Below are positions 1 through 64,000 of a DNA stretch of 64,000 bases, piece after piece (positions within the stretch are counted from its first letter, which is position 1; every line of letters begins with the position of its first letter). Both the position numbers and the translations under genes were made by a program. This stretch comes from an uncultured Bacteroidales bacterium (GTDB lineage Bacteria > Bacteroidota > Bacteroidia > Bacteroidales > FEN-979), in contig CAIVAT010000163.1 in NCBI GenBank assembly GCA_903903985.1, positions 9,061 through 73,060 of the forward strand, read 5' to 3'. Below the pieces are notes generated by a model. That model did no database searches. It was not told the DNA's origin and was given only the letters and a program-made list of their open reading frames with translations.

Positions 1-477
1 TCCAAACGTCGGCACCTGTTCATCGTCGGGTATATGCGATACAGCCGGAAACCTGATAAAATTCCTGCCATCAGAACTTACTTCAACAAACGCAAGTTCC
101 AGGAAGGTATCGTCGAAAGAATTTTCAAATATCGCAAAATCGGGACCACTCCCGTTGATGATCGGGTATTTGAAACCAAGTACCGCGGATCCATGGTCCC
201 CAAGGCTGACAACAAGTTGGTCCGCCTGCCCGATTCCATTCAGGTAACTGCCATATGTAGCCTTGTTTGAACCGTTATAAACCATGGTGGTATCTGAAAG
301 ATTGATAAATCCCTTTTCAATGATGCAAGTTGAAGCCCAGCCAATAAATGCTGAGCTGTCTTTATGCATTGCAGTAGTCCCAGGCTGTCCTGCGGGAGGT
401 GCATACTGGGCTGGCAGGAATGTGTAAAGCAGCAATGAAACGAGAAACAGAAAAAAGCGTAAAACACGAAAATTCAT
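1..477 (-). CDS. secreted hypothetical protein (3' end lies beyond window start)
   Basis: Hand translation of the minus strand from ATG at 477-475 gives 159 codons with no stop down to base 1, so the ORF is absent from the track. The N-terminus MNFRVLRFFLFLVSLLLYTFLPAQ looks like a signal peptide. The body (..SGPDFAIFENSFDDTFLELAFVEVSSDGRNF..) could not be assigned to a named family by eye. Confidence 0.6.
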   Translation of the reverse strand, partial: MNFRVLRFFLFLVSLLLYTFLPAQYAPPAGQPGTTAMHKDSSAFIGWASTCIIEKGFINLSDTTMVYNGSNKATYGSYLNGIGQADQLVVSLGDHGSAVLGFKYPIINGSGPDFAIFENSFDDTFLELAFVEVSSDGRNFIRFPAVSHIPDDEQVPTFG

Positions 478-631
478 TAGCTTCAATTTAACATCAAACT
501 TTAATATACAAAATTAGAAAAAATCACCCGTAACTGTTTATTTATTATTTTTGCCTTGTTGGTTCAATGCCTTTGATACTTATCAAAAATCGCAATCCGT
601 ACTCATTGTTTTCTCTATAATTCAAGATGTA

Positions 632-844
632 ATGAACATTAAACGAATTATTTGCCTCGGACTTTCATTGCTCATGTTCAGTTTCAGTTTAATAATTGCT
701 TCCTGCAGTTCCAGATCATCAGGATGCAGTGCAAGTGGCCAGTTCAAAACAAAGAAAATGAAGAAGAACAAGGGTAGTAATGCTGCGGTATATAGTTACA
801 AATCCAAACCCACCAAAAAATCCTATATTATCAGGAATAAGTAG
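632..844 (+). CDS. small putative lipoprotein
   Basis: Internal ATG of the 551-844 ORF. MNIKRIICLGLSLLMFSFSLIIASCSS has a lipoprotein-type signal ending in Cys, followed by a Lys-rich tail. No homolog recognised. Confidence 0.4.
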   Translation: MNIKRIICLGLSLLMFSFSLIIASCSSRSSGCSASGQFKTKKMKKNKGSNAAVYSYKSKPTKKSYIIRNK

Positions 845-862
845 CAGGAAACGAATTGCCTG

Positions 863-1345
863 TCAATCAGGAGGATTATAAAACTCCTTGTGTTCGGGAT
901 AATACATCGTTTTTTGCGATTTGTCGAGTGGAAATGTAAAAAAGGTAAGCAGTCCTTCGGCACACAAGGTATCATTTCCATCGAAAAGCATCACTTCAAT
1001 ATCTGCAAGGTTTCTTCGCATTTGTTTCACCTTCGCCCGCAAAGTGACCGGCCCCTGCCCCATTCCAACGGTTTTAAGATAACGAAATTCAGCTTTTGAA
1101 GTGAAACCGGCGGTTTTAACCTTAACGTAAACTGTCCAGCTGGCAATTTCATCCATCAGGGCAGCCTGAATTCCCCCATGAAGAATGTTGAAATATCCCT
1201 GAAAATTCGTATCGGGATCCCACCTGGATACAATTTCATCATCTTCCTCTGTGAAAGTAAGATGCAAGCCAATTTTATTGTTTGGAGAACAGCCAAAACA
1301 ATTATACCCTTCGAGTCCGGTGAATGGGTTCCTGAGTTTTTTCAT
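863..1345 (-). CDS. PaaI-family hotdog-fold thioesterase
   Basis: 160 aa. It has the N-terminal CFGCSPNN motif and ..FNILHGGIQAALMDE.., typical of PaaI/4HBT-type thioesterases in Bacteroidota. Confidence 0.75.
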   Translation of the reverse strand: MKKLRNPFTGLEGYNCFGCSPNNKIGLHLTFTEEDDEIVSRWDPDTNFQGYFNILHGGIQAALMDEIASWTVYVKVKTAGFTSKAEFRYLKTVGMGQGPVTLRAKVKQMRRNLADIEVMLFDGNDTLCAEGLLTFFTFPLDKSQKTMYYPEHKEFYNPPD

Positions 1346-1374
1346 TGAAACAGTGTGAAAGGACCGATCAGGAA

Positions 1375-2160
1375 TTACTTTTTAATCTCTGTTCCATTCT
1401 TGAACCTGGTAACGGCTTCAATCTTACCCAATTCGTTATATTCTGTCCAGGGCCCCTCTTTTTGTCCGTTAACATATTTCCCTGATGTTTTCACTTTCCC
1501 GTTACGGTAAAATTCTTTGGCTTCCCCGGAAAGTTTATTGTCCAGGTAATAATTGGAAGATTGCAGGGTGTCATTGTCATAATAGGTCATCTGCAATCCA
1601 TCGAAATTCCCAGCTTTATAATTAAATTCAGCAAGCCGCTTCCCGTTTTTATTGTTCCAGATTGAAACTCCGTTTTTCAGATCATTCTGATATATGGATT
1701 CTTCCTGCACTTTCCCGTTGTCATAATACTGCCGGTATATGCCATTTTTCTTACCGTTGGCATATTCGGTTTCCGACACCGGGGTATCATTGTATTGGCT
1801 TAAATAGGTGGTCAGGCCATGTGCCAGTCCATTTTTATAATGTTCAATGACCGTTATTTTGCCTTTACGGTCGAATTGCAGTGAAATTCCATCTTTCACT
1901 CCATTGTCGAAATATTCGAGTTTGGAAGGTAAATTGTTTGGATAATACCCAACCCAGTTTTTTATCTTTTTGTTTTCAAGATATACACCTTTGCTGGAAA
2001 TATCTCCGGTTTTTTCAACCCAAAACCCAATTTTATTGCCATTGGAGTCTGTCCGATTCAGGGTATCGGAACCTGGTTGACCTGTTGTTGCAACTTGTGC
2101 CGACAATTGTGAAGAAAGGAGAATGACCGTTGTCAGAATTAATACAATATTTTTTTTCAT
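1375..2160 (-). CDS. MORN-variant repeat protein (YwqK-like), secreted
   Basis: Signal peptide MKKNIVLILTTVILLSSQLSAQ, followed by many ~23-aa repeats of the form Y.NGK..G....Y..NGK (for example GKKNGIYRQYYDNGKVQEE and DLKNGVSIWNNKNGKR). Confidence 0.7.
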   Translation of the reverse strand: MKKNIVLILTTVILLSSQLSAQVATTGQPGSDTLNRTDSNGNKIGFWVEKTGDISSKGVYLENKKIKNWVGYYPNNLPSKLEYFDNGVKDGISLQFDRKGKITVIEHYKNGLAHGLTTYLSQYNDTPVSETEYANGKKNGIYRQYYDNGKVQEESIYQNDLKNGVSIWNNKNGKRLAEFNYKAGNFDGLQMTYYDNDTLQSSNYYLDNKLSGEAKEFYRNGKVKTSGKYVNGQKEGPWTEYNELGKIEAVTRFKNGTEIKK

Positions 2161-2184
2161 GGTTTGGAATTTTAAGATGCAAAT

Positions 2185-3495
2185 TTATTTCATTTCGGCA
2201 AATAAATCAAAGCTTTCTGCCCGCGTAATCCGAACATTATAGAATGAACCAGGAATCAGGGTTTCTTCGCCCTTTGGAATCAGCACTTCATTGTCTACTT
2301 CAGGTGAATCAAATTCGGTGCGTGCGATATAGAAATCACCTTCGGTGCGGTCAACCAGAACGCGCATGGTATTTCCCACTTTTCCCTGGTTAAGCGATAA
2401 GGAAATTTCTTCCTGTATCGACATCAGTTCTTCAACCCTCTCCGATTTTATTTTTGCCGGGACAGAATCGGTAAGTCCATAAGCAGCCGTGTCTTCTTCA
2501 TGGGAATAAGCAAAAACGCCAAGCCTTTCGAACCGGCATTCCTTAATAAAATTTCTCAGTTCCCTGAATTCCTTTTCTGTTTCTCCGGGATATCCTGCAA
2601 TGAGGGTTGTCCGGACAGCCACATCAGGGATTGTCTGGCGGATGGTATCAATGAGTTTGCGGGTGGAGGTTCCATCCATCCCACGGTGCATGGATTTTAA
2701 AATTCTGTTGTTGATATGCTGCAGCGGGATGTCAATATAATTGCAGATTTCAGGATGTGATCCGATAACATCAAGCAACACGATGGGAAATCCATCCGGA
2801 TAGGTATAATGGACCCGTATCCATTCAAGCCCCTGTATACCGGCCAGGTTTTCAAGAAGTTCGGGAAGCAGACGCTTTTGGTACAAATCAAGGCCATAAT
2901 ATGTTGTATCCTGCGAAATGAGATTGATCTCCCTAACACCTGACTGAACAAGACGGGATGCTTCCGAAACGATTTCCCTCATTGGCCTGCTCACATGTTT
3001 CCCCCGGATCATCGGGATCGCACAGAAGGAACATTTCCGGTCGCAGCCTTCGGCAATTTTCAGATAAGCAAAATGGGCTGGTGTAGTAATTTTCCTCTCC
3101 CCAACAAGTTGGGTTTTGTAGGTGCCTCCTATGTGACCGATGATCTGCTTCAGGTCATTCACACCAAAAAAAGCGTCAACCTCAGGAATCTCCGCCTTCA
3201 GGCTGGTCCTGTATCGTTCTGACAAACACCCCATCACATACACATGATCGATGAGGTTGTTTTGTTTTGCCTGAACATATTGCAAAATGGTATCGATGGA
3301 CTCCTGTTTTGCGTCATTGATAAAACCGCATGTGTTGATGATGGCCGTATCAATCCGGGAGGTGTCAGCAGGATCAAAAACAAGTTCGAACCTGTTTGCC
3401 TCCAGTTGTTTCATGAGGAGTTCAGCATCCACAAGGTTTTTAGCACATCCCAGTGATACCATTCCGATTCTGTGGGGCCTGGATTTTGTTTTCAA
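2185..3495 (-). CDS. rimO: ribosomal protein S12 methylthiotransferase RimO
   Basis: 436 aa. N-terminal MTTase domain (IGMVSLGCAKNLVDAE), radical SAM motif CDRKCSFCAIP and a C-terminal TRAM-like region. It sits in the conserved position next to ftsY. Confidence 0.9.
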   Translation of the reverse strand: MKTKSRPHRIGMVSLGCAKNLVDAELLMKQLEANRFELVFDPADTSRIDTAIINTCGFINDAKQESIDTILQYVQAKQNNLIDHVYVMGCLSERYRTSLKAEIPEVDAFFGVNDLKQIIGHIGGTYKTQLVGERKITTPAHFAYLKIAEGCDRKCSFCAIPMIRGKHVSRPMREIVSEASRLVQSGVREINLISQDTTYYGLDLYQKRLLPELLENLAGIQGLEWIRVHYTYPDGFPIVLLDVIGSHPEICNYIDIPLQHINNRILKSMHRGMDGTSTRKLIDTIRQTIPDVAVRTTLIAGYPGETEKEFRELRNFIKECRFERLGVFAYSHEEDTAAYGLTDSVPAKIKSERVEELMSIQEEISLSLNQGKVGNTMRVLVDRTEGDFYIARTEFDSPEVDNEVLIPKGEETLIPGSFYNVRITRAESFDLFAEMK

Positions 3496-3506
3496 GAATA
3501 CAAAGG

Positions 3507-4457
3507 TTAATTGAAGAGGCTGTCGACGAATTCAACACGGTTGAATACCTGTAGGTCTTCAAGGCCTTCACCAACACCGATATATTTTACAGGAATTTTA
3601 AACTGGTCGGATATCCCGATCACAACACCGCCTTTTGCGGTTCCATCAAGTTTGGTAAGCGCAAGGGCGTTTACTTCGGTTGCGGTGGTAAACTGCTTTG
3701 CCTGTTCAAAAGCATTTTGCCCCGTAGATGCATCAAGAACAAGCAGTACCTCATGGGGTGCATCGGGTATCAGTTTCTGAATGACCTTCCTGATCTTCGA
3801 AAGTTCATTCATGAGGTTGATTTTATTGTGAAGCCGGCCGGCTGTATCAATGATGACCACATCTGAATCTCTTGCAATGGCTGACTTGACCGTATCATAG
3901 GCCACGGAGGCGGGATCGGCTCCCATACCCTGGGTAATGATGGGAACACCCACCCGTTCGGCCCAGATAATAATCTGGTCAACCGCTGCGGCCCTGAAGG
4001 TATCTGCAGCACCAATAAGAACGGATTTTCCCGATTTTTTAAACTGGTATGCCAGTTTGCCGATGGTGGTTGTCTTCCCTACCCCATTAACACCAACAAC
4101 CATGATCACATAGGGTTTTTTATCCGCAGGGACGGCAAATTCAATAAAATCCTGTATTTCATTTTCCTGTAACAGGGCCACCACTTCCTCCCGGAGCAGG
4201 TTGTTCAACTCACTGGTGCCAAGATATTTGTCTCTGGATGCACGTTTCTGGATGCGATCGATGATCCGCAAAGTGGTTTCCACGCCTACATCGGAGGTGA
4301 CAAGAATTTCTTCAAGGTTATCGAGGACTTCATCGTCTACAGTGGATTTGCCGACGATGGCTTTTGAAATCCGGGTAAAAATGTTGGATTTCGTTTTTTG
4401 CAGACTCTGGTCAAGACGTTCTTTTTTCTCGCGGGAGAAGATGCTGAGGAATCCCAT
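3507..4457 (-). CDS. ftsY: signal recognition particle receptor FtsY
   Basis: 316 aa. SRP GTPase motifs GVNGVGKTTTIGKLA, DTAGRL and TKLDGTAKGG. Confidence 0.95.
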   Translation of the reverse strand: MGFLSIFSREKKERLDQSLQKTKSNIFTRISKAIVGKSTVDDEVLDNLEEILVTSDVGVETTLRIIDRIQKRASRDKYLGTSELNNLLREEVVALLQENEIQDFIEFAVPADKKPYVIMVVGVNGVGKTTTIGKLAYQFKKSGKSVLIGAADTFRAAAVDQIIIWAERVGVPIITQGMGADPASVAYDTVKSAIARDSDVVIIDTAGRLHNKINLMNELSKIRKVIQKLIPDAPHEVLLVLDASTGQNAFEQAKQFTTATEVNALALTKLDGTAKGGVVIGISDQFKIPVKYIGVGEGLEDLQVFNRVEFVDSLFN

Positions 4458-4474
4458 AAAACGATTTATTGTAT

Positions 4475-4506
4475 ATAAAAAAAGCTTTTTCCTAAGGAAA
4501 AAGCTT
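4475..4506 (-). terminator. rho-independent terminator after rpmG-DUF4295
   Basis: Perfect 11-bp stem: 4482-4492 aagctttttcc pairs with 4496-4506 ggaaaaagctt, with a 3-nt loop. On the minus-strand transcript a U-run follows the stem (plus-strand A-run 4477-4481). Confidence 0.75.
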
Positions 4507-4529
4507 CAATTCTGAATGTAATTATTGTA

Positions 4530-4691
4530 CTAGTTTTCTTTGTTAGCTAAAAAGTCTTTTAGCATTTCATTGGCAACAATCGTTTCCTTGAAAACAAAGG
4601 CTCCTGATTTTGGTGATTTGACCATACGGATGACTTTTGTAAAATCTTTTCCGGAGGTAGCTTTAAACGAAGCAACTACTTTCTTTGCCAT
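4530..4691 (-). CDS. DUF4295-family small protein (ORF missing from track, 53 aa)
   Basis: Hand translation gives MAKKVVASFKATSGKDFTKVIRMVKSPKSGAFVFKETIVANEMLKDFLANKEN. This is the small conserved protein that follows rpmG in Bacteroidota. Confidence 0.8.
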   Translation of the reverse strand: MAKKVVASFKATSGKDFTKVIRMVKSPKSGAFVFKETIVANEMLKDFLANKEN

Positions 4692-4699
4692 ATCGTGGG

Positions 4700-4888
4700 T
4701 TATTTAATTTCTTTATGAACTGTAATTTTCTTTAAATACGAATTGTACTTCTTGAGTTCAATCCGTTCAGGTGTGTTCTTTTTATTTTTAGTAGTAATGT
4801 ACCTTGAAATACCGGGGATACCGCTGCTCCTTTGTTCAGTACACTCTAAAATTACCTGAATCCGTTGGTCTTTGCTCTTTTTTGCCAT
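4700..4888 (-). CDS. rpmG: 50S ribosomal protein L33
   Basis: 62 aa, [19 protein letters not shown]...[24 protein letters not shown]...HKEIK, which is the L33 signature. Confidence 0.95.
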
Positions 4889-4916
4889 CTTATGACTTCT
4901 TTATTTTTCGGGACTG

Positions 4917-4924
4917 CAAAATTA
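4917..4924 (-). promoter_or_regulatory. candidate Bacteroidota -7 promoter box for rpmG
   Basis: The minus strand reads TAATTTTG, matching the TAnnTTTG consensus, about 30 nt upstream of the rpmG ATG. Confidence 0.4.
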
Positions 4925-5032
4925 AACCATTTCCCGGAAAAAACAAAAATTATTTATACTTTTATTTCCTGAAAGAAAATTGTACCGTATCAGGCCCCCA
5001 GAACAAATTGGAATATCACTAAAGAACACGAC

Positions 5033-5938
5033 TTGAGTATCTGGAATTCATATGTTCATGGTTTCAAGGTGTACCTGCAACTTGAGAAATCACTCTCAAT
5101 AAACTCGGTGGAGGCCTACCTTCATGATGTGGCAAAAATAATACAATTCCTGGAAATGCAGCATTTGGCAATAGGTCCTGAAAAACTGGAACTTCATCAT
5201 TTCCAGTCATTTTTAAAATGGATTACGGAATTAGGCATGTCGGCAAGGACCCAGGCAAGGGTAATCTCCGGAATGAGGGCATTTTACCGGTATCTGATCC
5301 TGGAAGATGTTGTAAAGTCGGATCCGACGGCATTGCTTGATTCGCCTAAAATCGGGTTGAAATTACCGGTTACGCTCCATGTAACCGAGGTTGATCACCT
5401 GATCGGAAAGATTGACCTGAGCAAGGCAGAAGGAAAAAGGAACAAAGCAATGCTGGAAACTTTATATGGTTGTGGTCTGCGGGTTTCGGAGTTAATCAAC
5501 CTGAAGATATCCAATCTCTTTTTCGATGATGGCTTTATCAAGGTAACAGGAAAGGGTGACAAGGAGCGACTTGTTCCGATCGGTAGCATTGCACAAACAG
5601 AAATCCAGTTTTATCTTTCCGGTCTCAGACCGCATGTTCCTGTAAAAAAGGGAAATGAGGATATCCTGTTCCTTAGCAGGCGTGGAACTGGCCTCACCCG
5701 CGAAATGATATTCACCATCGTCAAACGGCTGGCGATCCTGGCCGGAATAAAAAAGCGGATCAGTCCGCATACTTTCCGCCATTCTTTTGCCACACACCTG
5801 GTGGAGGGCGGTGCCGATTTGCGGGCTGTTCAGGAAATGCTTGGACATGAATCGATTACGACAACAGAAATTTATACCCACCTGGACAGGGAATACTTAA
5901 GGAGTACGATCATCCAATATCATCCGAGAAATAGTTAA
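5033..5938 (+). CDS. xerD: site-specific tyrosine recombinase, XerD-like
   Basis: 301 aa with a TTG start. N-terminal SAM-like domain (LSINSVEAYLHDV) and catalytic residues in ..GLRVSEL.., HTFRHSFATHL and ..LGHESITTTEIYTHL. Confidence 0.75.
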   Translation: MSIWNSYVHGFKVYLQLEKSLSINSVEAYLHDVAKIIQFLEMQHLAIGPEKLELHHFQSFLKWITELGMSARTQARVISGMRAFYRYLILEDVVKSDPTALLDSPKIGLKLPVTLHVTEVDHLIGKIDLSKAEGKRNKAMLETLYGCGLRVSELINLKISNLFFDDGFIKVTGKGDKERLVPIGSIAQTEIQFYLSGLRPHVPVKKGNEDILFLSRRGTGLTREMIFTIVKRLAILAGIKKRISPHTFRHSFATHLVEGGADLRAVQEMLGHESITTTEIYTHLDREYLRSTIIQYHPRNS

Positions 5939-5997
5939 GGAAAGAATATGCTGCAGCGGCGGCTTCAGAAGTCTTCCAACGTTCAAAAACCAACCAA

Positions 5998-6792
5998 TTA
6001 TTTAAACGGTGAATTTGGCTCTTTTGCCATGTGGTTGTATACCATTTTATCCATGAATTTCGGGAAAAATTTATTCAGGAAAACGGTCATTTTGCCTTGT
6101 GTCGTAAGAATAAGCCGCTCTTTTTTCTTTTCAATTGCCTGAATGATGAAAACTGCCACCTGGTGAGCAGACATCAGTTTACTTTCATCAAGCGGGGTTT
6201 CTCCCTGGGAAGTTCCATCCTTTGACAGTGCGACATTCCTGATATTTGATGCAGTAAATCCCGGGCAGGCAATCAGCACATGCAACCCTTTTTTGAGGTT
6301 TTCGATACGGACTACCTCCAGGAATCCCTGCATGGCAAATTTCGAGGCAGAGTAACCGGCTCGTCCGGGAAGGCCCTTGTATCCTGCAATGGATGACACC
6401 CCGACAAGTGATCCACGCGATTCAATAAGGTAGGGCAATGCGTATTTCGTGCAATAAACCGTACCCCAGAAGTTGGTATCCATCAGCTGGCGGATCACGC
6501 CAAGATCGACTTCGCTGAAGAGCGCGCGCATGGAAATGCCCGCATTGTTGATCAGGATATCGATGCGTCCGAATTTTTCGACGGTCTGCTGAATCAGCGA
6601 GGCGCAATCTGGTTCCCTGCTTACGTCAGTCCTGACATTCAATATCGATGAGGAAATTTTATTCAGTTCAGGGTCGGAAACGCCCGATCGGGATGCCACG
6701 ACAATTTTAGCCCCCCGTTTGGCGAATTCAAAAGCGAGGGCTCTGCCTATGCCTGATGAGGCTCCGGTGATGATGACTACTTTATCGTGCAT
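5998..6792 (-). CDS. short-chain dehydrogenase/reductase (SDR)
   Basis: TGASSGIG cofactor motif, NNAG, and the catalytic Y..SK in GYSASKFA. Confidence 0.85.
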   Translation of the reverse strand: MHDKVVIITGASSGIGRALAFEFAKRGAKIVVASRSGVSDPELNKISSSILNVRTDVSREPDCASLIQQTVEKFGRIDILINNAGISMRALFSEVDLGVIRQLMDTNFWGTVYCTKYALPYLIESRGSLVGVSSIAGYKGLPGRAGYSASKFAMQGFLEVVRIENLKKGLHVLIACPGFTASNIRNVALSKDGTSQGETPLDESKLMSAHQVAVFIIQAIEKKKERLILTTQGKMTVFLNKFFPKFMDKMVYNHMAKEPNSPFK

Positions 6793-6824
6793 GGTTAAAT
6801 AAGTATTGATGATTTAAAAAAAAC

Positions 6825-6867
6825 ACCTCATCCCCCTGACCCCTTCCCCTCAAAGGGAAGGGGAAAT
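6825..6867. repeat. GC-rich palindromic element (short copy)
   Basis: acctcatccccctga followed by a hairpin: ccccttccc (6840-6848), loop ctcaaa, gggaagggg (6855-6863). The sequence matches the reverse complement of the right end of the element at 52877-52968. Confidence 0.7.
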
Positions 6868-6967
6868 AAATTATTCCCCCCGGCATGGAATTCGGGTGGT
6901 GTCATGCAAAAATAGTTATTCCGATTGATTTTATATCTTTGGTGATCATTAGAAAAAAGATTGAGCA

Positions 6968-8155
6968 ATGACTGAGCGTGAATTATTTTACAGACACCTT
7001 GGATTGCCGTCATTATACCCGATGGGCCTGGAGATAGACAAGGCGGAGGGCATCTATCTTTATTCCCAAACGGGCAAAAAGTATATAGATCTTGTTTCAG
7101 GAATTGCGGTCAGCAGCACAGGGCATCGTCATCCAAAAGTGATCGAAGCGATCCATCACCAATTGGAAAAGTATCTTCACCTGAATGTTTACGGAGAATT
7201 TGTGCAATCACCACAAGTGCTCCTTGCACAAAGGCTGGCAACGCTTTTACCTGAAAAACTCGACTCGGTATATTTTGTCAATTCGGGCAGTGAAGCCATT
7301 GAGGGGGCGTTAAAACTGGCAAAACGGTTCACCGGTCGCACGGAAATCATTTCGTTCATTGACTCTTACCATGGAAGCACGCATGGGAGTTTAAGCATAA
7401 TGGGCAATGAAACGCTGAAGAATGCGTTCCGGCCATTGCTCCCGGATGTCAGGTTGATCGAATTCAACAACTACTGCCACCTGGAGAAGATATCTACCCG
7501 CACTGCATGTGTGGTAATCGAACTTGTTCAGGCTGAAGCAGGCATTATCGCGGTGGAGGAGTATTTTCTGCGACAATTGAAAAAAAGGTGTGCTCGGGAT
7601 GGTGTTCTGATCATTGTGGATGATGTGCAGATGGGGATGGGCAGGACAGGCAAGTTTTTTAGTTTTGAACACTACGACTTCATACCTGATATTCTTGTCC
7701 TTGCCAAAGCCTTGGGGGCTGGCATGCCGCTTGGGGCGTTTATTGCACCTAAAAAAATGATGGATACGCTTGCTTACAACCCGGAATTGGGACATATCAC
7801 CACTTTTGGAGGCCATCCTGTGAGCTGTGCCGCTGCCCTGGCCGGAATTGAAGTGCTTCTGGCGGATGGCTTAATTGACCGTACAGAAGAAAAGGGCAAA
7901 ATGTTTGTCGAAAAACTCTCAGGTCATCCGGAAATTGGTGAAATACGCAGGACCGGCCTGGCTCTTGGCGTAGACCTCCGGCAGCCGGAAAAAAGAGGCC
8001 ACTTGATGAAAGCGGCATTGAACCATGGCTTGATTATTGATTGGTACCTCTTCAAACCCGCCACTTTCCGTGTTGCTCCGCCCCTTACCATTACCATTGA
8101 TGAAATTGAACTTGCTTGTTCAAAACTGATTGCTGCGTTGGAGGAAGTCAACTGA
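6968..8155 (+). CDS. class-III PLP-dependent aminotransferase (acetylornithine/ornithine aminotransferase-like)
   Basis: 395 aa. Motifs ..FVNSGSEAIEGALKLA.. and DDVQMGMGRTGKFF; the PLP lysine is in VLAKALG. Confidence 0.8.
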   Translation: MTERELFYRHLGLPSLYPMGLEIDKAEGIYLYSQTGKKYIDLVSGIAVSSTGHRHPKVIEAIHHQLEKYLHLNVYGEFVQSPQVLLAQRLATLLPEKLDSVYFVNSGSEAIEGALKLAKRFTGRTEIISFIDSYHGSTHGSLSIMGNETLKNAFRPLLPDVRLIEFNNYCHLEKISTRTACVVIELVQAEAGIIAVEEYFLRQLKKRCARDGVLIIVDDVQMGMGRTGKFFSFEHYDFIPDILVLAKALGAGMPLGAFIAPKKMMDTLAYNPELGHITTFGGHPVSCAAALAGIEVLLADGLIDRTEEKGKMFVEKLSGHPEIGEIRRTGLALGVDLRQPEKRGHLMKAALNHGLIIDWYLFKPATFRVAPPLTITIDEIELACSKLIAALEEVN

Positions 8156-8193
8156 ATATCGAATATTGAATATTGAATATCGAATATCGAACC
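8152..8193 (+). repeat. 7-nt tandem repeat array (TYGAATA x about 6)
   Basis: ctgaata tcgaata ttgaata ttgaata tcgaata tcgaacc. The first unit overlaps the aminotransferase stop codon (8153-8155). Confidence 0.9.
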
Positions 8194-8232
8194 GAAATAT
8201 AAGGATAGAATTCTACATCCTGGCCAGGGCCC

Positions 8233-8910
8233 ATGACAGTATACAAATTACCTGAAGAACCTTTTTTCCCTCCTGTTGACGATGCTGAACCCGACGGGCT
8301 TGTTGCCATCGGCGGAGATCTTTCGAAGGAGCGTTTGATCCAGGCATATGCCCACGGTGTTTTTCCATGGTTCCTTGATGAAGGTGATATTTTCTGGTAT
8401 TCTCCCGATCCAAGGATGGTCATGTTTCCTGAAAAATTCAAGGTCTCAGGCTCCTTGAAAAGGATCATCAATCACAAAAAGTTCAGCGTGAAATTTGATA
8501 CCATGTTCGATCAGGTGATCCGATGTTGTGCAGAAGCTTCAAGGCCTGACCAGGATGGTACATGGATTTCGCAGGATTTCATCGAGGCATACACATTATT
8601 GCATGCCGGGGGATTAGCCCATTCGGTGGAAGTATTTCACCAGGAAGAACTTGTTGGTGGCCTTTACGGCGTGTCGCTGGGTGCAGCTTTCTTTGGAGAA
8701 AGCATGTTTTACAAAATGAACAATGCGTCGAAAGTGGCATTTCACGCCCTGGTGGAACGTTGCCTCCAATACCGGATCAGGTTCATTGACTGCCAAATAG
8801 AGTCCTCCCATTTGCTTGCAATGGGTGCAAATCTTATTGACCGGAATGATTACCTGTTATTGCTGGAAGAATCGTTGAAATCAGCTACAGTAAAAGGTCC
8901 CTGGAAATAA
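8233..8910 (+). CDS. aat: leucyl/phenylalanyl-tRNA--protein transferase
   Basis: 225 aa. Motifs ..GLVAIGGDLSKERLIQAYAHGVFPWF.., WYSPDPR, AHSVEV, GGLYGVSLG..FFGESMF and IDCQ. Confidence 0.9.
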   Translation: MTVYKLPEEPFFPPVDDAEPDGLVAIGGDLSKERLIQAYAHGVFPWFLDEGDIFWYSPDPRMVMFPEKFKVSGSLKRIINHKKFSVKFDTMFDQVIRCCAEASRPDQDGTWISQDFIEAYTLLHAGGLAHSVEVFHQEELVGGLYGVSLGAAFFGESMFYKMNNASKVAFHALVERCLQYRIRFIDCQIESSHLLAMGANLIDRNDYLLLLEESLKSATVKGPWK

Positions 8911-8997
8911 CCGGTCTTTCGGGGGAGAAGAGATAAAATATATTTCACGCAGAATACACAGGTCTTCTATGCAGATTTGCGCATAATCGAACAACTA

Positions 8998-10206
8998 TTA
9001 GTTAATACCAAGTTTTTTACTGATTCCTTTGGGGATTGCATTTTTATGAACCATGACATCCATGGTTTTCAACCTGACATAGGATTCAGATGCATAAAAA
9101 TAGCCTTTGTATGGACTTCCTCCAGTTCCCCAGGAATTTTTAACCAGGTAATATTTTTTCCCATTCTGGTCATGGGCGATGCCGGTGATGTGCATTCCAT
9201 GGTCATCGGTTGTTTGATAGTTGTCAAATTCAACCTGGCGCATATCCTGTGTGATCACTTTTTCCGGGTATGGTTTATCAAACTTTAAAAGCAATTTATC
9301 TTTATCGGCATCCGACATTTTCGACCATTTCGCACTTTCCATTCCGGCTATTTCAGGTGCATTCCTATCAGGGACGACAGCGACTCCGTTTTTCCATGAG
9401 AACCCTTGTTCGCTGATATCGGCACCCCAAACGACCGTATAACCCTGATCGATCGAATTGTCAATTACCTGGATCAATTCGTCAACCGGCAGGTTGTGAA
9501 CCTCTCCCATTTCCCAGTTATCAGGAACTTCCAGGATAAACCTGGAATAGAAAGGATGATGTGTGTAGGAACTTAATTCAATATAATTATCGGCATCCAG
9601 CCCCAGCATGCCGGAAAAAGACTTCGCATCATATTCCTTGCCTTTATAAGTAAATTTCTCAGGAACTTTCCCGAGGTACCCATCAAGCAACCCATTGAAA
9701 CCCTCGAGCCATATGGGTGTTAGTTTTTTATTCGCATTCTTGATTACAGCATCAACATCCGCGCAAAGTACTGCATCCATCTCCCAATGCACCGGATTCG
9801 GCTCACCTATAGTCATACCAGAATATGCCGATTCCGGAACCATGCCATACTTCCTGAGCACACTGGTTACGTCATGTGACGCGCCACCCCCGCCAAAATT
9901 ATGTTTTCCATTAAACCTGACATACATTAAAGCCTTGTCTGGGTACGCTTTGCGAACACAAAACATTTCTGAAAGATCAAAGGTATCCTTGCCGGTTCGA
10001 AGGAGCTCAGATTCCAAAAAAGAAATGGCTGAATAGCTCCAGCAGGTATTTGACTTGTTCTGATTTTTAACAGAGGTAGCAGGGAGTTGTTTAATCACGG
10101 TAAAAACATAGCCGGAATCGGCTTTCTTATCCTTATCCTGTGCAAATCCAATGGATAATTCCGACAGAAAAAAAATGGCAAGCATGAAAGGGAAAACGTT
10201 CTTCAT
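8998..10206 (-). CDS. C1-family aminopeptidase (PepC/bleomycin-hydrolase-like), secreted
   Basis: I moved the start to the ATG at 10206, giving the signal peptide MKNVFPFMLAIFFLSELSIGFAQ. The catalytic Cys context is QNKSNTCWSYS. The C-terminal ..HGMHITGIAHD..YYLVKNSWG.. is typical of the C1B family. Confidence 0.8.
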   Translation of the reverse strand: MKNVFPFMLAIFFLSELSIGFAQDKDKKADSGYVFTVIKQLPATSVKNQNKSNTCWSYSAISFLESELLRTGKDTFDLSEMFCVRKAYPDKALMYVRFNGKHNFGGGGASHDVTSVLRKYGMVPESAYSGMTIGEPNPVHWEMDAVLCADVDAVIKNANKKLTPIWLEGFNGLLDGYLGKVPEKFTYKGKEYDAKSFSGMLGLDADNYIELSSYTHHPFYSRFILEVPDNWEMGEVHNLPVDELIQVIDNSIDQGYTVVWGADISEQGFSWKNGVAVVPDRNAPEIAGMESAKWSKMSDADKDKLLLKFDKPYPEKVITQDMRQVEFDNYQTTDDHGMHITGIAHDQNGKKYYLVKNSWGTGGSPYKGYFYASESYVRLKTMDVMVHKNAIPKGISKKLGIN

Positions 10207-10419
10207 AAATTTTACTTTAAACGATGAATTAGAAAAGTGAAGTGTGAGGGTCAATTGCAATGCTGGTTGGTATTGATTTTTCAAATGTAAGGTTATAAAC
10301 ATAACATTACAAAAAATTTCTTTGACCGGGCTGAATTTGACGATGAACGGAAGAACAGGAAGGATGTGACGCATGACACCTGAACGGTGACATTTGTCAT
10401 TGGAAACGAACCGGAGTTG

Positions 10420-11442
10420 TTAATCGAATGGATGTGGTTTAGTAAAATCCGGGCGGTAGAAATCGCAACTTTCAAATTCCTGTATCCAGCCGCTGAACAT
10501 GCCGAGCCTCTCCATTTCATCAGTAACCTGCCGGTATTCATCTATTGTGATGCCACGGCCGAGTACTGCATGATGTTCAACATTTTTAGTCGGGTAATAC
10601 TGAGCCATCAGCGAAACATGAATCCTTTGAGAAATTTCCCCGGCCAGGAATCTCATCACATCAAGACTGTTTGATACATGACCCGGCAGTACCAGGTGCC
10701 TGACGATGATACCGGATTCGGCACAGCCGTTATCATCTGTGATCAATGCTGCCCCTTTCTGGCGATACATCTCTTTCAGCGCTTTCATTGCCATTACAGG
10801 ATAATCAGGCGCCCCGGAATACTTCGATGCCAGAGCGGCATCCATATATTTGAAGTCGGGCAGATAGACATTGATCATCCCTTCAAGACCGCGCAGGGTT
10901 TCGGCTTTATCATATCCATTGGAATTGTACACCCAGACCGGCTGGTAGCCCATTGATTGGATTGCCTGGATGATCACTTTCATCTGTGGAATAAAATGCG
11001 ATGGTGAAACAAATCCTACCCGGTTGACACCCTGGTTGAGGATGTCGGAAATCTGGCTGACAACCTCTTCCAGGTCCATCCTGTTGATAGAATGGCTGAG
11101 GTTATTGTTGCTGATCTGATGGTTCTGGCAATAGATACACTGCAGGTTGCAGTTGGTAAAAAACACATTGCAGATTCCATTTGTACCACTGATGGCAGGT
11201 TCCTCTCCCTTATGAATGCAGATAGAGGCAATGCTGAACGAGGAATCGCTTTTGCAAAAGCCGGGCCTGCCGCTATGCCTGTCTGCATTGCAGTTTCGCG
11301 GGCAAAGCGTACAATTTTCCAAATCCTTCAACGAATCGGTCAAGGCATTAAAATTCAAGGCAGAGGTCGCTTTTTTAGTTATTTTTGACAAATCAAGTGC
11401 AAAACTACTTATAAATGATGATCGATCTGAAGAACTATTCAC
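10420..11442 (-). CDS. radical SAM protein (PflX/COG1313-like, PFL-activase-related)
   Basis: N-terminal CTLCPRNCNADR..GFC motif and radical SAM CNLQCIYCQN. The start is uncertain: five in-frame TTG codons lie downstream of the ATG at 11442. Confidence 0.7.
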   Translation of the reverse strand: MNSSSDRSSFISSFALDLSKITKKATSALNFNALTDSLKDLENCTLCPRNCNADRHSGRPGFCKSDSSFSIASICIHKGEEPAISGTNGICNVFFTNCNLQCIYCQNHQISNNNLSHSINRMDLEEVVSQISDILNQGVNRVGFVSPSHFIPQMKVIIQAIQSMGYQPVWVYNSNGYDKAETLRGLEGMINVYLPDFKYMDAALASKYSGAPDYPVMAMKALKEMYRQKGAALITDDNGCAESGIIVRHLVLPGHVSNSLDVMRFLAGEISQRIHVSLMAQYYPTKNVEHHAVLGRGITIDEYRQVTDEMERLGMFSGWIQEFESCDFYRPDFTKPHPFD

Positions 11443-12065
11443 ATATCATATGGGACTGGAACGGAACGCTGCTCAACGATGCCTGGTTATGTGTGGATGT
11501 AATGAACGGAATGCTGAAAGAGCGCGGTATGCCGCTAAAGACATTGGAGGAATACAGGGAAATTTTCGATTTTCCGGTGAAGGATTATTACTCAAAACTG
11601 GGCTATGACTTCAGCAAGGAACCCTTTGATGAAGTGGGTATGGAATTTATCATCAGATACAACGAGCGGCAAGGTGAAGCAAAACTTCATCCGGAAGTGC
11701 AGGAAGTGCTTAAATGCATTTCTTCACATGGGTTTTCCCAGAATATCCTCTCTGCCAGGGAACAAACCGAACTTATTTCCGAGACAAAATCGGTTGATAT
11801 TTTTAGATATTTTGAATTGATAAGGGGTCTCGATGATCACTATGCCCATGGAAAAACGGATGTGGGGTTGCGCCTGGTCGGCGAAATTGCAGCGCCGAAA
11901 GTAAAAATGCTGTTCATCGGAGATACCCGGCATGATGCGGAGGTTGCGGCTGAACTGGGTATTGATTGCATCCTGATTCCTCACGGACATCAAAGTGAGT
12001 TGCGCTTATTGCCATTGGGTGTGCCCCTGATCCATTCTCTGAATGATTTAATTGAATTGTTATGA
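11415..12065 (+). CDS. HAD-superfamily hydrolase (phosphoglycolate-phosphatase-like)
   Basis: 216 aa. Motif I is IIWDWNGTL and motif IV is FIGDTRHD. There is no signal peptide. The stop overlaps the next gene's start (ATGA at 12062-12065). Confidence 0.7.
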   Translation: MMIDLKNYSHIIWDWNGTLLNDAWLCVDVMNGMLKERGMPLKTLEEYREIFDFPVKDYYSKLGYDFSKEPFDEVGMEFIIRYNERQGEAKLHPEVQEVLKCISSHGFSQNILSAREQTELISETKSVDIFRYFELIRGLDDHYAHGKTDVGLRLVGEIAAPKVKMLFIGDTRHDAEVAAELGIDCILIPHGHQSELRLLPLGVPLIHSLNDLIELL

Positions 12066-15000
12066 TAACATTTCATAAAATATTGTTTTTCTGTATTTTA
12101 TCATTTCTTATTCTGTTTGAAAATCCGGCCCTGCCACAGGCAACCAAGGGGCAGAGCATGAAAATGCATTCCATTCAACTCACCGGAAAAAAGAAGGTGA
12201 ATGGCAAACCGGCCAGCATTCCGGTCATCGGATTTGTCAGTCTTTTACCTTATGAACAATCTGATAAGGAAATCAAGCAGGCTTTCGACCAACTGAAAAA
12301 GTTCACTAATTACGCAGCAGACTTTCTTACAATCAAAGAATTGGAAAAGCAGTCGAAAAAAGCAGGTAGGTTCTCCGTGATCTGGATCCACCGGCCCGAT
12401 ACGACCTCTTTATCAGGAGTTGAAACCGATGAAAAACTGATAACAACACTGAAATCGTATGTTTTAAACGGAGGTAAACTGCTGCTTTCCATGCAGGCAG
12501 CTCATTACATCAACCTCTTGGGATTTGAACCAAATGGTTTGCAGGACAGCACAAAATCGTGCACCGATAATGGCGACGGGCGGCGGCTTGGGTTCCATTC
12601 CTTCAGGGAACATCCGTTGTTTACCGGCCTGAACGGAGGAACTTATCTTTGCCGGCCAACGTCAGATTTGACTACGAGAATCACCGGTTTCTTCGGCGAT
12701 CGCGTTCCCGGCCAGGGCAAAGTTGTGGCGGTTGACTGGGACTATATTTTTCTTCGTGAAGATTCAAAACTGGTCCTCGAATATACCCCAGGCCATGGGA
12801 AAGTGCTCCTCATCGGGGGGTATATGCATTTCAGCATTCAGAACAACAACAGTCAGCAACTTGCATTATTCACCCTAAATTGTTTTAACTATCTCACGGA
12901 TCAATATAAAGACCGGCGTGAGTATTATTGGGACTATTCGCCGAACCTTGTGACTGCCTGCCCTCCCCTTCCTGAAACAGATCAGCTTCTCTTAGCGGTT
13001 CCACCTTCCGGCAACTGGGACGAAAAACCCGATGAAATCTCTTTGAAACGTCGTTTCGCTTCAGTGAATTTCTGGGATGTGGCTGGTGAACGGCTTTTAA
13101 CAATGGGCAACGAAACTGGGGGCATCGAGGAAATATGGGCACATCCGTTCATGGCCATGCGGGATTACGAGGTCGGGATCAGGTTTGAATACATCGACAC
13201 GATTTTCTGGCTTAATGATGAACGTCCGGAGATAGAAGTCAACCCTGCTTTTTTTTCAAGGCAATACAAGTTTCAAAGGGCATACCTCCGTGAAGTGGTC
13301 GTCAACGACCCCACAGAACCAAACGGGGTAATGCACTATGAGTATCGTGGCGTTTATTCAGCTGAACTGATCATCAGGTTCAAATCAAACCTCCGCTGGA
13401 TGTGGCCATATTCCGATCGTGTCACCGGTTCGATTTGTCATTCATGGAACGACGATCTTAATGCCATCACCATCCAGGACCGATCGGGGGATCTGAATGT
13501 GATGATCGGCGGAACCAAAAAACCGGTTGCCCACCTTGCCGGCCAGTTTGATGGATTCAGGTATCTCCAAAAGGATGATTTATTTGAAGGCATTCCTACC
13601 GGGAAATTTCAGATGGCTGGTTTGTTGTGCTATAAACTCGGGATGAACGACAACCTGGATATTGTGTTCACGGCATCGGTAGAAGGATATAACAAAACCT
13701 ACGCTCAATTCAACAGGGCGGTTCATGCACCCTCGCAGGTCTTTGTAAATGCAATGCAGCATTCAAGGGGTATCCTTGAAAAAAACCTGATGATTACGAC
13801 CCCCGACATGAACTTCAATTTGGGATACCGGTGGGCGCTGCTGGCAACCGACCGTTTTTTCGTCAACACTCCGGATATGGGAAAAGCGCTCGTAGCAGGG
13901 TATTCAACGACACTCCATGGCTGGGATGGCGGCCAAAAGGTAAATGGCCGTCCAGGCTATGGCTGGTATTTCGGGCGCGATGCGGAATGGAGCGGGTTTG
14001 CATTGCTTGATTACGGTGATTTTACTAAGGTAAGATCACAACTGGAGTTCTTTAATAAATACCAGGACCTTAACGGGAAAATTTTTCATGAAGCCTCCAC
14101 TTCTGGCCTGATCCACTATGATGCCGCGGATGCAACACCCTTGTATATCGTTCTCGCCGGCAAGTATTTCAGGCACACTAACGATACTGTTTTTCTAAGG
14201 AAATCATGGCCCAATATCAAACGCGCCATCAACTTCTGTTTCTCAACCGATACCGACCGCGACCACCTCATCGAGAACACCAATGTCGGACACGGGTGGG
14301 TTGAGGGTGGCGCGTTGTATGGTTCCCATTCCACCATTTACATGGCTGGTGCCTGGGGTGCAGCCCTGAATGAGGCGTCGAACATGGCCAGGTTCATGAA
14401 AGACATTGAATCGGAAAGTTATCAACTCGAGTCGGAAGAGCAATCCAGGATCATCAACAACGATTTCTGGAGTGACCAGGAGCAATTCTTCGCTTATGGT
14501 AAGAATATTGATGGTTCATTCCGTCGACAGCAGACCATACTGCCTGCAGTACCGATCTATTTCAGGATGGCTGACCGGGAAAAGGCGATTCTGGCGTTGA
14601 AAAGCATAGCCGGCAATGCATTTACGACCAACTGGGGAGCACGTATTTTGCGTGACGACAGCCCATTGTTCAAACCAACCGGTTACCATTATGGCAGCGT
14701 ATGGCCTTTGTTCACCGGATGGGCATCGCTTGCCGAATATTCCACAGGCAATTCAAACCAGGGATTTTCCCATCTCATGAATAATCTGAATGTTTACAAA
14801 ACCTGGGGACTGGGTTTCGTGGAAGAGGTGATGAACGGGGCGGAATATAAGCCTTCCGGCGTGTGTGCACACCAATGCTGGTCGGAAACCATGGTATTGC
14901 AACCTGCTATTGAAGGGATGCTGGGTTTGGAATTCATGGCACAGGAGCAGAAGATCATCTTTGCTCCACAACTGCCCCCGCAATGGGATTCATTGATCGT

Positions 15001-15550
15001 CAGTCACATAAGGATCGCAGATCAGTCCGTTGATTTCCATTTTGTAAGGACGAACGGATCCTGTGAATACCGATTTTCCCTGGACCATGGGAAACCATTG
15101 CATATCGGGTTCATGCCCTGTTTTTCAGCGGCGACCCTATTTCTCAAGGTGATCCTGAACGGGAAAGAGGTTCCATTCACCTCTTTTAAATCTGCTCAAT
15201 CGATGACCATGGTTGTATCATTCGACCTGGCCTCGGATTCGAAACTGGTCGTGGAAACGGAGGGAGGCATTGCCGTAATGCCTGTTTACCCTGATCCAAA
15301 ACCCGGCGATGCCGCCCAAGGCATGCGGATCCTTTCTGCACGTTATTCCGGAAATCTTTACCAGGTAGAAACAGAGGGCAAAGCCGGAAGCTCCGGTGCT
15401 TTGGAATTCTGGTCGGCCGGGACGGGAAAGATTCAGGCGGACAATGCAAGGTTCCTGGATCAAACCGGCCGGGTTCAAAGATTTATGGTTGACTTTGAAC
15501 CTGCAGGATCAAAATATTTGAATAAAACGGTCACTGTGCATCTAAAATAA
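12062..15550 (+). CDS. large secreted (alpha/alpha)6-barrel glycoside-hydrolase-like protein (amylo-alpha-1,6-glucosidase/GDE_C-like C-terminal half)
   Basis: 1162 aa with the signal-like N-terminus MITFHKILFFCILSFLILF. The C-terminal half carries GYGWYFGRDAEWSG, ..DATPLYIVLAGKY.. and GYHYGSVWPLFTGW, typical of GDE_C-type barrels. The N-terminal ~550 aa are unassigned. Confidence 0.6.
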   Translation: MITFHKILFFCILSFLILFENPALPQATKGQSMKMHSIQLTGKKKVNGKPASIPVIGFVSLLPYEQSDKEIKQAFDQLKKFTNYAADFLTIKELEKQSKKAGRFSVIWIHRPDTTSLSGVETDEKLITTLKSYVLNGGKLLLSMQAAHYINLLGFEPNGLQDSTKSCTDNGDGRRLGFHSFREHPLFTGLNGGTYLCRPTSDLTTRITGFFGDRVPGQGKVVAVDWDYIFLREDSKLVLEYTPGHGKVLLIGGYMHFSIQNNNSQQLALFTLNCFNYLTDQYKDRREYYWDYSPNLVTACPPLPETDQLLLAVPPSGNWDEKPDEISLKRRFASVNFWDVAGERLLTMGNETGGIEEIWAHPFMAMRDYEVGIRFEYIDTIFWLNDERPEIEVNPAFFSRQYKFQRAYLREVVVNDPTEPNGVMHYEYRGVYSAELIIRFKSNLRWMWPYSDRVTGSICHSWNDDLNAITIQDRSGDLNVMIGGTKKPVAHLAGQFDGFRYLQKDDLFEGIPTGKFQMAGLLCYKLGMNDNLDIVFTASVEGYNKTYAQFNRAVHAPSQVFVNAMQHSRGILEKNLMITTPDMNFNLGYRWALLATDRFFVNTPDMGKALVAGYSTTLHGWDGGQKVNGRPGYGWYFGRDAEWSGFALLDYGDFTKVRSQLEFFNKYQDLNGKIFHEASTSGLIHYDAADATPLYIVLAGKYFRHTNDTVFLRKSWPNIKRAINFCFSTDTDRDHLIENTNVGHGWVEGGALYGSHSTIYMAGAWGAALNEASNMARFMKDIESESYQLESEEQSRIINNDFWSDQEQFFAYGKNIDGSFRRQQTILPAVPIYFRMADREKAILALKSIAGNAFTTNWGARILRDDSPLFKPTGYHYGSVWPLFTGWASLAEYSTGNSNQGFSHLMNNLNVYKTWGLGFVEEVMNGAEYKPSGVCAHQCWSETMVLQPAIEGMLGLEFMAQEQKIIFAPQLPPQWDSLIVSHIRIADQSVDFHFVRTNGSCEYRFSLDHGKPLHIGFMPCFSAATLFLKVILNGKEVPFTSFKSAQSMTMVVSFDLASDSKLVVETEGGIAVMPVYPDPKPGDAAQGMRILSARYSGNLYQVETEGKAGSSGALEFWSAGTGKIQADNARFLDQTGRVQRFMVDFEPAGSKYLNKTVTVHLK

Positions 15551-15557
15551 CTTCAAT

Positions 15558-15581
15558 AAATCGTAAATCGAAAATTGCAAT
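15558..15581 (+). repeat. 7-nt tandem repeat array running into a start codon
   Basis: tcgtaaa tcgaaaa ttgcaat. The last unit contains the A and T of the ATG at 15580. Confidence 0.85.
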
Positions 15582-17733
15582 GAAGTTCCTCAAATGCATT
15601 TTATCCCTGATGCTGGTGCAGGTTGCCGCAAATGGCCATGCGCAATTTCTCTCCGGTCTGGAGGCCAGGAAAACGGATGCCATTTACACGACGTACGCCG
15701 CGCCAATCGAACGTTCGCATTATAAAACCGACCAGGGATACCAGTTTCAGTGGACTGATGATGAATCGGGGGTGGAATTCATTTCCAAAGACGGCCCGAA
15801 TTTCGGAATTGCGTTTCATCTTGAGAACCGTTTGATATTTAAGCTTCAGGAATTATATCGGGAACCAGTCATTACAACTTCCTACAGTGACCTTGTGAAC
15901 TATTTTTACTATCCAGGGAAAGATTTACGGGTTGACGTTTTCTTTGTCGTCTATTCTTCGGAAACTGCAATTATTCAATACAGATTGGTGAATGAAGGCC
16001 ATTTCCCGCTAACATTTTCTGCACTTCCCTACATCTATTTACCATCGGCTGACAGCCTGGCAGAAACTGAACACGATACAAAAAATGAGGGATATACTTT
16101 CGCACTGCAAAAAAAACGTGATGGCTGGATGGTTGAGCACGACATTCCTGTGGTTGAAAAAATGACGCTGAACTTTCATTCAAGTCTGCCTTTTGATAGT
16201 GTGATCACATTCAAGGTAAAAACAGGCAAAAATTATCACCAGGGAAAATCTGAAGCGCTGGATGCTTTGAAACAATCATTTTCAAAACTCAAGAGAAATG
16301 CCCTCTTTGTCAATGGGCTGGTTGCATGCAGAACCTTCAGGATTGAACCCGGTGAGTCAACCTCATTCACAATTACGTTCAATTTATCAGACAACAAATC
16401 CCGCCTCCCTTCAGTGGGAAGGGCCGGGAGTGGGGTTCTCATGGGAAGCCGGAATCCCGCTGCGGATCTGTTTGATCCTGGGAAGCTGATAAAAGCGGAT
16501 GAGCAGGCCTATGCAAGGATTCCCAAATTGAGGTTTACAAATAAAGACAAGGAGATGCTTTACTGGAGCACCTTTTCTCTTATGCGGCAGTGTATGATGC
16601 CACCGGAAGGTGCATGCAGACAGAATTACTATGTTTTTTCACGTGAGCCACGTTGGGGTTGGGGATATGGCGGGCAGGTATTTCATGAAAGCCTTGTCAT
16701 GATGGCTTATGCATATATGGATCCGCAAGGCGCCATGAATTCACAGCGGGTTTTCATGGATCGCCAGAAGCCTGATGGCTACATCAATTACCGCACAGGT
16801 CCTTACCTGGATGAAACCATTGAGACCAACGGGCAGCCAACCAGTTCGGCGCCATGGTTCAATTATGAGAACCTGGAAATTTTTAAAATCACCGGTGACC
16901 GGCAATTTCTAAAAGAGGCGTATGCTTCCGGGAAAAAATTCTACCAGTACTATGTGGCCAACCGGGATTCAAACAACAACGGTTTATGTGAATGGGGAGC
17001 ACATGCCGAATTGGAATCGGTGCGCGATGCACGTGTTGCTGTTTGGGACAACGTGGGCTGGCCATCTAATTTTGAAGGCCCGGACGTGAATTCCATGCTG
17101 GTCAGTGAAGCAAAATCGTTGGCGGAAATGGCCAGGCAGCTTGGATTTTCAACTGAATCGAAAAAATGGCAGATGGATGCCCTTCAACGCAGTACAAACA
17201 TCAATAAAACCATGTGGGATTCCAAAACCGGGTTTTATTACAACGTGAATAAAAAAGATCAATCTTTTACTTTTCATGGAACCAATGATCTGAAGATCAA
17301 AGAAATTATAGGCTTCCTGCCATTATGGGCCGGAGTGGCTGATGCGGAAAAGGCAACATCACTGGTTGAAAAAATGCAGGATCCATCAGAATTCTGGCGT
17401 CCGTTCGGGATACCTTCACTGACGGCAGCAGACATTGACAATCCATGGCAGACGCACACTGCATTGTGCGTCTACAATCCGATCGGGTACTGGAACGGAC
17501 CCGTGTGGGTTCAATGGAATTACCTGTTGTACCGGGGACTTCAGGACTATGGTTATCACAGGGTGGCAGAAAAGCTTGCAAACAAGGTACTTGAAAACAT
17601 GATCTATCATTTGAAAAATGATCATGTTTTCTGGGAATTTTACAGTGCAGACGACCACCAGGCCGGTTGGAACAAATCATACATCTGGGCCGGAATTGCT
17701 GCAAGATTCCTGATCGATGAAAATGCTCACTAA
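15580..17733 (+). CDS. GH63-like (MGH1/trehalase-like) (alpha/alpha)6 glycoside hydrolase, secreted, paralog A
   Basis: 717 aa with signal peptide MKFLKCILSLMLVQVAANGHAQ. Motifs: YYVFSREPRWGWGYGGQVFHESLVMMAYAYMD, NNNGLCEWG, NGPVWVQWNYLLYRGL and FWEFYSADD. Confidence 0.65.
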   Translation: MKFLKCILSLMLVQVAANGHAQFLSGLEARKTDAIYTTYAAPIERSHYKTDQGYQFQWTDDESGVEFISKDGPNFGIAFHLENRLIFKLQELYREPVITTSYSDLVNYFYYPGKDLRVDVFFVVYSSETAIIQYRLVNEGHFPLTFSALPYIYLPSADSLAETEHDTKNEGYTFALQKKRDGWMVEHDIPVVEKMTLNFHSSLPFDSVITFKVKTGKNYHQGKSEALDALKQSFSKLKRNALFVNGLVACRTFRIEPGESTSFTITFNLSDNKSRLPSVGRAGSGVLMGSRNPAADLFDPGKLIKADEQAYARIPKLRFTNKDKEMLYWSTFSLMRQCMMPPEGACRQNYYVFSREPRWGWGYGGQVFHESLVMMAYAYMDPQGAMNSQRVFMDRQKPDGYINYRTGPYLDETIETNGQPTSSAPWFNYENLEIFKITGDRQFLKEAYASGKKFYQYYVANRDSNNNGLCEWGAHAELESVRDARVAVWDNVGWPSNFEGPDVNSMLVSEAKSLAEMARQLGFSTESKKWQMDALQRSTNINKTMWDSKTGFYYNVNKKDQSFTFHGTNDLKIKEIIGFLPLWAGVADAEKATSLVEKMQDPSEFWRPFGIPSLTAADIDNPWQTHTALCVYNPIGYWNGPVWVQWNYLLYRGLQDYGYHRVAEKLANKVLENMIYHLKNDHVFWEFYSADDHQAGWNKSYIWAGIAARFLIDENAH

Positions 17734-17750
17734 CGACATTTATATAAAAC

Positions 17751-18410
17751 ATGGAAAATCAATCAAATAAAACAGCGATTGTCGCAGGCGCCACCGGCCT
17801 GGTTGGAGAGCAACTTTTAATACAGCTTCTGGCCGACCCTCAATATACCAAGGTAATTGCGGTTGTAAGGAAGCCTCTCCGGAATACCCATGAGAAACTG
17901 GAGCAGATCCTGGCAAATTTCGAACAATTGCCAGCAGCCCTTATGGGGATAACCGCAGACCACGGGTATTGCTGCCTTGGAACAACCATTAAAACTGCCG
18001 GAAGCAAGGAGAAGCAGGTTATCGTTGACCATGACTACGTGGTAATGTTTGCCAAAGCCTGTCATTCAGTGGGGGTTACCAGGTTTGCCGTTGTTTCATC
18101 CATAGGCGCAAATTTAAACTCTTCCAACTTCTATCTCCGTACAAAAGGGGAAATGGAGCGGGATCTGCGGCAGATTCCATTCACGGGTACCTGCATTGTT
18201 CAGCCTTCCCTGCTGATTGGAGACAGGAAAGAGTTTCGCACAGGAGAGAAGACCGCATCGGCGATCATGCGCATCCTGGATCCGCTGCTTATAGGCAGCC
18301 TGAAGAAATATCGCGGAGTCAACGCATCAAACGTTGCACGGGTAATGATCGAACAGATGTCGTCAAACGTTAACGGGGTGAAGTTTATTCGATCGGATGA
18401 GATAAAATGA
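17751..18410 (+). CDS. NAD(P)H-binding atypical SDR (HTATIP2-like oxidoreductase)
   Basis: 219 aa with the Rossmann motif VAGATGLVGEQLL and an overall short NmrA/HTATIP2-like layout. Confidence 0.6.
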   Translation: MENQSNKTAIVAGATGLVGEQLLIQLLADPQYTKVIAVVRKPLRNTHEKLEQILANFEQLPAALMGITADHGYCCLGTTIKTAGSKEKQVIVDHDYVVMFAKACHSVGVTRFAVVSSIGANLNSSNFYLRTKGEMERDLRQIPFTGTCIVQPSLLIGDRKEFRTGEKTASAIMRILDPLLIGSLKKYRGVNASNVARVMIEQMSSNVNGVKFIRSDEIK

Positions 18411-18438
18411 CCTTCTCTCCGCACCTCACTTACAGTTT

Positions 18439-18969
18439 TTATCTGTCAGATTCAATTTTAAAGGCATTGAAGATTTTATCGACCCCCACCTGTGTCGCCC
18501 CATGATAAGTGGCTTCCAGGATTTCAGTGTCGTTCCATCCAAGGCTCCTCAATTTGTCGACATCCGGCTGTTCAATGGAATTGGAGTTTCTCACCACCTT
18601 GAGTACAAAGAGCAACATTGCAAGATCTTTTTCATCCAGGGGCGCTTTCGAAGGGTCGTTTATAATTTCGGGCATCATTTCGGGTAAAACCCCGTACTGC
18701 ATGAGAATTCCTGAATTCATTCCAACACAATAAACACAGTGTTCCTGTTCAGAAACCAACAGTCGGATAAAGGCCAGTAGTTTGCCCCCAAGGGTTTTGT
18801 GACGCATGAAATATCCCAGGTTGCCAAATTGGACATCCAGGACATGTGAACTGGGGCTGAACACTTTAAACGCATTCGGGATTAAGCCCATGGTGTTGAT
18901 CATTGTTTCGTAAATTTCTGCAACCCTGCCGGTGGCCTGGTCCTTTTCAACTAGGTTAATTAATGCCAT
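18439..18969 (-). CDS. AhpD-like / carboxymuconolactone decarboxylase family protein
   Basis: 176 aa with the CxxC motif EHCVYCVGMN characteristic of the AhpD/CMD fold. Confidence 0.65.
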   Translation of the reverse strand: MALINLVEKDQATGRVAEIYETMINTMGLIPNAFKVFSPSSHVLDVQFGNLGYFMRHKTLGGKLLAFIRLLVSEQEHCVYCVGMNSGILMQYGVLPEMMPEIINDPSKAPLDEKDLAMLLFVLKVVRNSNSIEQPDVDKLRSLGWNDTEILEATYHGATQVGVDKIFNAFKIESDR

Positions 18970-19110
18970 ATTATTTTGTTTTTTTTAGATATTAACTGAT
19001 AAATTTCTACAAAGATGCTAATAATTATCAGGTTTCAAAACTGTTCACTTGGGCAGAAAAGGAAAAAAGAGTACTTTCATCCAAAAATTACATTCCTACC
19101 ATCAGTCCAT

Positions 19111-21255
19111 ATGAGAACGGCAATCCAATTCCTTTTGTTCTTCCTGGTAATTCATTACGCAGAAGCCCAGCAATTCAAACCCATCGAAGACTACTTGCGC
19201 ATCAATGCAAGGGGGCAGGACCCATTATATACCACTTATGCAGCTGCGATGGCAAGGTCGGAATTATACGGAGATAAGGCTTATAAGATGGATTACTATT
19301 CCGATTGCCGCCCGGTGAGCTATTCGTCCGATCATGCCGGCACCATGTTCTGTATCTGGAAGGTGGATGAAGTGGTCATCCCGCGAATTGGTGAATTCAA
19401 GGCGAAACCGGTCGTACACTTCACTTTCCCTGACATGGCTATCCTGGAATATGAACCTTTTCGCGGAATCCATGTCAGTGAGACTTTCTTTGTTTACAGT
19501 TCTTCCATTGCCATGGTGGATATGGAAGTAAAAAACACGGATGGAACTCCGCATGAAGTTGCAGTGTACCCGGTATTGGAAACCGGCAATGATTCGCTGG
19601 AGATGGTGAGGTATGACAAAGTTTCAGATGGTTATCTGACACAGCGTTATGAAAGCCCATATCGCCTGATCAGCAGCCTGAAGACGGAATATGGATATCC
19701 GACCAGGGTCAGGGATTTCTTCACCGGCAACCGGGAAACGACGTCTCACGGAGGCTATTCCGGCGATATGAACGATTTCTATAATGCAATAAAAACCGAT
19801 TTTTATTCAGACAAGCGGGTGGATACCCTGAACATGAAGCAGCAAGGATTTGTTGATTTCATTGCCCTGCACTTTAAAAAGCGCCTGAAACCGGGAGAAT
19901 CTGTCCGTTTCAGGTACTTGCGCGGATTTCAGGATCAGAAGGAAGATCCTGCAAAAATGATCAGGACTGTTGATTCTGTTAAGAATTTCATGCTTCGACC
20001 CTATTATGAAGACAACCTTATTCTTTATGCAAAAGTTCCCAGGATCGCATTTAAAAGTCAATATGAAAAATTGGCCTACCTGGATGCCTTCAACCTTGCC
20101 CGCGGGTGCATGTATCCCGCATCGGGAAAAACAAAATACAATTTCTATGCCTTTTCACGAAACCCAATATGGGGTTGGGGCCATGGTCACCAGGTATTGC
20201 ATGAATCGCTCAGCATGATGGCTTATGCTTTCATGGATCCAAAATCGGCCCAGGCTTCTCAGCGTGTTTACATGGAACAGCAGCGGGACGACGGGCTCAT
20301 TGCATACAGGCACGGACCGCGCGGAATGCAGGATTATCCGCACAACGGTATGTCGACCACTTCGGCCCCGTTCTTCAGCTGGATCAACCTGGAAATTTAT
20401 AATGCAGGGCATGACAAACTCTTTCTCGCGGATGCCTATGTTTCTGGCACACATTACGTGGAATGGCTGATTAAAAACCGGGACACTGATCATGACGGTA
20501 CCTTTGAATGGGGTCCATACGGCATCATTGAGAACGTAAGGGATTGGTACAATGCCGTGTTCCAGGTTTCAGCAGAGCGTTACCTTGATGTTGACAAAGA
20601 AGACATTTCGGATGAGCTGGAGTGCCTCGACCTTACGCTGATGGTGATCAAAGAGGAACGTAGCCTGGCAAAAATGGCCGGAATCCTTGGTAAAAATGCT
20701 GATGCAAAGAAATGGCTGAACCTGGCTGATACCACCTCCAGATTGGTGAACGATCGGATGTGGGATGATTCCACGGGTTTTTATTATTCTGTAAACAAAA
20801 AAGATCACACATTCAGGTTTATGACCCGTGACCTCCGGCGGCAGGAGATCATTGGTTTCCTTGCCCTGTGGGCGGAGGCAGCCCCGAAAGACCGGGCCGC
20901 AAGACTCATACAGACGCTTACCGATACGACGAAATTCTGGCGCAGATACGGTGTTCCAACACTTTCTGCGCTTGATCCATGGTACAGTCCGTATGCTGAC
21001 TATTGCTGCAAATGGAATGGTCCGGTATGGATGCTATGGGATTACATGGTGTATGATGGCCTGCGCCAGTATCATTACGACGCGCTTGCCTCCCAGCTTG
21101 CAGAAAAAATGATCAGCTCCGTGAACCTGCAACTCTCGAAAAATCATAATTTCTGGGAGTCATACAGTCCCGACAACGAAGTGCTGAATTGTCCTCCAAA
21201 CTATATATGGGATGCCATCATCGCGAAATTACTGATTGATGAAAATCAGAAATAG
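19111..21255 (+). CDS. GH63-like (alpha/alpha)6 glycoside hydrolase, secreted, paralog B
   Basis: I moved the start to the ATG at 19111, giving the signal peptide MRTAIQFLLFFLVIHYAEAQ. It is collinear with paralog A: LYTTYAAA, NFYAFSRNPIWGWGHGHQVLHESLSMMAYAFMD, HDGTFEWG, NGPVWMLWDYMVYDGL and FWESYSPDN. Confidence 0.65.
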   Translation: MRTAIQFLLFFLVIHYAEAQQFKPIEDYLRINARGQDPLYTTYAAAMARSELYGDKAYKMDYYSDCRPVSYSSDHAGTMFCIWKVDEVVIPRIGEFKAKPVVHFTFPDMAILEYEPFRGIHVSETFFVYSSSIAMVDMEVKNTDGTPHEVAVYPVLETGNDSLEMVRYDKVSDGYLTQRYESPYRLISSLKTEYGYPTRVRDFFTGNRETTSHGGYSGDMNDFYNAIKTDFYSDKRVDTLNMKQQGFVDFIALHFKKRLKPGESVRFRYLRGFQDQKEDPAKMIRTVDSVKNFMLRPYYEDNLILYAKVPRIAFKSQYEKLAYLDAFNLARGCMYPASGKTKYNFYAFSRNPIWGWGHGHQVLHESLSMMAYAFMDPKSAQASQRVYMEQQRDDGLIAYRHGPRGMQDYPHNGMSTTSAPFFSWINLEIYNAGHDKLFLADAYVSGTHYVEWLIKNRDTDHDGTFEWGPYGIIENVRDWYNAVFQVSAERYLDVDKEDISDELECLDLTLMVIKEERSLAKMAGILGKNADAKKWLNLADTTSRLVNDRMWDDSTGFYYSVNKKDHTFRFMTRDLRRQEIIGFLALWAEAAPKDRAARLIQTLTDTTKFWRRYGVPTLSALDPWYSPYADYCCKWNGPVWMLWDYMVYDGLRQYHYDALASQLAEKMISSVNLQLSKNHNFWESYSPDNEVLNCPPNYIWDAIIAKLLIDENQK

Positions 21256-21284
21256 GTTACCTTTGCAGGTTGAAAGAACGTTTT

Positions 21285-23276
21285 ATGAAAAAGTTTTTTT
21301 CCGCCGCCGGTTGGTTTGGCTTATTCATTTTGCTGGTTCTGTCCTCATGCAATTCAGGCTACCGGACCGATATTCAACCTCTGTTGTCACCGGCAGCACT
21401 GCCTTACCTGAAAAACTGCAAACTGATCCAGGTTTCAAGTTTTGATTCAACAGGAGGCAACAATGACCGCATCAGCATTGCTCCCGGAAAAAAAGCAACG
21501 ATTTTTAATGTCGAAGGCCCTGGCATGATCGTCAGGATTTGGTTCGCCATTGATTCACGCGACCCGTATTTTCTTCGCCGCATCGTGCTCCGGATCTTTT
21601 GGGATGATGAACCAAGGCCATCCGTTGAAGTTCCACTGGGGGATTTCTTCGGATGCGGTTTCAAATACAAGCAGTATGTTTCACAGTACCTCGGTATGAC
21701 AAGCGGAGGGTATGTTTGTTATTTCCCGATGCCTTTTGAACGCCAGGCCCGTATTGAGATAGCAAATGAAACCCGCCAGGAAATTTTTGGTTTTTTTTAC
21801 CAGGTTGATTACCAGAAATTTGAAGGAGCTTTGGAGTCGGATGTTGCCTATTTTCATACACAATGGAGCAGAAGCATCAGAACGAATTACGATTCTAATT
21901 TTGTGATCCTCAATGCCGAAGGCAAGGGCCATCTGGTGGGTGTGAACCTCAACATGCAATCGTATGATGGCGGTCTTGGATTTCTTGAAGGAGATGACAT
22001 GATTTATGTTGATGGAGAGAAAAAACCATCCATCCGTGGAACCGGTACGGAGGATTACTTTTCTGCCGGATGGTATTTCAACAGGGGTGAATTTGCCGGT
22101 CCATACAGTGGGCTGATATACAAGAACGATACCCTCGGGCAGATTGCCGCTTACCGGTTTTACATTATGGATCCCATCCCGTTTAAGAAAAACATCAAAG
22201 TTACCATTGAACATGGCCATGGCAACCAGGATATTGCCGATTATAGCTCAACGGCCTACTGGTACCAGATGGAACCGCATAAACCATTTCCGCATTTCCC
22301 CATTGCCGGCCAGCGAATCCCGCTGCGTATCGTCAAACCAGCCAGAATGTATGAAGCAGAGAAACTGAAATTCAAGCTTGAAGGATTAAAATCAAGGGTG
22401 ATGGATATGTCTGATGATGGACCCGAGTGGGGAGAAAACAAGCAGATCCTGATTGAGGCGCATGACAAATCTTCCTTTGAGCTGGATATCAATGGATTAA
22501 GGGAACCGGTTTATGACATGAACCTGTATTATTCCAAAGGCCCTGATTATGGCAATGCGGATATTTATGTTAATGGCATGAAAGCAGGCACCATCAATGG
22601 TTATTCACCCCACATCCTGCCTAATGGCAAAGTGACCCTGACGGGGTTGAAGACCCTGACAGGGTCTGTGGATTTTCGTTTTGTCGTCACCGGAAAAGAT
22701 GCACTGTCCAAAGGATATTCTCTCGGTCTCGATGGGGTGAGCATGGAACCCAGGCGTGTTTACATCCCTGAATGGAATATACTTGGGCCATTTTCAAATC
22801 CCCGAAAGATCGGTTCGACCCGGCGCGGCCTGGATTCAATTTACCTGCCCGAGAAAATCATCGACCTGCACAAAGATTATTTTGGTGCAGGAAAGCAACC
22901 TATTCAGTGGACATATGCACAAACCCCTGCAAATGGCTGTTTTTCATTCATTGACAAAGTCAATCCACATGAATTGGTGGTAACTTATGCAGTCACCTTT
23001 ATCTATTCGCCGGATAACCGGAAATCATTGTTTTTTATCGGAACCGATGATGGCGGAAAAGTATTTTTCAATGGCAGGGAAGTTTTTCGATACCTGGGAG
23101 AACGAATTGCCGAACCCGATCAGGCTGAACTTGAACTGGCCATGAGACCAGGATGGAACACACTTTTATTGAAAATCGAGAATAACTTCGGCGCGTATAG
23201 TTTCTATGCCCGGGTACTTGATCCTGACAACAAATTGGTTATCAGCGCAAACAAGCAATTGCCACCGGGAAAATAA
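21285..23276 (+). CDS. DUF2961 / GH172-like glycosidase lipoprotein with C-terminal beta-sandwich
   Basis: The ATG at 21285 gives MKKFFSAAGWFGLFILLVLSSC, a lipoprotein signal. Motifs: IVLRIFWDDEPRPSVEVPLGDFFG, GYVCYFPMPFERQARIEI and GTGTEDYFSAGWYF. Confidence 0.65.
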   Translation: MKKFFSAAGWFGLFILLVLSSCNSGYRTDIQPLLSPAALPYLKNCKLIQVSSFDSTGGNNDRISIAPGKKATIFNVEGPGMIVRIWFAIDSRDPYFLRRIVLRIFWDDEPRPSVEVPLGDFFGCGFKYKQYVSQYLGMTSGGYVCYFPMPFERQARIEIANETRQEIFGFFYQVDYQKFEGALESDVAYFHTQWSRSIRTNYDSNFVILNAEGKGHLVGVNLNMQSYDGGLGFLEGDDMIYVDGEKKPSIRGTGTEDYFSAGWYFNRGEFAGPYSGLIYKNDTLGQIAAYRFYIMDPIPFKKNIKVTIEHGHGNQDIADYSSTAYWYQMEPHKPFPHFPIAGQRIPLRIVKPARMYEAEKLKFKLEGLKSRVMDMSDDGPEWGENKQILIEAHDKSSFELDINGLREPVYDMNLYYSKGPDYGNADIYVNGMKAGTINGYSPHILPNGKVTLTGLKTLTGSVDFRFVVTGKDALSKGYSLGLDGVSMEPRRVYIPEWNILGPFSNPRKIGSTRRGLDSIYLPEKIIDLHKDYFGAGKQPIQWTYAQTPANGCFSFIDKVNPHELVVTYAVTFIYSPDNRKSLFFIGTDDGGKVFFNGREVFRYLGERIAEPDQAELELAMRPGWNTLLLKIENNFGAYSFYARVLDPDNKLVISANKQLPPGK

Positions 23277-23286
23277 ATTATAAAGC

Positions 23287-24327
23287 ATGTACTTTAAAGA
23301 TTTAATCCTTTCAACTTTCCTACTGCTCCTTACCATCGGCAATGGGCCCATGTTGCAGGGTCAGCCGGTAGTTAAACATGGGCCCCCGGTCCCGGTCAAT
23401 TTTTGCATCAGTTCCGATGAAAAAGAGTTGTTCCGGATGATCAATGAATACCGGGCGATCAACAACCTCCCCCCTATTCCGCTGTCTAAATCATTGTCTC
23501 ATGTTGCAGCCCTGCACGTCCGGGACCTGTTTTTTCACCATCCCGACCAGGGAGCCTGCAATTTTCATTCCTGGTCAGATAAAGGGTTTTGGACACCCTT
23601 CTGCTACCCGAAAGATGAGACGAAGAAAATTTCAGTCTGGGATAAACCCCGCGAGTTGACAAAATACCCCTCCAGGGGATTTGAAATCGTATACTGGGAA
23701 AATAATCCGCTGGTCAGGGATACCATCATCATGGTGTGGAAAACGGAAGAATATTTCAACAGTTTTTTACTGAACACCGGGAAATGGCAGGGAAAAACGT
23801 GGAATGCGATCGGGATTGCCGTCTATGAAAATTACGCATGTGCATGGTTTGGTGAGGTACCCGATCCGGAAGGTGAACCGTATGTTTGCGGAAACAAACC
23901 GGTAAAACCGGTGCAAGATACAGTCAAGCCTGTGGTGAAACCTGCACCAAAACCAGCAGTAAAACCAAAGAAACCAAAATCAGTTAAAACGACTGGAATG
24001 AAGGCAGACAGCCTGGCGGGTAAACCTGCAGACACCCTGGCGGTTCGGTCGGGAGATTCAACAACCAATCCACAAAAAAATGTACCTCTGCCAAAAGATT
24101 CTTTATCAGGAACATATTGCATTATTATAAAAACAAACCTGTCCAGGACTGCAGCCGATCAACTGGTGCTCACCCTTCAATCCGGCGGATATCCCCAAGC
24201 CATGGCGATGGAAAAAGAGGGCAAATTCAGGGTTTCCGTTTTTGAATCAGCCGACAAACCTACAGTCATGGCAAAGCTAAAGGAGGTGAAGAAGAGGAAT
24301 AAAGATGCATGGTTGTTGAAAAAGTGA
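23287..24327 (+). CDS. CAP (SCP/PR-1-like) domain - Pro/Lys linker - SPOR domain protein
   Basis: N-terminal signal. The CAP-like region is ..DEKELFRMINEYRAINNLPPIPLSKSLSHVAALHVRDL... The linker is KPVKPVQDTVKPVVKPAPKPAVKPKKPKSVK. The C-terminal SPOR-like region is YCIIIKTNLSRTAADQLVLTLQSGGY..FRVSVFESADKPTVMAKL. Confidence 0.55.
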   Translation: MYFKDLILSTFLLLLTIGNGPMLQGQPVVKHGPPVPVNFCISSDEKELFRMINEYRAINNLPPIPLSKSLSHVAALHVRDLFFHHPDQGACNFHSWSDKGFWTPFCYPKDETKKISVWDKPRELTKYPSRGFEIVYWENNPLVRDTIIMVWKTEEYFNSFLLNTGKWQGKTWNAIGIAVYENYACAWFGEVPDPEGEPYVCGNKPVKPVQDTVKPVVKPAPKPAVKPKKPKSVKTTGMKADSLAGKPADTLAVRSGDSTTNPQKNVPLPKDSLSGTYCIIIKTNLSRTAADQLVLTLQSGGYPQAMAMEKEGKFRVSVFESADKPTVMAKLKEVKKRNKDAWLLKK

Positions 24328-24541
24328 CAGGCAACGTTCAACGTGAGACTTAAGATGTGGGACGTACAACGAGAATGTTTTCAACCGTTCTCAAGTAACG
24401 TCCAACGGCGCTCAAGCTTTCTCAATGATTCTCAAGCTTTTTTCAACCTCGTCCAACCGTCCCTGTATTGTGGCTGTAGCTTGCGGTAAGCTCTTCCAAC
24501 CAGACCGCCACATCTTACATCCCAAGTCTAACGTCTTTAAG

Positions 24542-27373
24542 TCATTCTTCGCGAGCTTCTTTCACACACCGAAACCCCACCGTCGCATTCCTGTCCAGTC
24601 CCGGTGCAAGCAGCAGCAGCATTTCAGGATGATCCACCGGCAACGGTCCGCCGGTAACATACCAAATGCTCTGGGTCGGATGGTAATAACTTCCTCCGTG
24701 GATGATGTTGTAATAGTAGCTCCCGTTGTCGTAAACATCAGCGGTCATCTGCCATACATTCCCAACCAGGTCCATCACTCCGTAAGGGCTGGCACCGCCG
24801 GGAAATTGATGCACCCGTGTGGCAAAGTTCAGGTTGTGGTTACACTTCATTGAATCCATTTCATTCCCCCAGGGATATTTGCGCATATCGGTTCCCTGGG
24901 CTGCGTACTGCCATTCCTGCTCTGTTGGCAAGCGTTTGCCCACCCATTTTGCATAAGCTATGGCATCCTCAAGATTTATGTAAACGACCGGTAAGTCTTC
25001 TGTTCCATCTCGCGAATTACCATTCAACCACTGCTTGAGGTAGTTGACAGTATCAGGCGGAATATAAGATGTTTGATCAATGAATTTCTTATATTGCAAG
25101 TTGGTCACAGGATACTTGTCCATCCAGAAACCGGGCATATTGATGGTGGTGGTATCGCTGTAATCGAGAAAAGGAATGAACGGGTCGAGTGTGTTCGGGT
25201 CGCGTTTTGTATAGAAGCGGAATTTACCTGCCGGGATTTCGACCATGTTATTGGGAGCAATGGCAGTTCCTGTTGTCCGTTCAGTGACGCTGATCTTCAC
25301 GGGTAACCCTGATCCTGGGATTACAATCACCTCATCGGAAAGCTCCTTGCCCGAAAAAAGCTGAACCACGATCTTTTCAACCGGTTTTTGGAAAAATGCC
25401 CGGTAATCTAACGAAGTACCCGTCACCGGGTAGATAAATTGCTTTGAACGGTAGGTTGGATTTTCTCCGGTAAGGACGATTCTGTCGCCAGATGTGCTTT
25501 TGAATGCAATCGTTCTGCCGGTTGACTGAACGTCTAACCGTTTTGGGAATAGAGCAATGCACCCCACGTTCCCTTCACGCCGGCTGTTAAGCCATGATGC
25601 ATCAAATGCATCGATTTTCACCGGGATGAATACTCGCTCATTTTTCACCTGATTCCTGATTTCCAGGTGGTTCCACAAATCAACGAGATGGAACCGGCGC
25701 ATGCCATCGGCAGATAACGGAGCACCGCCAGGACCTGTTAATTCGAACAGCAGACCATTGCATCCTTTCGGGTTGGCGCTGTAGATGGTGAAAATCTTTT
25801 TCCCTTGCGCCTCCCAACTGTTCACATAGACTGAATCCACCAACGCAGGCAATAACGGATAAAATGATTCATTGTGAAACACCGCACTGTTTTCGCGCAG
25901 GATCCGCGTTGTGCGGCCCATATATGCATATTCCTCTTCCATCCATTCCGGCCGGCCGGGGCGCATGGTATTGATCTCTACACCATAACCATTGAAGAAT
26001 GAAATTGCCAGTTCGCGGTGCAACCGGTCATCGGCGAGTTGCAAAACCCTGAAAATGGCAAAATCGGGCTTGATGAATTTGTTCAGGTTGAGTGGCGGTG
26101 GCAGCACAAGCGCATCATGCACCCTTCCGCTGACGATCCCGGGCATGTCTTTCGGGACTGCCATTCCCTCGCTGTACATGATGATGCCGGGTTTGACTTT
26201 ATCAGCAGCGGCCTGCAACTCCCTGCTTGACGAACCTTTCGTATCGAGCACCACCCCATCGGCATCCGTAGCCCGAAGAAGCTCCTCCATCCCTTTCAAC
26301 TGGTCCTCCTGGCGGGTTCCTTCATCCCATGGATTAAAGGAGATAAAATATTTTCTCCCGGCATCGTGGGTGAATTTCACCTGATTGCGTAATTCTGCAA
26401 GACCACCGGGTAAATCGCGGTACATATCCCACTGGTTGCGCTGATCGAGCCCTAGTCTCGGCCAGGTGGGCCAAAGGGTGTAAATATCGAAGCCCCCGGT
26501 CAGCGAATCATACTCAAACAGGTTCTGATAAAAGGTATGCTTCTGTTGCAGGTAGTCGTAGTATTTTTTATCCCATGCAAACTGCAGCAGCATGAGGCAG
26601 GTTCCACGCATCCATGACAGGTCGCTGCGCATGAACATGCTGTTGTCAAATTCCGAAAGGTCGTACAACCAGCGTTCCTGGAACATCATCCGCAGGCCTT
26701 CGTGCCAGTCTCCTTTGTGGCAGTCGGCATAGATCGTGTATTCGGCCCATCCTCCCGGTTTTAATGTCACCATCCAGCGGTCGGTTTCCGATTTATCCTT
26801 GTCCCGAAGCCCCCTGCGCGCAAGGGCGGTCAGCGAAAGGGTATCGTTGATGCGGACATCGGCAAATCCCAGGTGCCAGGCATTGTCTGGGAGCACCACA
26901 CCCACCGGCCCGTATCCCGGGCGATAAAGACGCGAACGGCAGAGATACTGCGGCCATTCTTTGGATCCGGCGGCAGTAATGTAAACCTTTTCTTTGCTTT
27001 CTCCCAGCGGAACGAGGTTCTCGATCCGGTGGTTGCTCCTTCCGGTATTGATGAACCGAACGGTTAACCTGACACCCGGAATGAATTGTTTTTCCTTTAC
27101 AGCCCAGCCATGAATGCTGTCGGAAACAGAAAAAAACATCGTATCGCCTGCGTATCTTGCATTGCTGCACGTCGGATAAAACACACTGTCAAGAACCACC
27201 GAAAAAAGTGGTTGGGGCTGAATAAGGAGGATATTCGCAGATTTATCAGTACCAACGGAAACAGCGTTGAACGGATTCAAAGCATCAAACCGGATGGATT
27301 GCAAGTTATCCTGTGAAAACAGGTTTACTGAAAATGCAACTAGAAAGAAGATTAGCCAGAAAATCTTTTTCAT
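24542..27373 (-). CDS. secreted fusion protein: large unassigned (TIM-barrel-like?) N-terminal region + C-terminal FGE/SUMF1-type domain
   Basis: 943 aa with signal peptide MKKIFWLIFFLVAFSVNLFSQ. The C-terminal ~250 aa carry FWMDKYPVTNLQYKKF, RLPTEQEWQYAAQG, YPWGNE, GVMDLVGNVWQM and VGFRCV, which is the FGE-sulfatase fold. Confidence 0.65.
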   Translation of the reverse strand: MKKIFWLIFFLVAFSVNLFSQDNLQSIRFDALNPFNAVSVGTDKSANILLIQPQPLFSVVLDSVFYPTCSNARYAGDTMFFSVSDSIHGWAVKEKQFIPGVRLTVRFINTGRSNHRIENLVPLGESKEKVYITAAGSKEWPQYLCRSRLYRPGYGPVGVVLPDNAWHLGFADVRINDTLSLTALARRGLRDKDKSETDRWMVTLKPGGWAEYTIYADCHKGDWHEGLRMMFQERWLYDLSEFDNSMFMRSDLSWMRGTCLMLLQFAWDKKYYDYLQQKHTFYQNLFEYDSLTGGFDIYTLWPTWPRLGLDQRNQWDMYRDLPGGLAELRNQVKFTHDAGRKYFISFNPWDEGTRQEDQLKGMEELLRATDADGVVLDTKGSSSRELQAAADKVKPGIIMYSEGMAVPKDMPGIVSGRVHDALVLPPPLNLNKFIKPDFAIFRVLQLADDRLHRELAISFFNGYGVEINTMRPGRPEWMEEEYAYMGRTTRILRENSAVFHNESFYPLLPALVDSVYVNSWEAQGKKIFTIYSANPKGCNGLLFELTGPGGAPLSADGMRRFHLVDLWNHLEIRNQVKNERVFIPVKIDAFDASWLNSRREGNVGCIALFPKRLDVQSTGRTIAFKSTSGDRIVLTGENPTYRSKQFIYPVTGTSLDYRAFFQKPVEKIVVQLFSGKELSDEVIVIPGSGLPVKISVTERTTGTAIAPNNMVEIPAGKFRFYTKRDPNTLDPFIPFLDYSDTTTINMPGFWMDKYPVTNLQYKKFIDQTSYIPPDTVNYLKQWLNGNSRDGTEDLPVVYINLEDAIAYAKWVGKRLPTEQEWQYAAQGTDMRKYPWGNEMDSMKCNHNLNFATRVHQFPGGASPYGVMDLVGNVWQMTADVYDNGSYYYNIIHGGSYYHPTQSIWYVTGGPLPVDHPEMLLLLAPGLDRNATVGFRCVKEAREE

Positions 27374-27508
27374 GGCGGGATGAATTTATAAGGATCCTGA
27401 CAGCATCGAATTGAAAACAAAAATAAACACATCAGGTACAATAGGTCACATAGAAAAACACATTCGCTTATATTATTGTGTCCCACTGTGTCTGATGTGG
27501 TTCAAAAA

Positions 27509-27529
27509 TTGTAAATTGTAAATCGTTCT
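27509..27529 (+). repeat. 7-nt tandem repeat array abutting the ogt stop
   Basis: ttgtaaa ttgtaaa tcgttct. The last unit overlaps the ogt stop codon (27528-27530). Confidence 0.8.
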
Positions 27530-28019
27530 ATAGTTTCCCGTAAAAAAGATCCCTCTGTGACAAGGCATGTTCATGTTCCAGCAGCCATTTCTTGCGTTTC
27601 AGGCCGCCGCGGTATCCGACCAGCCTGCCGTTTGCGCCAATGACCCGGTGACAGGGGACAATGATTGATACGGGGTTGTGGCCGTTGGCTCCACCCACAG
27701 CACGGAATGCCTTGATATTCCCTGTCCTGCGGGCCAACTCCAGGTATGAAATCGTCTGGCCGTAAGGTATTTTTATCAACTCATTCCATACATGAAGCTG
27801 AAATGGCGAACCAACCAGATCGAGTTTGATATCGAACTGGATCCTTGTACCATGAAAATACTCTTCGAGTTGCTTTACGGATGCGCGCAGACACAAGGGA
27901 ACAGGCTCGGGCTTGACCCTGAAATCGAGAAAAGTCAGCGTACGTATACCATTCTCTGAGCCTGTCACCTCAAGATGTCCTATCGGGGTCTTCAGGAAGG
28001 CCCTATGCATGGGGTTCAT
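27528..28019 (-). CDS. ogt: methylated-DNA--protein-cysteine methyltransferase
   Basis: 163 aa with active-site IIVPCHRVIG and ..GQTISYLELA... Confidence 0.9.
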   Translation of the reverse strand: MNPMHRAFLKTPIGHLEVTGSENGIRTLTFLDFRVKPEPVPLCLRASVKQLEEYFHGTRIQFDIKLDLVGSPFQLHVWNELIKIPYGQTISYLELARRTGNIKAFRAVGGANGHNPVSIIVPCHRVIGANGRLVGYRGGLKRKKWLLEHEHALSQRDLFYGKL

Positions 28020-28020
28020 A

Positions 28021-28233
28021 TCAGGAAGGTTTCGCTTTCTTGCTCATCCATGCAAAATAGAGCATGATGAGTCCGAAGACCAACATGCCGCAACCTGACC
28101 AGAGGTTAATGTTAACACCCAGTGACCGGCTGTAAAGCACACTGTCGCCACTGGTAATCAATCCGAAAATAGTCAGCAATAACCCTAGGATGGTGAACAT
28201 CAGGCCGATCGGAAATTTTATATCTATACCCAT
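28021..28233 (-). CDS. small two-TM membrane protein, unknown function
   Basis: 70 aa with two hydrophobic helices (FPIGLMFTILGLLLTIFGLI and GCGMLVFGLIMLYFAW). It lies between the symporter and ogt, and its stop is 1 nt from the ogt start. Confidence 0.5.
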   Translation of the reverse strand: MGIDIKFPIGLMFTILGLLLTIFGLITSGDSVLYSRSLGVNINLWSGCGMLVFGLIMLYFAWMSKKAKPS

Positions 28234-28270
28234 AAATTTTGAATTCTTTGCATTGTCTGCATTCTTTTTT

Positions 28271-30004
28271 TTACCAGAACATAATCGTTAAAATGGTCCC
28301 AATGGTAAGGACCAGGATGGCCAATGTAGATGACCGCTGATACCAGGGCACGTTGGTTTCCACAACTTTTGGTGTCAGGATATAAACGAGGCCTTTCAGA
28401 TCTTCATCAGTCTTTTTCTGCTTCGTTAAAAGCGACAAAACAACGGTTACGATGGCGCTTGTAGAGAATGCGAAGATAGCCGTCCAGAAGTTCTGAGCCA
28501 TTTCAACCGGATAGGTATGGAGGTTGGTAATCCATCCTCCTTTCACCAGCGTCGCTGCTCCTTCAGGAACGGTTAACCCGTGGTGTAAGAGTGCGATGGT
28601 GAATCCTGCAAGCAAACCGGTAAAAGCTGCATGCCCGGTGGTTCGTTTCCAGAACATACCGAGGAAGATCACAGCAAACAAGGGTGCATTGATCATGGAA
28701 AAAATGGTTTGCAGGAAGTCCATGATATTCCCGAACAGACTTGCAAGGTAAGCAGCTGCAATACTGACGATGACCCCGAAGATGGTCGCCATGCGTCCGA
28801 CAAACAGGTAGTGCTTGTCATCGGCCGCTTTATCTTTGGTTATCGGGCGGATATAACTCTGGTAAATATCATAGGTCCAAACCGTGTTGAACGCGGAAAC
28901 ATTTCCGGCCATGCCCGACATAAAGGAAGCCAGCAAGGCGGTAATCCCAAGACCTAATACCCCGGCCGGAAGATATTGTTTCAGCAGGGCGATGATGGTA
29001 TAATCGTAATTATAATGGCCCGGTGAAATCTCAGGCAGTGAAAAACCGGATCCAGGCTTATTCAAAAGCACCAGTGCTGCAATCCCCGGAACGATAATGA
29101 GGAACGGGATGAACATTTTCGGAAGGGCTCCAATTAACGGCGTATTCCGGGCAGCTGTTGAAGATTTTGCTGACATGGCGCGTTGTACAATTAAAAAATT
29201 GGTACACCAGTATCCGAAGGAGAGGACAAATCCCAGGCCGGCTGCAATGCCGTACCATTCAACACCCAGCGGATTTGTGGTGGCCGATCCGGTGTATTTC
29301 CAGGTTGTGGTCCAGGTATCGGCGGCAAATCCTTTGGCGGTAACAATCGGTGCCAGTTGGTCTTTCATGCCCGACCAGCCTCCCAGGTCCTGAAGGCTCA
29401 GGATCACGATGGGCAACAAACCTATAACAATGATGAAGAACTGCAGCACCTCATTATAAATCGCAGACGAAAGGCCGCCAAGATAAGTATAGCCCAAAAC
29501 AATCGCAGCGGAAAGGACCAGGCTCAGGTGGAAGTTCCAGCCAAGTACTTTCTCCATCAGGATAGCCAGTGCATACATGGATATCCCGGATGCGAGGATG
29601 GTCATCACGGCAAAAAGGATGGCGTTCAGTCCCCGGGTTTTTTCATCAAAGCGCAGTTTCAGGTATTCCGGTACCGACCGTGCCTTGGATCCATAGTAAA
29701 ACGGCATCATGAAGAGGGCAAGAAATACCATGGCAGGAATGGCCCCGACCCAATAAAAATGGGTTGTGAGCATTCCATATTTGGCTCCGGAGCCGGTCAT
29801 GCCCATCACCTCCAGTGCACCGAGGTTTGTGGAGATGAATGCCAGGCCGGCAACCCAGGCCGGCATCGATCGCCCGGCTTCGAGAAACGCGTTGGCATCT
29901 TTCATATAACGTTTCAGTGCCCATCCGATGCCCAGTACGAAAACGAAATAGACGATCATGATGGTGTAATCGATCCAGCTAAGAACAAAACCAGTTTCTA
30001 CCAT
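28271..30004 (-). CDS. sodium:solute symporter family transporter (SGLT-like sugar symporter)
   Basis: 577 aa and polytopic. It has ..AGRSMPAWVAGLAFISTNLGALEVMGMTGSGAKYG.., typical of the SSF family. Confidence 0.85.
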   Translation of the reverse strand: MVETGFVLSWIDYTIMIVYFVFVLGIGWALKRYMKDANAFLEAGRSMPAWVAGLAFISTNLGALEVMGMTGSGAKYGMLTTHFYWVGAIPAMVFLALFMMPFYYGSKARSVPEYLKLRFDEKTRGLNAILFAVMTILASGISMYALAILMEKVLGWNFHLSLVLSAAIVLGYTYLGGLSSAIYNEVLQFFIIVIGLLPIVILSLQDLGGWSGMKDQLAPIVTAKGFAADTWTTTWKYTGSATTNPLGVEWYGIAAGLGFVLSFGYWCTNFLIVQRAMSAKSSTAARNTPLIGALPKMFIPFLIIVPGIAALVLLNKPGSGFSLPEISPGHYNYDYTIIALLKQYLPAGVLGLGITALLASFMSGMAGNVSAFNTVWTYDIYQSYIRPITKDKAADDKHYLFVGRMATIFGVIVSIAAAYLASLFGNIMDFLQTIFSMINAPLFAVIFLGMFWKRTTGHAAFTGLLAGFTIALLHHGLTVPEGAATLVKGGWITNLHTYPVEMAQNFWTAIFAFSTSAIVTVVLSLLTKQKKTDEDLKGLVYILTPKVVETNVPWYQRSSTLAILVLTIGTILTIMFW

Positions 30005-30022
30005 TATTCTATGTTTTTTGGC

Positions 30023-30061
30023 AACCTCATGCTAAAGCATGAGGTTACGGGAGGTTAACGG
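30023..30061. promoter_or_regulatory. perfect 24-bp palindrome plus extra half-site (candidate operator or 5'-UTR hairpin)
   Basis: aacctcatgc-taaa-gcatgaggtt (30023-30046), followed by acgg-gaggtt. It lies 19 nt upstream of the symporter ATG, in the divergent spacer shared with the phosphoesterase gene. Confidence 0.5.
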
Positions 30062-30094
30062 GAAACAAATTTAGAAGTATATTTTTATTAACGG

Positions 30095-30102
30095 TAACTT
30101 TG
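30095..30102 (+). promoter_or_regulatory. candidate -7 promoter box
   Basis: TAACTTTG matches TAnnTTTG and lies 33 nt upstream of the 30135 start. Confidence 0.4.
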
Positions 30103-30134
30103 TAGCGATAAAAATAAAAAAAGGATAAAAAACA

Positions 30135-31292
30135 TTGAAAACAAGTGCATTCATCCTGTTTTTTTCCATTGTCCTGGTTATTTACGGACTGGCCAATGGC
30201 TACATTTTCATGCGTGGATTGCAGGCTATTCCTGTCGGTTCCGCCTGGAGACCCTGGTATTTTACCGGGTTCTGGTTCATCGCTTTCACTTTTATCCTTG
30301 CAAGGATCATGGAAAGAGCTTATCCTTGTGGCTTCACCGGCATCATAACCTGGATCGGATCATTCTGGCTGGCGTTTATGCTCTACTTTATAATGATCGC
30401 TCTTTTAATTGATTTCGCAAGGGTGATCAACCACTTTTTTCACATTTTCCCACAGTCGTTTTATATTGACTACCAGCGGACAAAACTCATCGTTTTATTC
30501 AGTTCAATGGCGTTGGTCACGATCATTGTTGCCGTCGGGTTCATCAATGCCCGCATGCCGAGGATCAGAAAGCTGGAATTGAATATAAGGAAAAATGTAA
30601 CAGGCGATAAAACGTTGAAACTGGTGGTGGTTTCCGACGTCCACCTGGGGACGATTATCGCCAAGAGAAAGGCCAACAGGTTGGTTGCCACGATCAACGA
30701 ACTCAATCCGGACCTTGTTCTGTTTGCCGGAGACCTGGTTGATGAGGATCTGGCCCCGGTGATCAAGAACAATCTCGGGGCGAATCTGTTACAGATCAGG
30801 TCGAAACTGGGAGTATATGCCATCACCGGGAACCATGAATATATCGGGGGGGTTGAACCGGCCGTAAAATACCTGAGGGATCATGGCATCAATGTGTTGC
30901 GTGATACAGCCATCCTCATCGGCAGTCAGTTTTACCTTGTGGGGCGTGAAGACCGTGACCGGCCACGGTTCACCGGAAAAAAACGAAAAGATCTGAACGA
31001 GTTGCTGCAAGAGGTTGATCGCTCGTTGCCGGTTATTCTTTTAGACCATCAGCCGTTCGACCTGGAGCGAAGTGTGGAACAAGGCGTCGACCTTCAGCTT
31101 TCGGGACATACCCATCACGGGCAGATGTGGCCGTTTAACTATATCACATCCGCCATGTACGAAATCAGTTGCGGCTACCGTCAGATCGGGAAGACGCATT
31201 TTTATGTATCAACCGGTTTTGGTACGTGGGGGCCTCCTGTGAGGCTCGGGAACAGGCCTGAGATTGTGCAGATAAAGTTGACTTTTGACTAG
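30135..31292 (+). CDS. membrane-anchored metallophosphoesterase (YkuE-like)
   Basis: 385 aa with a TTG start and N-terminal TM helices. Phosphoesterase motifs: VVSDVHLG, GDLVD, GNHE and GHTHHG. Confidence 0.8.
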   Translation: MKTSAFILFFSIVLVIYGLANGYIFMRGLQAIPVGSAWRPWYFTGFWFIAFTFILARIMERAYPCGFTGIITWIGSFWLAFMLYFIMIALLIDFARVINHFFHIFPQSFYIDYQRTKLIVLFSSMALVTIIVAVGFINARMPRIRKLELNIRKNVTGDKTLKLVVVSDVHLGTIIAKRKANRLVATINELNPDLVLFAGDLVDEDLAPVIKNNLGANLLQIRSKLGVYAITGNHEYIGGVEPAVKYLRDHGINVLRDTAILIGSQFYLVGREDRDRPRFTGKKRKDLNELLQEVDRSLPVILLDHQPFDLERSVEQGVDLQLSGHTHHGQMWPFNYITSAMYEISCGYRQIGKTHFYVSTGFGTWGPPVRLGNRPEIVQIKLTFD

Positions 31293-31301
31293 GGCCATCC
31301 C

Positions 31302-32558
31302 ATGGGGGAGGGTAAAGAAATAACCATTATGCAGAAAATAACTTTCAGGACTTCCTCCCTCATTGCACTTTTTTTCGTACTTGGCCTCATTGTGGTGATT
31401 GGTGTTTTTCTATATTACCAACGAGAAATGCCTGTAAAATCTGAAATGCCTGCCCCACCCCCACCCCTGGCATACGGAATCAGGCTCGACAGCGTGGCGA
31501 TCGCCTACGGAACAGTGGCAGATGGCCAAAACCTCTCCACCATACTTTCATCATATGCATCTGAAGATGCGGTCGAATATATTGCCAGGGATACGAAAGA
31601 AATCTTTGATGTGAGGAAAATCAAGGCAGGTAACAGGTATGCCAGGATATTTTCAAAAGATACAACCAGGAGAACGCTGTATTTCATTTATGAGATCAAC
31701 CCGATCGACTATATAATATACGACCTCCGGGATTCAGTCAAGGTGCATAAGGACAAGAAAAAGGTCACCCGGCTTGTCAAGACTGCTACCGGAACTATTA
31801 AGAGTTCCCTTTGGAGCTGTTTTGTGGAGAACAAGCTTGACGTCAACCTTGGCCTGGCACTTTCTGATGTATATGCCTGGACGATTGATTTTTACGGTTT
31901 ACAAAAGGGGGATAATTTCAAAGTGATCTATGAAGAGATCTTTGTTGACGGCAAACTGGTTGGCATCGACCGCATCCTGGCTTCCAAATTCCAAAACAAT
32001 GGCAAAGATTTTTATGCCTACCATTTTGAGCAGAATGGAAAGGGTTCCTATTTTGATGACAAAGGGCAAAGCCTGCAGCGCTCCTTTCTGAAAGCTCCTC
32101 TGAAATTTTCACGCATCAGTTCCCGGTTTTCCCGTTCGCGTATGCACCCGATCCTGCGCATTGCACGCCCGCATTTCGGGGTTGATTATGCAGCGCCCCG
32201 CGGCACCCCGGTGGTAGCGTTGGGCGATGGCCATGTAAACGAAGCAGGGTTTCACGGGGGTTATGGCCGTTTTATCAGTATCCGCCACAATTCGACATAT
32301 ACCACCACCTACGCTCATTTATCGGGTTATGCCAAGGGATTAAAACCAGGATTGCATGTCCAGCAGGGACAGGTGATCGGTTTCGTGGGAAGCAGCGGGC
32401 TTTCAACCGGATCACATCTCGATTTTCGGGTTTACCGCAATGAAACCCCCACCGATCCTCTGAAACTTGAATCGCCGCCTTCGACACCTGTCGAGTCGGC
32501 AAACCTGGAAAGATACAGGCAGTTGGTTGCGAAGATGAACAAGGAACTGGAGAAATAA
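31302..32558 (+). CDS. M23-family peptidoglycan metalloendopeptidase
   Basis: 418 aa with an N-terminal TM helix. Motifs: HFGVDYAAPRGTPVVALGDG and GSHLDFRV. The alternative start at 31329 (MQKITF..) is equally plausible. Confidence 0.85.
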   Translation: MGEGKEITIMQKITFRTSSLIALFFVLGLIVVIGVFLYYQREMPVKSEMPAPPPPLAYGIRLDSVAIAYGTVADGQNLSTILSSYASEDAVEYIARDTKEIFDVRKIKAGNRYARIFSKDTTRRTLYFIYEINPIDYIIYDLRDSVKVHKDKKKVTRLVKTATGTIKSSLWSCFVENKLDVNLGLALSDVYAWTIDFYGLQKGDNFKVIYEEIFVDGKLVGIDRILASKFQNNGKDFYAYHFEQNGKGSYFDDKGQSLQRSFLKAPLKFSRISSRFSRSRMHPILRIARPHFGVDYAAPRGTPVVALGDGHVNEAGFHGGYGRFISIRHNSTYTTTYAHLSGYAKGLKPGLHVQQGQVIGFVGSSGLSTGSHLDFRVYRNETPTDPLKLESPPSTPVESANLERYRQLVAKMNKELEK

Positions 32559-32561
32559 GCT

Positions 32562-33068
32562 TCACTCCCTGGTGAACGGATGTTCATGCTTCCACATTTT
32601 CCATACAAGAAACACCGGGAATAAAAACCAGGGTGCATTTGCAAGGGTAACAATGAACGGTGCGAAGGTGGCATGCGGCCCCCAGTATTCTTCATTCATG
32701 ATGATGAAAACATTGGTAAAGAGAATTGAGGAGTAGATGATCGTTGGGATCCTGATCCAGTCCTTACCCTTGATAAAGGCATAAACAGCAAACAGATAGT
32801 AGGGTCCGAAGAATACTGCATCAAGCCAGATTGTCGCTTTCCACCATGTTGGCCTTGCCCATTGCAGCGGATCGAAACTGCTTCCCCACCAGTGTACCAT
32901 GTCCACCAGAAAAGGAAGCGGCCACAGCGGATACTGAAAATTGTCAGGGTCTTTAATTACAAGCTGTTCAAGATCAACAATATAGGTAATATATAACAGG
33001 TTAAGGAAGAAGAATGCCAGGTAGATATAATCTGTTTTGCGGTCTTTTAAAGGGATTTGTGTTCTCAT
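32562..33068 (-). CDS. EXPERA-domain membrane protein (TMEM97/sigma-2-receptor- and EBP-like; DUF2781)
   Basis: 168 aa with 4 TM helices. It is collinear by eye with human TMEM97: ..DPLQWARPTWWKA.. versus DPLLQEPPAWFKS, and YAFIKGKDWIRIPTIIYSS versus YAFLKGSCKWIRTPAIIYSV. Confidence 0.7.
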   Translation of the reverse strand: MRTQIPLKDRKTDYIYLAFFFLNLLYITYIVDLEQLVIKDPDNFQYPLWPLPFLVDMVHWWGSSFDPLQWARPTWWKATIWLDAVFFGPYYLFAVYAFIKGKDWIRIPTIIYSSILFTNVFIIMNEEYWGPHATFAPFIVTLANAPWFLFPVFLVWKMWKHEHPFTRE

Positions 33069-33080
33069 TAAGTAAAGGTT

Positions 33081-33116
33081 TTGACCCCGTCAGGGTGTTG
33101 GACCCCGTCAGGGTGT
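33081..33116. repeat. 18-nt tandem duplication filling the SDR-EXPERA spacer
   Basis: ttgaccccgtcagggtgt / tggaccccgtcagggtgt, with 1 mismatch. The second copy overlaps the last two codons and the stop of the SDR gene (stop at 33108-33110). Confidence 0.9.
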
Positions 33117-33950
33117 GTCAAAAATAGTAAGATTTTTTTTTCCACGGGCGTTTTCAGCCATCTGACGGGCAATGTTCAACCGGAACCCGGGAATATTGGA
33201 GATAAATGCACCGATTTTTACGCTGATATCCGAATATACCAGTGTTTCAGGCTTCAGGATGAGTTTTACCAGTTGCCGGGCAACATCCTCCGGCGATTTC
33301 GGTTTTGTGAAAAGCCGGGTGATCATATTTTGTTTGTCTGCCATCAGGAAATCCTGTTCGATCATACCCAGCCGGGAATCGGGTTTTGAATCGGTTTTGA
33401 TATAACCCGGAAAATATTCACTTACCAGGATTTTTGTGCCAGCCCATTCAGCCTGAATGGTACGGGTCCATGCTGAAAATGCCGCTTTCGAACAAACATA
33501 CGGGGCGTAAAACGGAATGCCCATCATGAAGCCGGGTGAGCCGATGTTGATGATGTGGCCCCCACCTTGTTTAAGCATGTGGCTGATGGCTTCCTGGGTG
33601 GCTGCAACGGGAGCAATCAGGTTGGTGGAAAACGCGCTCAGGAGGTCAGCCGGCCTGACAACATCTGACTTTGCAACAATGATGCTGGCTGCGTTATTGA
33701 TCAGCACATCGATCCGGCCAAAATGCCCGACAACACTTTGAACCATTTCCCGGGCTGAATGGTCATCACACAGGTCTTTAACCAACACGAGCGGACCATG
33801 CATACGCAGGGCCAGGTCATCCAGTTTCACTTTTCTACGGGCAGCAATGGCAACCTTCGCCCCGGCTGCATCGAGGGCCAGCGCGGCGGCGGCTCCGATT
33901 CCGGAAGAAGCACCGGTGATAAGGACGACTTTGGTTTGAAGAGGGAGCAT
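33108..33950 (-). CDS. short-chain dehydrogenase/reductase (SDR)
   Basis: I moved the start to the ATG at 33950 (MLPLQTKVVLITGASSGIG). Motifs: NNAA and the catalytic YVCSKAA. Confidence 0.8.
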   Translation of the reverse strand: MLPLQTKVVLITGASSGIGAAAALALDAAGAKVAIAARRKVKLDDLALRMHGPLVLVKDLCDDHSAREMVQSVVGHFGRIDVLINNAASIIVAKSDVVRPADLLSAFSTNLIAPVAATQEAISHMLKQGGGHIINIGSPGFMMGIPFYAPYVCSKAAFSAWTRTIQAEWAGTKILVSEYFPGYIKTDSKPDSRLGMIEQDFLMADKQNMITRLFTKPKSPEDVARQLVKLILKPETLVYSDISVKIGAFISNIPGFRLNIARQMAENARGKKNLTIFDTP

Positions 33951-34022
33951 GGGGGGAAACGATTTACAATTGAAAAATGGCAAAAGCGCTCAAAAGTAAA
34001 AAGAACTGTTGGATACATGATA

Positions 34023-34030
34023 TAGTTTTG
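34023..34030 (+). promoter_or_regulatory. candidate -7 promoter box for galM
   Basis: TAGTTTTG matches TAnnTTTG and lies 33 nt upstream of the ATG at 34063. Confidence 0.4.
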
Positions 34031-34062
34031 ATAAGTTTGTGGAAAAATCTAACATCCGGGTT

Positions 34063-35247
34063 ATGCAAAAGATTTTATTTCTTTTTTTTCTGATATCGAT
34101 ATTATTCACTGGTACTTCCTGCCAAATACATATCGGAGACGAAAAAAAACAGGATACTGATTCAATCATTTTGAATAAAGCAAGCAATTTATTGCCTTCA
34201 AATAAACATTCCCCGATCATGAAAAAATCATTTGGACAGGCAGACCATAAAGACGTTTTCCTTTTTTCGCTCACCAACAGCAACGGCATGACCGTGAAGA
34301 TCACTAACTACGGTGCCATCATCACTTCGATCCTTTTCCCCGATAAAACCGGCCATACAGGCGACATTGTACTCGGCTACGACAGTCTTGAACAGTATAT
34401 TGCCAATAGTCCCTATTTTGGCGCCATTGTCGGCCGGTATGCGAACCGGATCGCCAAAGGAAAGTTCACCCTGAATGGAAAACTGTACCAGCTCGCCATC
34501 AACAACGGGAACAACAGCCTGCACGGCGGATTGAAGGGGTTTGACAAGGTTGTATGGGATCCCGGCAAAATTACAGATACCCTGACACCAAAACTTGAAC
34601 TGAACTACTTGAGCAAAGATGGAGAAGAAGGCTTTCCCGGAAACCTGAAAGTAAAAGTAACATACTCCCTGAATGATTACAATGAGCTGATCACCCTGAT
34701 TGAAGCGGAAACGGACCAGGCTACCCCGGTAAATTTGTGCAACCATACCTATTTCAACCTGAGTAAAGCCGATACCAGCATTCTGGGGCACATCCTTACA
34801 CTCTATGCAGATCAGTATACCCGGGTGAACGATGAATTGATACCTACAGGTGATCTGCCTTTTGTTAGAGGAACCGCCATGGATTTCAACAATTCGCGTG
34901 CAATTGGAGAACAAATTGCGAAAGTGAAGGGTGGATATGATCATAACTATGTCTTAAAGAAGAAAACCGGTGAATTATCGATGGCCGCTCAGCTGTATGA
35001 CCCGCGCACGGGACGCCAACTGGAGATCCTGACCACACAGCCCGGAGTTCAATTTTATTCCGGCAATTTTCTGGATGGCACCATCAGAGGCAAGGGTGGA
35101 AAAGTTTATGGGCAACATTATGGTCTTTGCCTTGAAACCCAACATTTTCCTGATTCTCCCAATCATTCGGCATTTCCAAACACCATCCTGCGACCCGGAG
35201 AGAAGTTCCTGGAAAAGACGGTGTACCGGTTTTCAGTGATTAAATAG
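34063..35247 (+). CDS. galM: aldose 1-epimerase (galactose mutarotase), lipoprotein-type signal
   Basis: The ATG at 34063 gives MQKILFLFFLISILFTGTSC. Motifs: ..YFGAIVGRYANRIAKGKF..NNG.NSLHGG..GFDK and ..NHTYFNL... Confidence 0.85.
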   Translation: MQKILFLFFLISILFTGTSCQIHIGDEKKQDTDSIILNKASNLLPSNKHSPIMKKSFGQADHKDVFLFSLTNSNGMTVKITNYGAIITSILFPDKTGHTGDIVLGYDSLEQYIANSPYFGAIVGRYANRIAKGKFTLNGKLYQLAINNGNNSLHGGLKGFDKVVWDPGKITDTLTPKLELNYLSKDGEEGFPGNLKVKVTYSLNDYNELITLIEAETDQATPVNLCNHTYFNLSKADTSILGHILTLYADQYTRVNDELIPTGDLPFVRGTAMDFNNSRAIGEQIAKVKGGYDHNYVLKKKTGELSMAAQLYDPRTGRQLEILTTQPGVQFYSGNFLDGTIRGKGGKVYGQHYGLCLETQHFPDSPNHSAFPNTILRPGEKFLEKTVYRFSVIK

Positions 35248-35311
35248 GTCTGTGGCAAACCGTGACACGTGATGAGTGACAAGGGATTTATTTATTATTC
35301 AAAAAAAGAAG

Positions 35312-36049
35312 ATGAAGTGTATCCTAATCGATGACGAAAAGCATTGTATCAACACATTGACCAATCTCCTGGAACGAAATTTCCCGGAGGTGGAAATTCT
35401 TGCAACCTGCCTCGATTCAACACAGGCATTCGCTTTGATTCAGCAGCATCATCCCGATGTTGTTTTCCTTGATATTGAAATGCCGCTGTTGAACGGATTT
35501 GACCTGCTTTCAAAATTCGAACAACTGTTTTTTGAGGTGATCTTTACTACAGCTTATGACACATATGCTATTAAAGCAATTAAATACAGTGCCCTGGATT
35601 ACCTCCTGAAACCAATCGGGAAAGAAGACCTTGCCATTGCTATTGAAAAGTTAAAAAACAAACAGAATTTAATTAGCAAAACCCAGATTCAGATGGCTAC
35701 CGCGGTGCATAACAAGCTCCTGCCAGAGACAATTGCATTGCCTACCACAGACGGATTGACATTTTCTTCGGTGAATGATATCGTATATTGCACAGCAGAT
35801 GGCAGTTATACCCGTATGTTTCTGCTTGATAAAAGTGAACTCCTGCTTTCAAAAACGTTGGGCGACCTCGACGAATTACTCAGTGAATACAGCTTTTTCC
35901 GTATCCATCATTCTACCCTGATCAATCTGAAACAGGTAAAAAAATATATTCGTGGCGAAGGCGGTGAGGTGATCATGAGCAATGGCGCAACCCTGCAGGT
36001 AGCCCGTACACGAAAAACCGATTTTTTAAAGGTTTTCAAGCGATTCTGA
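35312..36049 (+). CDS. LytTR-family two-component response regulator
   Basis: The ATG at 35312 gives MKCILIDDEKHC. The receiver domain has the phosphoacceptor context DVVFLDIEMP. The C-terminal LytTR domain reads ..FFRIHHSTLINLKQVKKY... Confidence 0.9.
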   Translation: MKCILIDDEKHCINTLTNLLERNFPEVEILATCLDSTQAFALIQQHHPDVVFLDIEMPLLNGFDLLSKFEQLFFEVIFTTAYDTYAIKAIKYSALDYLLKPIGKEDLAIAIEKLKNKQNLISKTQIQMATAVHNKLLPETIALPTTDGLTFSSVNDIVYCTADGSYTRMFLLDKSELLLSKTLGDLDELLSEYSFFRIHHSTLINLKQVKKYIRGEGGEVIMSNGATLQVARTRKTDFLKVFKRF

Positions 36050-36207
36050 AAGAAAGTCTCCCCCAACTGCCGGCCAAATACTACCGGTTACCAATTAATT
36101 CATACCAACTGCCAACTACCGCTTTACTTCCCTATACCTGCCTCCTATTTTTGTATTTCTGAAAATCCTTGAGCAGCAATCTTCCCCTTGCAAGGAGCAG
36201 AAATGAA

Positions 36208-36228
36208 TCGCAAATCGAAAATTGACTT
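36208..36228 (+). repeat. 7-nt tandem repeat array just upstream of a start codon
   Basis: tcgcaaa tcgaaaa ttgactt, ending 6 nt before the ATG at 36235. It shares the 13-mer aaatcgaaaattg with the array at 15558-15581. Confidence 0.85.
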
Positions 36229-36234
36229 TCGGGT

Positions 36235-38406
36235 ATGAAAAAAATTCTTTTTCTTTCAATCCTCCTGCTCATGGCAGGGCTCTATGCTAATTCGCAGTGG
36301 ACCTGGCAAAACCCGTTTCCGCAAGGAAACCATCTCAATGCATGTTGTTTTACGGATGTCAATACAGGATATGTCGTTGGCAGTGCCGGTACCATCCTTA
36401 AAACCATCGACGGAGGCTCAACCTGGACCAGGCAATTGAGCGGAACTCCCTATACTTTGACATCCGTATATTTTACCGATGCCAGCACGGGCTATGCAGT
36501 TGGTGGATATTTATACAGCATGTACGCCGACCGGGGAGTCATTTTAAAAACGACCAACGGAGGCAGCACATGGTCCGTTTTACCAGGCGGAGCAATCTAT
36601 AATTTAAGATCTGTTTGCTTTACCGATGCAAATACTGGCTTTGCGGCTGGTGATTATTTCCCTGCCGGGGAACTGATGAGATTCGGAGTCATTATTAAAA
36701 CCATTGATGGAGGCTCGACCTGGAATGTTGTTTCAGAATTGGTTGGTGGTTCATTCGCCTCCCTTTCATTTACAGAAGCCAGTACCGGGATTGCTTTGGG
36801 AATGTCGGGAGCTATTTGTAAAACCACCGACGGAGGTTCTACCTGGACCACTTTGCCCAGCGCCACAACATCTGATTTGTATTCAGCCGCCTTTTTTACT
36901 TCAATGACAGGCATTGCAGTTGGTGACAATGGAACCATCATTAAAACCACCGATGGAGGCGCAACATGGAACCATTTAGAGGGCAGGACATTCAGCAGGT
37001 TAATTTCTGTATCCTTTACCGATGACAACACTGGCTATATCATGGGCAGCAATGGAATCATCATTAAAACCATCGATGGAGGCACAACCTGGAGCACTTT
37101 GTCGAATGGTACGTCTTATTCATTGAACTCAGTCTGTCAGGCTGATGCAGATACATGGTACGCAGTGGGTGCTTACGGAACTACCCTGAAAATGACCGGA
37201 AGCAGTTCCTCCTGGCATCCCCTGTCGGGCAGTTTTACCACTGCCGGGTTAAATTCAGTTTTTTTCGTAGATGCCAATACGGGTTATGCAGCCGGTAATC
37301 GCGGAACCATGCTTAAAACCATTGACGGTGGATCAACCTGGGCAACACAGGCAGCCGGTACATCGTATGATATTACTTCCGTTTGCTTTACCAGTAAAGA
37401 TACAGGGTATGCTGTATGCGATTACTATGGAAAAATGTTAAAAACCACGGATGGAGGGGCAACCTGGATTACTTTGCCCAATGTGACGAATTATTGGTTG
37501 AAATCGGTCTGTTTTACCAATGCGGGCATCGGATTTGCGGTGGGTACCCATTATAATCTCGATCATTATGAGTCAGTCATCCTGAAAACCGAAGATGCCG
37601 GAACAACCTGGGCTATCTCACATTATTGGGGAGCTCAGTTTACATCCGTTTATTTTTTCGATCAACATACCGGCTTTGTGTCGGGATACGAAGGAATGAT
37701 CATGAAAACAACCGATGGCGGGACAACCTGGGCCACCATGTCCACCGGTGATATACATGCAGCTTTGAATTCAATATACTTCACCGATGCAAATACCGGG
37801 TACGCCGCCGGAGGACATAACTGGGGTGGTGGAATCATCATGAAAACCACTGATGGTGGAACAACCTGGCTAAATATTGCCAACGGAACCTCCGAAGTTT
37901 TAAAATCAGTTTATTTCACCGGTCCAGGCACCGGTTTTGCGGTGGGAGATAACGGCACCATCATCCGGACGATCAACGGAGGGACAACCTGGGATACTTT
38001 GTCGGTCAAAACAAATAATTCACTGACTTCCGTTTTCTTTGCCGATTCCAAAACAGGGTACATTGTTGGCAATGGCGGTACTATTCTGAAAACCACAAAT
38101 GGGGGTTACGGACTCGGGATAAATGAAAATCAGCAAACAATCGGTGTAAAAAACGATCTGAAGGTTTATCCCAACCCTGCCACGGATAAGATAACAATCG
38201 CACCTTCCGGAACAGGAAGTCTTTTAACGGGCAGCCTCTCAATTTATGGGATGACCGGTCAGAAACTGATCTGGCAAATGGTACAGGCCTCGGTTGTGGA
38301 GATGGATGTAAGCTCGCTTCCGGTGGGAATATACATCATCAGACTTGTAAATGCCGATGATACCGAAATCGGAAAATTTATTAAAACCAGAAGCGACGAG
38401 AAGTGA
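36235..38406 (+). CDS. 14-blade Asp-box (BNR/Ycf48-like) beta-propeller protein with T9SS C-terminal sorting domain
   Basis: 723 aa with a signal peptide. I counted 14 repeats of the form G.I.KT.DGG.TW (2 degenerate). The C-terminal LKVYPNPATDKITI...GIYIIRL.. is a Por_Secre_tail-type CTD. Confidence 0.8.
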   Translation: MKKILFLSILLLMAGLYANSQWTWQNPFPQGNHLNACCFTDVNTGYVVGSAGTILKTIDGGSTWTRQLSGTPYTLTSVYFTDASTGYAVGGYLYSMYADRGVILKTTNGGSTWSVLPGGAIYNLRSVCFTDANTGFAAGDYFPAGELMRFGVIIKTIDGGSTWNVVSELVGGSFASLSFTEASTGIALGMSGAICKTTDGGSTWTTLPSATTSDLYSAAFFTSMTGIAVGDNGTIIKTTDGGATWNHLEGRTFSRLISVSFTDDNTGYIMGSNGIIIKTIDGGTTWSTLSNGTSYSLNSVCQADADTWYAVGAYGTTLKMTGSSSSWHPLSGSFTTAGLNSVFFVDANTGYAAGNRGTMLKTIDGGSTWATQAAGTSYDITSVCFTSKDTGYAVCDYYGKMLKTTDGGATWITLPNVTNYWLKSVCFTNAGIGFAVGTHYNLDHYESVILKTEDAGTTWAISHYWGAQFTSVYFFDQHTGFVSGYEGMIMKTTDGGTTWATMSTGDIHAALNSIYFTDANTGYAAGGHNWGGGIIMKTTDGGTTWLNIANGTSEVLKSVYFTGPGTGFAVGDNGTIIRTINGGTTWDTLSVKTNNSLTSVFFADSKTGYIVGNGGTILKTTNGGYGLGINENQQTIGVKNDLKVYPNPATDKITIAPSGTGSLLTGSLSIYGMTGQKLIWQMVQASVVEMDVSSLPVGIYIIRLVNADDTEIGKFIKTRSDEK

Positions 38407-38424
38407 CAATTGACAATTGACCAA
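38404..38424 (+). repeat. 7-nt tandem repeat forming the whole cargo-kinase spacer
   Basis: tgacaat tgacaat tgaccaa. The first tga is the stop of the propeller gene, and the last unit runs into the ATG at 38424. Confidence 0.85.
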
Positions 38425-40466
38425 TGAAGCCAGCACCATTGTATTTTTGGATAATGCTCATCCTGGCCTGCTGGATCAGTAAAAGTACATTTGCCCAGAA
38501 AGCCATGAGGGACAGTCTTCAGTTGAAAATTTCAAAAATGGCCAGTGATACAGCCAAAGTTAAATTGCTGATAGATTTTAATTATTTTTTCGATGATGCT
38601 GAAAGGGATAGTTGCTTAAAGGTTGCCTACGAACTCTCAAAGAAGATAGGTTTCCGCTACGGACTGATATGGGGCCGGTTTTATGAAGGACGATTGCTTC
38701 TCCATGCAGGCAGGTATGATGAAGCTATTGAAAAATACAAGAGTTGTATTGATGGATTGGACTCATTAGGCTATATACAAAATCTTACTTATCGGCCACT
38801 ATCAGAAATTCGTTGGTTATTTAACCTCGCGGGCAAGCAAGAACAGAAATTTCAATATTATAATGAGAAACTTGCCTTTTACAAAAAGCATGGCCCGATT
38901 GAAAATACGGCGAACTGTTACCATGGAATTGCGGGATATTATGCCTATCTGGGTGACCACGATAAGTCGATCGGGTATTATTTCCGTGCGCGGGATGTCT
39001 ATAAATCTTTTAGCCCTGAAGCCTATGCAAATGAAACTCAAGTCATCGGGTCTGAATACCTGTTATGGGGTAACCTGAACAAAGCTGAAGTTTATCTCCG
39101 GTCGGCGCTGAAAGAATTGAAGCAGTTAAAACTGAATCTGTTTTTTTGTTATCACCAATTGGGTGATCTCTGTTTTCAAAGAAAGGATTACAAAAGAGCC
39201 TTGCAATATTACTTTGAGGGGAAACGGCACATTGCCATCCCTGAGTTACAATTGATAAATTTGGTAAACTGCGCGGCAGTTCACCTCAGGATGAATTCCC
39301 TGGACAGTGCATGGCTTTACCTCGACAGCGCGGAGAAGTTAAGGCAAAGAGACAGGTTGGGGCTTGTTTTTTCGAACGGAAATGCCGAAATTGATTATAA
39401 CCTCTACCTGTATTACGCTGCAACCAGGAATAAAAGCATGGCACTTCAACATCTTGAAGCCGCATTGAAACTAGCAAAGTCATCCAGGTCAATGCCTCTT
39501 GTTTTAAAATATACCAATGAACTTCATACCTGCATGCTTAAAACAGGAGATTCGCTTCAAGCCCTTCGTTACCTGGTTCAATACAAAAACCTCCAGGATT
39601 CTTTGAACGCCAAGAGTACCTATGCCCGGATAGCGACATTTGAAATTGAGCAACTGCAGCAACAAAAAGAGAATGAAATTCAACAATTGCTCACCCAGGA
39701 AGCCACACAACGGAACTATTACCTGGTTGGCGGAGTTTTCCTTTTCCTGGCGGTCATGGCCTTGCTCAGCCGGCTTCGATATAAACGTAAAAGAGACAAG
39801 GAGCAGCTCACCACCGATTTTAAAAGGCAACTGGCCCAGGCGGAAACAAAGGCGTTGCGGGCGCAGATGAACCCGCATTTCATCTTCAATTCCCTGAGCT
39901 CCATCAACAGTTTTGTCATGGACCAAAAGCATGAAATAGCCTCCGAATATCTTATTAAATTCTCGAAACTTATCCGGCTGATACTGGATAATTCACGCAG
40001 CGAAACGATTTCCATCGAAAAGGAGCTGGAAACATTGAAGTTATATGTTTTGCTGGAGAGTGCCCGGTTTGAAAACAGGTTCAAATGCATTTATCAAATA
40101 GCAGATGATGTCAATTCAAGTACCATCATGATACCGCCAATGCTTTTGCAGCCATTCGTGGAAAATGCCATCTGGCATGGGCTGATGCAAAAGGAAACCG
40201 AAGGGACCATTACGGTGGAAATAAAAAAAGAGAATGAAGAATTCCTGAACATTTCCGTCACCGATGACGGGATTGGCAGGGAGAAAGCTGCGTCGTTAAA
40301 GAGCAAATCGGCCACTCACAAATCGCATGGCTTGAAAGTTACATCCCAGCGAATCGACATGATGAACAAACTGAATTCAACCGGCGCACAGGTGGATGTG
40401 CTTGACCTCAAAGATGAAAGTGGCCATCCAACGGGGACCAGGGTAGTGCTGATCATTCCGATATGA
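38424..40466 (+). CDS. sensor histidine kinase 1: signal/TM - TPR-like ectodomain - TM - LytS/YehU-type His_kinase + HATPase
   Basis: 680 aa. N-terminal hydrophobic segment, ~400 aa of helical TPR-like repeats, TM helix YYLVGGVFLFLAVMALLSRL, then LRAQMNPHFIFNSLSSI (His_kinase) and ..VENAIWHG..DDGIG.. (ATPase). Confidence 0.85.
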   Translation: MKPAPLYFWIMLILACWISKSTFAQKAMRDSLQLKISKMASDTAKVKLLIDFNYFFDDAERDSCLKVAYELSKKIGFRYGLIWGRFYEGRLLLHAGRYDEAIEKYKSCIDGLDSLGYIQNLTYRPLSEIRWLFNLAGKQEQKFQYYNEKLAFYKKHGPIENTANCYHGIAGYYAYLGDHDKSIGYYFRARDVYKSFSPEAYANETQVIGSEYLLWGNLNKAEVYLRSALKELKQLKLNLFFCYHQLGDLCFQRKDYKRALQYYFEGKRHIAIPELQLINLVNCAAVHLRMNSLDSAWLYLDSAEKLRQRDRLGLVFSNGNAEIDYNLYLYYAATRNKSMALQHLEAALKLAKSSRSMPLVLKYTNELHTCMLKTGDSLQALRYLVQYKNLQDSLNAKSTYARIATFEIEQLQQQKENEIQQLLTQEATQRNYYLVGGVFLFLAVMALLSRLRYKRKRDKEQLTTDFKRQLAQAETKALRAQMNPHFIFNSLSSINSFVMDQKHEIASEYLIKFSKLIRLILDNSRSETISIEKELETLKLYVLLESARFENRFKCIYQIADDVNSSTIMIPPMLLQPFVENAIWHGLMQKETEGTITVEIKKENEEFLNISVTDDGIGREKAASLKSKSATHKSHGLKVTSQRIDMMNKLNSTGAQVDVLDLKDESGHPTGTRVVLIIPI

Positions 40467-40498
40467 AATGTAACCGAAAAATTCAATTGTTTAACCCG

Positions 40499-40529
40499 AC
40501 CCTTGGAAGGTCCATGACCCTCCAAGGGT
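40499..40529 (+). terminator. hairpin downstream of kinase 1 (weak terminator candidate)
   Basis: 9-bp stem: acccttgga (40499-40507) pairs with tccaagggt (40521-40529), with a 13-nt loop, followed by tttaatt. The T tract is short, so confidence is modest. Confidence 0.4.
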
Positions 40530-40649
40530 TTAATTGATGACATTGACAACTTTTTAGAAGGATATATTTCCTTTTCAAAGACGCAATTTTTCCATTAAAA
40601 AGTGTTTAAATAGGGTTTAGGAATAGAAAAAAATAAAAATCAGGCCACC

Positions 40650-40657
40650 TACCTTTG
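40650..40657 (+). promoter_or_regulatory. candidate -7 promoter box for the S8 protease gene
   Basis: TACCTTTG matches TAnnTTTG and lies 24 nt upstream of the ATG at 40681. Confidence 0.45.
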
Positions 40658-40680
40658 ACATTGTAAACTCTGAAATTAAT

Positions 40681-43600
40681 ATGAAAAAACATTTACACAT
40701 TTTGATCATCGTTTTAGCTTTTTCGGGCTTTGGGATAACGGTTAACAGCCAGACCCGGGTGCCGATGGACAAACCCGGTCCGGAAGCAGTTCGCAGCTCC
40801 ATGGCACCTTCCTTATTGCCTTCTCAATGTGTACAGGGGATGATCACTATTAAACTCAAACAAGGTGCCGGGGAATTCGGCAAACAATCCGGGTCTGTCA
40901 ATTTCGGAATCAAATCCCTTGATGAAAAGGTTGCTTACTACCAGGTTAACCAACTGGGAAAGCGATTCCACTACAACCCTGCAAAAATGCGTGCAGGATT
41001 GCCCGACCTGTCGCGCATCTATAAAATATCCTTTCCTGAGAACTTCCCTCCGGGAGACGTTGTGAAAGCATTTTCAGCGGACCCTGAAGTGGAATATGCC
41101 GAAGTGATTCCGGTGGATCATGTATGCGATGTGCCTGACGACTCCTTGTTCAGCCATTTGCAGCATCTTCCTCAAATCATGGCCCCGCAGGCATGGGCAA
41201 TTCACAAAGGTGAAAACGGGACCGATCCGGTCATCATTGCCATCAACGATACCGGTGTGGACTGGGAACACGTTGATTTGCTCAGCAACATATGGCAAAA
41301 CCTGGGAGAAGATGCCGATAATGACGGACATACCATAGAGTTTATCGCGGGTCAGTGGGTACTTGATCCCGGCGATCTGAATGGTATTGACGATGACCTG
41401 AACGATCGTCCCGATGACCTGGTAGGCTGGAATTTTATAAACAGCAGCGGGAACCCGAATCCAATCGCTGGAAACCCCATGGGATCCCATGGTACTCATT
41501 GTGCCGGGATTGCAGATGCCAGAACCAATAACGGGAAAGGAATATCCAGCATCAGCTGGAATGTGAAGATAATGCCGATATGCGTTGATGCAAACAACAC
41601 ATTGCCGTATGCCTATGATGGCATCATATATGCAGCCGAAAACGGGGCGGATATCATTTCAAACAGCTGGGGAGGAGGTGGTTATTCCATTGCCGACCAG
41701 GAGGCAATATCCTATGCAGCCGGCCTGGGCAGCATCGTGGTAGCGGCAGCAGGCAATGACAACAATTCCCCGCTGTTTTATCCGGCTGATTATCTGAATG
41801 TTATATCCGTTGCTTCTGTCAGTGTGGACGACACCAAGGCAGTTTATTCAAGTTATAACCATGCGGTGGATATCGCGGCGCCCGGTGGTGGCAATGAAGG
41901 CGGAATTCTAAGCACCATTCCCGGGGATGCCTATGGCCTTATGTCGGGAACCTCCATGGCTTCACCGCTGATAGCAGGCTGTTTCGGGTTGTTAAAATCA
42001 TTTCATCCCGGTTGGTCGAATGAACAGCTTATCACGCAGTTGCTCGGATCAGCCGACAACATCGATTCCCTCAATCCCGGTTATGTTACCATGCTGGGGT
42101 CTGGCAGGGTGAATGCCTATCGCATGCTAACAGATCAGAATGTAACAATGCCGTACCTCAAAATCGATTTACTTTCTGTCAGCCCTGCAGATGCAAACGG
42201 AAATGGCATCAATGAAGCAGGCGAAAATGTGATTTTAAATTTCAATCTTCGCAATTGCATGCAAACGACAGGTGCCGGCGATGTAAATTTCACCATAACG
42301 ACAAACGACCCTGATATCACCATCCTCGATGGAACAGGTACCGTAAACATCCCGCCTGATTCTTACTTCAGCATCCAGAATCAGTTGCAGATTCTGGTTG
42401 GAGCCAGCGCAACCAGCCACTTTGCAAAAATGACCCTTCATTTCCAATCATCGTTGGAAATCATAGCAGGCAAGGATATCAATTTCGAGGTGCTGGTTGC
42501 CCCGTCAGGGATACTGGTTTTTGAAGGAGAGGCAGGCGGACAGGACTACAGCGGCACATTCATCGCCGGTTTTCTTGACCATCTCGGGTACGACTATACC
42601 TATACCAATTCCTTTCCTGAACTGAAAGGGTTTGAAACCGTTTTCCTGTCTTTTGGCAATATCGGCGAGTACAGTGATAAAGGCACACCATTAACACAAA
42701 GCAATTCAGCCACATTACAGCATTATCTCGAAAGCGGCGGAAATGTGTACATGGAGATGGGTGGTATGTTCTATTATATTTACAATTATGCGAACAGGGA
42801 TACCCTCAAGCGATTATTTGGCCTGAATACGATTGTTGTGACAAACCTTGAAAATCAGATCGATACGCTGAAGGGGGAAATGAGTTCTCCGATGAAAGGG
42901 ATGGTTTTTGCGGGATCGGATCAGAAATACAACTGGCATATTGACCGGATGACCCCGAAAACCGGGGCGCTCATTGCATTTAAAGAACGCAATTACGGCA
43001 CAGGCAATGTTGCCATCATGTACGACGGAACAGCTGCCGAGGGGCAAAAATCTTTTTACATGGGATACACACTTGCCGCTCTCCGCGACAGGGATACGCT
43101 CACTTCGCGATACAATGTCATGCTGAAAACGATGGATTTTTTTGGTTACACAATGCCCCAGGGATATATACTGGCGAATTTTATCACCGATAAAAAAACA
43201 GGCGGTGCACCCTTGCAGGTTCACTTTTCTGATATCTCGCTCAGTGATTCCGGATACAAGGTAACTTCCTGGCAATGGGATTTCAATAATGATGGTACCA
43301 TCGACTCTTATGAGCAGAATCCGTCCTGGACTTATAATACCGGAGGTAATTACACGGTAAGGCTGATTGCCTCCAACAGGTTTAAATCTGACACTTTAAT
43401 CAAGGCAGGACTGATCACCGTCAACAGCGGTTATATGGTCTATGAAGGTGTTTCCGGCGGACATGATTACAGCGGCTCTTTTATCAGGGATCATCTCATC
43501 GAAGGATCTTACCCGGTCAAATACCTTACCAAATTCCCGGAAAACCTGGAAGGGTTTTCAGCGGTCTTCCTTTCCTACGGAAACGTATTGTCTGGATGGA

Positions 43601-44334
43601 CACAACTCGATGACCAAATGGCAAGCATGATCACTGCCTATCTTGAAAATGGCGGTTACGTATACCTCGAAGGAGACGTTGCAATGAGTTACGACCAGGG
43701 CGACAACACGCACTTGCACCAATTGTTTGGCCTTTCATCCGCAGTCCTGGGCACCAATAACCCGGTCGATAGCCTGGCCGGACGACCGGAAGCATTAACA
43801 AATGGAATGGTTTTCACTGGTAATAGTCAGAGTTCCAATTCCTATATTGATATGTTTACACCCTCTGTAGATGGCATCACTGCCTTTACTGAAAGCAATT
43901 ACGGCACCGTAGCTGTTCAACAACAAATTCCCGGTAACCGGCGAACATTTTGCTTTTCCTATGCTTTGTCCCGCTTAAATGATGGAGAGCTACCAAACAT
44001 AAGGGAAGTTCTTTTGAACCGGATCATCAATTTTTTCGACATGTATACTGCTGTGCCGGATGGCATTCGATCCGCTTCTTTGCGTTGCAAAGTTTATCCA
44101 AACCCGGTGAATGAATGTGTCACTTTTCAATATTATCTCCCCGAGGAAAGCCACGTAACCCTTGAGATTTTTAATTCCACGGGCCGGAAAATCCTGCAAC
44201 CAGGCATTGGCAATCAAACCAAAGGTGAACATTTTGTTAAATGGGATGCAGCTGGCTTGTCATCAGGATTTTATTATTATACACTCAGGAGCAGGCAACA
44301 GGTGAATACTGGTAAAATAATTATTATCAAGTAG
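40681..44334 (+). CDS. S8 subtilisin-family serine protease with duplicated accessory module, PKD domain and T9SS C-terminal sorting domain
   Basis: 1217 aa with a signal peptide. The catalytic triad contexts are AINDTGVDWEH (Asp), HGTHCAGI (His) and GTSMASP (Ser). The PKD-like segment is WQWDFNNDGTIDS..NYTVRLIASN. The CTD is KVYPNPVNECVTFQY...GFYYYTL. Confidence 0.85.
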   Translation: MKKHLHILIIVLAFSGFGITVNSQTRVPMDKPGPEAVRSSMAPSLLPSQCVQGMITIKLKQGAGEFGKQSGSVNFGIKSLDEKVAYYQVNQLGKRFHYNPAKMRAGLPDLSRIYKISFPENFPPGDVVKAFSADPEVEYAEVIPVDHVCDVPDDSLFSHLQHLPQIMAPQAWAIHKGENGTDPVIIAINDTGVDWEHVDLLSNIWQNLGEDADNDGHTIEFIAGQWVLDPGDLNGIDDDLNDRPDDLVGWNFINSSGNPNPIAGNPMGSHGTHCAGIADARTNNGKGISSISWNVKIMPICVDANNTLPYAYDGIIYAAENGADIISNSWGGGGYSIADQEAISYAAGLGSIVVAAAGNDNNSPLFYPADYLNVISVASVSVDDTKAVYSSYNHAVDIAAPGGGNEGGILSTIPGDAYGLMSGTSMASPLIAGCFGLLKSFHPGWSNEQLITQLLGSADNIDSLNPGYVTMLGSGRVNAYRMLTDQNVTMPYLKIDLLSVSPADANGNGINEAGENVILNFNLRNCMQTTGAGDVNFTITTNDPDITILDGTGTVNIPPDSYFSIQNQLQILVGASATSHFAKMTLHFQSSLEIIAGKDINFEVLVAPSGILVFEGEAGGQDYSGTFIAGFLDHLGYDYTYTNSFPELKGFETVFLSFGNIGEYSDKGTPLTQSNSATLQHYLESGGNVYMEMGGMFYYIYNYANRDTLKRLFGLNTIVVTNLENQIDTLKGEMSSPMKGMVFAGSDQKYNWHIDRMTPKTGALIAFKERNYGTGNVAIMYDGTAAEGQKSFYMGYTLAALRDRDTLTSRYNVMLKTMDFFGYTMPQGYILANFITDKKTGGAPLQVHFSDISLSDSGYKVTSWQWDFNNDGTIDSYEQNPSWTYNTGGNYTVRLIASNRFKSDTLIKAGLITVNSGYMVYEGVSGGHDYSGSFIRDHLIEGSYPVKYLTKFPENLEGFSAVFLSYGNVLSGWTQLDDQMASMITAYLENGGYVYLEGDVAMSYDQGDNTHLHQLFGLSSAVLGTNNPVDSLAGRPEALTNGMVFTGNSQSSNSYIDMFTPSVDGITAFTESNYGTVAVQQQIPGNRRTFCFSYALSRLNDGELPNIREVLLNRIINFFDMYTAVPDGIRSASLRCKVYPNPVNECVTFQYYLPEESHVTLEIFNSTGRKILQPGIGNQTKGEHFVKWDAAGLSSGFYYYTLRSRQQVNTGKIIIIK

Positions 44335-44345
44335 ATGGCAAGACC

Positions 44346-46406
44346 ATGAAATCTGCCATCGGCCATTTTGGAATAGCCTTACTTCTGATTATTTTTTTCA
44401 GTTGTACCGGTTATGCCATGCCAACCGTTGCCGATTCACTTCGGTCGCAGATTCCCAAAGAAAAAAATGATACAATTAAAATAAAACTCCTGATCCGCCT
44501 TGCCTTGCTCATAAATGTCGGACAGGATGAAATGACGGCTTGTTTAAAGCAGGTCTACGAACTGTCGAAAAAACGACATTACAGGGAGGGGTTGATCTAT
44601 GGCCGCTATTATCAAGGGCTTATACTTTGGGACAACAATAAACTGGACAGCGCTTTCGATAAAATAAAAAGTGCGATCGATGGGCTGGATTCTTTGCAGG
44701 TCGTTCAACTGATGAACAATTCTCCGCTTCACATGATGCGGCTTTTGTTTTATGAATTAGGCAAACAAACAGAGCGGTTTCAGTATTATTCAGCGAAGGC
44801 TGCTTTCTACAGAAGATACGGCCCGCTGGAAAACACAGCGTCATGCTATCATAGCATTGCCGGGTACTATTACTCACTGGGAGATTATGACAAGGCCATC
44901 GAATATTACCTTCGTGCCAGGTCTGCTTCCAAATCGGTGGATGCATACGGGTATGCATCCGAGAGCGCGATCGTCGGCAATATGTACCTGTTGTGGGGCA
45001 ATTTACAAAAAGCCCGGCAATACCTGGAATCAGGGCTGAAAGATTTTCTTATTATTGATAATCCTTCCATGATCACCTACATTTACAATAATCTTGGTGA
45101 TCTCTCATTGAAACAGAAAGAATACAAGCGTGCGCTACAGTATTATTATGAGGAGAAAAAATATTGGCCGGATATTCAAAGTCAGTTTATTGCCCTGAAT
45201 ATGGTCAGCATTGCCGCAGTTCACCTGGAGATGAAGAACACCGACAGTGCCCGCTTCTATCTTTCGTCGGTTGAAAAAATGGAAAAAAAAGGTAAATTCA
45301 ACATTGTTTCCAACCACGGTCCCCTGGAGCTAGACTATTGCAACTATCTCTATTTTAGGGCCACGGGTCGTCAGGGGCAGGCGCTCAGATCGCTCGAAGT
45401 GGCGTTAAAAAAGGCAAAGGAGGACAAGAATCAACCCCTAGTTTTAAAATACACCAACGAGCTGCATACCTACCTGCTTGGCAGAGGTGATTCATTGCAA
45501 TCGCTTCGATACCTGGTGCAATACCAGGCAATCCAGGATTCGCTGAGTAATATAAATTCACAAGGCAGGATTGCAGCGTATGAGATTGAACAACGCGAAC
45601 AAATCCAGGAAAATAAAATTGAGCAATTGCAGGCGCAGAAAGCCATACAACGCAAATATTACCTTGCGGCCGGTTTATTTTTACTGCTGATCGGCCTGGC
45701 CGTATTCAGCCGGCTCCGCTATAAACGAAAACGTGACAAAGAGCAACTCGTCACAGAATTCAACAAACAACTTGCCCAGGCGGAAACCAAAGCGCTGCGG
45801 GCGCAGATGAACCCGCATTTCATCTTTAATTGCCTGAACTCTATCAACAGTTTCGTTATTGACCAAAAACATGAAATAGCCTCCGAATACCTGATCAAGT
45901 TTTCAAAACTGATACGCCTTATCCTGGATAATTCACGCAGTGAAACCATATCCATGACAAAGGAACTGGAAACATTAAAATTATACGTCTTGCTTGAGAG
46001 TGCGAGATTTGACAATAAATTCAGGTGTCTGTACCACATCGGTGAAGATGTGGATACCAATTCAATCATGATCCCACCGATGATCCTGCAGCCGTTTGTT
46101 GAAAATGCCATCTGGCACGGACTGATGCAAAAAGAAACGGATGGTACGATCATCGTCGATATTAAAAAAAAGAACGAGGGTTACCTCAATATTTCAGTTT
46201 CGGATGACGGGATCGGCAGGGACAAGGCGTCGACATTAAAAAGCAAGTCGGCCACCCATAAATCGCATGGACTGAAAGTTACCTCCCAGCGGATTGAGAT
46301 GATGAACAAACTGAATACCACCGGTGCACAGGTGCAGGTTATCGACCTCAAAGATGAACACGGCCTGTCAATGGGAACCAGGGTGGATCTGGTTATTCCG
46401 ATATAA
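44346..46406 (+). CDS. sensor histidine kinase 2 (full-length paralog of kinase 1)
   Basis: 686 aa with the same architecture as kinase 1. TM helix YYLAAGLFLLLIGLAVFSRL. Long identical peptide stretches with kinase 1 include QLAQAETKALRAQMNPHFIFN, EIASEYLIKFSKLIRLILDNSRSETIS and KSKSATHKSHGLKVTSQRI. Confidence 0.85.
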   Translation: MKSAIGHFGIALLLIIFFSCTGYAMPTVADSLRSQIPKEKNDTIKIKLLIRLALLINVGQDEMTACLKQVYELSKKRHYREGLIYGRYYQGLILWDNNKLDSAFDKIKSAIDGLDSLQVVQLMNNSPLHMMRLLFYELGKQTERFQYYSAKAAFYRRYGPLENTASCYHSIAGYYYSLGDYDKAIEYYLRARSASKSVDAYGYASESAIVGNMYLLWGNLQKARQYLESGLKDFLIIDNPSMITYIYNNLGDLSLKQKEYKRALQYYYEEKKYWPDIQSQFIALNMVSIAAVHLEMKNTDSARFYLSSVEKMEKKGKFNIVSNHGPLELDYCNYLYFRATGRQGQALRSLEVALKKAKEDKNQPLVLKYTNELHTYLLGRGDSLQSLRYLVQYQAIQDSLSNINSQGRIAAYEIEQREQIQENKIEQLQAQKAIQRKYYLAAGLFLLLIGLAVFSRLRYKRKRDKEQLVTEFNKQLAQAETKALRAQMNPHFIFNCLNSINSFVIDQKHEIASEYLIKFSKLIRLILDNSRSETISMTKELETLKLYVLLESARFDNKFRCLYHIGEDVDTNSIMIPPMILQPFVENAIWHGLMQKETDGTIIVDIKKKNEGYLNISVSDDGIGRDKASTLKSKSATHKSHGLKVTSQRIEMMNKLNTTGAQVQVIDLKDEHGLSMGTRVDLVIPI

Positions 46407-46666
46407 AGTGCAAAATCCGTGACCCTCCAAGGGTTTAAAATCCAGGTTTTCCCGGAAACATATAACTCAACCGTGCTGAAGGTCATGCAGTTTGTAAACG
46501 ATAGTCAATCCGGGGAGAACATTTTATAAACTGGAACGCCGGAGGATTACCGGCAGGATTTTACGATTATTCCCTCGTCAGCGAAAAAATGGAATCAACA
46601 GGTAAGATAATTGTCATGAAATTACCATAGTCACTTGTCACTCCTGATTTTTCACCCGTCCTAACA

Positions 46667-46700
46667 AAATCGTAAATCGCAAATCGTAAATCGTAAATTA
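46667..46700 (+). repeat. 7-nt tandem repeat array (TCGYAAA x4)
   Basis: tcgtaaa tcgcaaa tcgtaaa tcgtaaa tta.., located inside the 395-nt non-coding spacer. Confidence 0.9.
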
Positions 46701-46741
46701 TTATTTTTTTTAATTAACTTGAAAATTCGAAAGTTTCTCAT

Positions 46742-46749
46742 TAGTTTTG
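46742..46749 (+). promoter_or_regulatory. candidate -7 promoter box
   Basis: TAGTTTTG matches TAnnTTTG and lies 53 nt upstream of the ATG at 46802. Confidence 0.35.
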
Positions 46750-46801
46750 GATCATTCTAAATTAATTGATCATTGATCTCCTGAACCTTAAATCTTATAA
46801 A

Positions 46802-47533
46802 ATGAAAAAGTTAACCTCAATTACCGCTTTTCTTGTCCTGTTTGTATTCATTTCGGGAAAGACACAGGAAATGAACCTGGACCAAATTCTGTCAAAATAT
46901 TATCAAACCACCGGATTGGATTTGGTAAAAGATTGGAAAACCCTTACGATGACAGGAAAAACTTTGGCGCAGGGAATGGAGTTTCCCGTAATCATGTACA
47001 TGAAACGTCCGGGTAAAATAAGGGTTGAAGTGGAGATTCAGGGAAATAAAATGCTCCAGGTTTTCGACGGACAGGCCGGATGGAGCGTTGTTCCGTGGTC
47101 GGGCTCCTCCGACCCGCAGGAAATGAACCCGGATGAGGTGAAGGGAATGAAGGAACAGGCAGATTTTGAGGGATCCCTTTACAACTGGAAAGAGAAAGGA
47201 CATAAAGTTGAACTCATCGGGAAGGATGATATGGAAGGAACACCTGTTTATAAGATCAAAACCAATTTAGCAGATGGAAATATCGAAACATATTATATCG
47301 ATGCGGAGAGTTTTGTTGAACTTAAAGTTTCCTCAGTAAGTAAAATCCAGGGAAATGAAACGGAAGGTGAAGGATACATAAGCAATTATAAAGATGTGAG
47401 TGGTGCGCTGATGCCATTCGCCATTGAGAATAAGGTTAAAGGCCAGACGGTCTCAACCGTGGAGATCATCAAATATGAGGTCAATAAGGACCTGAACGAC
47501 AGTTTGTTTGTGAAACCAGCAAAAAAGAAATAA
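46802..47533 (+). CDS. LolA-like / outer-membrane lipoprotein-sorting-fold protein, function unknown
   Basis: The ATG at 46802 gives the signal peptide MKKLTSITAFLVLFVFISGKTQE. It is ~240 aa and beta-rich, with ..GMEFPVIMYMKRPGKIRVEVEIQGNKMLQVFDGQAGW.., typical of LolA-like proteins annotated as 'lipoprotein-sorting'. Its stop is 1 nt from the next start. Confidence 0.5.
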   Translation: MKKLTSITAFLVLFVFISGKTQEMNLDQILSKYYQTTGLDLVKDWKTLTMTGKTLAQGMEFPVIMYMKRPGKIRVEVEIQGNKMLQVFDGQAGWSVVPWSGSSDPQEMNPDEVKGMKEQADFEGSLYNWKEKGHKVELIGKDDMEGTPVYKIKTNLADGNIETYYIDAESFVELKVSSVSKIQGNETEGEGYISNYKDVSGALMPFAIENKVKGQTVSTVEIIKYEVNKDLNDSLFVKPAKKK

Positions 47534-47534
47534 T

Positions 47535-50500
47535 ATGACCAACCATCCTCAACAAATGCCATGGCAGAAGATCCTTCCTGTCCTGTTATTCGTGTTCATT
47601 CTACTTTCAGGTTCCGGTTTCACGCAGATAACCGTGAAGGTTGATGAGAATACTTTTGGCGACCTCACTGCCCGGCAACTCGGACCCGCCACCATGAGCG
47701 GCCGGATTTCAGCGATTGATGCAGTGGATAAAAATCCTGCACTCGTATACGTGGGAGCGGCATGCGGCGGATTGTGGAAATCAAAAAATTTCGGTACAAC
47801 TTTCAAGCCGGTTTTTGACAAATACAACCAATCGATCGGTTCCATTGCCATCGATCAGGATCATCCTGATACCGTGTGGGTTGGAACCGGTGAAGTATGG
47901 GTGAGAAATTCCACTTCGGTAGGAAACGGGATCTATAAAACGACCAATGGCGGTGAGACCTGGAAAAAGATGGGATTGGACAAATCTGAGCGGATCGCCA
48001 GGATAATCATTCATCCGGGAAATGCTGATCTCCTCTATGTTGCTGTTCTGGGTAACCTTTGGAATTCAAGCCCCGACAGAGGGCTGTATCAATCCTCTGA
48101 TGGCGGCAAAACATGGGAGAAGATACTCTATATCGATGAAAACACCGGTTGTTCCGATGTAGCGATCGACCCGCAAAACCCCGATATTCTCTATGCCGGG
48201 ATGTGGGAATTCCGGCGTACTCCCTGGTCGTTCAGTTCGGGGGGCAAGGGAAGCGGCCTGTTCCGTTCATCTGATGGCGGCAAGACCTGGGCAAAGATCA
48301 CCAAAGACCTTCCGGAAGGAATCCTCGGACGGATAGCGATTTCCGTATCTCCTGTGAAATCAGATATTGTTTATGCCCTGATCGAAGCAAAAAATACGGC
48401 ATTGTTTCGTTCTGCGGATAAAGGACTGACCTGGAACAAGATTTCCGAATCACAGGCTGTCGGTGACCGGCCATTCTACTTTTCGAACCTGGTCGCTGAC
48501 CCCATCGATACAAACATCGTTTATAAACCGGGTTTTTCCCTGTATAAAAGCATGGATGGCGGAAAAACATTTGGTTCAGCAGCGGTTGAAGGAGGAAATT
48601 ATCACAGCGATTGCCATGTGCTCTATATCAGCAGGAAGGATAATAACTTCATATATATGGGAACAGATGGCGGCGCCTATTGCTCAATGGACAAAGGGAA
48701 TACCTGGAGGTTTCTGCGCAATCTGCCGGTTTCACAATTCTATCATGTGAGCGTCGATATGGCTGATCCCTTCAATGTTTATGGTGGATTGCAAGACAAT
48801 GGATCGTGGTACGCACCTTCGTGCGCTGCAGGAGGAATTTCAAATGCCGACTGGAAAAGTGTCGGGTATGGGGACGGATTTTATGTTTATTGTGATAAGC
48901 TGGATTCGACCATTCTTTACTGGCAGTTCCAGGGTGGTCGGATTGCCCGCTATTACAAGAAAACCGGGGAATATAAATCATTGATACCCTTTAAGGATGA
49001 AGGAACCGCAGATCTTCGCTTCAACTGGAATACACCCTTGATTTTCTCCCCGACAGGCAATCATTTTTATACCGGAGCCCAATACCTGTATAAAACATAT
49101 AACCGCGGAGATACCTGGAAACGGATTTCACCCGATCTGACAACCAATGATACGAAAAAACAAAAGCAGGAATCTTCCGGCGGTTTGACATCAGATAATT
49201 CATCGGCCGAAAATCACTGTACCATTTATACTATAAATGAATCGCCGCTGGACAGCCTGATCATCTGGGCGGGTACCGATGATGGGAACCTGCAGGTGAC
49301 AAACGATGGCGGGAAAACCTGGGCCAATGTAACCGGAAATATTCCCGGACTTCCTCAGGCCACCTGGTGCTCTTATGTTGAACCCGGAAGATATGATAAA
49401 AACAGGATTTACGTTACCTTCGACGGACATCGCATGGGCGACAAAACCCCGTATGTTTATACAAGCGGAGACCTTGGAAAAACATGGAGAGCATTGGCAG
49501 ATACCTCGGTCAAATCCTACTGTCATGTCATCAGGGAAGATCTGGTAAACCCTGGCCTCCTTTTTCTTGGTACCGAGGCGGGTCTGTATATTTCCGTCAA
49601 CGGGGGCAATACCTGGGCACATTTCAGCGGCAATATGCCGAATGTTCCTGTGATGGATATGCTGGTTCACCCACGTGACCAGTCCCTGGTCATCGCCACA
49701 CACGGGCGCGGTATCATGATCATTGATGACCTTACTCCTCTGCGGAAGTTATCGGATGAAGTCCTGAATTCGGACCTGACATTTCTGAAGTCAAAAGATT
49801 ATATTATCCGGGAAGCTTTCCCCGGACAAGGTTGGAACGGTGATGACGAGTACTCAGGGCAGGTACCGAGAGAAGCCGCACAGATCGTTTACTTCCAGAA
49901 AAAAAGACATGTTTTCGGGGAGATGTACATGGAGGTTTTTGACAAGGATGATCAAATGATCCAAAAACTTCCTGCCGGCACCCGGAAAGGGATCAATGTC
50001 ATTAACTGGACGATACGGATGAAGCCGCCGAGGGTTCCGGTTTCTCCACAGATTGAAGGATCATCCATGATCGGGCCCAATTATCCTGCCGGTGAATATA
50101 CCGTGAAACTTCATAAGGGAACCCAGGTTTATGATACAAAGATCAGGTTGCTTTTTGATCCTGCCTCCCGGTACTCGATAACAGACCAGGAAACCAGGCA
50201 GAATGCCCTCATGCAGGCATACCACACACTGGAAACATTGGCCTTGCTTGACCGACGGGCAACATCTGCCAGGGATGCAGCCAGGGAACGATCCAATGGC
50301 GTTTCGAAATCACTTACCCGGAAACTTCATGATACGGAAGTCCTCATGGATAGTCTGCATCTAAAAATGGTCGTTGTTAAAGAAGGGAAAGTTGTAGGCG
50401 AAGAACGATTGAGGGAGAAGATCGGATTTCTGTATGGTTCCGTCATGAACTACAAAGGAAGGCCTACTGATTCTCAACTGAATGGCCTTGCATCACTTGT

Positions 50501-50639
50501 AAAAGAGGTGGATAAAATCAATTCAGATATTGCCGTTTACAGTGAAAAAGAACTTCCGGACCTCAACAAAGCACTTTTACAGGCCGGAAAAAAGGAGATT
50601 ACCCTGATCTCCGAGGAAGAATTCCGGAAAGAACGGTAA
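47535..50639 (+). CDS. sortilin/VPS10-like double beta-propeller protein with Asp-box (BNR) repeats
   Basis: 1034 aa with an N-terminal hydrophobic signal. Repeated Asp-box motifs include YKTTNGGETWKK, YQSSDGGKTWEK, FRSSDGGKTWAK, FRSADKGLTWNK, YKSMDGGKTF, VTNDGGKTWAN, SGDLGKTWRA and VNGGNTWAH. Confidence 0.75.
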   Translation: MTNHPQQMPWQKILPVLLFVFILLSGSGFTQITVKVDENTFGDLTARQLGPATMSGRISAIDAVDKNPALVYVGAACGGLWKSKNFGTTFKPVFDKYNQSIGSIAIDQDHPDTVWVGTGEVWVRNSTSVGNGIYKTTNGGETWKKMGLDKSERIARIIIHPGNADLLYVAVLGNLWNSSPDRGLYQSSDGGKTWEKILYIDENTGCSDVAIDPQNPDILYAGMWEFRRTPWSFSSGGKGSGLFRSSDGGKTWAKITKDLPEGILGRIAISVSPVKSDIVYALIEAKNTALFRSADKGLTWNKISESQAVGDRPFYFSNLVADPIDTNIVYKPGFSLYKSMDGGKTFGSAAVEGGNYHSDCHVLYISRKDNNFIYMGTDGGAYCSMDKGNTWRFLRNLPVSQFYHVSVDMADPFNVYGGLQDNGSWYAPSCAAGGISNADWKSVGYGDGFYVYCDKLDSTILYWQFQGGRIARYYKKTGEYKSLIPFKDEGTADLRFNWNTPLIFSPTGNHFYTGAQYLYKTYNRGDTWKRISPDLTTNDTKKQKQESSGGLTSDNSSAENHCTIYTINESPLDSLIIWAGTDDGNLQVTNDGGKTWANVTGNIPGLPQATWCSYVEPGRYDKNRIYVTFDGHRMGDKTPYVYTSGDLGKTWRALADTSVKSYCHVIREDLVNPGLLFLGTEAGLYISVNGGNTWAHFSGNMPNVPVMDMLVHPRDQSLVIATHGRGIMIIDDLTPLRKLSDEVLNSDLTFLKSKDYIIREAFPGQGWNGDDEYSGQVPREAAQIVYFQKKRHVFGEMYMEVFDKDDQMIQKLPAGTRKGINVINWTIRMKPPRVPVSPQIEGSSMIGPNYPAGEYTVKLHKGTQVYDTKIRLLFDPASRYSITDQETRQNALMQAYHTLETLALLDRRATSARDAARERSNGVSKSLTRKLHDTEVLMDSLHLKMVVVKEGKVVGEERLREKIGFLYGSVMNYKGRPTDSQLNGLASLVKEVDKINSDIAVYSEKELPDLNKALLQAGKKEITLISEEEFRKER

Positions 50640-50651
50640 ATGTATTTTATT

Positions 50652-51548
50652 TCAGTATTTATTCGGCACGAACGTTTGTTCCGACATCGGCGGCCGAACG
50701 TAGGCTTTATCGCGTTCAAGAGGCGGCAGAATGATTGTTTCCCGGGGTACATCGTCATATTTGATCATGCTGAGCAGGTGGTTGATGCAATTGAGCCTCG
50801 CTTTTCTTTTGTCGTCGGCTTCAACCACAAACCAGGGAGATTGTTTCGTGTCGGTATAGGAAAACATCTCATCCTTTGCCTTGGAATAGTCGATCCATTT
50901 GGTACGTGATTCCACATCCATCGGGCTGATCTTCCACCTTCGCGTGGGATCATTGATCCGCTGGATAAACCGTTTTTCCTGTTCTTTATCGCTCACGGAA
51001 AACCAGTATTTGATGAGGATCATCCCGGAGCGGATCAGCATGTTTTCAAAATTCGGGCATGAGCGCAGAAAGTCCCAATATTCAACCTCGGAGCAAAAAC
51101 CCATCACCCGCTCCACCCCTGCCCTGTTATACCAGCTGCGGTCGAAGAGTACCATCTCTCCTGCTGCCGGTAAATGAGGAACATATCGTTGAAAATACCA
51201 TTGAGTTTTTTCTTTCTCGGTTGGAACACCCAGTGCAACAACCCTGCAAACGCGGGGATTGAGACTTTCGGTAATCCGCTTGATGGATCCTCCTTTTCCA
51301 GCCGCATCGCGCCCCTCGAACAGGATAACTACACGCTGTCCTTTGTACTTGATCCATTCCTGCAAGCGGACAAGTTCGACCTGGAGCTTCGCCAGTTCCT
51401 CTTCATATTCATGTTTGGAAAGCTTATCACGGCCTTCATCTTCATGATCCGATTGAAAAGTGGCAACATTCAGATCAACCTCATCTTTTTGCTGGTCTTT
51501 CTTTTCTTTCTTCACTTTATCCTTTGGTTTATCTTTTTTGTGGCCCAT
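50652..51548 (-). CDS. ppk2: polyphosphate kinase 2 (PPK2) with charged N-terminal extension
   Basis: 298 aa. Motifs: VILFEGRDAAGKGGSIKRI (Walker A), YFQRYVPHLPAAGEMVLFDRSWYNRAGVERVMGF and ..KISPMD... Confidence 0.9.
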   Translation of the reverse strand: MGHKKDKPKDKVKKEKKDQQKDEVDLNVATFQSDHEDEGRDKLSKHEYEEELAKLQVELVRLQEWIKYKGQRVVILFEGRDAAGKGGSIKRITESLNPRVCRVVALGVPTEKEKTQWYFQRYVPHLPAAGEMVLFDRSWYNRAGVERVMGFCSEVEYWDFLRSCPNFENMLIRSGMILIKYWFSVSDKEQEKRFIQRINDPTRRWKISPMDVESRTKWIDYSKAKDEMFSYTDTKQSPWFVVEADDKRKARLNCINHLLSMIKYDDVPRETIILPPLERDKAYVRPPMSEQTFVPNKY

Positions 51549-51556
51549 AAGAACAC

Positions 51557-51580
51557 TTTTAGATTTACGATTTACGAATA
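51557..51580 (-). repeat. 7-nt tandem repeat array just upstream of ppk2
   Basis: The minus strand reads tcgtaaa tcgtaaa tctaaaa, ending 8 nt before the ppk2 ATG at 51548. Confidence 0.85.
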
Positions 51581-51612
51581 TAAGGAATAAATTACCCGGA
51601 AAGGTAAATTTT

Positions 51613-52779
51613 CTATATAATTTCTCTTACTCCATCGGATACTTCGGCGATATAAAACTCGGCGTTGAGCCCTGTCTTTGCCTGATATTCCCTTCCAACC
51701 TGTTCGATGAATTTTTCCACAACATCTTCGCGTACTATGCTCACGGTGCATCCTCCAAATCCGGCGCCGGTCATGCGCGCACCCACAACCCCGTTGATTT
51801 TCCTGGCTTCATCAACCATGGTATCGAGTTCAATGCCCGTCACTTCATAATTTTCACGCAGCGATTCGTGGGAAGCGTTCATCAACGCACCGAATTGCAG
51901 GATATCATTTTTTAACAGGCTTGACACGGAGTTGAGCACACGCTGGTTTTCGGAAATGACATGACGTGCCCGTCTGCGAACCACTTCATCAGGGATTTCA
52001 TCCTGCATCTTATAAAACTGCATGAAACTGATTTCGCCAAGTTTGGATATGGAAAGGGTTTCGCTCAGGTAAGTAACTGCAAGCTGGCATTCGGCAACGC
52101 GTTCATTGTATTTGGAATCTGCAAGTCCCCGCTGTTTGTTGGTGTTTCCAATAATGAGTTTAAACCCGTTGAGTATAAAAGGAACCTTTTTGTATTCCAG
52201 TGTCAGACAATTGAGAAAGAGGGCATGGTCCTTCTGTCCCATCCCGATGGCGAACATATCCATGATGCCGCAGTTGAGGCCTATAAATTCATTTTCGGCA
52301 CGCTGTGACATCCGCACCAGGTCAATCATTTCAAGCTGCGTGGCATTCAGCAGCACCGTGAGCGCATAGGCGGTAACCATTTCGATGGAGGCTGAGGAGG
52401 ATAATCCTGCGCCATTGGGGATATTCCCCGAATAAAGCATGTCAAATCCTGCAAATGATACATTCAGCTTCCTGAACTGGTCAAAGATCCCAAGGGGATA
52501 ATTCACCCATTGTCGTTCGACCTTCTTTGAGAGGTCCGACAGGGGAATTTCGGCCCTGAATTCCATGTTGGTGGAGGCCAGCCGCACCATCCTGTCGGCG
52601 CATGGGCGAATAAGGAGGTAAGTGCCATGCTGGATAGCGCAAGGCAGCACAAAGCCGCCGTTATAATCCGTGTGCTCACCGATCAGGTTTACCCGGCCGG
52701 GAGCGAAAAAGCACCTGGGTTTATCTTCAGGCTTGCCGTAAAGTTGAAAAAAAGTGTCGGTTAATTTGTCAAGGTTCAT
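51613..52779 (-). CDS. galK: galactokinase
   Basis: 388 aa. Galactokinase signature GRVNLIGEHTDYNGG and GHMP motif PNGAGLSSSAS. Confidence 0.9.
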   Translation of the reverse strand: MNLDKLTDTFFQLYGKPEDKPRCFFAPGRVNLIGEHTDYNGGFVLPCAIQHGTYLLIRPCADRMVRLASTNMEFRAEIPLSDLSKKVERQWVNYPLGIFDQFRKLNVSFAGFDMLYSGNIPNGAGLSSSASIEMVTAYALTVLLNATQLEMIDLVRMSQRAENEFIGLNCGIMDMFAIGMGQKDHALFLNCLTLEYKKVPFILNGFKLIIGNTNKQRGLADSKYNERVAECQLAVTYLSETLSISKLGEISFMQFYKMQDEIPDEVVRRRARHVISENQRVLNSVSSLLKNDILQFGALMNASHESLRENYEVTGIELDTMVDEARKINGVVGARMTGAGFGGCTVSIVREDVVEKFIEQVGREYQAKTGLNAEFYIAEVSDGVREII

Positions 52780-52876
52780 ACCTGGTAAAAATAAGTGAAG
52801 GATTCATTTCTGATGTTTTCAAAGTACTTGCTAAATTAAAAAGAAAATGCAAGCGTTTGATATAAAACCATAAATA

Positions 52877-52968
52877 CCTCACCCTACCCCTTACCTCACC
52901 CTACTCCTCTCCTGAAGGAGAGGGAATCCCCCTTCTCCTCCAGGAGAAGGGGCCAGGGGGATGAGGTC
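52877..52968. repeat. GC-rich palindromic element (long copy)
   Basis: The direct repeat acctcaccctac occurs twice (52877, 52893). Hairpin cctctcc-tgaa-ggagagg. A perfect 10-bp hairpin is formed by ccccttctcc (52929-52938), loop tcca, and ggagaagggg (52943-52952). The terminal ccagggggatgaggt is the reverse complement of the 6825 copy's start. Confidence 0.75.
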
Positions 52969-53059
52969 TTATCTGGTACCGGCTGATGAGCTCCTGAGAG
53001 GATGATTTCTGGCAGCTAATCCCGGGAAAATGATAATTTTGCCATAAAAATTGCTGGCT

Positions 53060-55588
53060 ATGAACCGCTGCTTCCTGTTCTTCCTGTTTGGGTTGGTTAT
53101 TTTATTTTCATTTTCGACAAGAGCACAGGAGCTAAACACCATCGAACTGAACACCGGATGGAAGTTCCGCAGGGCGGGAACAAAGGAGTGGTATCCGGCA
53201 ACGGTGCCCGGTGTTGTTCATCTTGACCTGATGCGCAACAACCTGATTCCCGATCCCTACCTGCGTGAAAATGAGTCAAAGGTGCAATGGGTTGGCGAAG
53301 TTGGCTGGGAATATTTGAAAACGTTCCAATATGATGAAAGTCATTTTGCCTGGCGCCATATCGACCTGGTTTTCAATGGTCTTGATACTTATGCCCATGT
53401 CTATCTCAATGATTCCCTGATATTGGTTGCCGACAATATGTTCCGGGAATGGTATGCCGATATCAAACTATTGTTGCATGCCGGGAACAATTCGCTGCGG
53501 ATCCAGTTTCCGGCTGTTCTGCCGGAGAATAAATCCCGGTATGAAAAACTGGCCAATAAACTTCCGGGCGACGAAAAAGTGGTTTGTCGCAAGGCAGCCT
53601 ATCATTTCGGCTGGGATTGGGGGCCTACGCTGGTTACCTCCGGAATCTGGCGACCGGTTTATATTCGCGAATGGAACGCCCTGAACCTGCTAGGCGTTCA
53701 GTTTATTCAGAAAAAACTGACCGATTCAGCTGCCGACCTGGCAGCCCAGTTCACCATGTTTTCTGAACTTGACGATTCCGCCGAGATCAGGCTCTTCATG
53801 GATACAGTCGAAATTTTACGACAACCTGTCAGCCTCATCAGGGGTCCGAATGTGATCAGGAGCGATTTTTCTATCAGAAATCCGCAGCGATGGTGGCCGA
53901 ATGGCATGGGAAATCCCACGCTGTATCACCTGGGATACGAGGTTTACTTTAATGGAACTCTTGCCGGCAAGGGCCATCAGAAGATCGGCCTGCGAACAAT
54001 TGCAATGATCCAGGATAAAGACTCAGCCGGCAAATCCTTTTATTTTAAAGTCAATGACATTCCTGTCTTTATAAAGGGGGCCAATTATATCCCCCAGGAC
54101 AACTTCCTTCCAAGAGTCAAAGACTCTGCCTACAGGGCGCTGATCCATGATGTAAAACAGGCCAACATGAACATGCTCAGGGTTTGGGGTGGCGGCATTT
54201 ATGAAAAGGATCTGTTTTATGATCTCTGTGACGAAAACGGGATCATGGTCTGGCAGGATTTCATGTTCGCCTGTGCCATGTATCCGGGGAATAAGGAATT
54301 TCTTGACAACGTCCGCGACGAGGCCATACAGAACATCGTACGGTTGCGGCGGCATCCCTGCATCGCCCTGTGGTGCGGCAACAACGAGATTGATGAAGGA
54401 TGGAAAAACTGGGGATGGCAGAAACAGTATGGATATTCTCCTGAAGATTCGGCGGCGGTGTACAAGAATTACCGCTATATTTTCGATGGCATCCTTCCAA
54501 ACAATGTCAGGAGGTTTGATACGGCAAGGGCCTATATTCCCTCCTCCCCGCTTCACGGATGGGGCCGCCCCGAAAGCCTCACCGAGGGAGATTCGCACTA
54601 TTGGGGAGTTTGGTGGGGTAAAGAGCCTTTTTTAACTTATGAAAAAAAAGTAGGCCGCTTCATGTCGGAATATGGTTTCCAGGGATTTCCTGACTACCGG
54701 ACCATTAAAAAATTCACAACGGCTGAAGACCGCACATTGGAATCACCTGTAATGAAAGCGCATCAGAAACATCCCACGGGATTTGAAACCATTGATGAAT
54801 ATCTGTTACGGGATTATAATAAGCCGAAAGATTTTGAATCATATGCCTATGTCAGCCAGCTCCTGCAGGCAAAAGGGATTATCGCCGCCATCGAGGCACA
54901 CCGGAGAGCCAAACCCTATTGCATGGGAACAATGTACTGGCAGCTGAACGACTGCTGGCCCGGTGTTTCATGGTCCTCGCGCGATTACTTCGGTAAAAAG
55001 AAGGCGCTTCAATATGCAATACCCGCAGCATACGGTAAATTACTCATTTCCCCCGTAAATGAAAACGGGCGGGTGAAAGTTTATGTTTCTTCAGATGATC
55101 CTCAACTCAGCAGGGCATTCATGTCGGTAAAGGTTGTCGATTTTAACGGCAACATCATTTCCGATGAAAGTTTCAGCGTTGATATCCCGGGAAATACCTC
55201 GCTTGTTTATTATGATACCCTCCGGTCAGACCTGCTGGGAAATCACCCCCCGAAAAAAGTGTTTCTGCTGGCAACCCTGACAAGTAAAGGCAATGGAAAG
55301 GTCATGACTAAAAACATGCTTTATTTTGTTTCACCCAGGGATATGGAATTACCAGTGCCAGTTATTGATACAAAAATAACAGGAACACTTTCCGGATACA
55401 ACATTCACCTTTCCTGCGACCAACTGGTAAAAAACCTGTATCTTTCTACCTCGTTAACAGGAGAATTCTCAAATAATTATTTTGACCTTCTGCCGGGGGA
55501 AGCGATAGATGTACAATTCACAACCCCGAAGAAAAATCAGAATATTACGGAGTTAATCGTTGTTAAAAGTTTGATAGATAGTTATTAA
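53060..55588 (+). CDS. GH2 beta-mannosidase
   Basis: The ATG at 53060 gives the signal peptide MNRCFLFFLFGLVILFSFSTRAQE. Motifs: LNTGWKFR..WYPATVPGVVHLDL, WCGNNE (acid/base) and MSEYGFQGFP (nucleophile region). Confidence 0.85.
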   Translation: MNRCFLFFLFGLVILFSFSTRAQELNTIELNTGWKFRRAGTKEWYPATVPGVVHLDLMRNNLIPDPYLRENESKVQWVGEVGWEYLKTFQYDESHFAWRHIDLVFNGLDTYAHVYLNDSLILVADNMFREWYADIKLLLHAGNNSLRIQFPAVLPENKSRYEKLANKLPGDEKVVCRKAAYHFGWDWGPTLVTSGIWRPVYIREWNALNLLGVQFIQKKLTDSAADLAAQFTMFSELDDSAEIRLFMDTVEILRQPVSLIRGPNVIRSDFSIRNPQRWWPNGMGNPTLYHLGYEVYFNGTLAGKGHQKIGLRTIAMIQDKDSAGKSFYFKVNDIPVFIKGANYIPQDNFLPRVKDSAYRALIHDVKQANMNMLRVWGGGIYEKDLFYDLCDENGIMVWQDFMFACAMYPGNKEFLDNVRDEAIQNIVRLRRHPCIALWCGNNEIDEGWKNWGWQKQYGYSPEDSAAVYKNYRYIFDGILPNNVRRFDTARAYIPSSPLHGWGRPESLTEGDSHYWGVWWGKEPFLTYEKKVGRFMSEYGFQGFPDYRTIKKFTTAEDRTLESPVMKAHQKHPTGFETIDEYLLRDYNKPKDFESYAYVSQLLQAKGIIAAIEAHRRAKPYCMGTMYWQLNDCWPGVSWSSRDYFGKKKALQYAIPAAYGKLLISPVNENGRVKVYVSSDDPQLSRAFMSVKVVDFNGNIISDESFSVDIPGNTSLVYYDTLRSDLLGNHPPKKVFLLATLTSKGNGKVMTKNMLYFVSPRDMELPVPVIDTKITGTLSGYNIHLSCDQLVKNLYLSTSLTGEFSNNYFDLLPGEAIDVQFTTPKKNQNITELIVVKSLIDSY

Positions 55589-55616
55589 ATTATCTCAACC
55601 CATTCACAATCCAACC

Positions 55617-58577
55617 ATGGCCCATACCAAAAAGAGTGCAGAACATGCCTTTCAGATGTTGTTAATCTGCCTGCTTGCAGCCGTTTCCGGTGTTTTAACC
55701 GCGCAAAAGCCTTTATCACTTACAGGCTATGTCAACCCCTTCATCGGCACAGGAGGCCATGGGCACACCTTTCCGGGGGCCAGCGTACCTTTTGGCATGG
55801 TTCAGCTTAGTCCTGATACACGCCTCGACGGATGGGACGGCTGTTCGGCGTATCATGGAAGCGATTCGGTGATCTATGGATTCAGCCACACCCATTTAAG
55901 CGGTACCGGCTGTTCCGATTATGGTGATATCCTGCTTATGCCGGATATCGGTTCAGTAAACCTCAAAGACTACGGTTATGCCTCGCCTTTCAGTAAGAAA
56001 GATGAATTGGCTTCACCCGGTTACTACCGGGTAAAACTGTTGAAGAACAACATCACAGCAGAACTGACCACGACTGCAAGAGCAGGCATTCACCGGTACA
56101 CCTATCCATCATCAGGTCAGGCAAATGTGATATTCGACCTGAAGCATCGCGACAAGGTCCTTGCATCGGGGATTAAAATTTCAGGAACAGATGAAGTGGA
56201 AGGTTTCCGGGTTTCCCAGGCCTGGGCATCGAAGCAGATGATCTATTTTGTCGCAAAGTTTTCCAAACCCTTCAAAGCCTCGGCACTGTCATCCGGGGAA
56301 CAGATCTCAACGGATTTGAAAGAGGTTGACGGTGACAATATCAAGGCCATTTTCACCTTTACCAGCGCCCCGAATGAACAGATCCTGGTTAAGGTTGGAA
56401 TTTCGGGCGTTAGCACCGAGGGAGCCCGAAAAAATCTTGATGCTGAAATTCCGGGTTGGGATTTTGACTCCATTGCCCGGCAGGCATCGATTTCATGGGA
56501 TCTTGCCTTGGGCAGGATCGTGGCAGAGGGTGGCACTCCGGAACAGCAGACTGTATTTTATACCGCACTCTATCATACCCTGTTGCAACCGAACATTTAC
56601 AACGACGTCGATGGACAGTACCGGGGCCGCGACCTCAAGGTGCATCGTGCGGAAGGGTTTGATTATTATACCGTCTTTTCGCTTTGGGATACCTATCGGG
56701 CTGCCAACCCCCTCTATACAATCATTGAACCAAAGCGTGTCAATGATTTTATCAATACTTTTCTCAGGCAATATGAAGAGGGAGGCATGTTGCCGGTATG
56801 GGAACTCTCAGGAAACGAAACCGGTTGCATGATCGGATACCATGCCGTTCCGGTTATCGCAGATGCCTGGCTGAAGGGAATCCGTGGTTATGACGGAGAA
56901 AAGGCCTTGATGGCCATGAAACACAGTGCTGAACAAAACAAACTTGGATTAAAATATTATAAATCAGAAGGATATATACCAGCCGACCGTGAAGGCGAAT
57001 CCGTTTCCAAAACCCTGGAATATGCCTACGACGATTGGTGCATATCCATGATGGCCAAATCACTTGAAAAACAGGACGATTATAAAGCTTACCTGATCAG
57101 GGCGCAGAACTACAAGAACATGTACGATCACATCACCGGGTTCATGCGTGCCAAATCAAATGAAACCTGGGTAACTCCTTTCGATCCTGCGGAAGTGAAT
57201 TTCAATTATACAGAAGCCAATGCCTGGCAGTACAGTTTTTATGTACCGCAGGACCTGAGCGGGTTGATGATGCTTATGGATGGCCGTGACCAGTTTGCAC
57301 TGAAACTCGATAACCTTTTTGCCGCCGATTCAAAAACGACCGGCCGCAACCAGGCTGACATCAGCGGGCTCATCGGGCAATATGCCCATGGCAACGAGCC
57401 CAGCCACCACATGGCTTACCTTTATGACTATGCAGGAATCCCCTGGAAAACACAGGAACTGGTGCACCGGATCTGTAAAGACTTTTATAAAAATTCCCCT
57501 GATGGTTTAATTGGCAACGAAGATTGCGGCCAGATGTCGGCCTGGTATGTACTCAGTGCGATGGGATTTTACCCGGTAACACCCGGTTCGGGTATTTATG
57601 CTTTTGGATCGCCCATTTTTCCCAGGGCCACGATCATCCTTGAAAACGGAAAATCGCTTGTTATCAAAGCCATCAACATCAGCGACAAGAATTACTATAT
57701 TCAATCGGCCAGTCTGAACGGCAAACCCTGCACAAAGTGCTACATCAGTCATGCGGATATTCTCAAGGGAGGTGAACTGGTCTTCAATATGGGACCTCAA
57801 CCCAACAAAGCCTGGGGTGTCGGATTTGGCGGATTTCCTGAATCCTATATCTCTGAATATCCAGTCACGCCGGTTCCATCAGTTTACCAGGGAAACCATA
57901 CGTTTATGGATTCAACGGTGGTCGGGCTCACGTGTGCACTTGCCGGGGTAACCATACACTATACCCTTGATGGATCAGAGCCCAGTGTGCGGTCCGCCGT
58001 ATACCAGCGCCCTTTTATTTTCCGAAAAACCACGACCATCAGGGCATTTGCAATCACCAGGGAATTGCAGAAAAGCCTGCCGATCGAAGCCCGGTTCATC
58101 CAGATACCTAAAAACCGCAAGATCACTTTGAATTCATCCTATTCCGCGCAGTATCCCGCAGGCGGAGATCTTGCCCTGATTGACTTTTTAAGGGGAGGCG
58201 ATAACTTCCGGACAGGATCCTGGCAGGGCTATAAAGGAGTAGATATCGAAGCGGTGGTTGACCTGGGAAGTTCGCAGCCGATCAAAAAACTTTCGCTAGG
58301 CTGCCTGCAGGACCAGGGCGCCTGGATCTTCATGCCTGAAGAGGTCACTTTTTGGATTTCGGATGACAATGCCTCGTTTACGAAGCTGGCATCAATTCCC
58401 AATGATATTGATGAACACCTGGAAGATGCTGTCATCAAAGATTTTTCACTCAGCGTAAAAGGAAAGAAAGCCCGCTATATTAAAATCATTGCAAAAAACC
58501 GGGGTATTTGCCCCCCATGGCATCCGGGTGCCGGGAATAAGGCATGGGTGTTTGCGGATGAAATCAGCGTTGAATGA
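55617..58577 (+). CDS. GH92 alpha-mannosidase with C-terminal CHB_HEX_C-like and discoidin (F5/8 type C)-like domains
   Basis: 986 aa. GH92 N-terminal signature VNPFIGTGGHGHTFPGASVPFGMVQLSPDT, plus ..GNEPSHHMAYLY.. and ..NEDCGQMSAWYV... The C-terminus has TIHYTLDGSEP followed by a discoidin-like ~150 aa. Confidence 0.85.
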   Translation: MAHTKKSAEHAFQMLLICLLAAVSGVLTAQKPLSLTGYVNPFIGTGGHGHTFPGASVPFGMVQLSPDTRLDGWDGCSAYHGSDSVIYGFSHTHLSGTGCSDYGDILLMPDIGSVNLKDYGYASPFSKKDELASPGYYRVKLLKNNITAELTTTARAGIHRYTYPSSGQANVIFDLKHRDKVLASGIKISGTDEVEGFRVSQAWASKQMIYFVAKFSKPFKASALSSGEQISTDLKEVDGDNIKAIFTFTSAPNEQILVKVGISGVSTEGARKNLDAEIPGWDFDSIARQASISWDLALGRIVAEGGTPEQQTVFYTALYHTLLQPNIYNDVDGQYRGRDLKVHRAEGFDYYTVFSLWDTYRAANPLYTIIEPKRVNDFINTFLRQYEEGGMLPVWELSGNETGCMIGYHAVPVIADAWLKGIRGYDGEKALMAMKHSAEQNKLGLKYYKSEGYIPADREGESVSKTLEYAYDDWCISMMAKSLEKQDDYKAYLIRAQNYKNMYDHITGFMRAKSNETWVTPFDPAEVNFNYTEANAWQYSFYVPQDLSGLMMLMDGRDQFALKLDNLFAADSKTTGRNQADISGLIGQYAHGNEPSHHMAYLYDYAGIPWKTQELVHRICKDFYKNSPDGLIGNEDCGQMSAWYVLSAMGFYPVTPGSGIYAFGSPIFPRATIILENGKSLVIKAINISDKNYYIQSASLNGKPCTKCYISHADILKGGELVFNMGPQPNKAWGVGFGGFPESYISEYPVTPVPSVYQGNHTFMDSTVVGLTCALAGVTIHYTLDGSEPSVRSAVYQRPFIFRKTTTIRAFAITRELQKSLPIEARFIQIPKNRKITLNSSYSAQYPAGGDLALIDFLRGGDNFRTGSWQGYKGVDIEAVVDLGSSQPIKKLSLGCLQDQGAWIFMPEEVTFWISDDNASFTKLASIPNDIDEHLEDAVIKDFSLSVKGKKARYIKIIAKNRGICPPWHPGAGNKAWVFADEISVE

Positions 58578-59479
58578 TTTACGATTCAGCTATGTATAAA
58601 AAAAACCTCCGGTCAGATTTGGTCCTGCTTTTGGCAGCCATCATCTGGGGTTTTGCCTTTGTAGCCCAGCGTATCGGAATGGATTTTGTCGGTCCATTCA
58701 CTTACAACGGTGTGCGCTTTACCTTAGGCACCCTCGTTCTGCTGCCTTTTCTTTTTTTTGGTGCATCAGGAAAGGAACCCCTCGTTAAGGTTTCTCATCC
58801 TTCCGACCGGCGGAAAATCATCATTGGAAGCCTCATGACCGGGCTTTTCCTTTTTGGGGGTGTCGCACTCCAGCAATTGGGATTGCAGCAAACCACGGCC
58901 GGGAAAGCAGGATTTATCACCGGTTTGTATGTTGTTTTTGTTCCAATTGCCGGGTTGTTATTCGGCCAACGTTCGCATATCAGCATGTGGATTGGCGCCC
59001 TGCTTTCGGTTTCAGGACTTTACCTGCTCAGTATGACAAACGGATTTAACTTTGCACCGGGTGATAAACTGGTACTTTACTGTGCCATTGTATTTACTTT
59101 CCATGTGCTTTTCATCGCCTGGCTTTCTCCCCTGATGAACAGTTTTCTGCTTGCCATCATTCAATTCTCCATCTGTGCGCTGCTCAACCTGCTAATTGCT
59201 TTCACCATCGAACCCGTGAACCTGGAGTCTGTCCTTCAAGCCTGGGCTCCAATTGCTTACGGTGGAATTCTTTCGGTAGGCGTTGCATATACTTTGCAGG
59301 TAGTGGCCCAAAAGACTGCCCACCCGGCCCATGCTTCCATTATTTTGAGCCTTGAAGCCGTATTTGCAGTGATTGGCGGCTGGCTTATCCTGCATGAAGG
59401 ATTTACGGCACGGATGCTGGCCGGCTGCATATTGATGCTGTTGGGGATGATCGCAGTACAGGTGAGGATTAAATGCTGA
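58574..59479 (+). CDS. DMT-superfamily (EamA) transporter
   Basis: 301 aa with about ten hydrophobic helices and a duplicated EamA pattern (AAIIWGFAFVAQR..). The start may instead be the ATG at 58592. The annotated start overlaps the GH92 stop by 4 nt. Confidence 0.75.
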   Translation: MIYDSAMYKKNLRSDLVLLLAAIIWGFAFVAQRIGMDFVGPFTYNGVRFTLGTLVLLPFLFFGASGKEPLVKVSHPSDRRKIIIGSLMTGLFLFGGVALQQLGLQQTTAGKAGFITGLYVVFVPIAGLLFGQRSHISMWIGALLSVSGLYLLSMTNGFNFAPGDKLVLYCAIVFTFHVLFIAWLSPLMNSFLLAIIQFSICALLNLLIAFTIEPVNLESVLQAWAPIAYGGILSVGVAYTLQVVAQKTAHPAHASIILSLEAVFAVIGGWLILHEGFTARMLAGCILMLLGMIAVQVRIKC

Positions 59480-59508
59480 AGTGGTGGAGTTTGTGTGGTT
59501 AAAGGGTT

Positions 59509-59516
59509 TAACTTTG
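59509..59516 (+). promoter_or_regulatory. candidate -7 promoter box for the M64 peptidase gene
   Basis: TAACTTTG matches TAnnTTTG and lies 34 nt upstream of the ATG at 59550. Confidence 0.45.
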
Positions 59517-59549
59517 CTGAAGTCTTATCAGCATTACATACTTTGAAAT

Positions 59550-60893
59550 ATGAAATTAAAAATCATCCTGCATGCTTATTTGTCAGCAGCATTTCTCGTT
59601 CTGTCGCTGGGAGTAACAGCCCAGACTGCAATAAATGCAGCACCACTCCGAATTGCAGATAACGATAAGGGTTTTTCATTCGATGAAAATTTTATCTCTA
59701 AAACACTCAGGGTTGATTACCTCCTGGCAGGTGATTCAAAAACAGAAGTGGCTTATTTCGTTCAGATGAAGGAAGAACCTTTCTGGGGAGGTTCGCATAC
59801 GAATCTTACTGACCCGTTTGGGTATGGTACTTACCGGTATGCGGTTTATGATTCTGCTTCAAAAAGATTGTTGTTCTCACGCGGATTCAGCACCATATTC
59901 CAGGAATGGAAAGGTACAGACGAGGCAAAGAAAATGAAGCGCGCCTGGCCCATGACCGCCGTGATGCCATTTCCGAAGAAGACCATCCGCTTTGTCATCG
60001 AAAAAAGATCGTATGAGTCAAATGAATTTGAGCTACTATTCGAACGATACATCAATCCCACCGACTATTTCATCACCCGTGAAAGCACCCGTCCTTATAA
60101 ATTTGCAAAAATCAAGGATTCAGGCGACCCTCCCCACCATGTCGATGTGGCGTTCCTTGCTGAAGGATATACCACCCTCGAGATGGACAAATTCATCACC
60201 GATGCCAAACGCATGTGCGACTATTTTATGTCGGTGGAGCCCTATGCAAGCATGACCGATAAATTTAATTTTTATGCCATTGAATCACCCTCCGATGAAT
60301 CGGGCGTGACCATCCCGGGTTCAGACATCTATGTGAACACCAATATTCACAGCAGTTTTTATACATTCGGCATGGACCGGTACCTTACCACCTCCGACAC
60401 AAGATCGGTTTATGACATTGCGGCCGTTGTGCCCTACGATGTCATTTTTGTGCTGGTCAACAGCAAGCGTTATGGAGGGGGCGGCTTTTACAATCATTAC
60501 GGGCAAAGTACGGTCGACCATCGTCTTTCAAACATTGTGGCCCTTCACGAATTCGGTCATGAATTTGCCGGTCTGGCGGATGAATATTATACATCCCAGA
60601 TCACCTACTCCGATTATTACAACCTGAAATTCGAACCATGGGAACCAAATATTACAACCAATGTAAACTTCGAATCCAAGTGGAAAAATATGGTTTCACC
60701 GGATACTCCCATTCCTACCCCCCGTGAGGAAAAATTTAAAGGAATGACCGGCATGTTTGAAGGTGGCGGCTACCTGTCGAAGGGAATTTACAGTCCCAGG
60801 ATGGATTGCCGGATGAATAGCAACGGTTCGCCTGATTTTTGCCCGGCATGCCAGGATGCCATTAAAAAAATGATCATGTTTTATACTGAATGA
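59550..60893 (+). CDS. M64-family (IgA-peptidase-like) zinc metallopeptidase, secreted
   Basis: 447 aa with a signal peptide. Zinc motif ALHEFGHEFAGLADEY, and the N-terminal beta domain typical of M64. Confidence 0.75.
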   Translation: MKLKIILHAYLSAAFLVLSLGVTAQTAINAAPLRIADNDKGFSFDENFISKTLRVDYLLAGDSKTEVAYFVQMKEEPFWGGSHTNLTDPFGYGTYRYAVYDSASKRLLFSRGFSTIFQEWKGTDEAKKMKRAWPMTAVMPFPKKTIRFVIEKRSYESNEFELLFERYINPTDYFITRESTRPYKFAKIKDSGDPPHHVDVAFLAEGYTTLEMDKFITDAKRMCDYFMSVEPYASMTDKFNFYAIESPSDESGVTIPGSDIYVNTNIHSSFYTFGMDRYLTTSDTRSVYDIAAVVPYDVIFVLVNSKRYGGGGFYNHYGQSTVDHRLSNIVALHEFGHEFAGLADEYYTSQITYSDYYNLKFEPWEPNITTNVNFESKWKNMVSPDTPIPTPREEKFKGMTGMFEGGGYLSKGIYSPRMDCRMNSNGSPDFCPACQDAIKKMIMFYTE

Positions 60894-61240
60894 ACTTCAA
60901 ACTTTTCACCCCAATCTGACATCTGCTGCATAACCGGTAACAATTTTAACCCTTCCGGTGTCAATGAATATTCCACCCTGGGCGGAACTATTTCATAAAC
61001 TTTCCGGTTGACAACACCACTTTTTTCGAGTTCTCTCAGCACCTGTGTAAGCATTTTATCATTGATACCAACCAAGATTCTTTTCAGCTCAACATTCGCA
61101 ACCACGCTTAATCCTGTGCTCCTCTCCGATTGATTTCATAATTCCGCTGAGCATTTATCGTATAGCGCGCAAAGATCTTCATTGATCAAACGGGGTATAA
61201 AAGTAATAATTTTCTCACTTACCAAATCCATAGTACTTTC
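60881..61240 (-). pseudogene. HxlR-family transcriptional regulator, apparently disrupted
   Basis: The C-terminal 74 codons are a good HxlR winged helix (ELKRILVGINDKMLTQVLRELEKSGVVNRKVYEIVPPRVEYSLTPEG). Upstream, an ATG at 61240 opens a 31-codon frame (MDLVSEKIITFIPRLINEDLCALYDKCSAEL) that ends at an in-frame TGA. The usual GGKW helix is not recognisable. Confidence 0.45.
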
Positions 61241-61485
61241 TTTTTAGGTGGTATATTGCAATTAACAAGCAGAAGGCTCAACTTTGCTCCATCATTAACA
61301 ACATTTAAAAATGGAAAGAGAAGAAGTTAAAAAAAACGCATGTGCTTGTTGACGCGGATCAGGCATCGGTTCGGCGCTTTGATCGGATACGCTGTTTTTG
61401 CCGGATTGTTCAAAGTAAAACAGAAGAGGCCTGTGAGGAAACCTTGAACCATCATCGGGTTCATGCCAGCAGGCGATGCAACGGT

Positions 61486-62160
61486 TTATTTCGACAGCCG
61501 GATGGAATAACCCACAGATATCCCCAGCGACATGCTTCGTGCTACAATAAAAGCATCTTCCAAAACATCACTTAATCCATAGAGGTATGATAGCCTGGCA
61601 ATCACATCGCCGGGACCCAGTTTATAATTAACACCTGCCTCGGTGGCCCAGGATAGATCCACTTCGTTGAAACGAGAAAAAGGCATGAAAAATTTATAAT
61701 ACGGTCCAGAAAACAGCGCCCCGCCATTTGGAGTGCCTATTGCAAAATCGGCTTGCAAGCCAGTGGCAAGCTGAACACCGAATTTACTATCGCGAAAATT
61801 ATAATGATATCCGATGAGCATCGACAATCCCATATATTTCTGCCTTGCAGGAGTAGTCCAGAGCCACCCGGCTGTATCGGTATAGGCAACCTGCGCCAAT
61901 CCTTTGTCAGCGTAGTGAAATCCTGTTGACAGGAACAGGTTCTTCCCAAGATCAAAGTCAACGTTCACTGCAGCAAGTACAGAACCAACATTCGTGGAGA
62001 GTTCCACGGAATCAAGCAGGAAATCCCTGCGTTCTATGCGTTCGTACTCCGCGATACTGGTGTGGGTTCCAAGAAATCCTGCCCGGATGCCGATGGCGTT
62101 TTGAGTATGCGCCTGAATTGCTATCCAACTCATCAACAGTATCACGATCGTTTTTTTCAT
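61486..62160 (-). CDS. outer-membrane beta-barrel (porin-family) protein
   Basis: 224 aa with signal peptide MKKTIVILLMSWIAIQAHTQ. It has alternating amphipathic beta-strand patterning but lacks the aromatic C-terminal residue typical of OMPs (it ends ..GYSIRLSK). Confidence 0.55.
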   Translation of the reverse strand: MKKTIVILLMSWIAIQAHTQNAIGIRAGFLGTHTSIAEYERIERRDFLLDSVELSTNVGSVLAAVNVDFDLGKNLFLSTGFHYADKGLAQVAYTDTAGWLWTTPARQKYMGLSMLIGYHYNFRDSKFGVQLATGLQADFAIGTPNGGALFSGPYYKFFMPFSRFNEVDLSWATEAGVNYKLGPGDVIARLSYLYGLSDVLEDAFIVARSMSLGISVGYSIRLSK

Positions 62161-62231
62161 TCACCAAAAAATTAATGTTAATAATCACTGCTGAATATGA
62201 ATCCCGGGTGCAAAAATAGAATGTTTCAGGT

Positions 62232-63305
62232 CTAAAACTGTTCATTCTTCAACCATAATAGCAACAGATGATACCCCAGGGAAAGTACCACCGCCCCGAC
62301 AAACAGCCCGATGGTTCCAAAACTGATAAATCCGCCAATGGCACCGAGGAAGATCACCAGCATGGGTACCGGGGCTCCACGACCAAGTAAAATTGGTTTC
62401 AACACGTTGTCGATAACCAATAGCGGGGCACACCAAACGGTCAGCAGAATGGCTGTAAGGGTACTTAATTTCAGAAAGGCATAGATCAACACCCCGATCA
62501 CAACCGGCCCAACTCCTATCTGGACAATGGCCAGCACAAAGCTGATCAGTGACCAGAGGCCGGCACCGGGAATGCCTGCAACAAGGAATCCAAGTCCAGC
62601 CAGGAACGCCTGGATAAAGGCGACCCCCAGGATTCCGCGCGCCACATTGCGCACCGTCACTTCGGCATTAACTACCGTTTCGATGCCCCTCTCCCCCATC
62701 AGGCGAACGGCAATGCTGCGGGCTGCCTCTTTTCCCTGTTCGGCGAAAACAAGAAATACACCGCAGACAAGGATTGAAACAATGAACATCAACATACCCA
62801 ATCCGGCATTGGTCAGGGTTGAGAGAAACCAGGTGAGGCCAGTCATCAGTTGAGGCTGGTATTCCTTTGCAACTTCAGTTAAATTTTCAGATGCACGCTG
62901 CCAGAGATTAAAGACCTGGGGGCCGATCACCTGCCACTCTTTAACGGTCTGCGGTGGCGGCGGGACCAGGCTCTTGCCCGAAACAAAGGATTCTTTAACA
63001 CTGCCAACGGCCTCGGCCAGCGATCCTCCAAGGAGAATGACCGGAAGAATGATCAATAAAAGAAGAAAAAGGGTGACAAGAATGGAGGCAAGTTTTCCCC
63101 GGTTTCCCAGTTTGCTTCTCAGCCACCCGAACATCGGATAAACAGCTACCGCAAGGATGATCCCCCAAAGCGTAAGCATTAAAAACGGTTTCAGGATAAT
63201 AAAGCACCAAAGCAAAAGACCTACGACCAGGCCAACCTTGATTGTAACTTCCAGGCTTTTGCCAACATAACTATGGTTGCTTGATTGATTTTTTGGTTCT
63301 TCCAT
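62232..63305 (-). CDS. AI-2E family transporter (PerM/UPF0118)
   Basis: 357 aa and polytopic. The C-terminal ..VLKPILLGRGAPVPMLVIFLGAIGG.. is typical of the AI-2E/PerM family. Confidence 0.8.
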   Translation of the reverse strand: MEEPKNQSSNHSYVGKSLEVTIKVGLVVGLLLWCFIILKPFLMLTLWGIILAVAVYPMFGWLRSKLGNRGKLASILVTLFLLLLIILPVILLGGSLAEAVGSVKESFVSGKSLVPPPPQTVKEWQVIGPQVFNLWQRASENLTEVAKEYQPQLMTGLTWFLSTLTNAGLGMLMFIVSILVCGVFLVFAEQGKEAARSIAVRLMGERGIETVVNAEVTVRNVARGILGVAFIQAFLAGLGFLVAGIPGAGLWSLISFVLAIVQIGVGPVVIGVLIYAFLKLSTLTAILLTVWCAPLLVIDNVLKPILLGRGAPVPMLVIFLGAIGGFISFGTIGLFVGAVVLSLGYHLLLLWLKNEQF

Positions 63306-63473
63306 ATTGACCGAAATTTTTGCTAAATGTAATATTTTTCTTCATAATCAAACCGGGATTGTTTGACTTCGGGGAGGGAGCAGGCGCACAGGTGGAAAAG
63401 TGGACCAGCATACGAAAGGAAGGGTGAAAATATATTCATGTTTTTATTTGATAAATTTTTCACAATTATATAT

Positions 63474-63481
63474 TATATTTG
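63474..63481 (+). promoter_or_regulatory. candidate -7 promoter box
   Basis: TATATTTG matches TAnnTTTG and lies 32 nt upstream of the ATG at 63513. Confidence 0.45.
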
Positions 63482-63512
63482 AACGAGATTAAACCAACCA
63501 AATACTTTACTT

Positions 63513-64000
63513 ATGAAATCGATTTATCTGATTATCTGTAGTATAGCCTTAACTATCGTGGTTGATGCGCAAAATATCACCAATTACCAGTTTGCTGCAA
63601 CCAATGGGTCGTTCACTCAGCTTGCTGGCGGAACAACGATGGAACTCACCAGCGGTACTGCAGAAAACGGGTATTTCAACAATATCCCGATCGGTTTTAC
63701 ATTCTACTTTATGGGTATCCCGTATACCACGGTTTCTGCTTCCACGAGCGGATGGCTTACTTTTGGCCAAAACATTACAAATGCATATATAACAAACAAT
63801 CTTTCCTCCAGCGGTAACCGACCTCTGATCGCACCATTGTGGGACAACCTCAGTCTTCAAACAAATCTCAATTTCAGCTACCAAACCAATGGAACAACTC
63901 CAAACCGTATTTTCACGGCAGAGTGGCTGAACGTCAAATGGTATGCTTCCGCATCCAATGCGGCTATCTCGTTCCAGACCAGGCTTTTTGAATCCACCGG
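63513..64000 (+). CDS. secreted hypothetical protein (3' end beyond window end)
   Basis: Hand translation from the ATG at 63513 gives MKSIYLIICSIALTIVVDAQNITNYQFAATNGSFTQLAGG...IPIGFTFYFMGIPYTTVSASTSGWLTFG..., open to base 64000. It is absent from the track because no stop lies in the window. It has a signal peptide. Confidence 0.6.
   Translation, partial: MKSIYLIICSIALTIVVDAQNITNYQFAATNGSFTQLAGGTTMELTSGTAENGYFNNIPIGFTFYFMGIPYTTVSASTSGWLTFGQNITNAYITNNLSSSGNRPLIAPLWDNLSLQTNLNFSYQTNGTTPNRIFTAEWLNVKWYASASNAAISFQTRLFEST

Follow-up and report, generated by a model that had tools for sequence, protein, structure and literature searches.

Why does a gene for a T9SS-secreted protein stand directly before a gene for a sensor kinase, and this twice in succession behind a single regulator gene? 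The question is raised by a locus of an uncultured Bacteroidales bacterium, in which a single LytTR regulator gene precedes two units, both made up of a T9SS cargo gene and a sensor-kinase gene. All five genes were found on the + strand at the positions given by the ORF list, in agreement with the preliminary description of this DNA, and their domains were borne out by the Pfam and NCBIfam profile searches. In the window (the whole 64-kb stretch of DNA that was analyzed), the LytTR regulator is the only one of its kind, the only TPR-LytS family kinases are the two of this locus (kinases 1 and 2), and the only genes matching the CTD model are the two cargos, each located directly before a family kinase. 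The answer that we favor, with a probability of roughly 0.6, is that the locus would encode a LytS/LytTR two-component system of two kinases and one regulator, which has T9SS proteins as its output and an auto-amplified kinase 1. Since both the pairing and a conserved promoter of the regulator type are met again in related genomes, expression of the kinases is probably turned on jointly with that of the secreted proteins under the control of the system.

Cargo 1 (36235–38406, + strand) is a double BNR/Asp-box beta-propeller (Ycf48-like) with a signal peptide and a type A sorting domain, as found with Pfam (PSII_BNR, 177 bits in 9 stretches; Por_Secre_tail, 43 bits) and NCBIfam (TIGR04183, 46.6 bits; cut-off 23). 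Its sorting domain occupies residues 644–717 of 723 and belongs to class I, characterized by ...GKFIK and a short tail. Fourteen blades had been ascribed to this propeller: 12 strict T.DGG.TW Asp-boxes were counted, and their spacing shows two gaps into which two degenerate blades would fit, which makes 14 a plausible number rather than a direct count. Cargo 2 (40681–44334, + strand) is a subtilisin-type S8 protease with PKD and a type A sorting domain (Pfam: Peptidase_S8, 168.5 bits, PKD and Por_Secre_tail, 39.6 bits; NCBIfam: TIGR04183, 40.7 bits). The sorting domain corresponds to residues 1138–1215 of 1217 and is of class II (...GKIIIIK). Both sorting domains are thus placed at the very C-terminus and score above the TIGR04183 and PF18962 cut-offs, and the N-terminal Sec signal peptides, as read from the sequence, are MKKILFLSILLLMAGLYANSQ and MKKHLHILIIVLAFSGFGITVNSQ. 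An orthologue of cargo 2 (1216–1217 aa) occurs in two other genomes, followed 10–11 nt downstream by a signaling-type gene.

The two kinases (kinase 1, 38424–40466; kinase 2, 44346–46406; both + strand) are paralogues of the same architecture, in which a signal peptide, TPRs, a stalk helix and one TM helix precede the His_kinase (PF06580) and a probable HATPase_c domain, according to Pfam and, for kinase 1, a structural model. The PF06580 scores are 78.4 and 80.0 bits (cut-off 25.2), and N483, P484, H485 and F486 are invariant in the alignment of 29 family kinases. HATPase_c scored 26.5 bits in kinase 1, at the cut-off of 26.4, and 24.1 bits in kinase 2, a little under it; its residues E580, N581, D614, G616 and G618 are invariant in the family alignment. 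The JGI gene call places the start of kinase 1 30 nt later than the preliminary description did; the earlier start is preferred because the family alignment supports it. Each N-terminus is signal-peptide-like, with a family consensus ending in xFAQ, and the single TM helix (430–453 in kinase 1, 436–459 in kinase 2) is followed by the flank RLRYKRKRDKE. The signal peptide, the single TM helix and the positive, KR-rich cytoplasmic flank all point to a location of the TPR region outside the cytoplasm, as had been proposed. The AlphaFold2 model of kinase 1 (pLDDT 81) has 18 helices at residues 28–374, which form a TPR superhelix of ~350 aa, and a continuous helix (377–479) that runs through the membrane into the kinase core. 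In a Foldseek search, this model matched the TPRs of LGN/Pins and Rap/NprR and the kinase domain of GanS. On the best reading, the TPR ectodomain is periplasmic, with a fold that resembles the peptide-binding TPRs of LGN and Rap/NprR.

The regulator (35312–36049, + strand; 245 aa) is composed of REC and a LytTR DNA-binding domain (Pfam: Response_reg, 73.4 bits; LytTR, 57.1 bits), and related loci, at least 10 of them, have a 245-aa orthologue as the neighbor of family kinases. Its best NCBIfam matches were BtsR (126.6 bits; cut-off 246) and LytR (89.4 bits; cut-off 375); these scores are far below the equivalog cut-offs, and an assignment as an orthologue of the named BtsR or LytR system was rejected. 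The two kinases are 60% identical overall, 49% in the ectodomain and 91% in the His_kinase region. The near-identity of the latter region, taken with the gene counts in the window, suggests that both kinases plausibly feed the one regulator, a convergence already put forward in the preliminary description.

We then have to ask how these genes are transcribed. The spacers between the cargo stop and the kinase start, re-read from the sequence, are 17 nt (cargo 1/kinase 1) and 11 nt (S8/kinase 2). The cargo 1/kinase 1 junction is unstructured and carries neither a hairpin nor a −7 box; no TAnnTTTG was found within 200 nt upstream of either kinase gene or of the regulator gene, and −7 boxes are located ahead of both cargo genes. 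A hairpin (core 40498–40530, + strand; −25.6 kcal/mol, z = −4.64) lies 3′ of kinase 1 and is followed by UUUAAUUG. This hairpin had been noticed before and is real in that none of 200 shuffles folded as well; it is likely the terminator of the first unit. The Bacteroidota-type −7 box reported for the 214-nt spacer after kinase 1 is also present (TACCTTTG, 40650–40657, + strand, ahead of the S8 gene); upstream of it, exact-match, repeat-pair and promoter-model scans detected no tandem repeat. Scans for sigma-70 promoters and simple terminators gave results near the shuffle expectation and were uninformative, the terminator scan missing the kinase 1 hairpin. The gene order, the tiny junctions, the hairpin and the −7 boxes together support the division into two cargo-kinase units behind a single regulator gene.

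In the shuffle-tested folding, a strong hairpin was found 3′ of kinase 1 only and not of kinase 2. A 19-nt segment 3′ of kinase 2 (46420–46438, + strand; TGACCCTCCAAGGGTTTAA) is identical to the right arm of the kinase 1 hairpin; the left arm is missing there and the fold is weak (z = −1.9). This repeat shows that the duplication that gave rise to kinases 1 and 2 took in the 3′ flank. The duplicated flank would suit a reading in which cargo and kinase have no functional link and their adjacency is a by-product of tandem duplication and shuffling in a variable island. The segment between the aldose epimerase gene and PPK2/GalK does differ among related genomes, and the BNR-kinase pairs may descend from one ancestor. 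We nevertheless regard this reading as very improbable on account of two features described below, namely a dedicated promoter and the persistence of the adjacency, which across lineages has already been partly seen for both.

The promoter element ahead of cargo genes consists of two CTACCGGTTAYCAA direct repeats 21 bp apart, followed after 30 bp by TAnnTTTG. In the window, this regulator-type promoter is located ahead of the propeller gene (36063–36154, + strand; alignment and nhmmer model): DR1 (CTACCGGTTACCAA, 36081–36094) is the sole exact match in the window, DR2 (36102–36115) follows with a 21-bp period as a degenerate copy that departs from the consensus at 5 positions, and the −7 box (TATTTTTG, 36146–36153) lies 30 bp after DR2. 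The sequence aligns with eight homologous cargo promoters, the architecture is kept in all nine, and the invariant columns include CCGGTTA of DR1 and the −7 box. A repeat-pair scan returned 15 sites, all of them in family loci and on the + (kinase) strand, with a period of exactly 21 bp and, in 13 of the 15, a TAnnTTTG spacing of 29–31 bp. With the nhmmer promoter model, 0.36 Mb of family loci yielded 20 matches (E ≤ 1.2e-5), against zero in the 1.25 Mb of Bacteroidota loci that served as control; the element at 36063–36154 (E = 3.8e-19) is its only match in the window. The existence of such a highly conserved promoter, dedicated to the cargo genes, is hard to reconcile with mere shuffling.

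The gene immediately preceding the promoter is that of the regulator in the window and in loci L116, L102/L118 and L117. Behind the promoter, we found cargo plus kinase; a beta-lactamase-CTD gene, a 131-aa protein and a kinase; a 135-aa protein and a kinase; a kinase alone; a 70-aa ORF, the regulator and a kinase; and, once, a peroxiredoxin gene. Since a conserved tandem-repeat promoter of the LytTR-bound kind precedes the cargo, cargo and kinase look like the regulator's target operon. Related genomes also have the promoter directly before the kinase gene with no cargo between, and it looks, from these arrangements, as if cargo genes had come to be inserted after a regulator-dependent promoter, ahead of the kinase gene. 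A common promoter for the S8 units was considered and rejected: the repeat element is absent in the window and in L083, the sequences upstream of the three S8 genes fail to align with one another, and the S8 gene of L084 is the only one of the three with the repeat promoter.

Whether the cargo-kinase adjacency is conserved across genomes was answered by comparing relatives with a control set of distant LytS-type kinases from a genome-collection scan, which yielded one close relative. Among ~32 related kinases with a readable upstream neighbor, 14 are directly behind a T9SS sorting-domain gene and 10 behind a LytTR regulator; among ~75 more distant Bacteroidota LytS-type kinases, the cargo-kinase adjacency was not found at all. 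The difference (14/~32 versus 0/~75) corresponds to a Fisher p of 4e-9, in which the counts are not independent events because the sampled loci are related and mostly located on short metagenome contigs. The adjacency is thus conserved in relatives and absent from distant LytS-type kinases, and its survival at 42–62% ectodomain identity and across at least 3 cargo body types also speaks against an arrangement without function. Most often, the partner is a BNR propeller or a Receptor-L/LRR protein. Several relatives have a gap of 45–160 nt between cargo and kinase, with a strong hairpin inside it in three (z = −4 to −6); in two other relatives with such a gap, TATCTTTG occurs just before the kinase gene. 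These signals suggest that the kinases there may be transcribed separately.

Our reading of a regulated operon leaves one fact unexplained: as a pure output model, it does not account for most sampled new cargo genes bringing their own diverged kinase. This leads to the sensing readings suggested in the preliminary description. One is that the cargo co-expressed with a kinase is bound by the TPR ectodomain of that kinase, the likeliest target being the C-terminal sorting domain in periplasmic transit; the system would then report secretion load or jams so that expression is adjusted, and this is compatible with the operon model. Such sensing of an own cargo is plausible because the sorting domain of PorA is the ligand of the kinase PorY in the periplasm of Porphyromonas gingivalis, where its binding activates PorXY-SigP (PMC12152298). 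Cargo and kinase are also usually paired: all sampled class I sorting domains with a readable downstream gene, which span BNR and Receptor-L/LRR bodies, are followed by a kinase (12, including two near-identical loci), and the seven sorting-domain genes in the sampled loci that lack a kinase link are of other classes. The likeness of the ectodomain to peptide-binding TPRs agrees with this idea, as does L117, in which a family kinase directly follows the T9SS parts PorP/SprF and a PorE-like protein. However, the ectodomain tree is star-like and does not correlate with cargo type or sorting-domain class, which counts against strict one-to-one recognition, and the two sorting domains of the window are only 28% identical to each other. 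Moreover, about one-third of the family kinases stand directly behind the regulator with no cargo gene; one of these, the kinase of L090, is the closest relative of kinase 2 in the sampled loci (75% ectodomain identity). Mini-cargo genes hidden in the long regulator-kinase gaps were also sought, and a single weak sorting-domain remnant was found, in L098 (E = 1.5e-5; the search space was tiny). It therefore seems doubtful to us that the TPR kinases bind the cargos in this way, and equally doubtful that each is dedicated to sensing, in the periplasm, the sorting domain of the T9SS cargo encoded with it, in a hard-wired per-cargo circuit that monitors secretion and feeds one LytTR regulator.

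Another is that small peptides or other products are set free by the secreted proteins outside the cell, diffuse into the periplasm and are detected there by the kinases, giving substrate-induced expression, for instance with S8-derived peptides sensed by kinase 2. TPR folds like those of Rap/NprR and LGN bind short extended peptides, the S8 catalytic triad of cargo 2 is intact (D190, H270, S425), and other kinase-linked genes encode a beta-lactamase-family hydrolase and an S9 peptidase. The commonest cargos, by contrast, match no catalytic domain family, and we consider this explanation improbable.

For the regulated cargo-kinase operon, the following course can be proposed. Kinases 1 and 2 would be single-pass membrane proteins whose periplasmic TPR superhelices most likely bind a peptide or protein ligand, and both would phosphorylate the same LytTR regulator, as their near-identical His_kinase regions suggest. 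A dimer of the phosphorylated regulator would bind the two repeats at 36081–36115, 30 bp upstream of the −7 box; we infer this from the conserved geometry and from the mode of LytTR regulators such as AgrA. Binding would activate one transcript of the BNR-propeller cargo and kinase 1, ending at the hairpin, whereby cargo 1 would be an output and kinase 1 would be placed in positive feedback. A second unit, with its own promoter, would consist of the S8 protease gene and kinase 2; as this promoter has no repeats, kinase 2 may supply a basal or independent input.

Apart from PorXY-SigP, in one oral pathogen, we found little on how Bacteroidota choose the T9SS proteins to make. The present locus and its relatives define a family-specific module of a LytTR regulator, a recognizable promoter element, T9SS cargo genes and TPR sensor kinases, which can be recognized from sequence alone and offers a candidate binding site and a predicted regulon. 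Should cargo sorting domains in fact be read by the kinases, secretion signals would commonly double as signaling ligands, and per-cargo sensing would generalize what is so far one case, PorA-PorY, to a family in environmental Bacteroidales that is modular and can expand. If the kinases do not read them, a clear multi-kinase network growing by added cargo-kinase cassettes is still seen.

The statement that no characterized system has this wiring holds in part: a search of the literature found no TPR-LytS/LytTR system linked to T9SS cargo, but PorA-PorY coupling (PMC12152298) and the TPR sensor of FimS (PMC11053733) are known. The locus shares with PorA-PorY-PorX-SigP the functional coupling of a T9SS cargo protein to a sensor kinase, which is here predicted from the genes. 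The kinase class differs, as PorY is not known to have a TPR ectodomain or a PF06580 core. The PorXY-SigP outputs are T9SS machinery genes reached via a sigma factor, whereas the outputs proposed here are T9SS-secreted proteins; moreover, porA, porY and porX are far apart as judged by their PGN locus tags (PMC12152298), whereas cargo and kinase in the window are adjacent and probably on one transcript. FimS of P. gingivalis, like the present kinases, is a Bacteroidota histidine kinase with a periplasmic TPR sensor, of about eight motifs and with a ligand that is possibly a polypeptide (PMC11053733). Its model was the best NCBIfam match of both kinases (31.7 and 23.9 bits, covering the TPR/TM part only); these scores are far under the cut-off of 600 and the core is PF06580 rather than HisKA, so that membership in the FimS family was rejected. 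The core of FimS is of the HisKA type, and FimR is not known to be a LytTR regulator. FimS/FimR controls fimbriae, with no T9SS cargo linkage described, whereas the window kinases stand behind T9SS cargo genes.

LytS/LytR, BtsS/BtsR and YpdA/YpdB resemble the window system in combining a kinase with a PF06580 core, followed in the window kinases by a probable HATPase_c domain, with a REC and LytTR regulator. The differences are that LytS has a multi-pass membrane sensor domain in place of a periplasmic TPR superhelix behind a signal peptide; that the regulator gene is here upstream of the kinases, while ~70 of the 75 distant Bacteroidota relatives have the kinase and then the regulator; and that the window system has two or more kinases per regulator, with kinase genes behind T9SS cargo genes. 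AgrA-type promoters likewise have a pair of direct repeats with a 21-bp step between them, placed just before the core promoter (PMC4227749), but the repeat sequence is another one, the core is the Bacteroidota TAnnTTTG, and binding of the regulator is predicted by analogy. Finally, parallels for the wiring are networks in which several sensors with diverged inputs and conserved transmitter parts converge on one regulator. Examples are LuxN, LuxQ and CqsS acting on LuxO in Vibrio, and KinA–E acting on Spo0F. The window system, for which convergence is predicted from sequence identity and gene counts, differs from these in that each extra kinase comes packaged with a gene for a secreted protein.

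The five open reading frames proposed in the preliminary description were all found on the + strand at their claimed coordinates, and their domains were upheld by Pfam and NCBIfam: a regulator with REC and LytTR domains (35312-36049); cargo 1 (36235-38406), a BNR/Ycf48-like propeller whose C-terminal domain (CTD) is a type A T9SS sorting domain; K1 (38424-40466), a kinase with TPR, His_kinase (PF06580) and HATPase_c regions; cargo 2 (40681-44334), an S8 protease with PKD, a type A sorting domain at its end and an intact catalytic triad; and K2 (44346-46406), a second TPR kinase. The spacers between cargo and kinase are indeed 17 nt (cargo 1-K1) and 11 nt (cargo 2-K2), the reported hairpin 3′ of K1 is strong (-25.6 kcal/mol, z = -4.6), and the reported TAnnTTTG box ahead of cargo 2 lies at 40650. 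Cargo 1 is also preceded by such a box, at 36146, and none occurs in the 200 nt upstream of K1 or of K2. The 14 blades attributed to the propeller were recovered in part: 12 strict Asp-boxes were counted, and the spacing has room for two degenerate ones. ACAATTG is present twice in the cargo 1-K1 spacer (38407-38423). At 44334-44360, the start-codon region of K2 pairs with its first codons in a small hairpin (-9.9 kcal/mol, z = -2.3), which could affect K2 translation. The window sequence is matched by a 263-kb contig, Ga0212088_10000024, of the JGI metagenome 3300022555.

The adjacency of cargo and kinase was examined in related loci (sampled as L001-L118). The kinase search gave at least 2181 matches at E ≤ 1e-10; the best 120 of these are 51-100% identical to K1, several of them on one contig, and are mostly from metagenomes or MAGs labelled Bacteroidota/Bacteroidales. 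The family sample consisted of 33 metagenome loci obtained by an ectodomain-only alignment and five annotated contigs with DNA obtained by exact-protein look-ups, and the control sample of 79 distant Bacteroidota LytS-type kinase loci. When near-identical loci were removed, about 32 family kinases with a readable upstream neighbour were left. For 14 of them, this neighbour is a same-strand gene ending in a T9SS sorting domain, the bodies being BNR propellers (nine, including that of the window), Receptor-L/LRR proteins (two), an S8 protease (one) and cut genes (two); for 10, it is a 245-aa LytTR regulator. The other upstream contexts include a protein that has Fib_succ_major and, internally, a sorting-like domain, small hypothetical proteins, and, for the kinase of locus L117, the T9SS components PorP/SprF with a PorE-like protein. 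Among the controls, a same-strand sorting-domain gene lies directly upstream of none of about 75 kinases, about 70 of which show the usual kinase-then-regulator order, and the frequency of sorting-domain genes in the control loci is 1.8% (Fisher p = 3.9e-9 for family versus control adjacency, related loci not being independent events). Thus, the expected adjacency in related genomes was borne out, and the cargo-kinase arrangement is real, conserved and statistically supported.

The order of regulator, cargo and kinase is found again in L102/L118, where the cargo is a BNR protein; in L116, the regulator also comes first, but a different protein occupies the cargo position. In L098 (9640-10000), the 355-nt gap between regulator and kinase holds a broken sorting-domain start (IYPDPTSGNFTLNLE, then a stop codon), which may be what is left of a former cargo gene. 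The L117 locus (1-19760) carries first a giant type B cargo, then the PorE-like protein (TPR/PD40/OmpA), PorP/SprF and the family kinase; behind the kinase come, in this order, a LytTR regulator, the BNR and S8 cargos and, starting 10 nt past the S8 stop codon, a second LytTR regulator.

When the regions upstream of the cargo genes were aligned, a common and precise architecture appeared: an upstream-most CCAACT...CAAA element, a pair of CTACCGGTTAYCAA direct repeats with a period of exactly 21 bp (DR1 and DR2), a GCTTTxCTTTC stretch, and TAnnTTTG 30 bp past the second repeat. A scan for the repeat pair found 15 sites, all on the kinase strand and all within family loci. An nhmmer model built on the 92-bp element gave 20 matches (E ≤ 1.2e-5) across 0.36 Mb of family loci, versus no match below E = 0.58 across 1.25 Mb of control loci. 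Its sole match in the window lies between the regulator gene and cargo 1 (36063-36154, E = 3.8e-19); by both searches, the S8-K2 unit has no such element. What follows the promoter varies: cargo and kinase; a beta-lactamase-CTD gene, a 131-aa protein and kinase; a 135-aa protein and kinase; kinase alone (L087, L103); a 70-aa ORF, regulator and kinase (L095); an S8 gene (L084); and, once, a peroxiredoxin gene (L086). Promoters bound by the LytTR regulator AgrA have a pair of direct repeats, set one step from each other, immediately 5′ of the core promoter (PMC4227749), and the family promoters share this layout. Tandem heptamers CAGTCAA/CAGTCAG occur ahead of the S8 gene of L084 (2900-2980).

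The DNA itself shows how genes and signals are arranged and that adjacency and promoter are conserved; the best-supported model built on this has three predicted steps. Both kinases would phosphorylate the single regulator; the phosphorylated regulator would bind the repeats and switch on a joint cargo 1-K1 transcript; and the S8-K2 unit would be expressed from a separate promoter. Relatives call for caution here: among them, three longer cargo-kinase gaps contain strong hairpins and two others carry TATCTTTG just before the kinase, which suggests separate or attenuated kinase expression elsewhere in the family. In the region ahead of the regulator gene itself (34039-35311), an aldose 1-epimerase gene ends 64 nt before the regulator start, and no TAnnTTTG occurs within 200 nt upstream; the regulator may be transcribed by read-through from the epimerase gene or served by an unrecognised promoter.

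K1 and K2 are 60% identical overall, but unevenly so: identity is highest in the His_kinase region (91%), lower in the ATPase domain (76%) and lowest in the ectodomain (49%), as expected of paralogues that share a partner and differ in their inputs. Each has a signal-peptide-like N-terminus (family consensus MKxxxxxxWLxxLLIxLFSGxxFAQ) and a single TM helix followed by RLRYKRKRDKE, and in an AlphaFold2 model (pLDDT 81) residues 28-374 fold into a TPR superhelix of 18 helices, from which a continuous helix at 377-479 crosses the membrane into the kinase core. These features put the TPR region in the periplasm, as the preliminary description had it. The top structural matches of the model are the peptide-binding TPR proteins LGN/Pins, Rap and NprR, and the GanS kinase domain was also matched. 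The ectodomain family is small at 50% clustering (43 representatives at E ≤ 1e-30 among 1.84 billion proteins). Homologues at 31-39% identity occur as fusions with adenylate/guanylate cyclase domains, in tandem three-gene arrays, and with HisKA-type kinases (L109:2236-8543, L111:2-5958, L113:1389-5752); the ectodomain is therefore a portable sensor module.

As for the putative ligand, sensing of a T9SS cargo by a kinase has a precedent in P. gingivalis: PorA, through its sorting domain, binds to PorY in the periplasm, and PorXY-SigP is activated (PMC12152298). The kinase-linked cargos carry two recognisable sorting-domain classes, of which class I (...GKF[IV]KE) is found on BNR and Receptor-L bodies alike, and sorting-domain genes of the same loci without a kinase link fall in other classes. 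However, the ectodomain tree tracks neither sorting-domain class nor cargo type, and a cargo gene is lacking for K2's closest relative among the sampled loci and for a third of the family kinases; on balance, we consider cargo sensing by these kinases unlikely.

Compared with related contigs, the kinase/cargo array (35248-52779) occupies a variable slot. Its downstream end is marked by the PPK2 and galactokinase genes that flank arrays in related genomes, the candidate counterparts in the window, matched by size, being reverse-strand ORFs of 298 and 388 aa. Elsewhere, the slot holds a Reg_prop-type kinase, a C10 peptidase, AAA_14/DUF4143 genes, or an S8 gene with the gene of a 742-aa protein, lacking annotation, 11 nt behind it. 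In the window, a two-gene unit 3′ of K2 (46802-50639) encodes a LolA-like protein and, 1 nt apart, a 1034-aa Sortilin/BNR protein (F510_1955 glycosylhydrolase-like); it has a TAGTTTTG box and leader repeats of its own, and no T9SS sorting domain by Pfam and NCBIfam. The AATCGTAAATCG motif, often in tandem, occurs 11 times in the window versus 0.42 expected (at 15559, 33960(-), 36206, 46668-46693, 51561-51579(-) and others) and is also present in the 5′ leaders of the cargo genes of L097, L104, L003, L001 and L116. Most copies lie 13-100 nt 5′ of start codons on the strand of the gene. The motif looks like a genome-wide leader element.

Taken singly, the parts of this system belong to known types: the two-component system is of the PF06580/LytTR kind, the cargos are T9SS type A, and the sensor is a periplasmic TPR region. 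FimS (PMC11053733) has such a sensor too, but K1 and K2 are not its orthologues (31.7 bits against an NCBIfam cut-off of 600), and the regulator is an equivalog of neither BtsR nor LytR (NCBIfam). In the literature searched, we found no description of a system that combines a leading regulator gene and a dedicated tandem-repeat promoter with several TPR kinases, each of them encoded behind a T9SS cargo gene.
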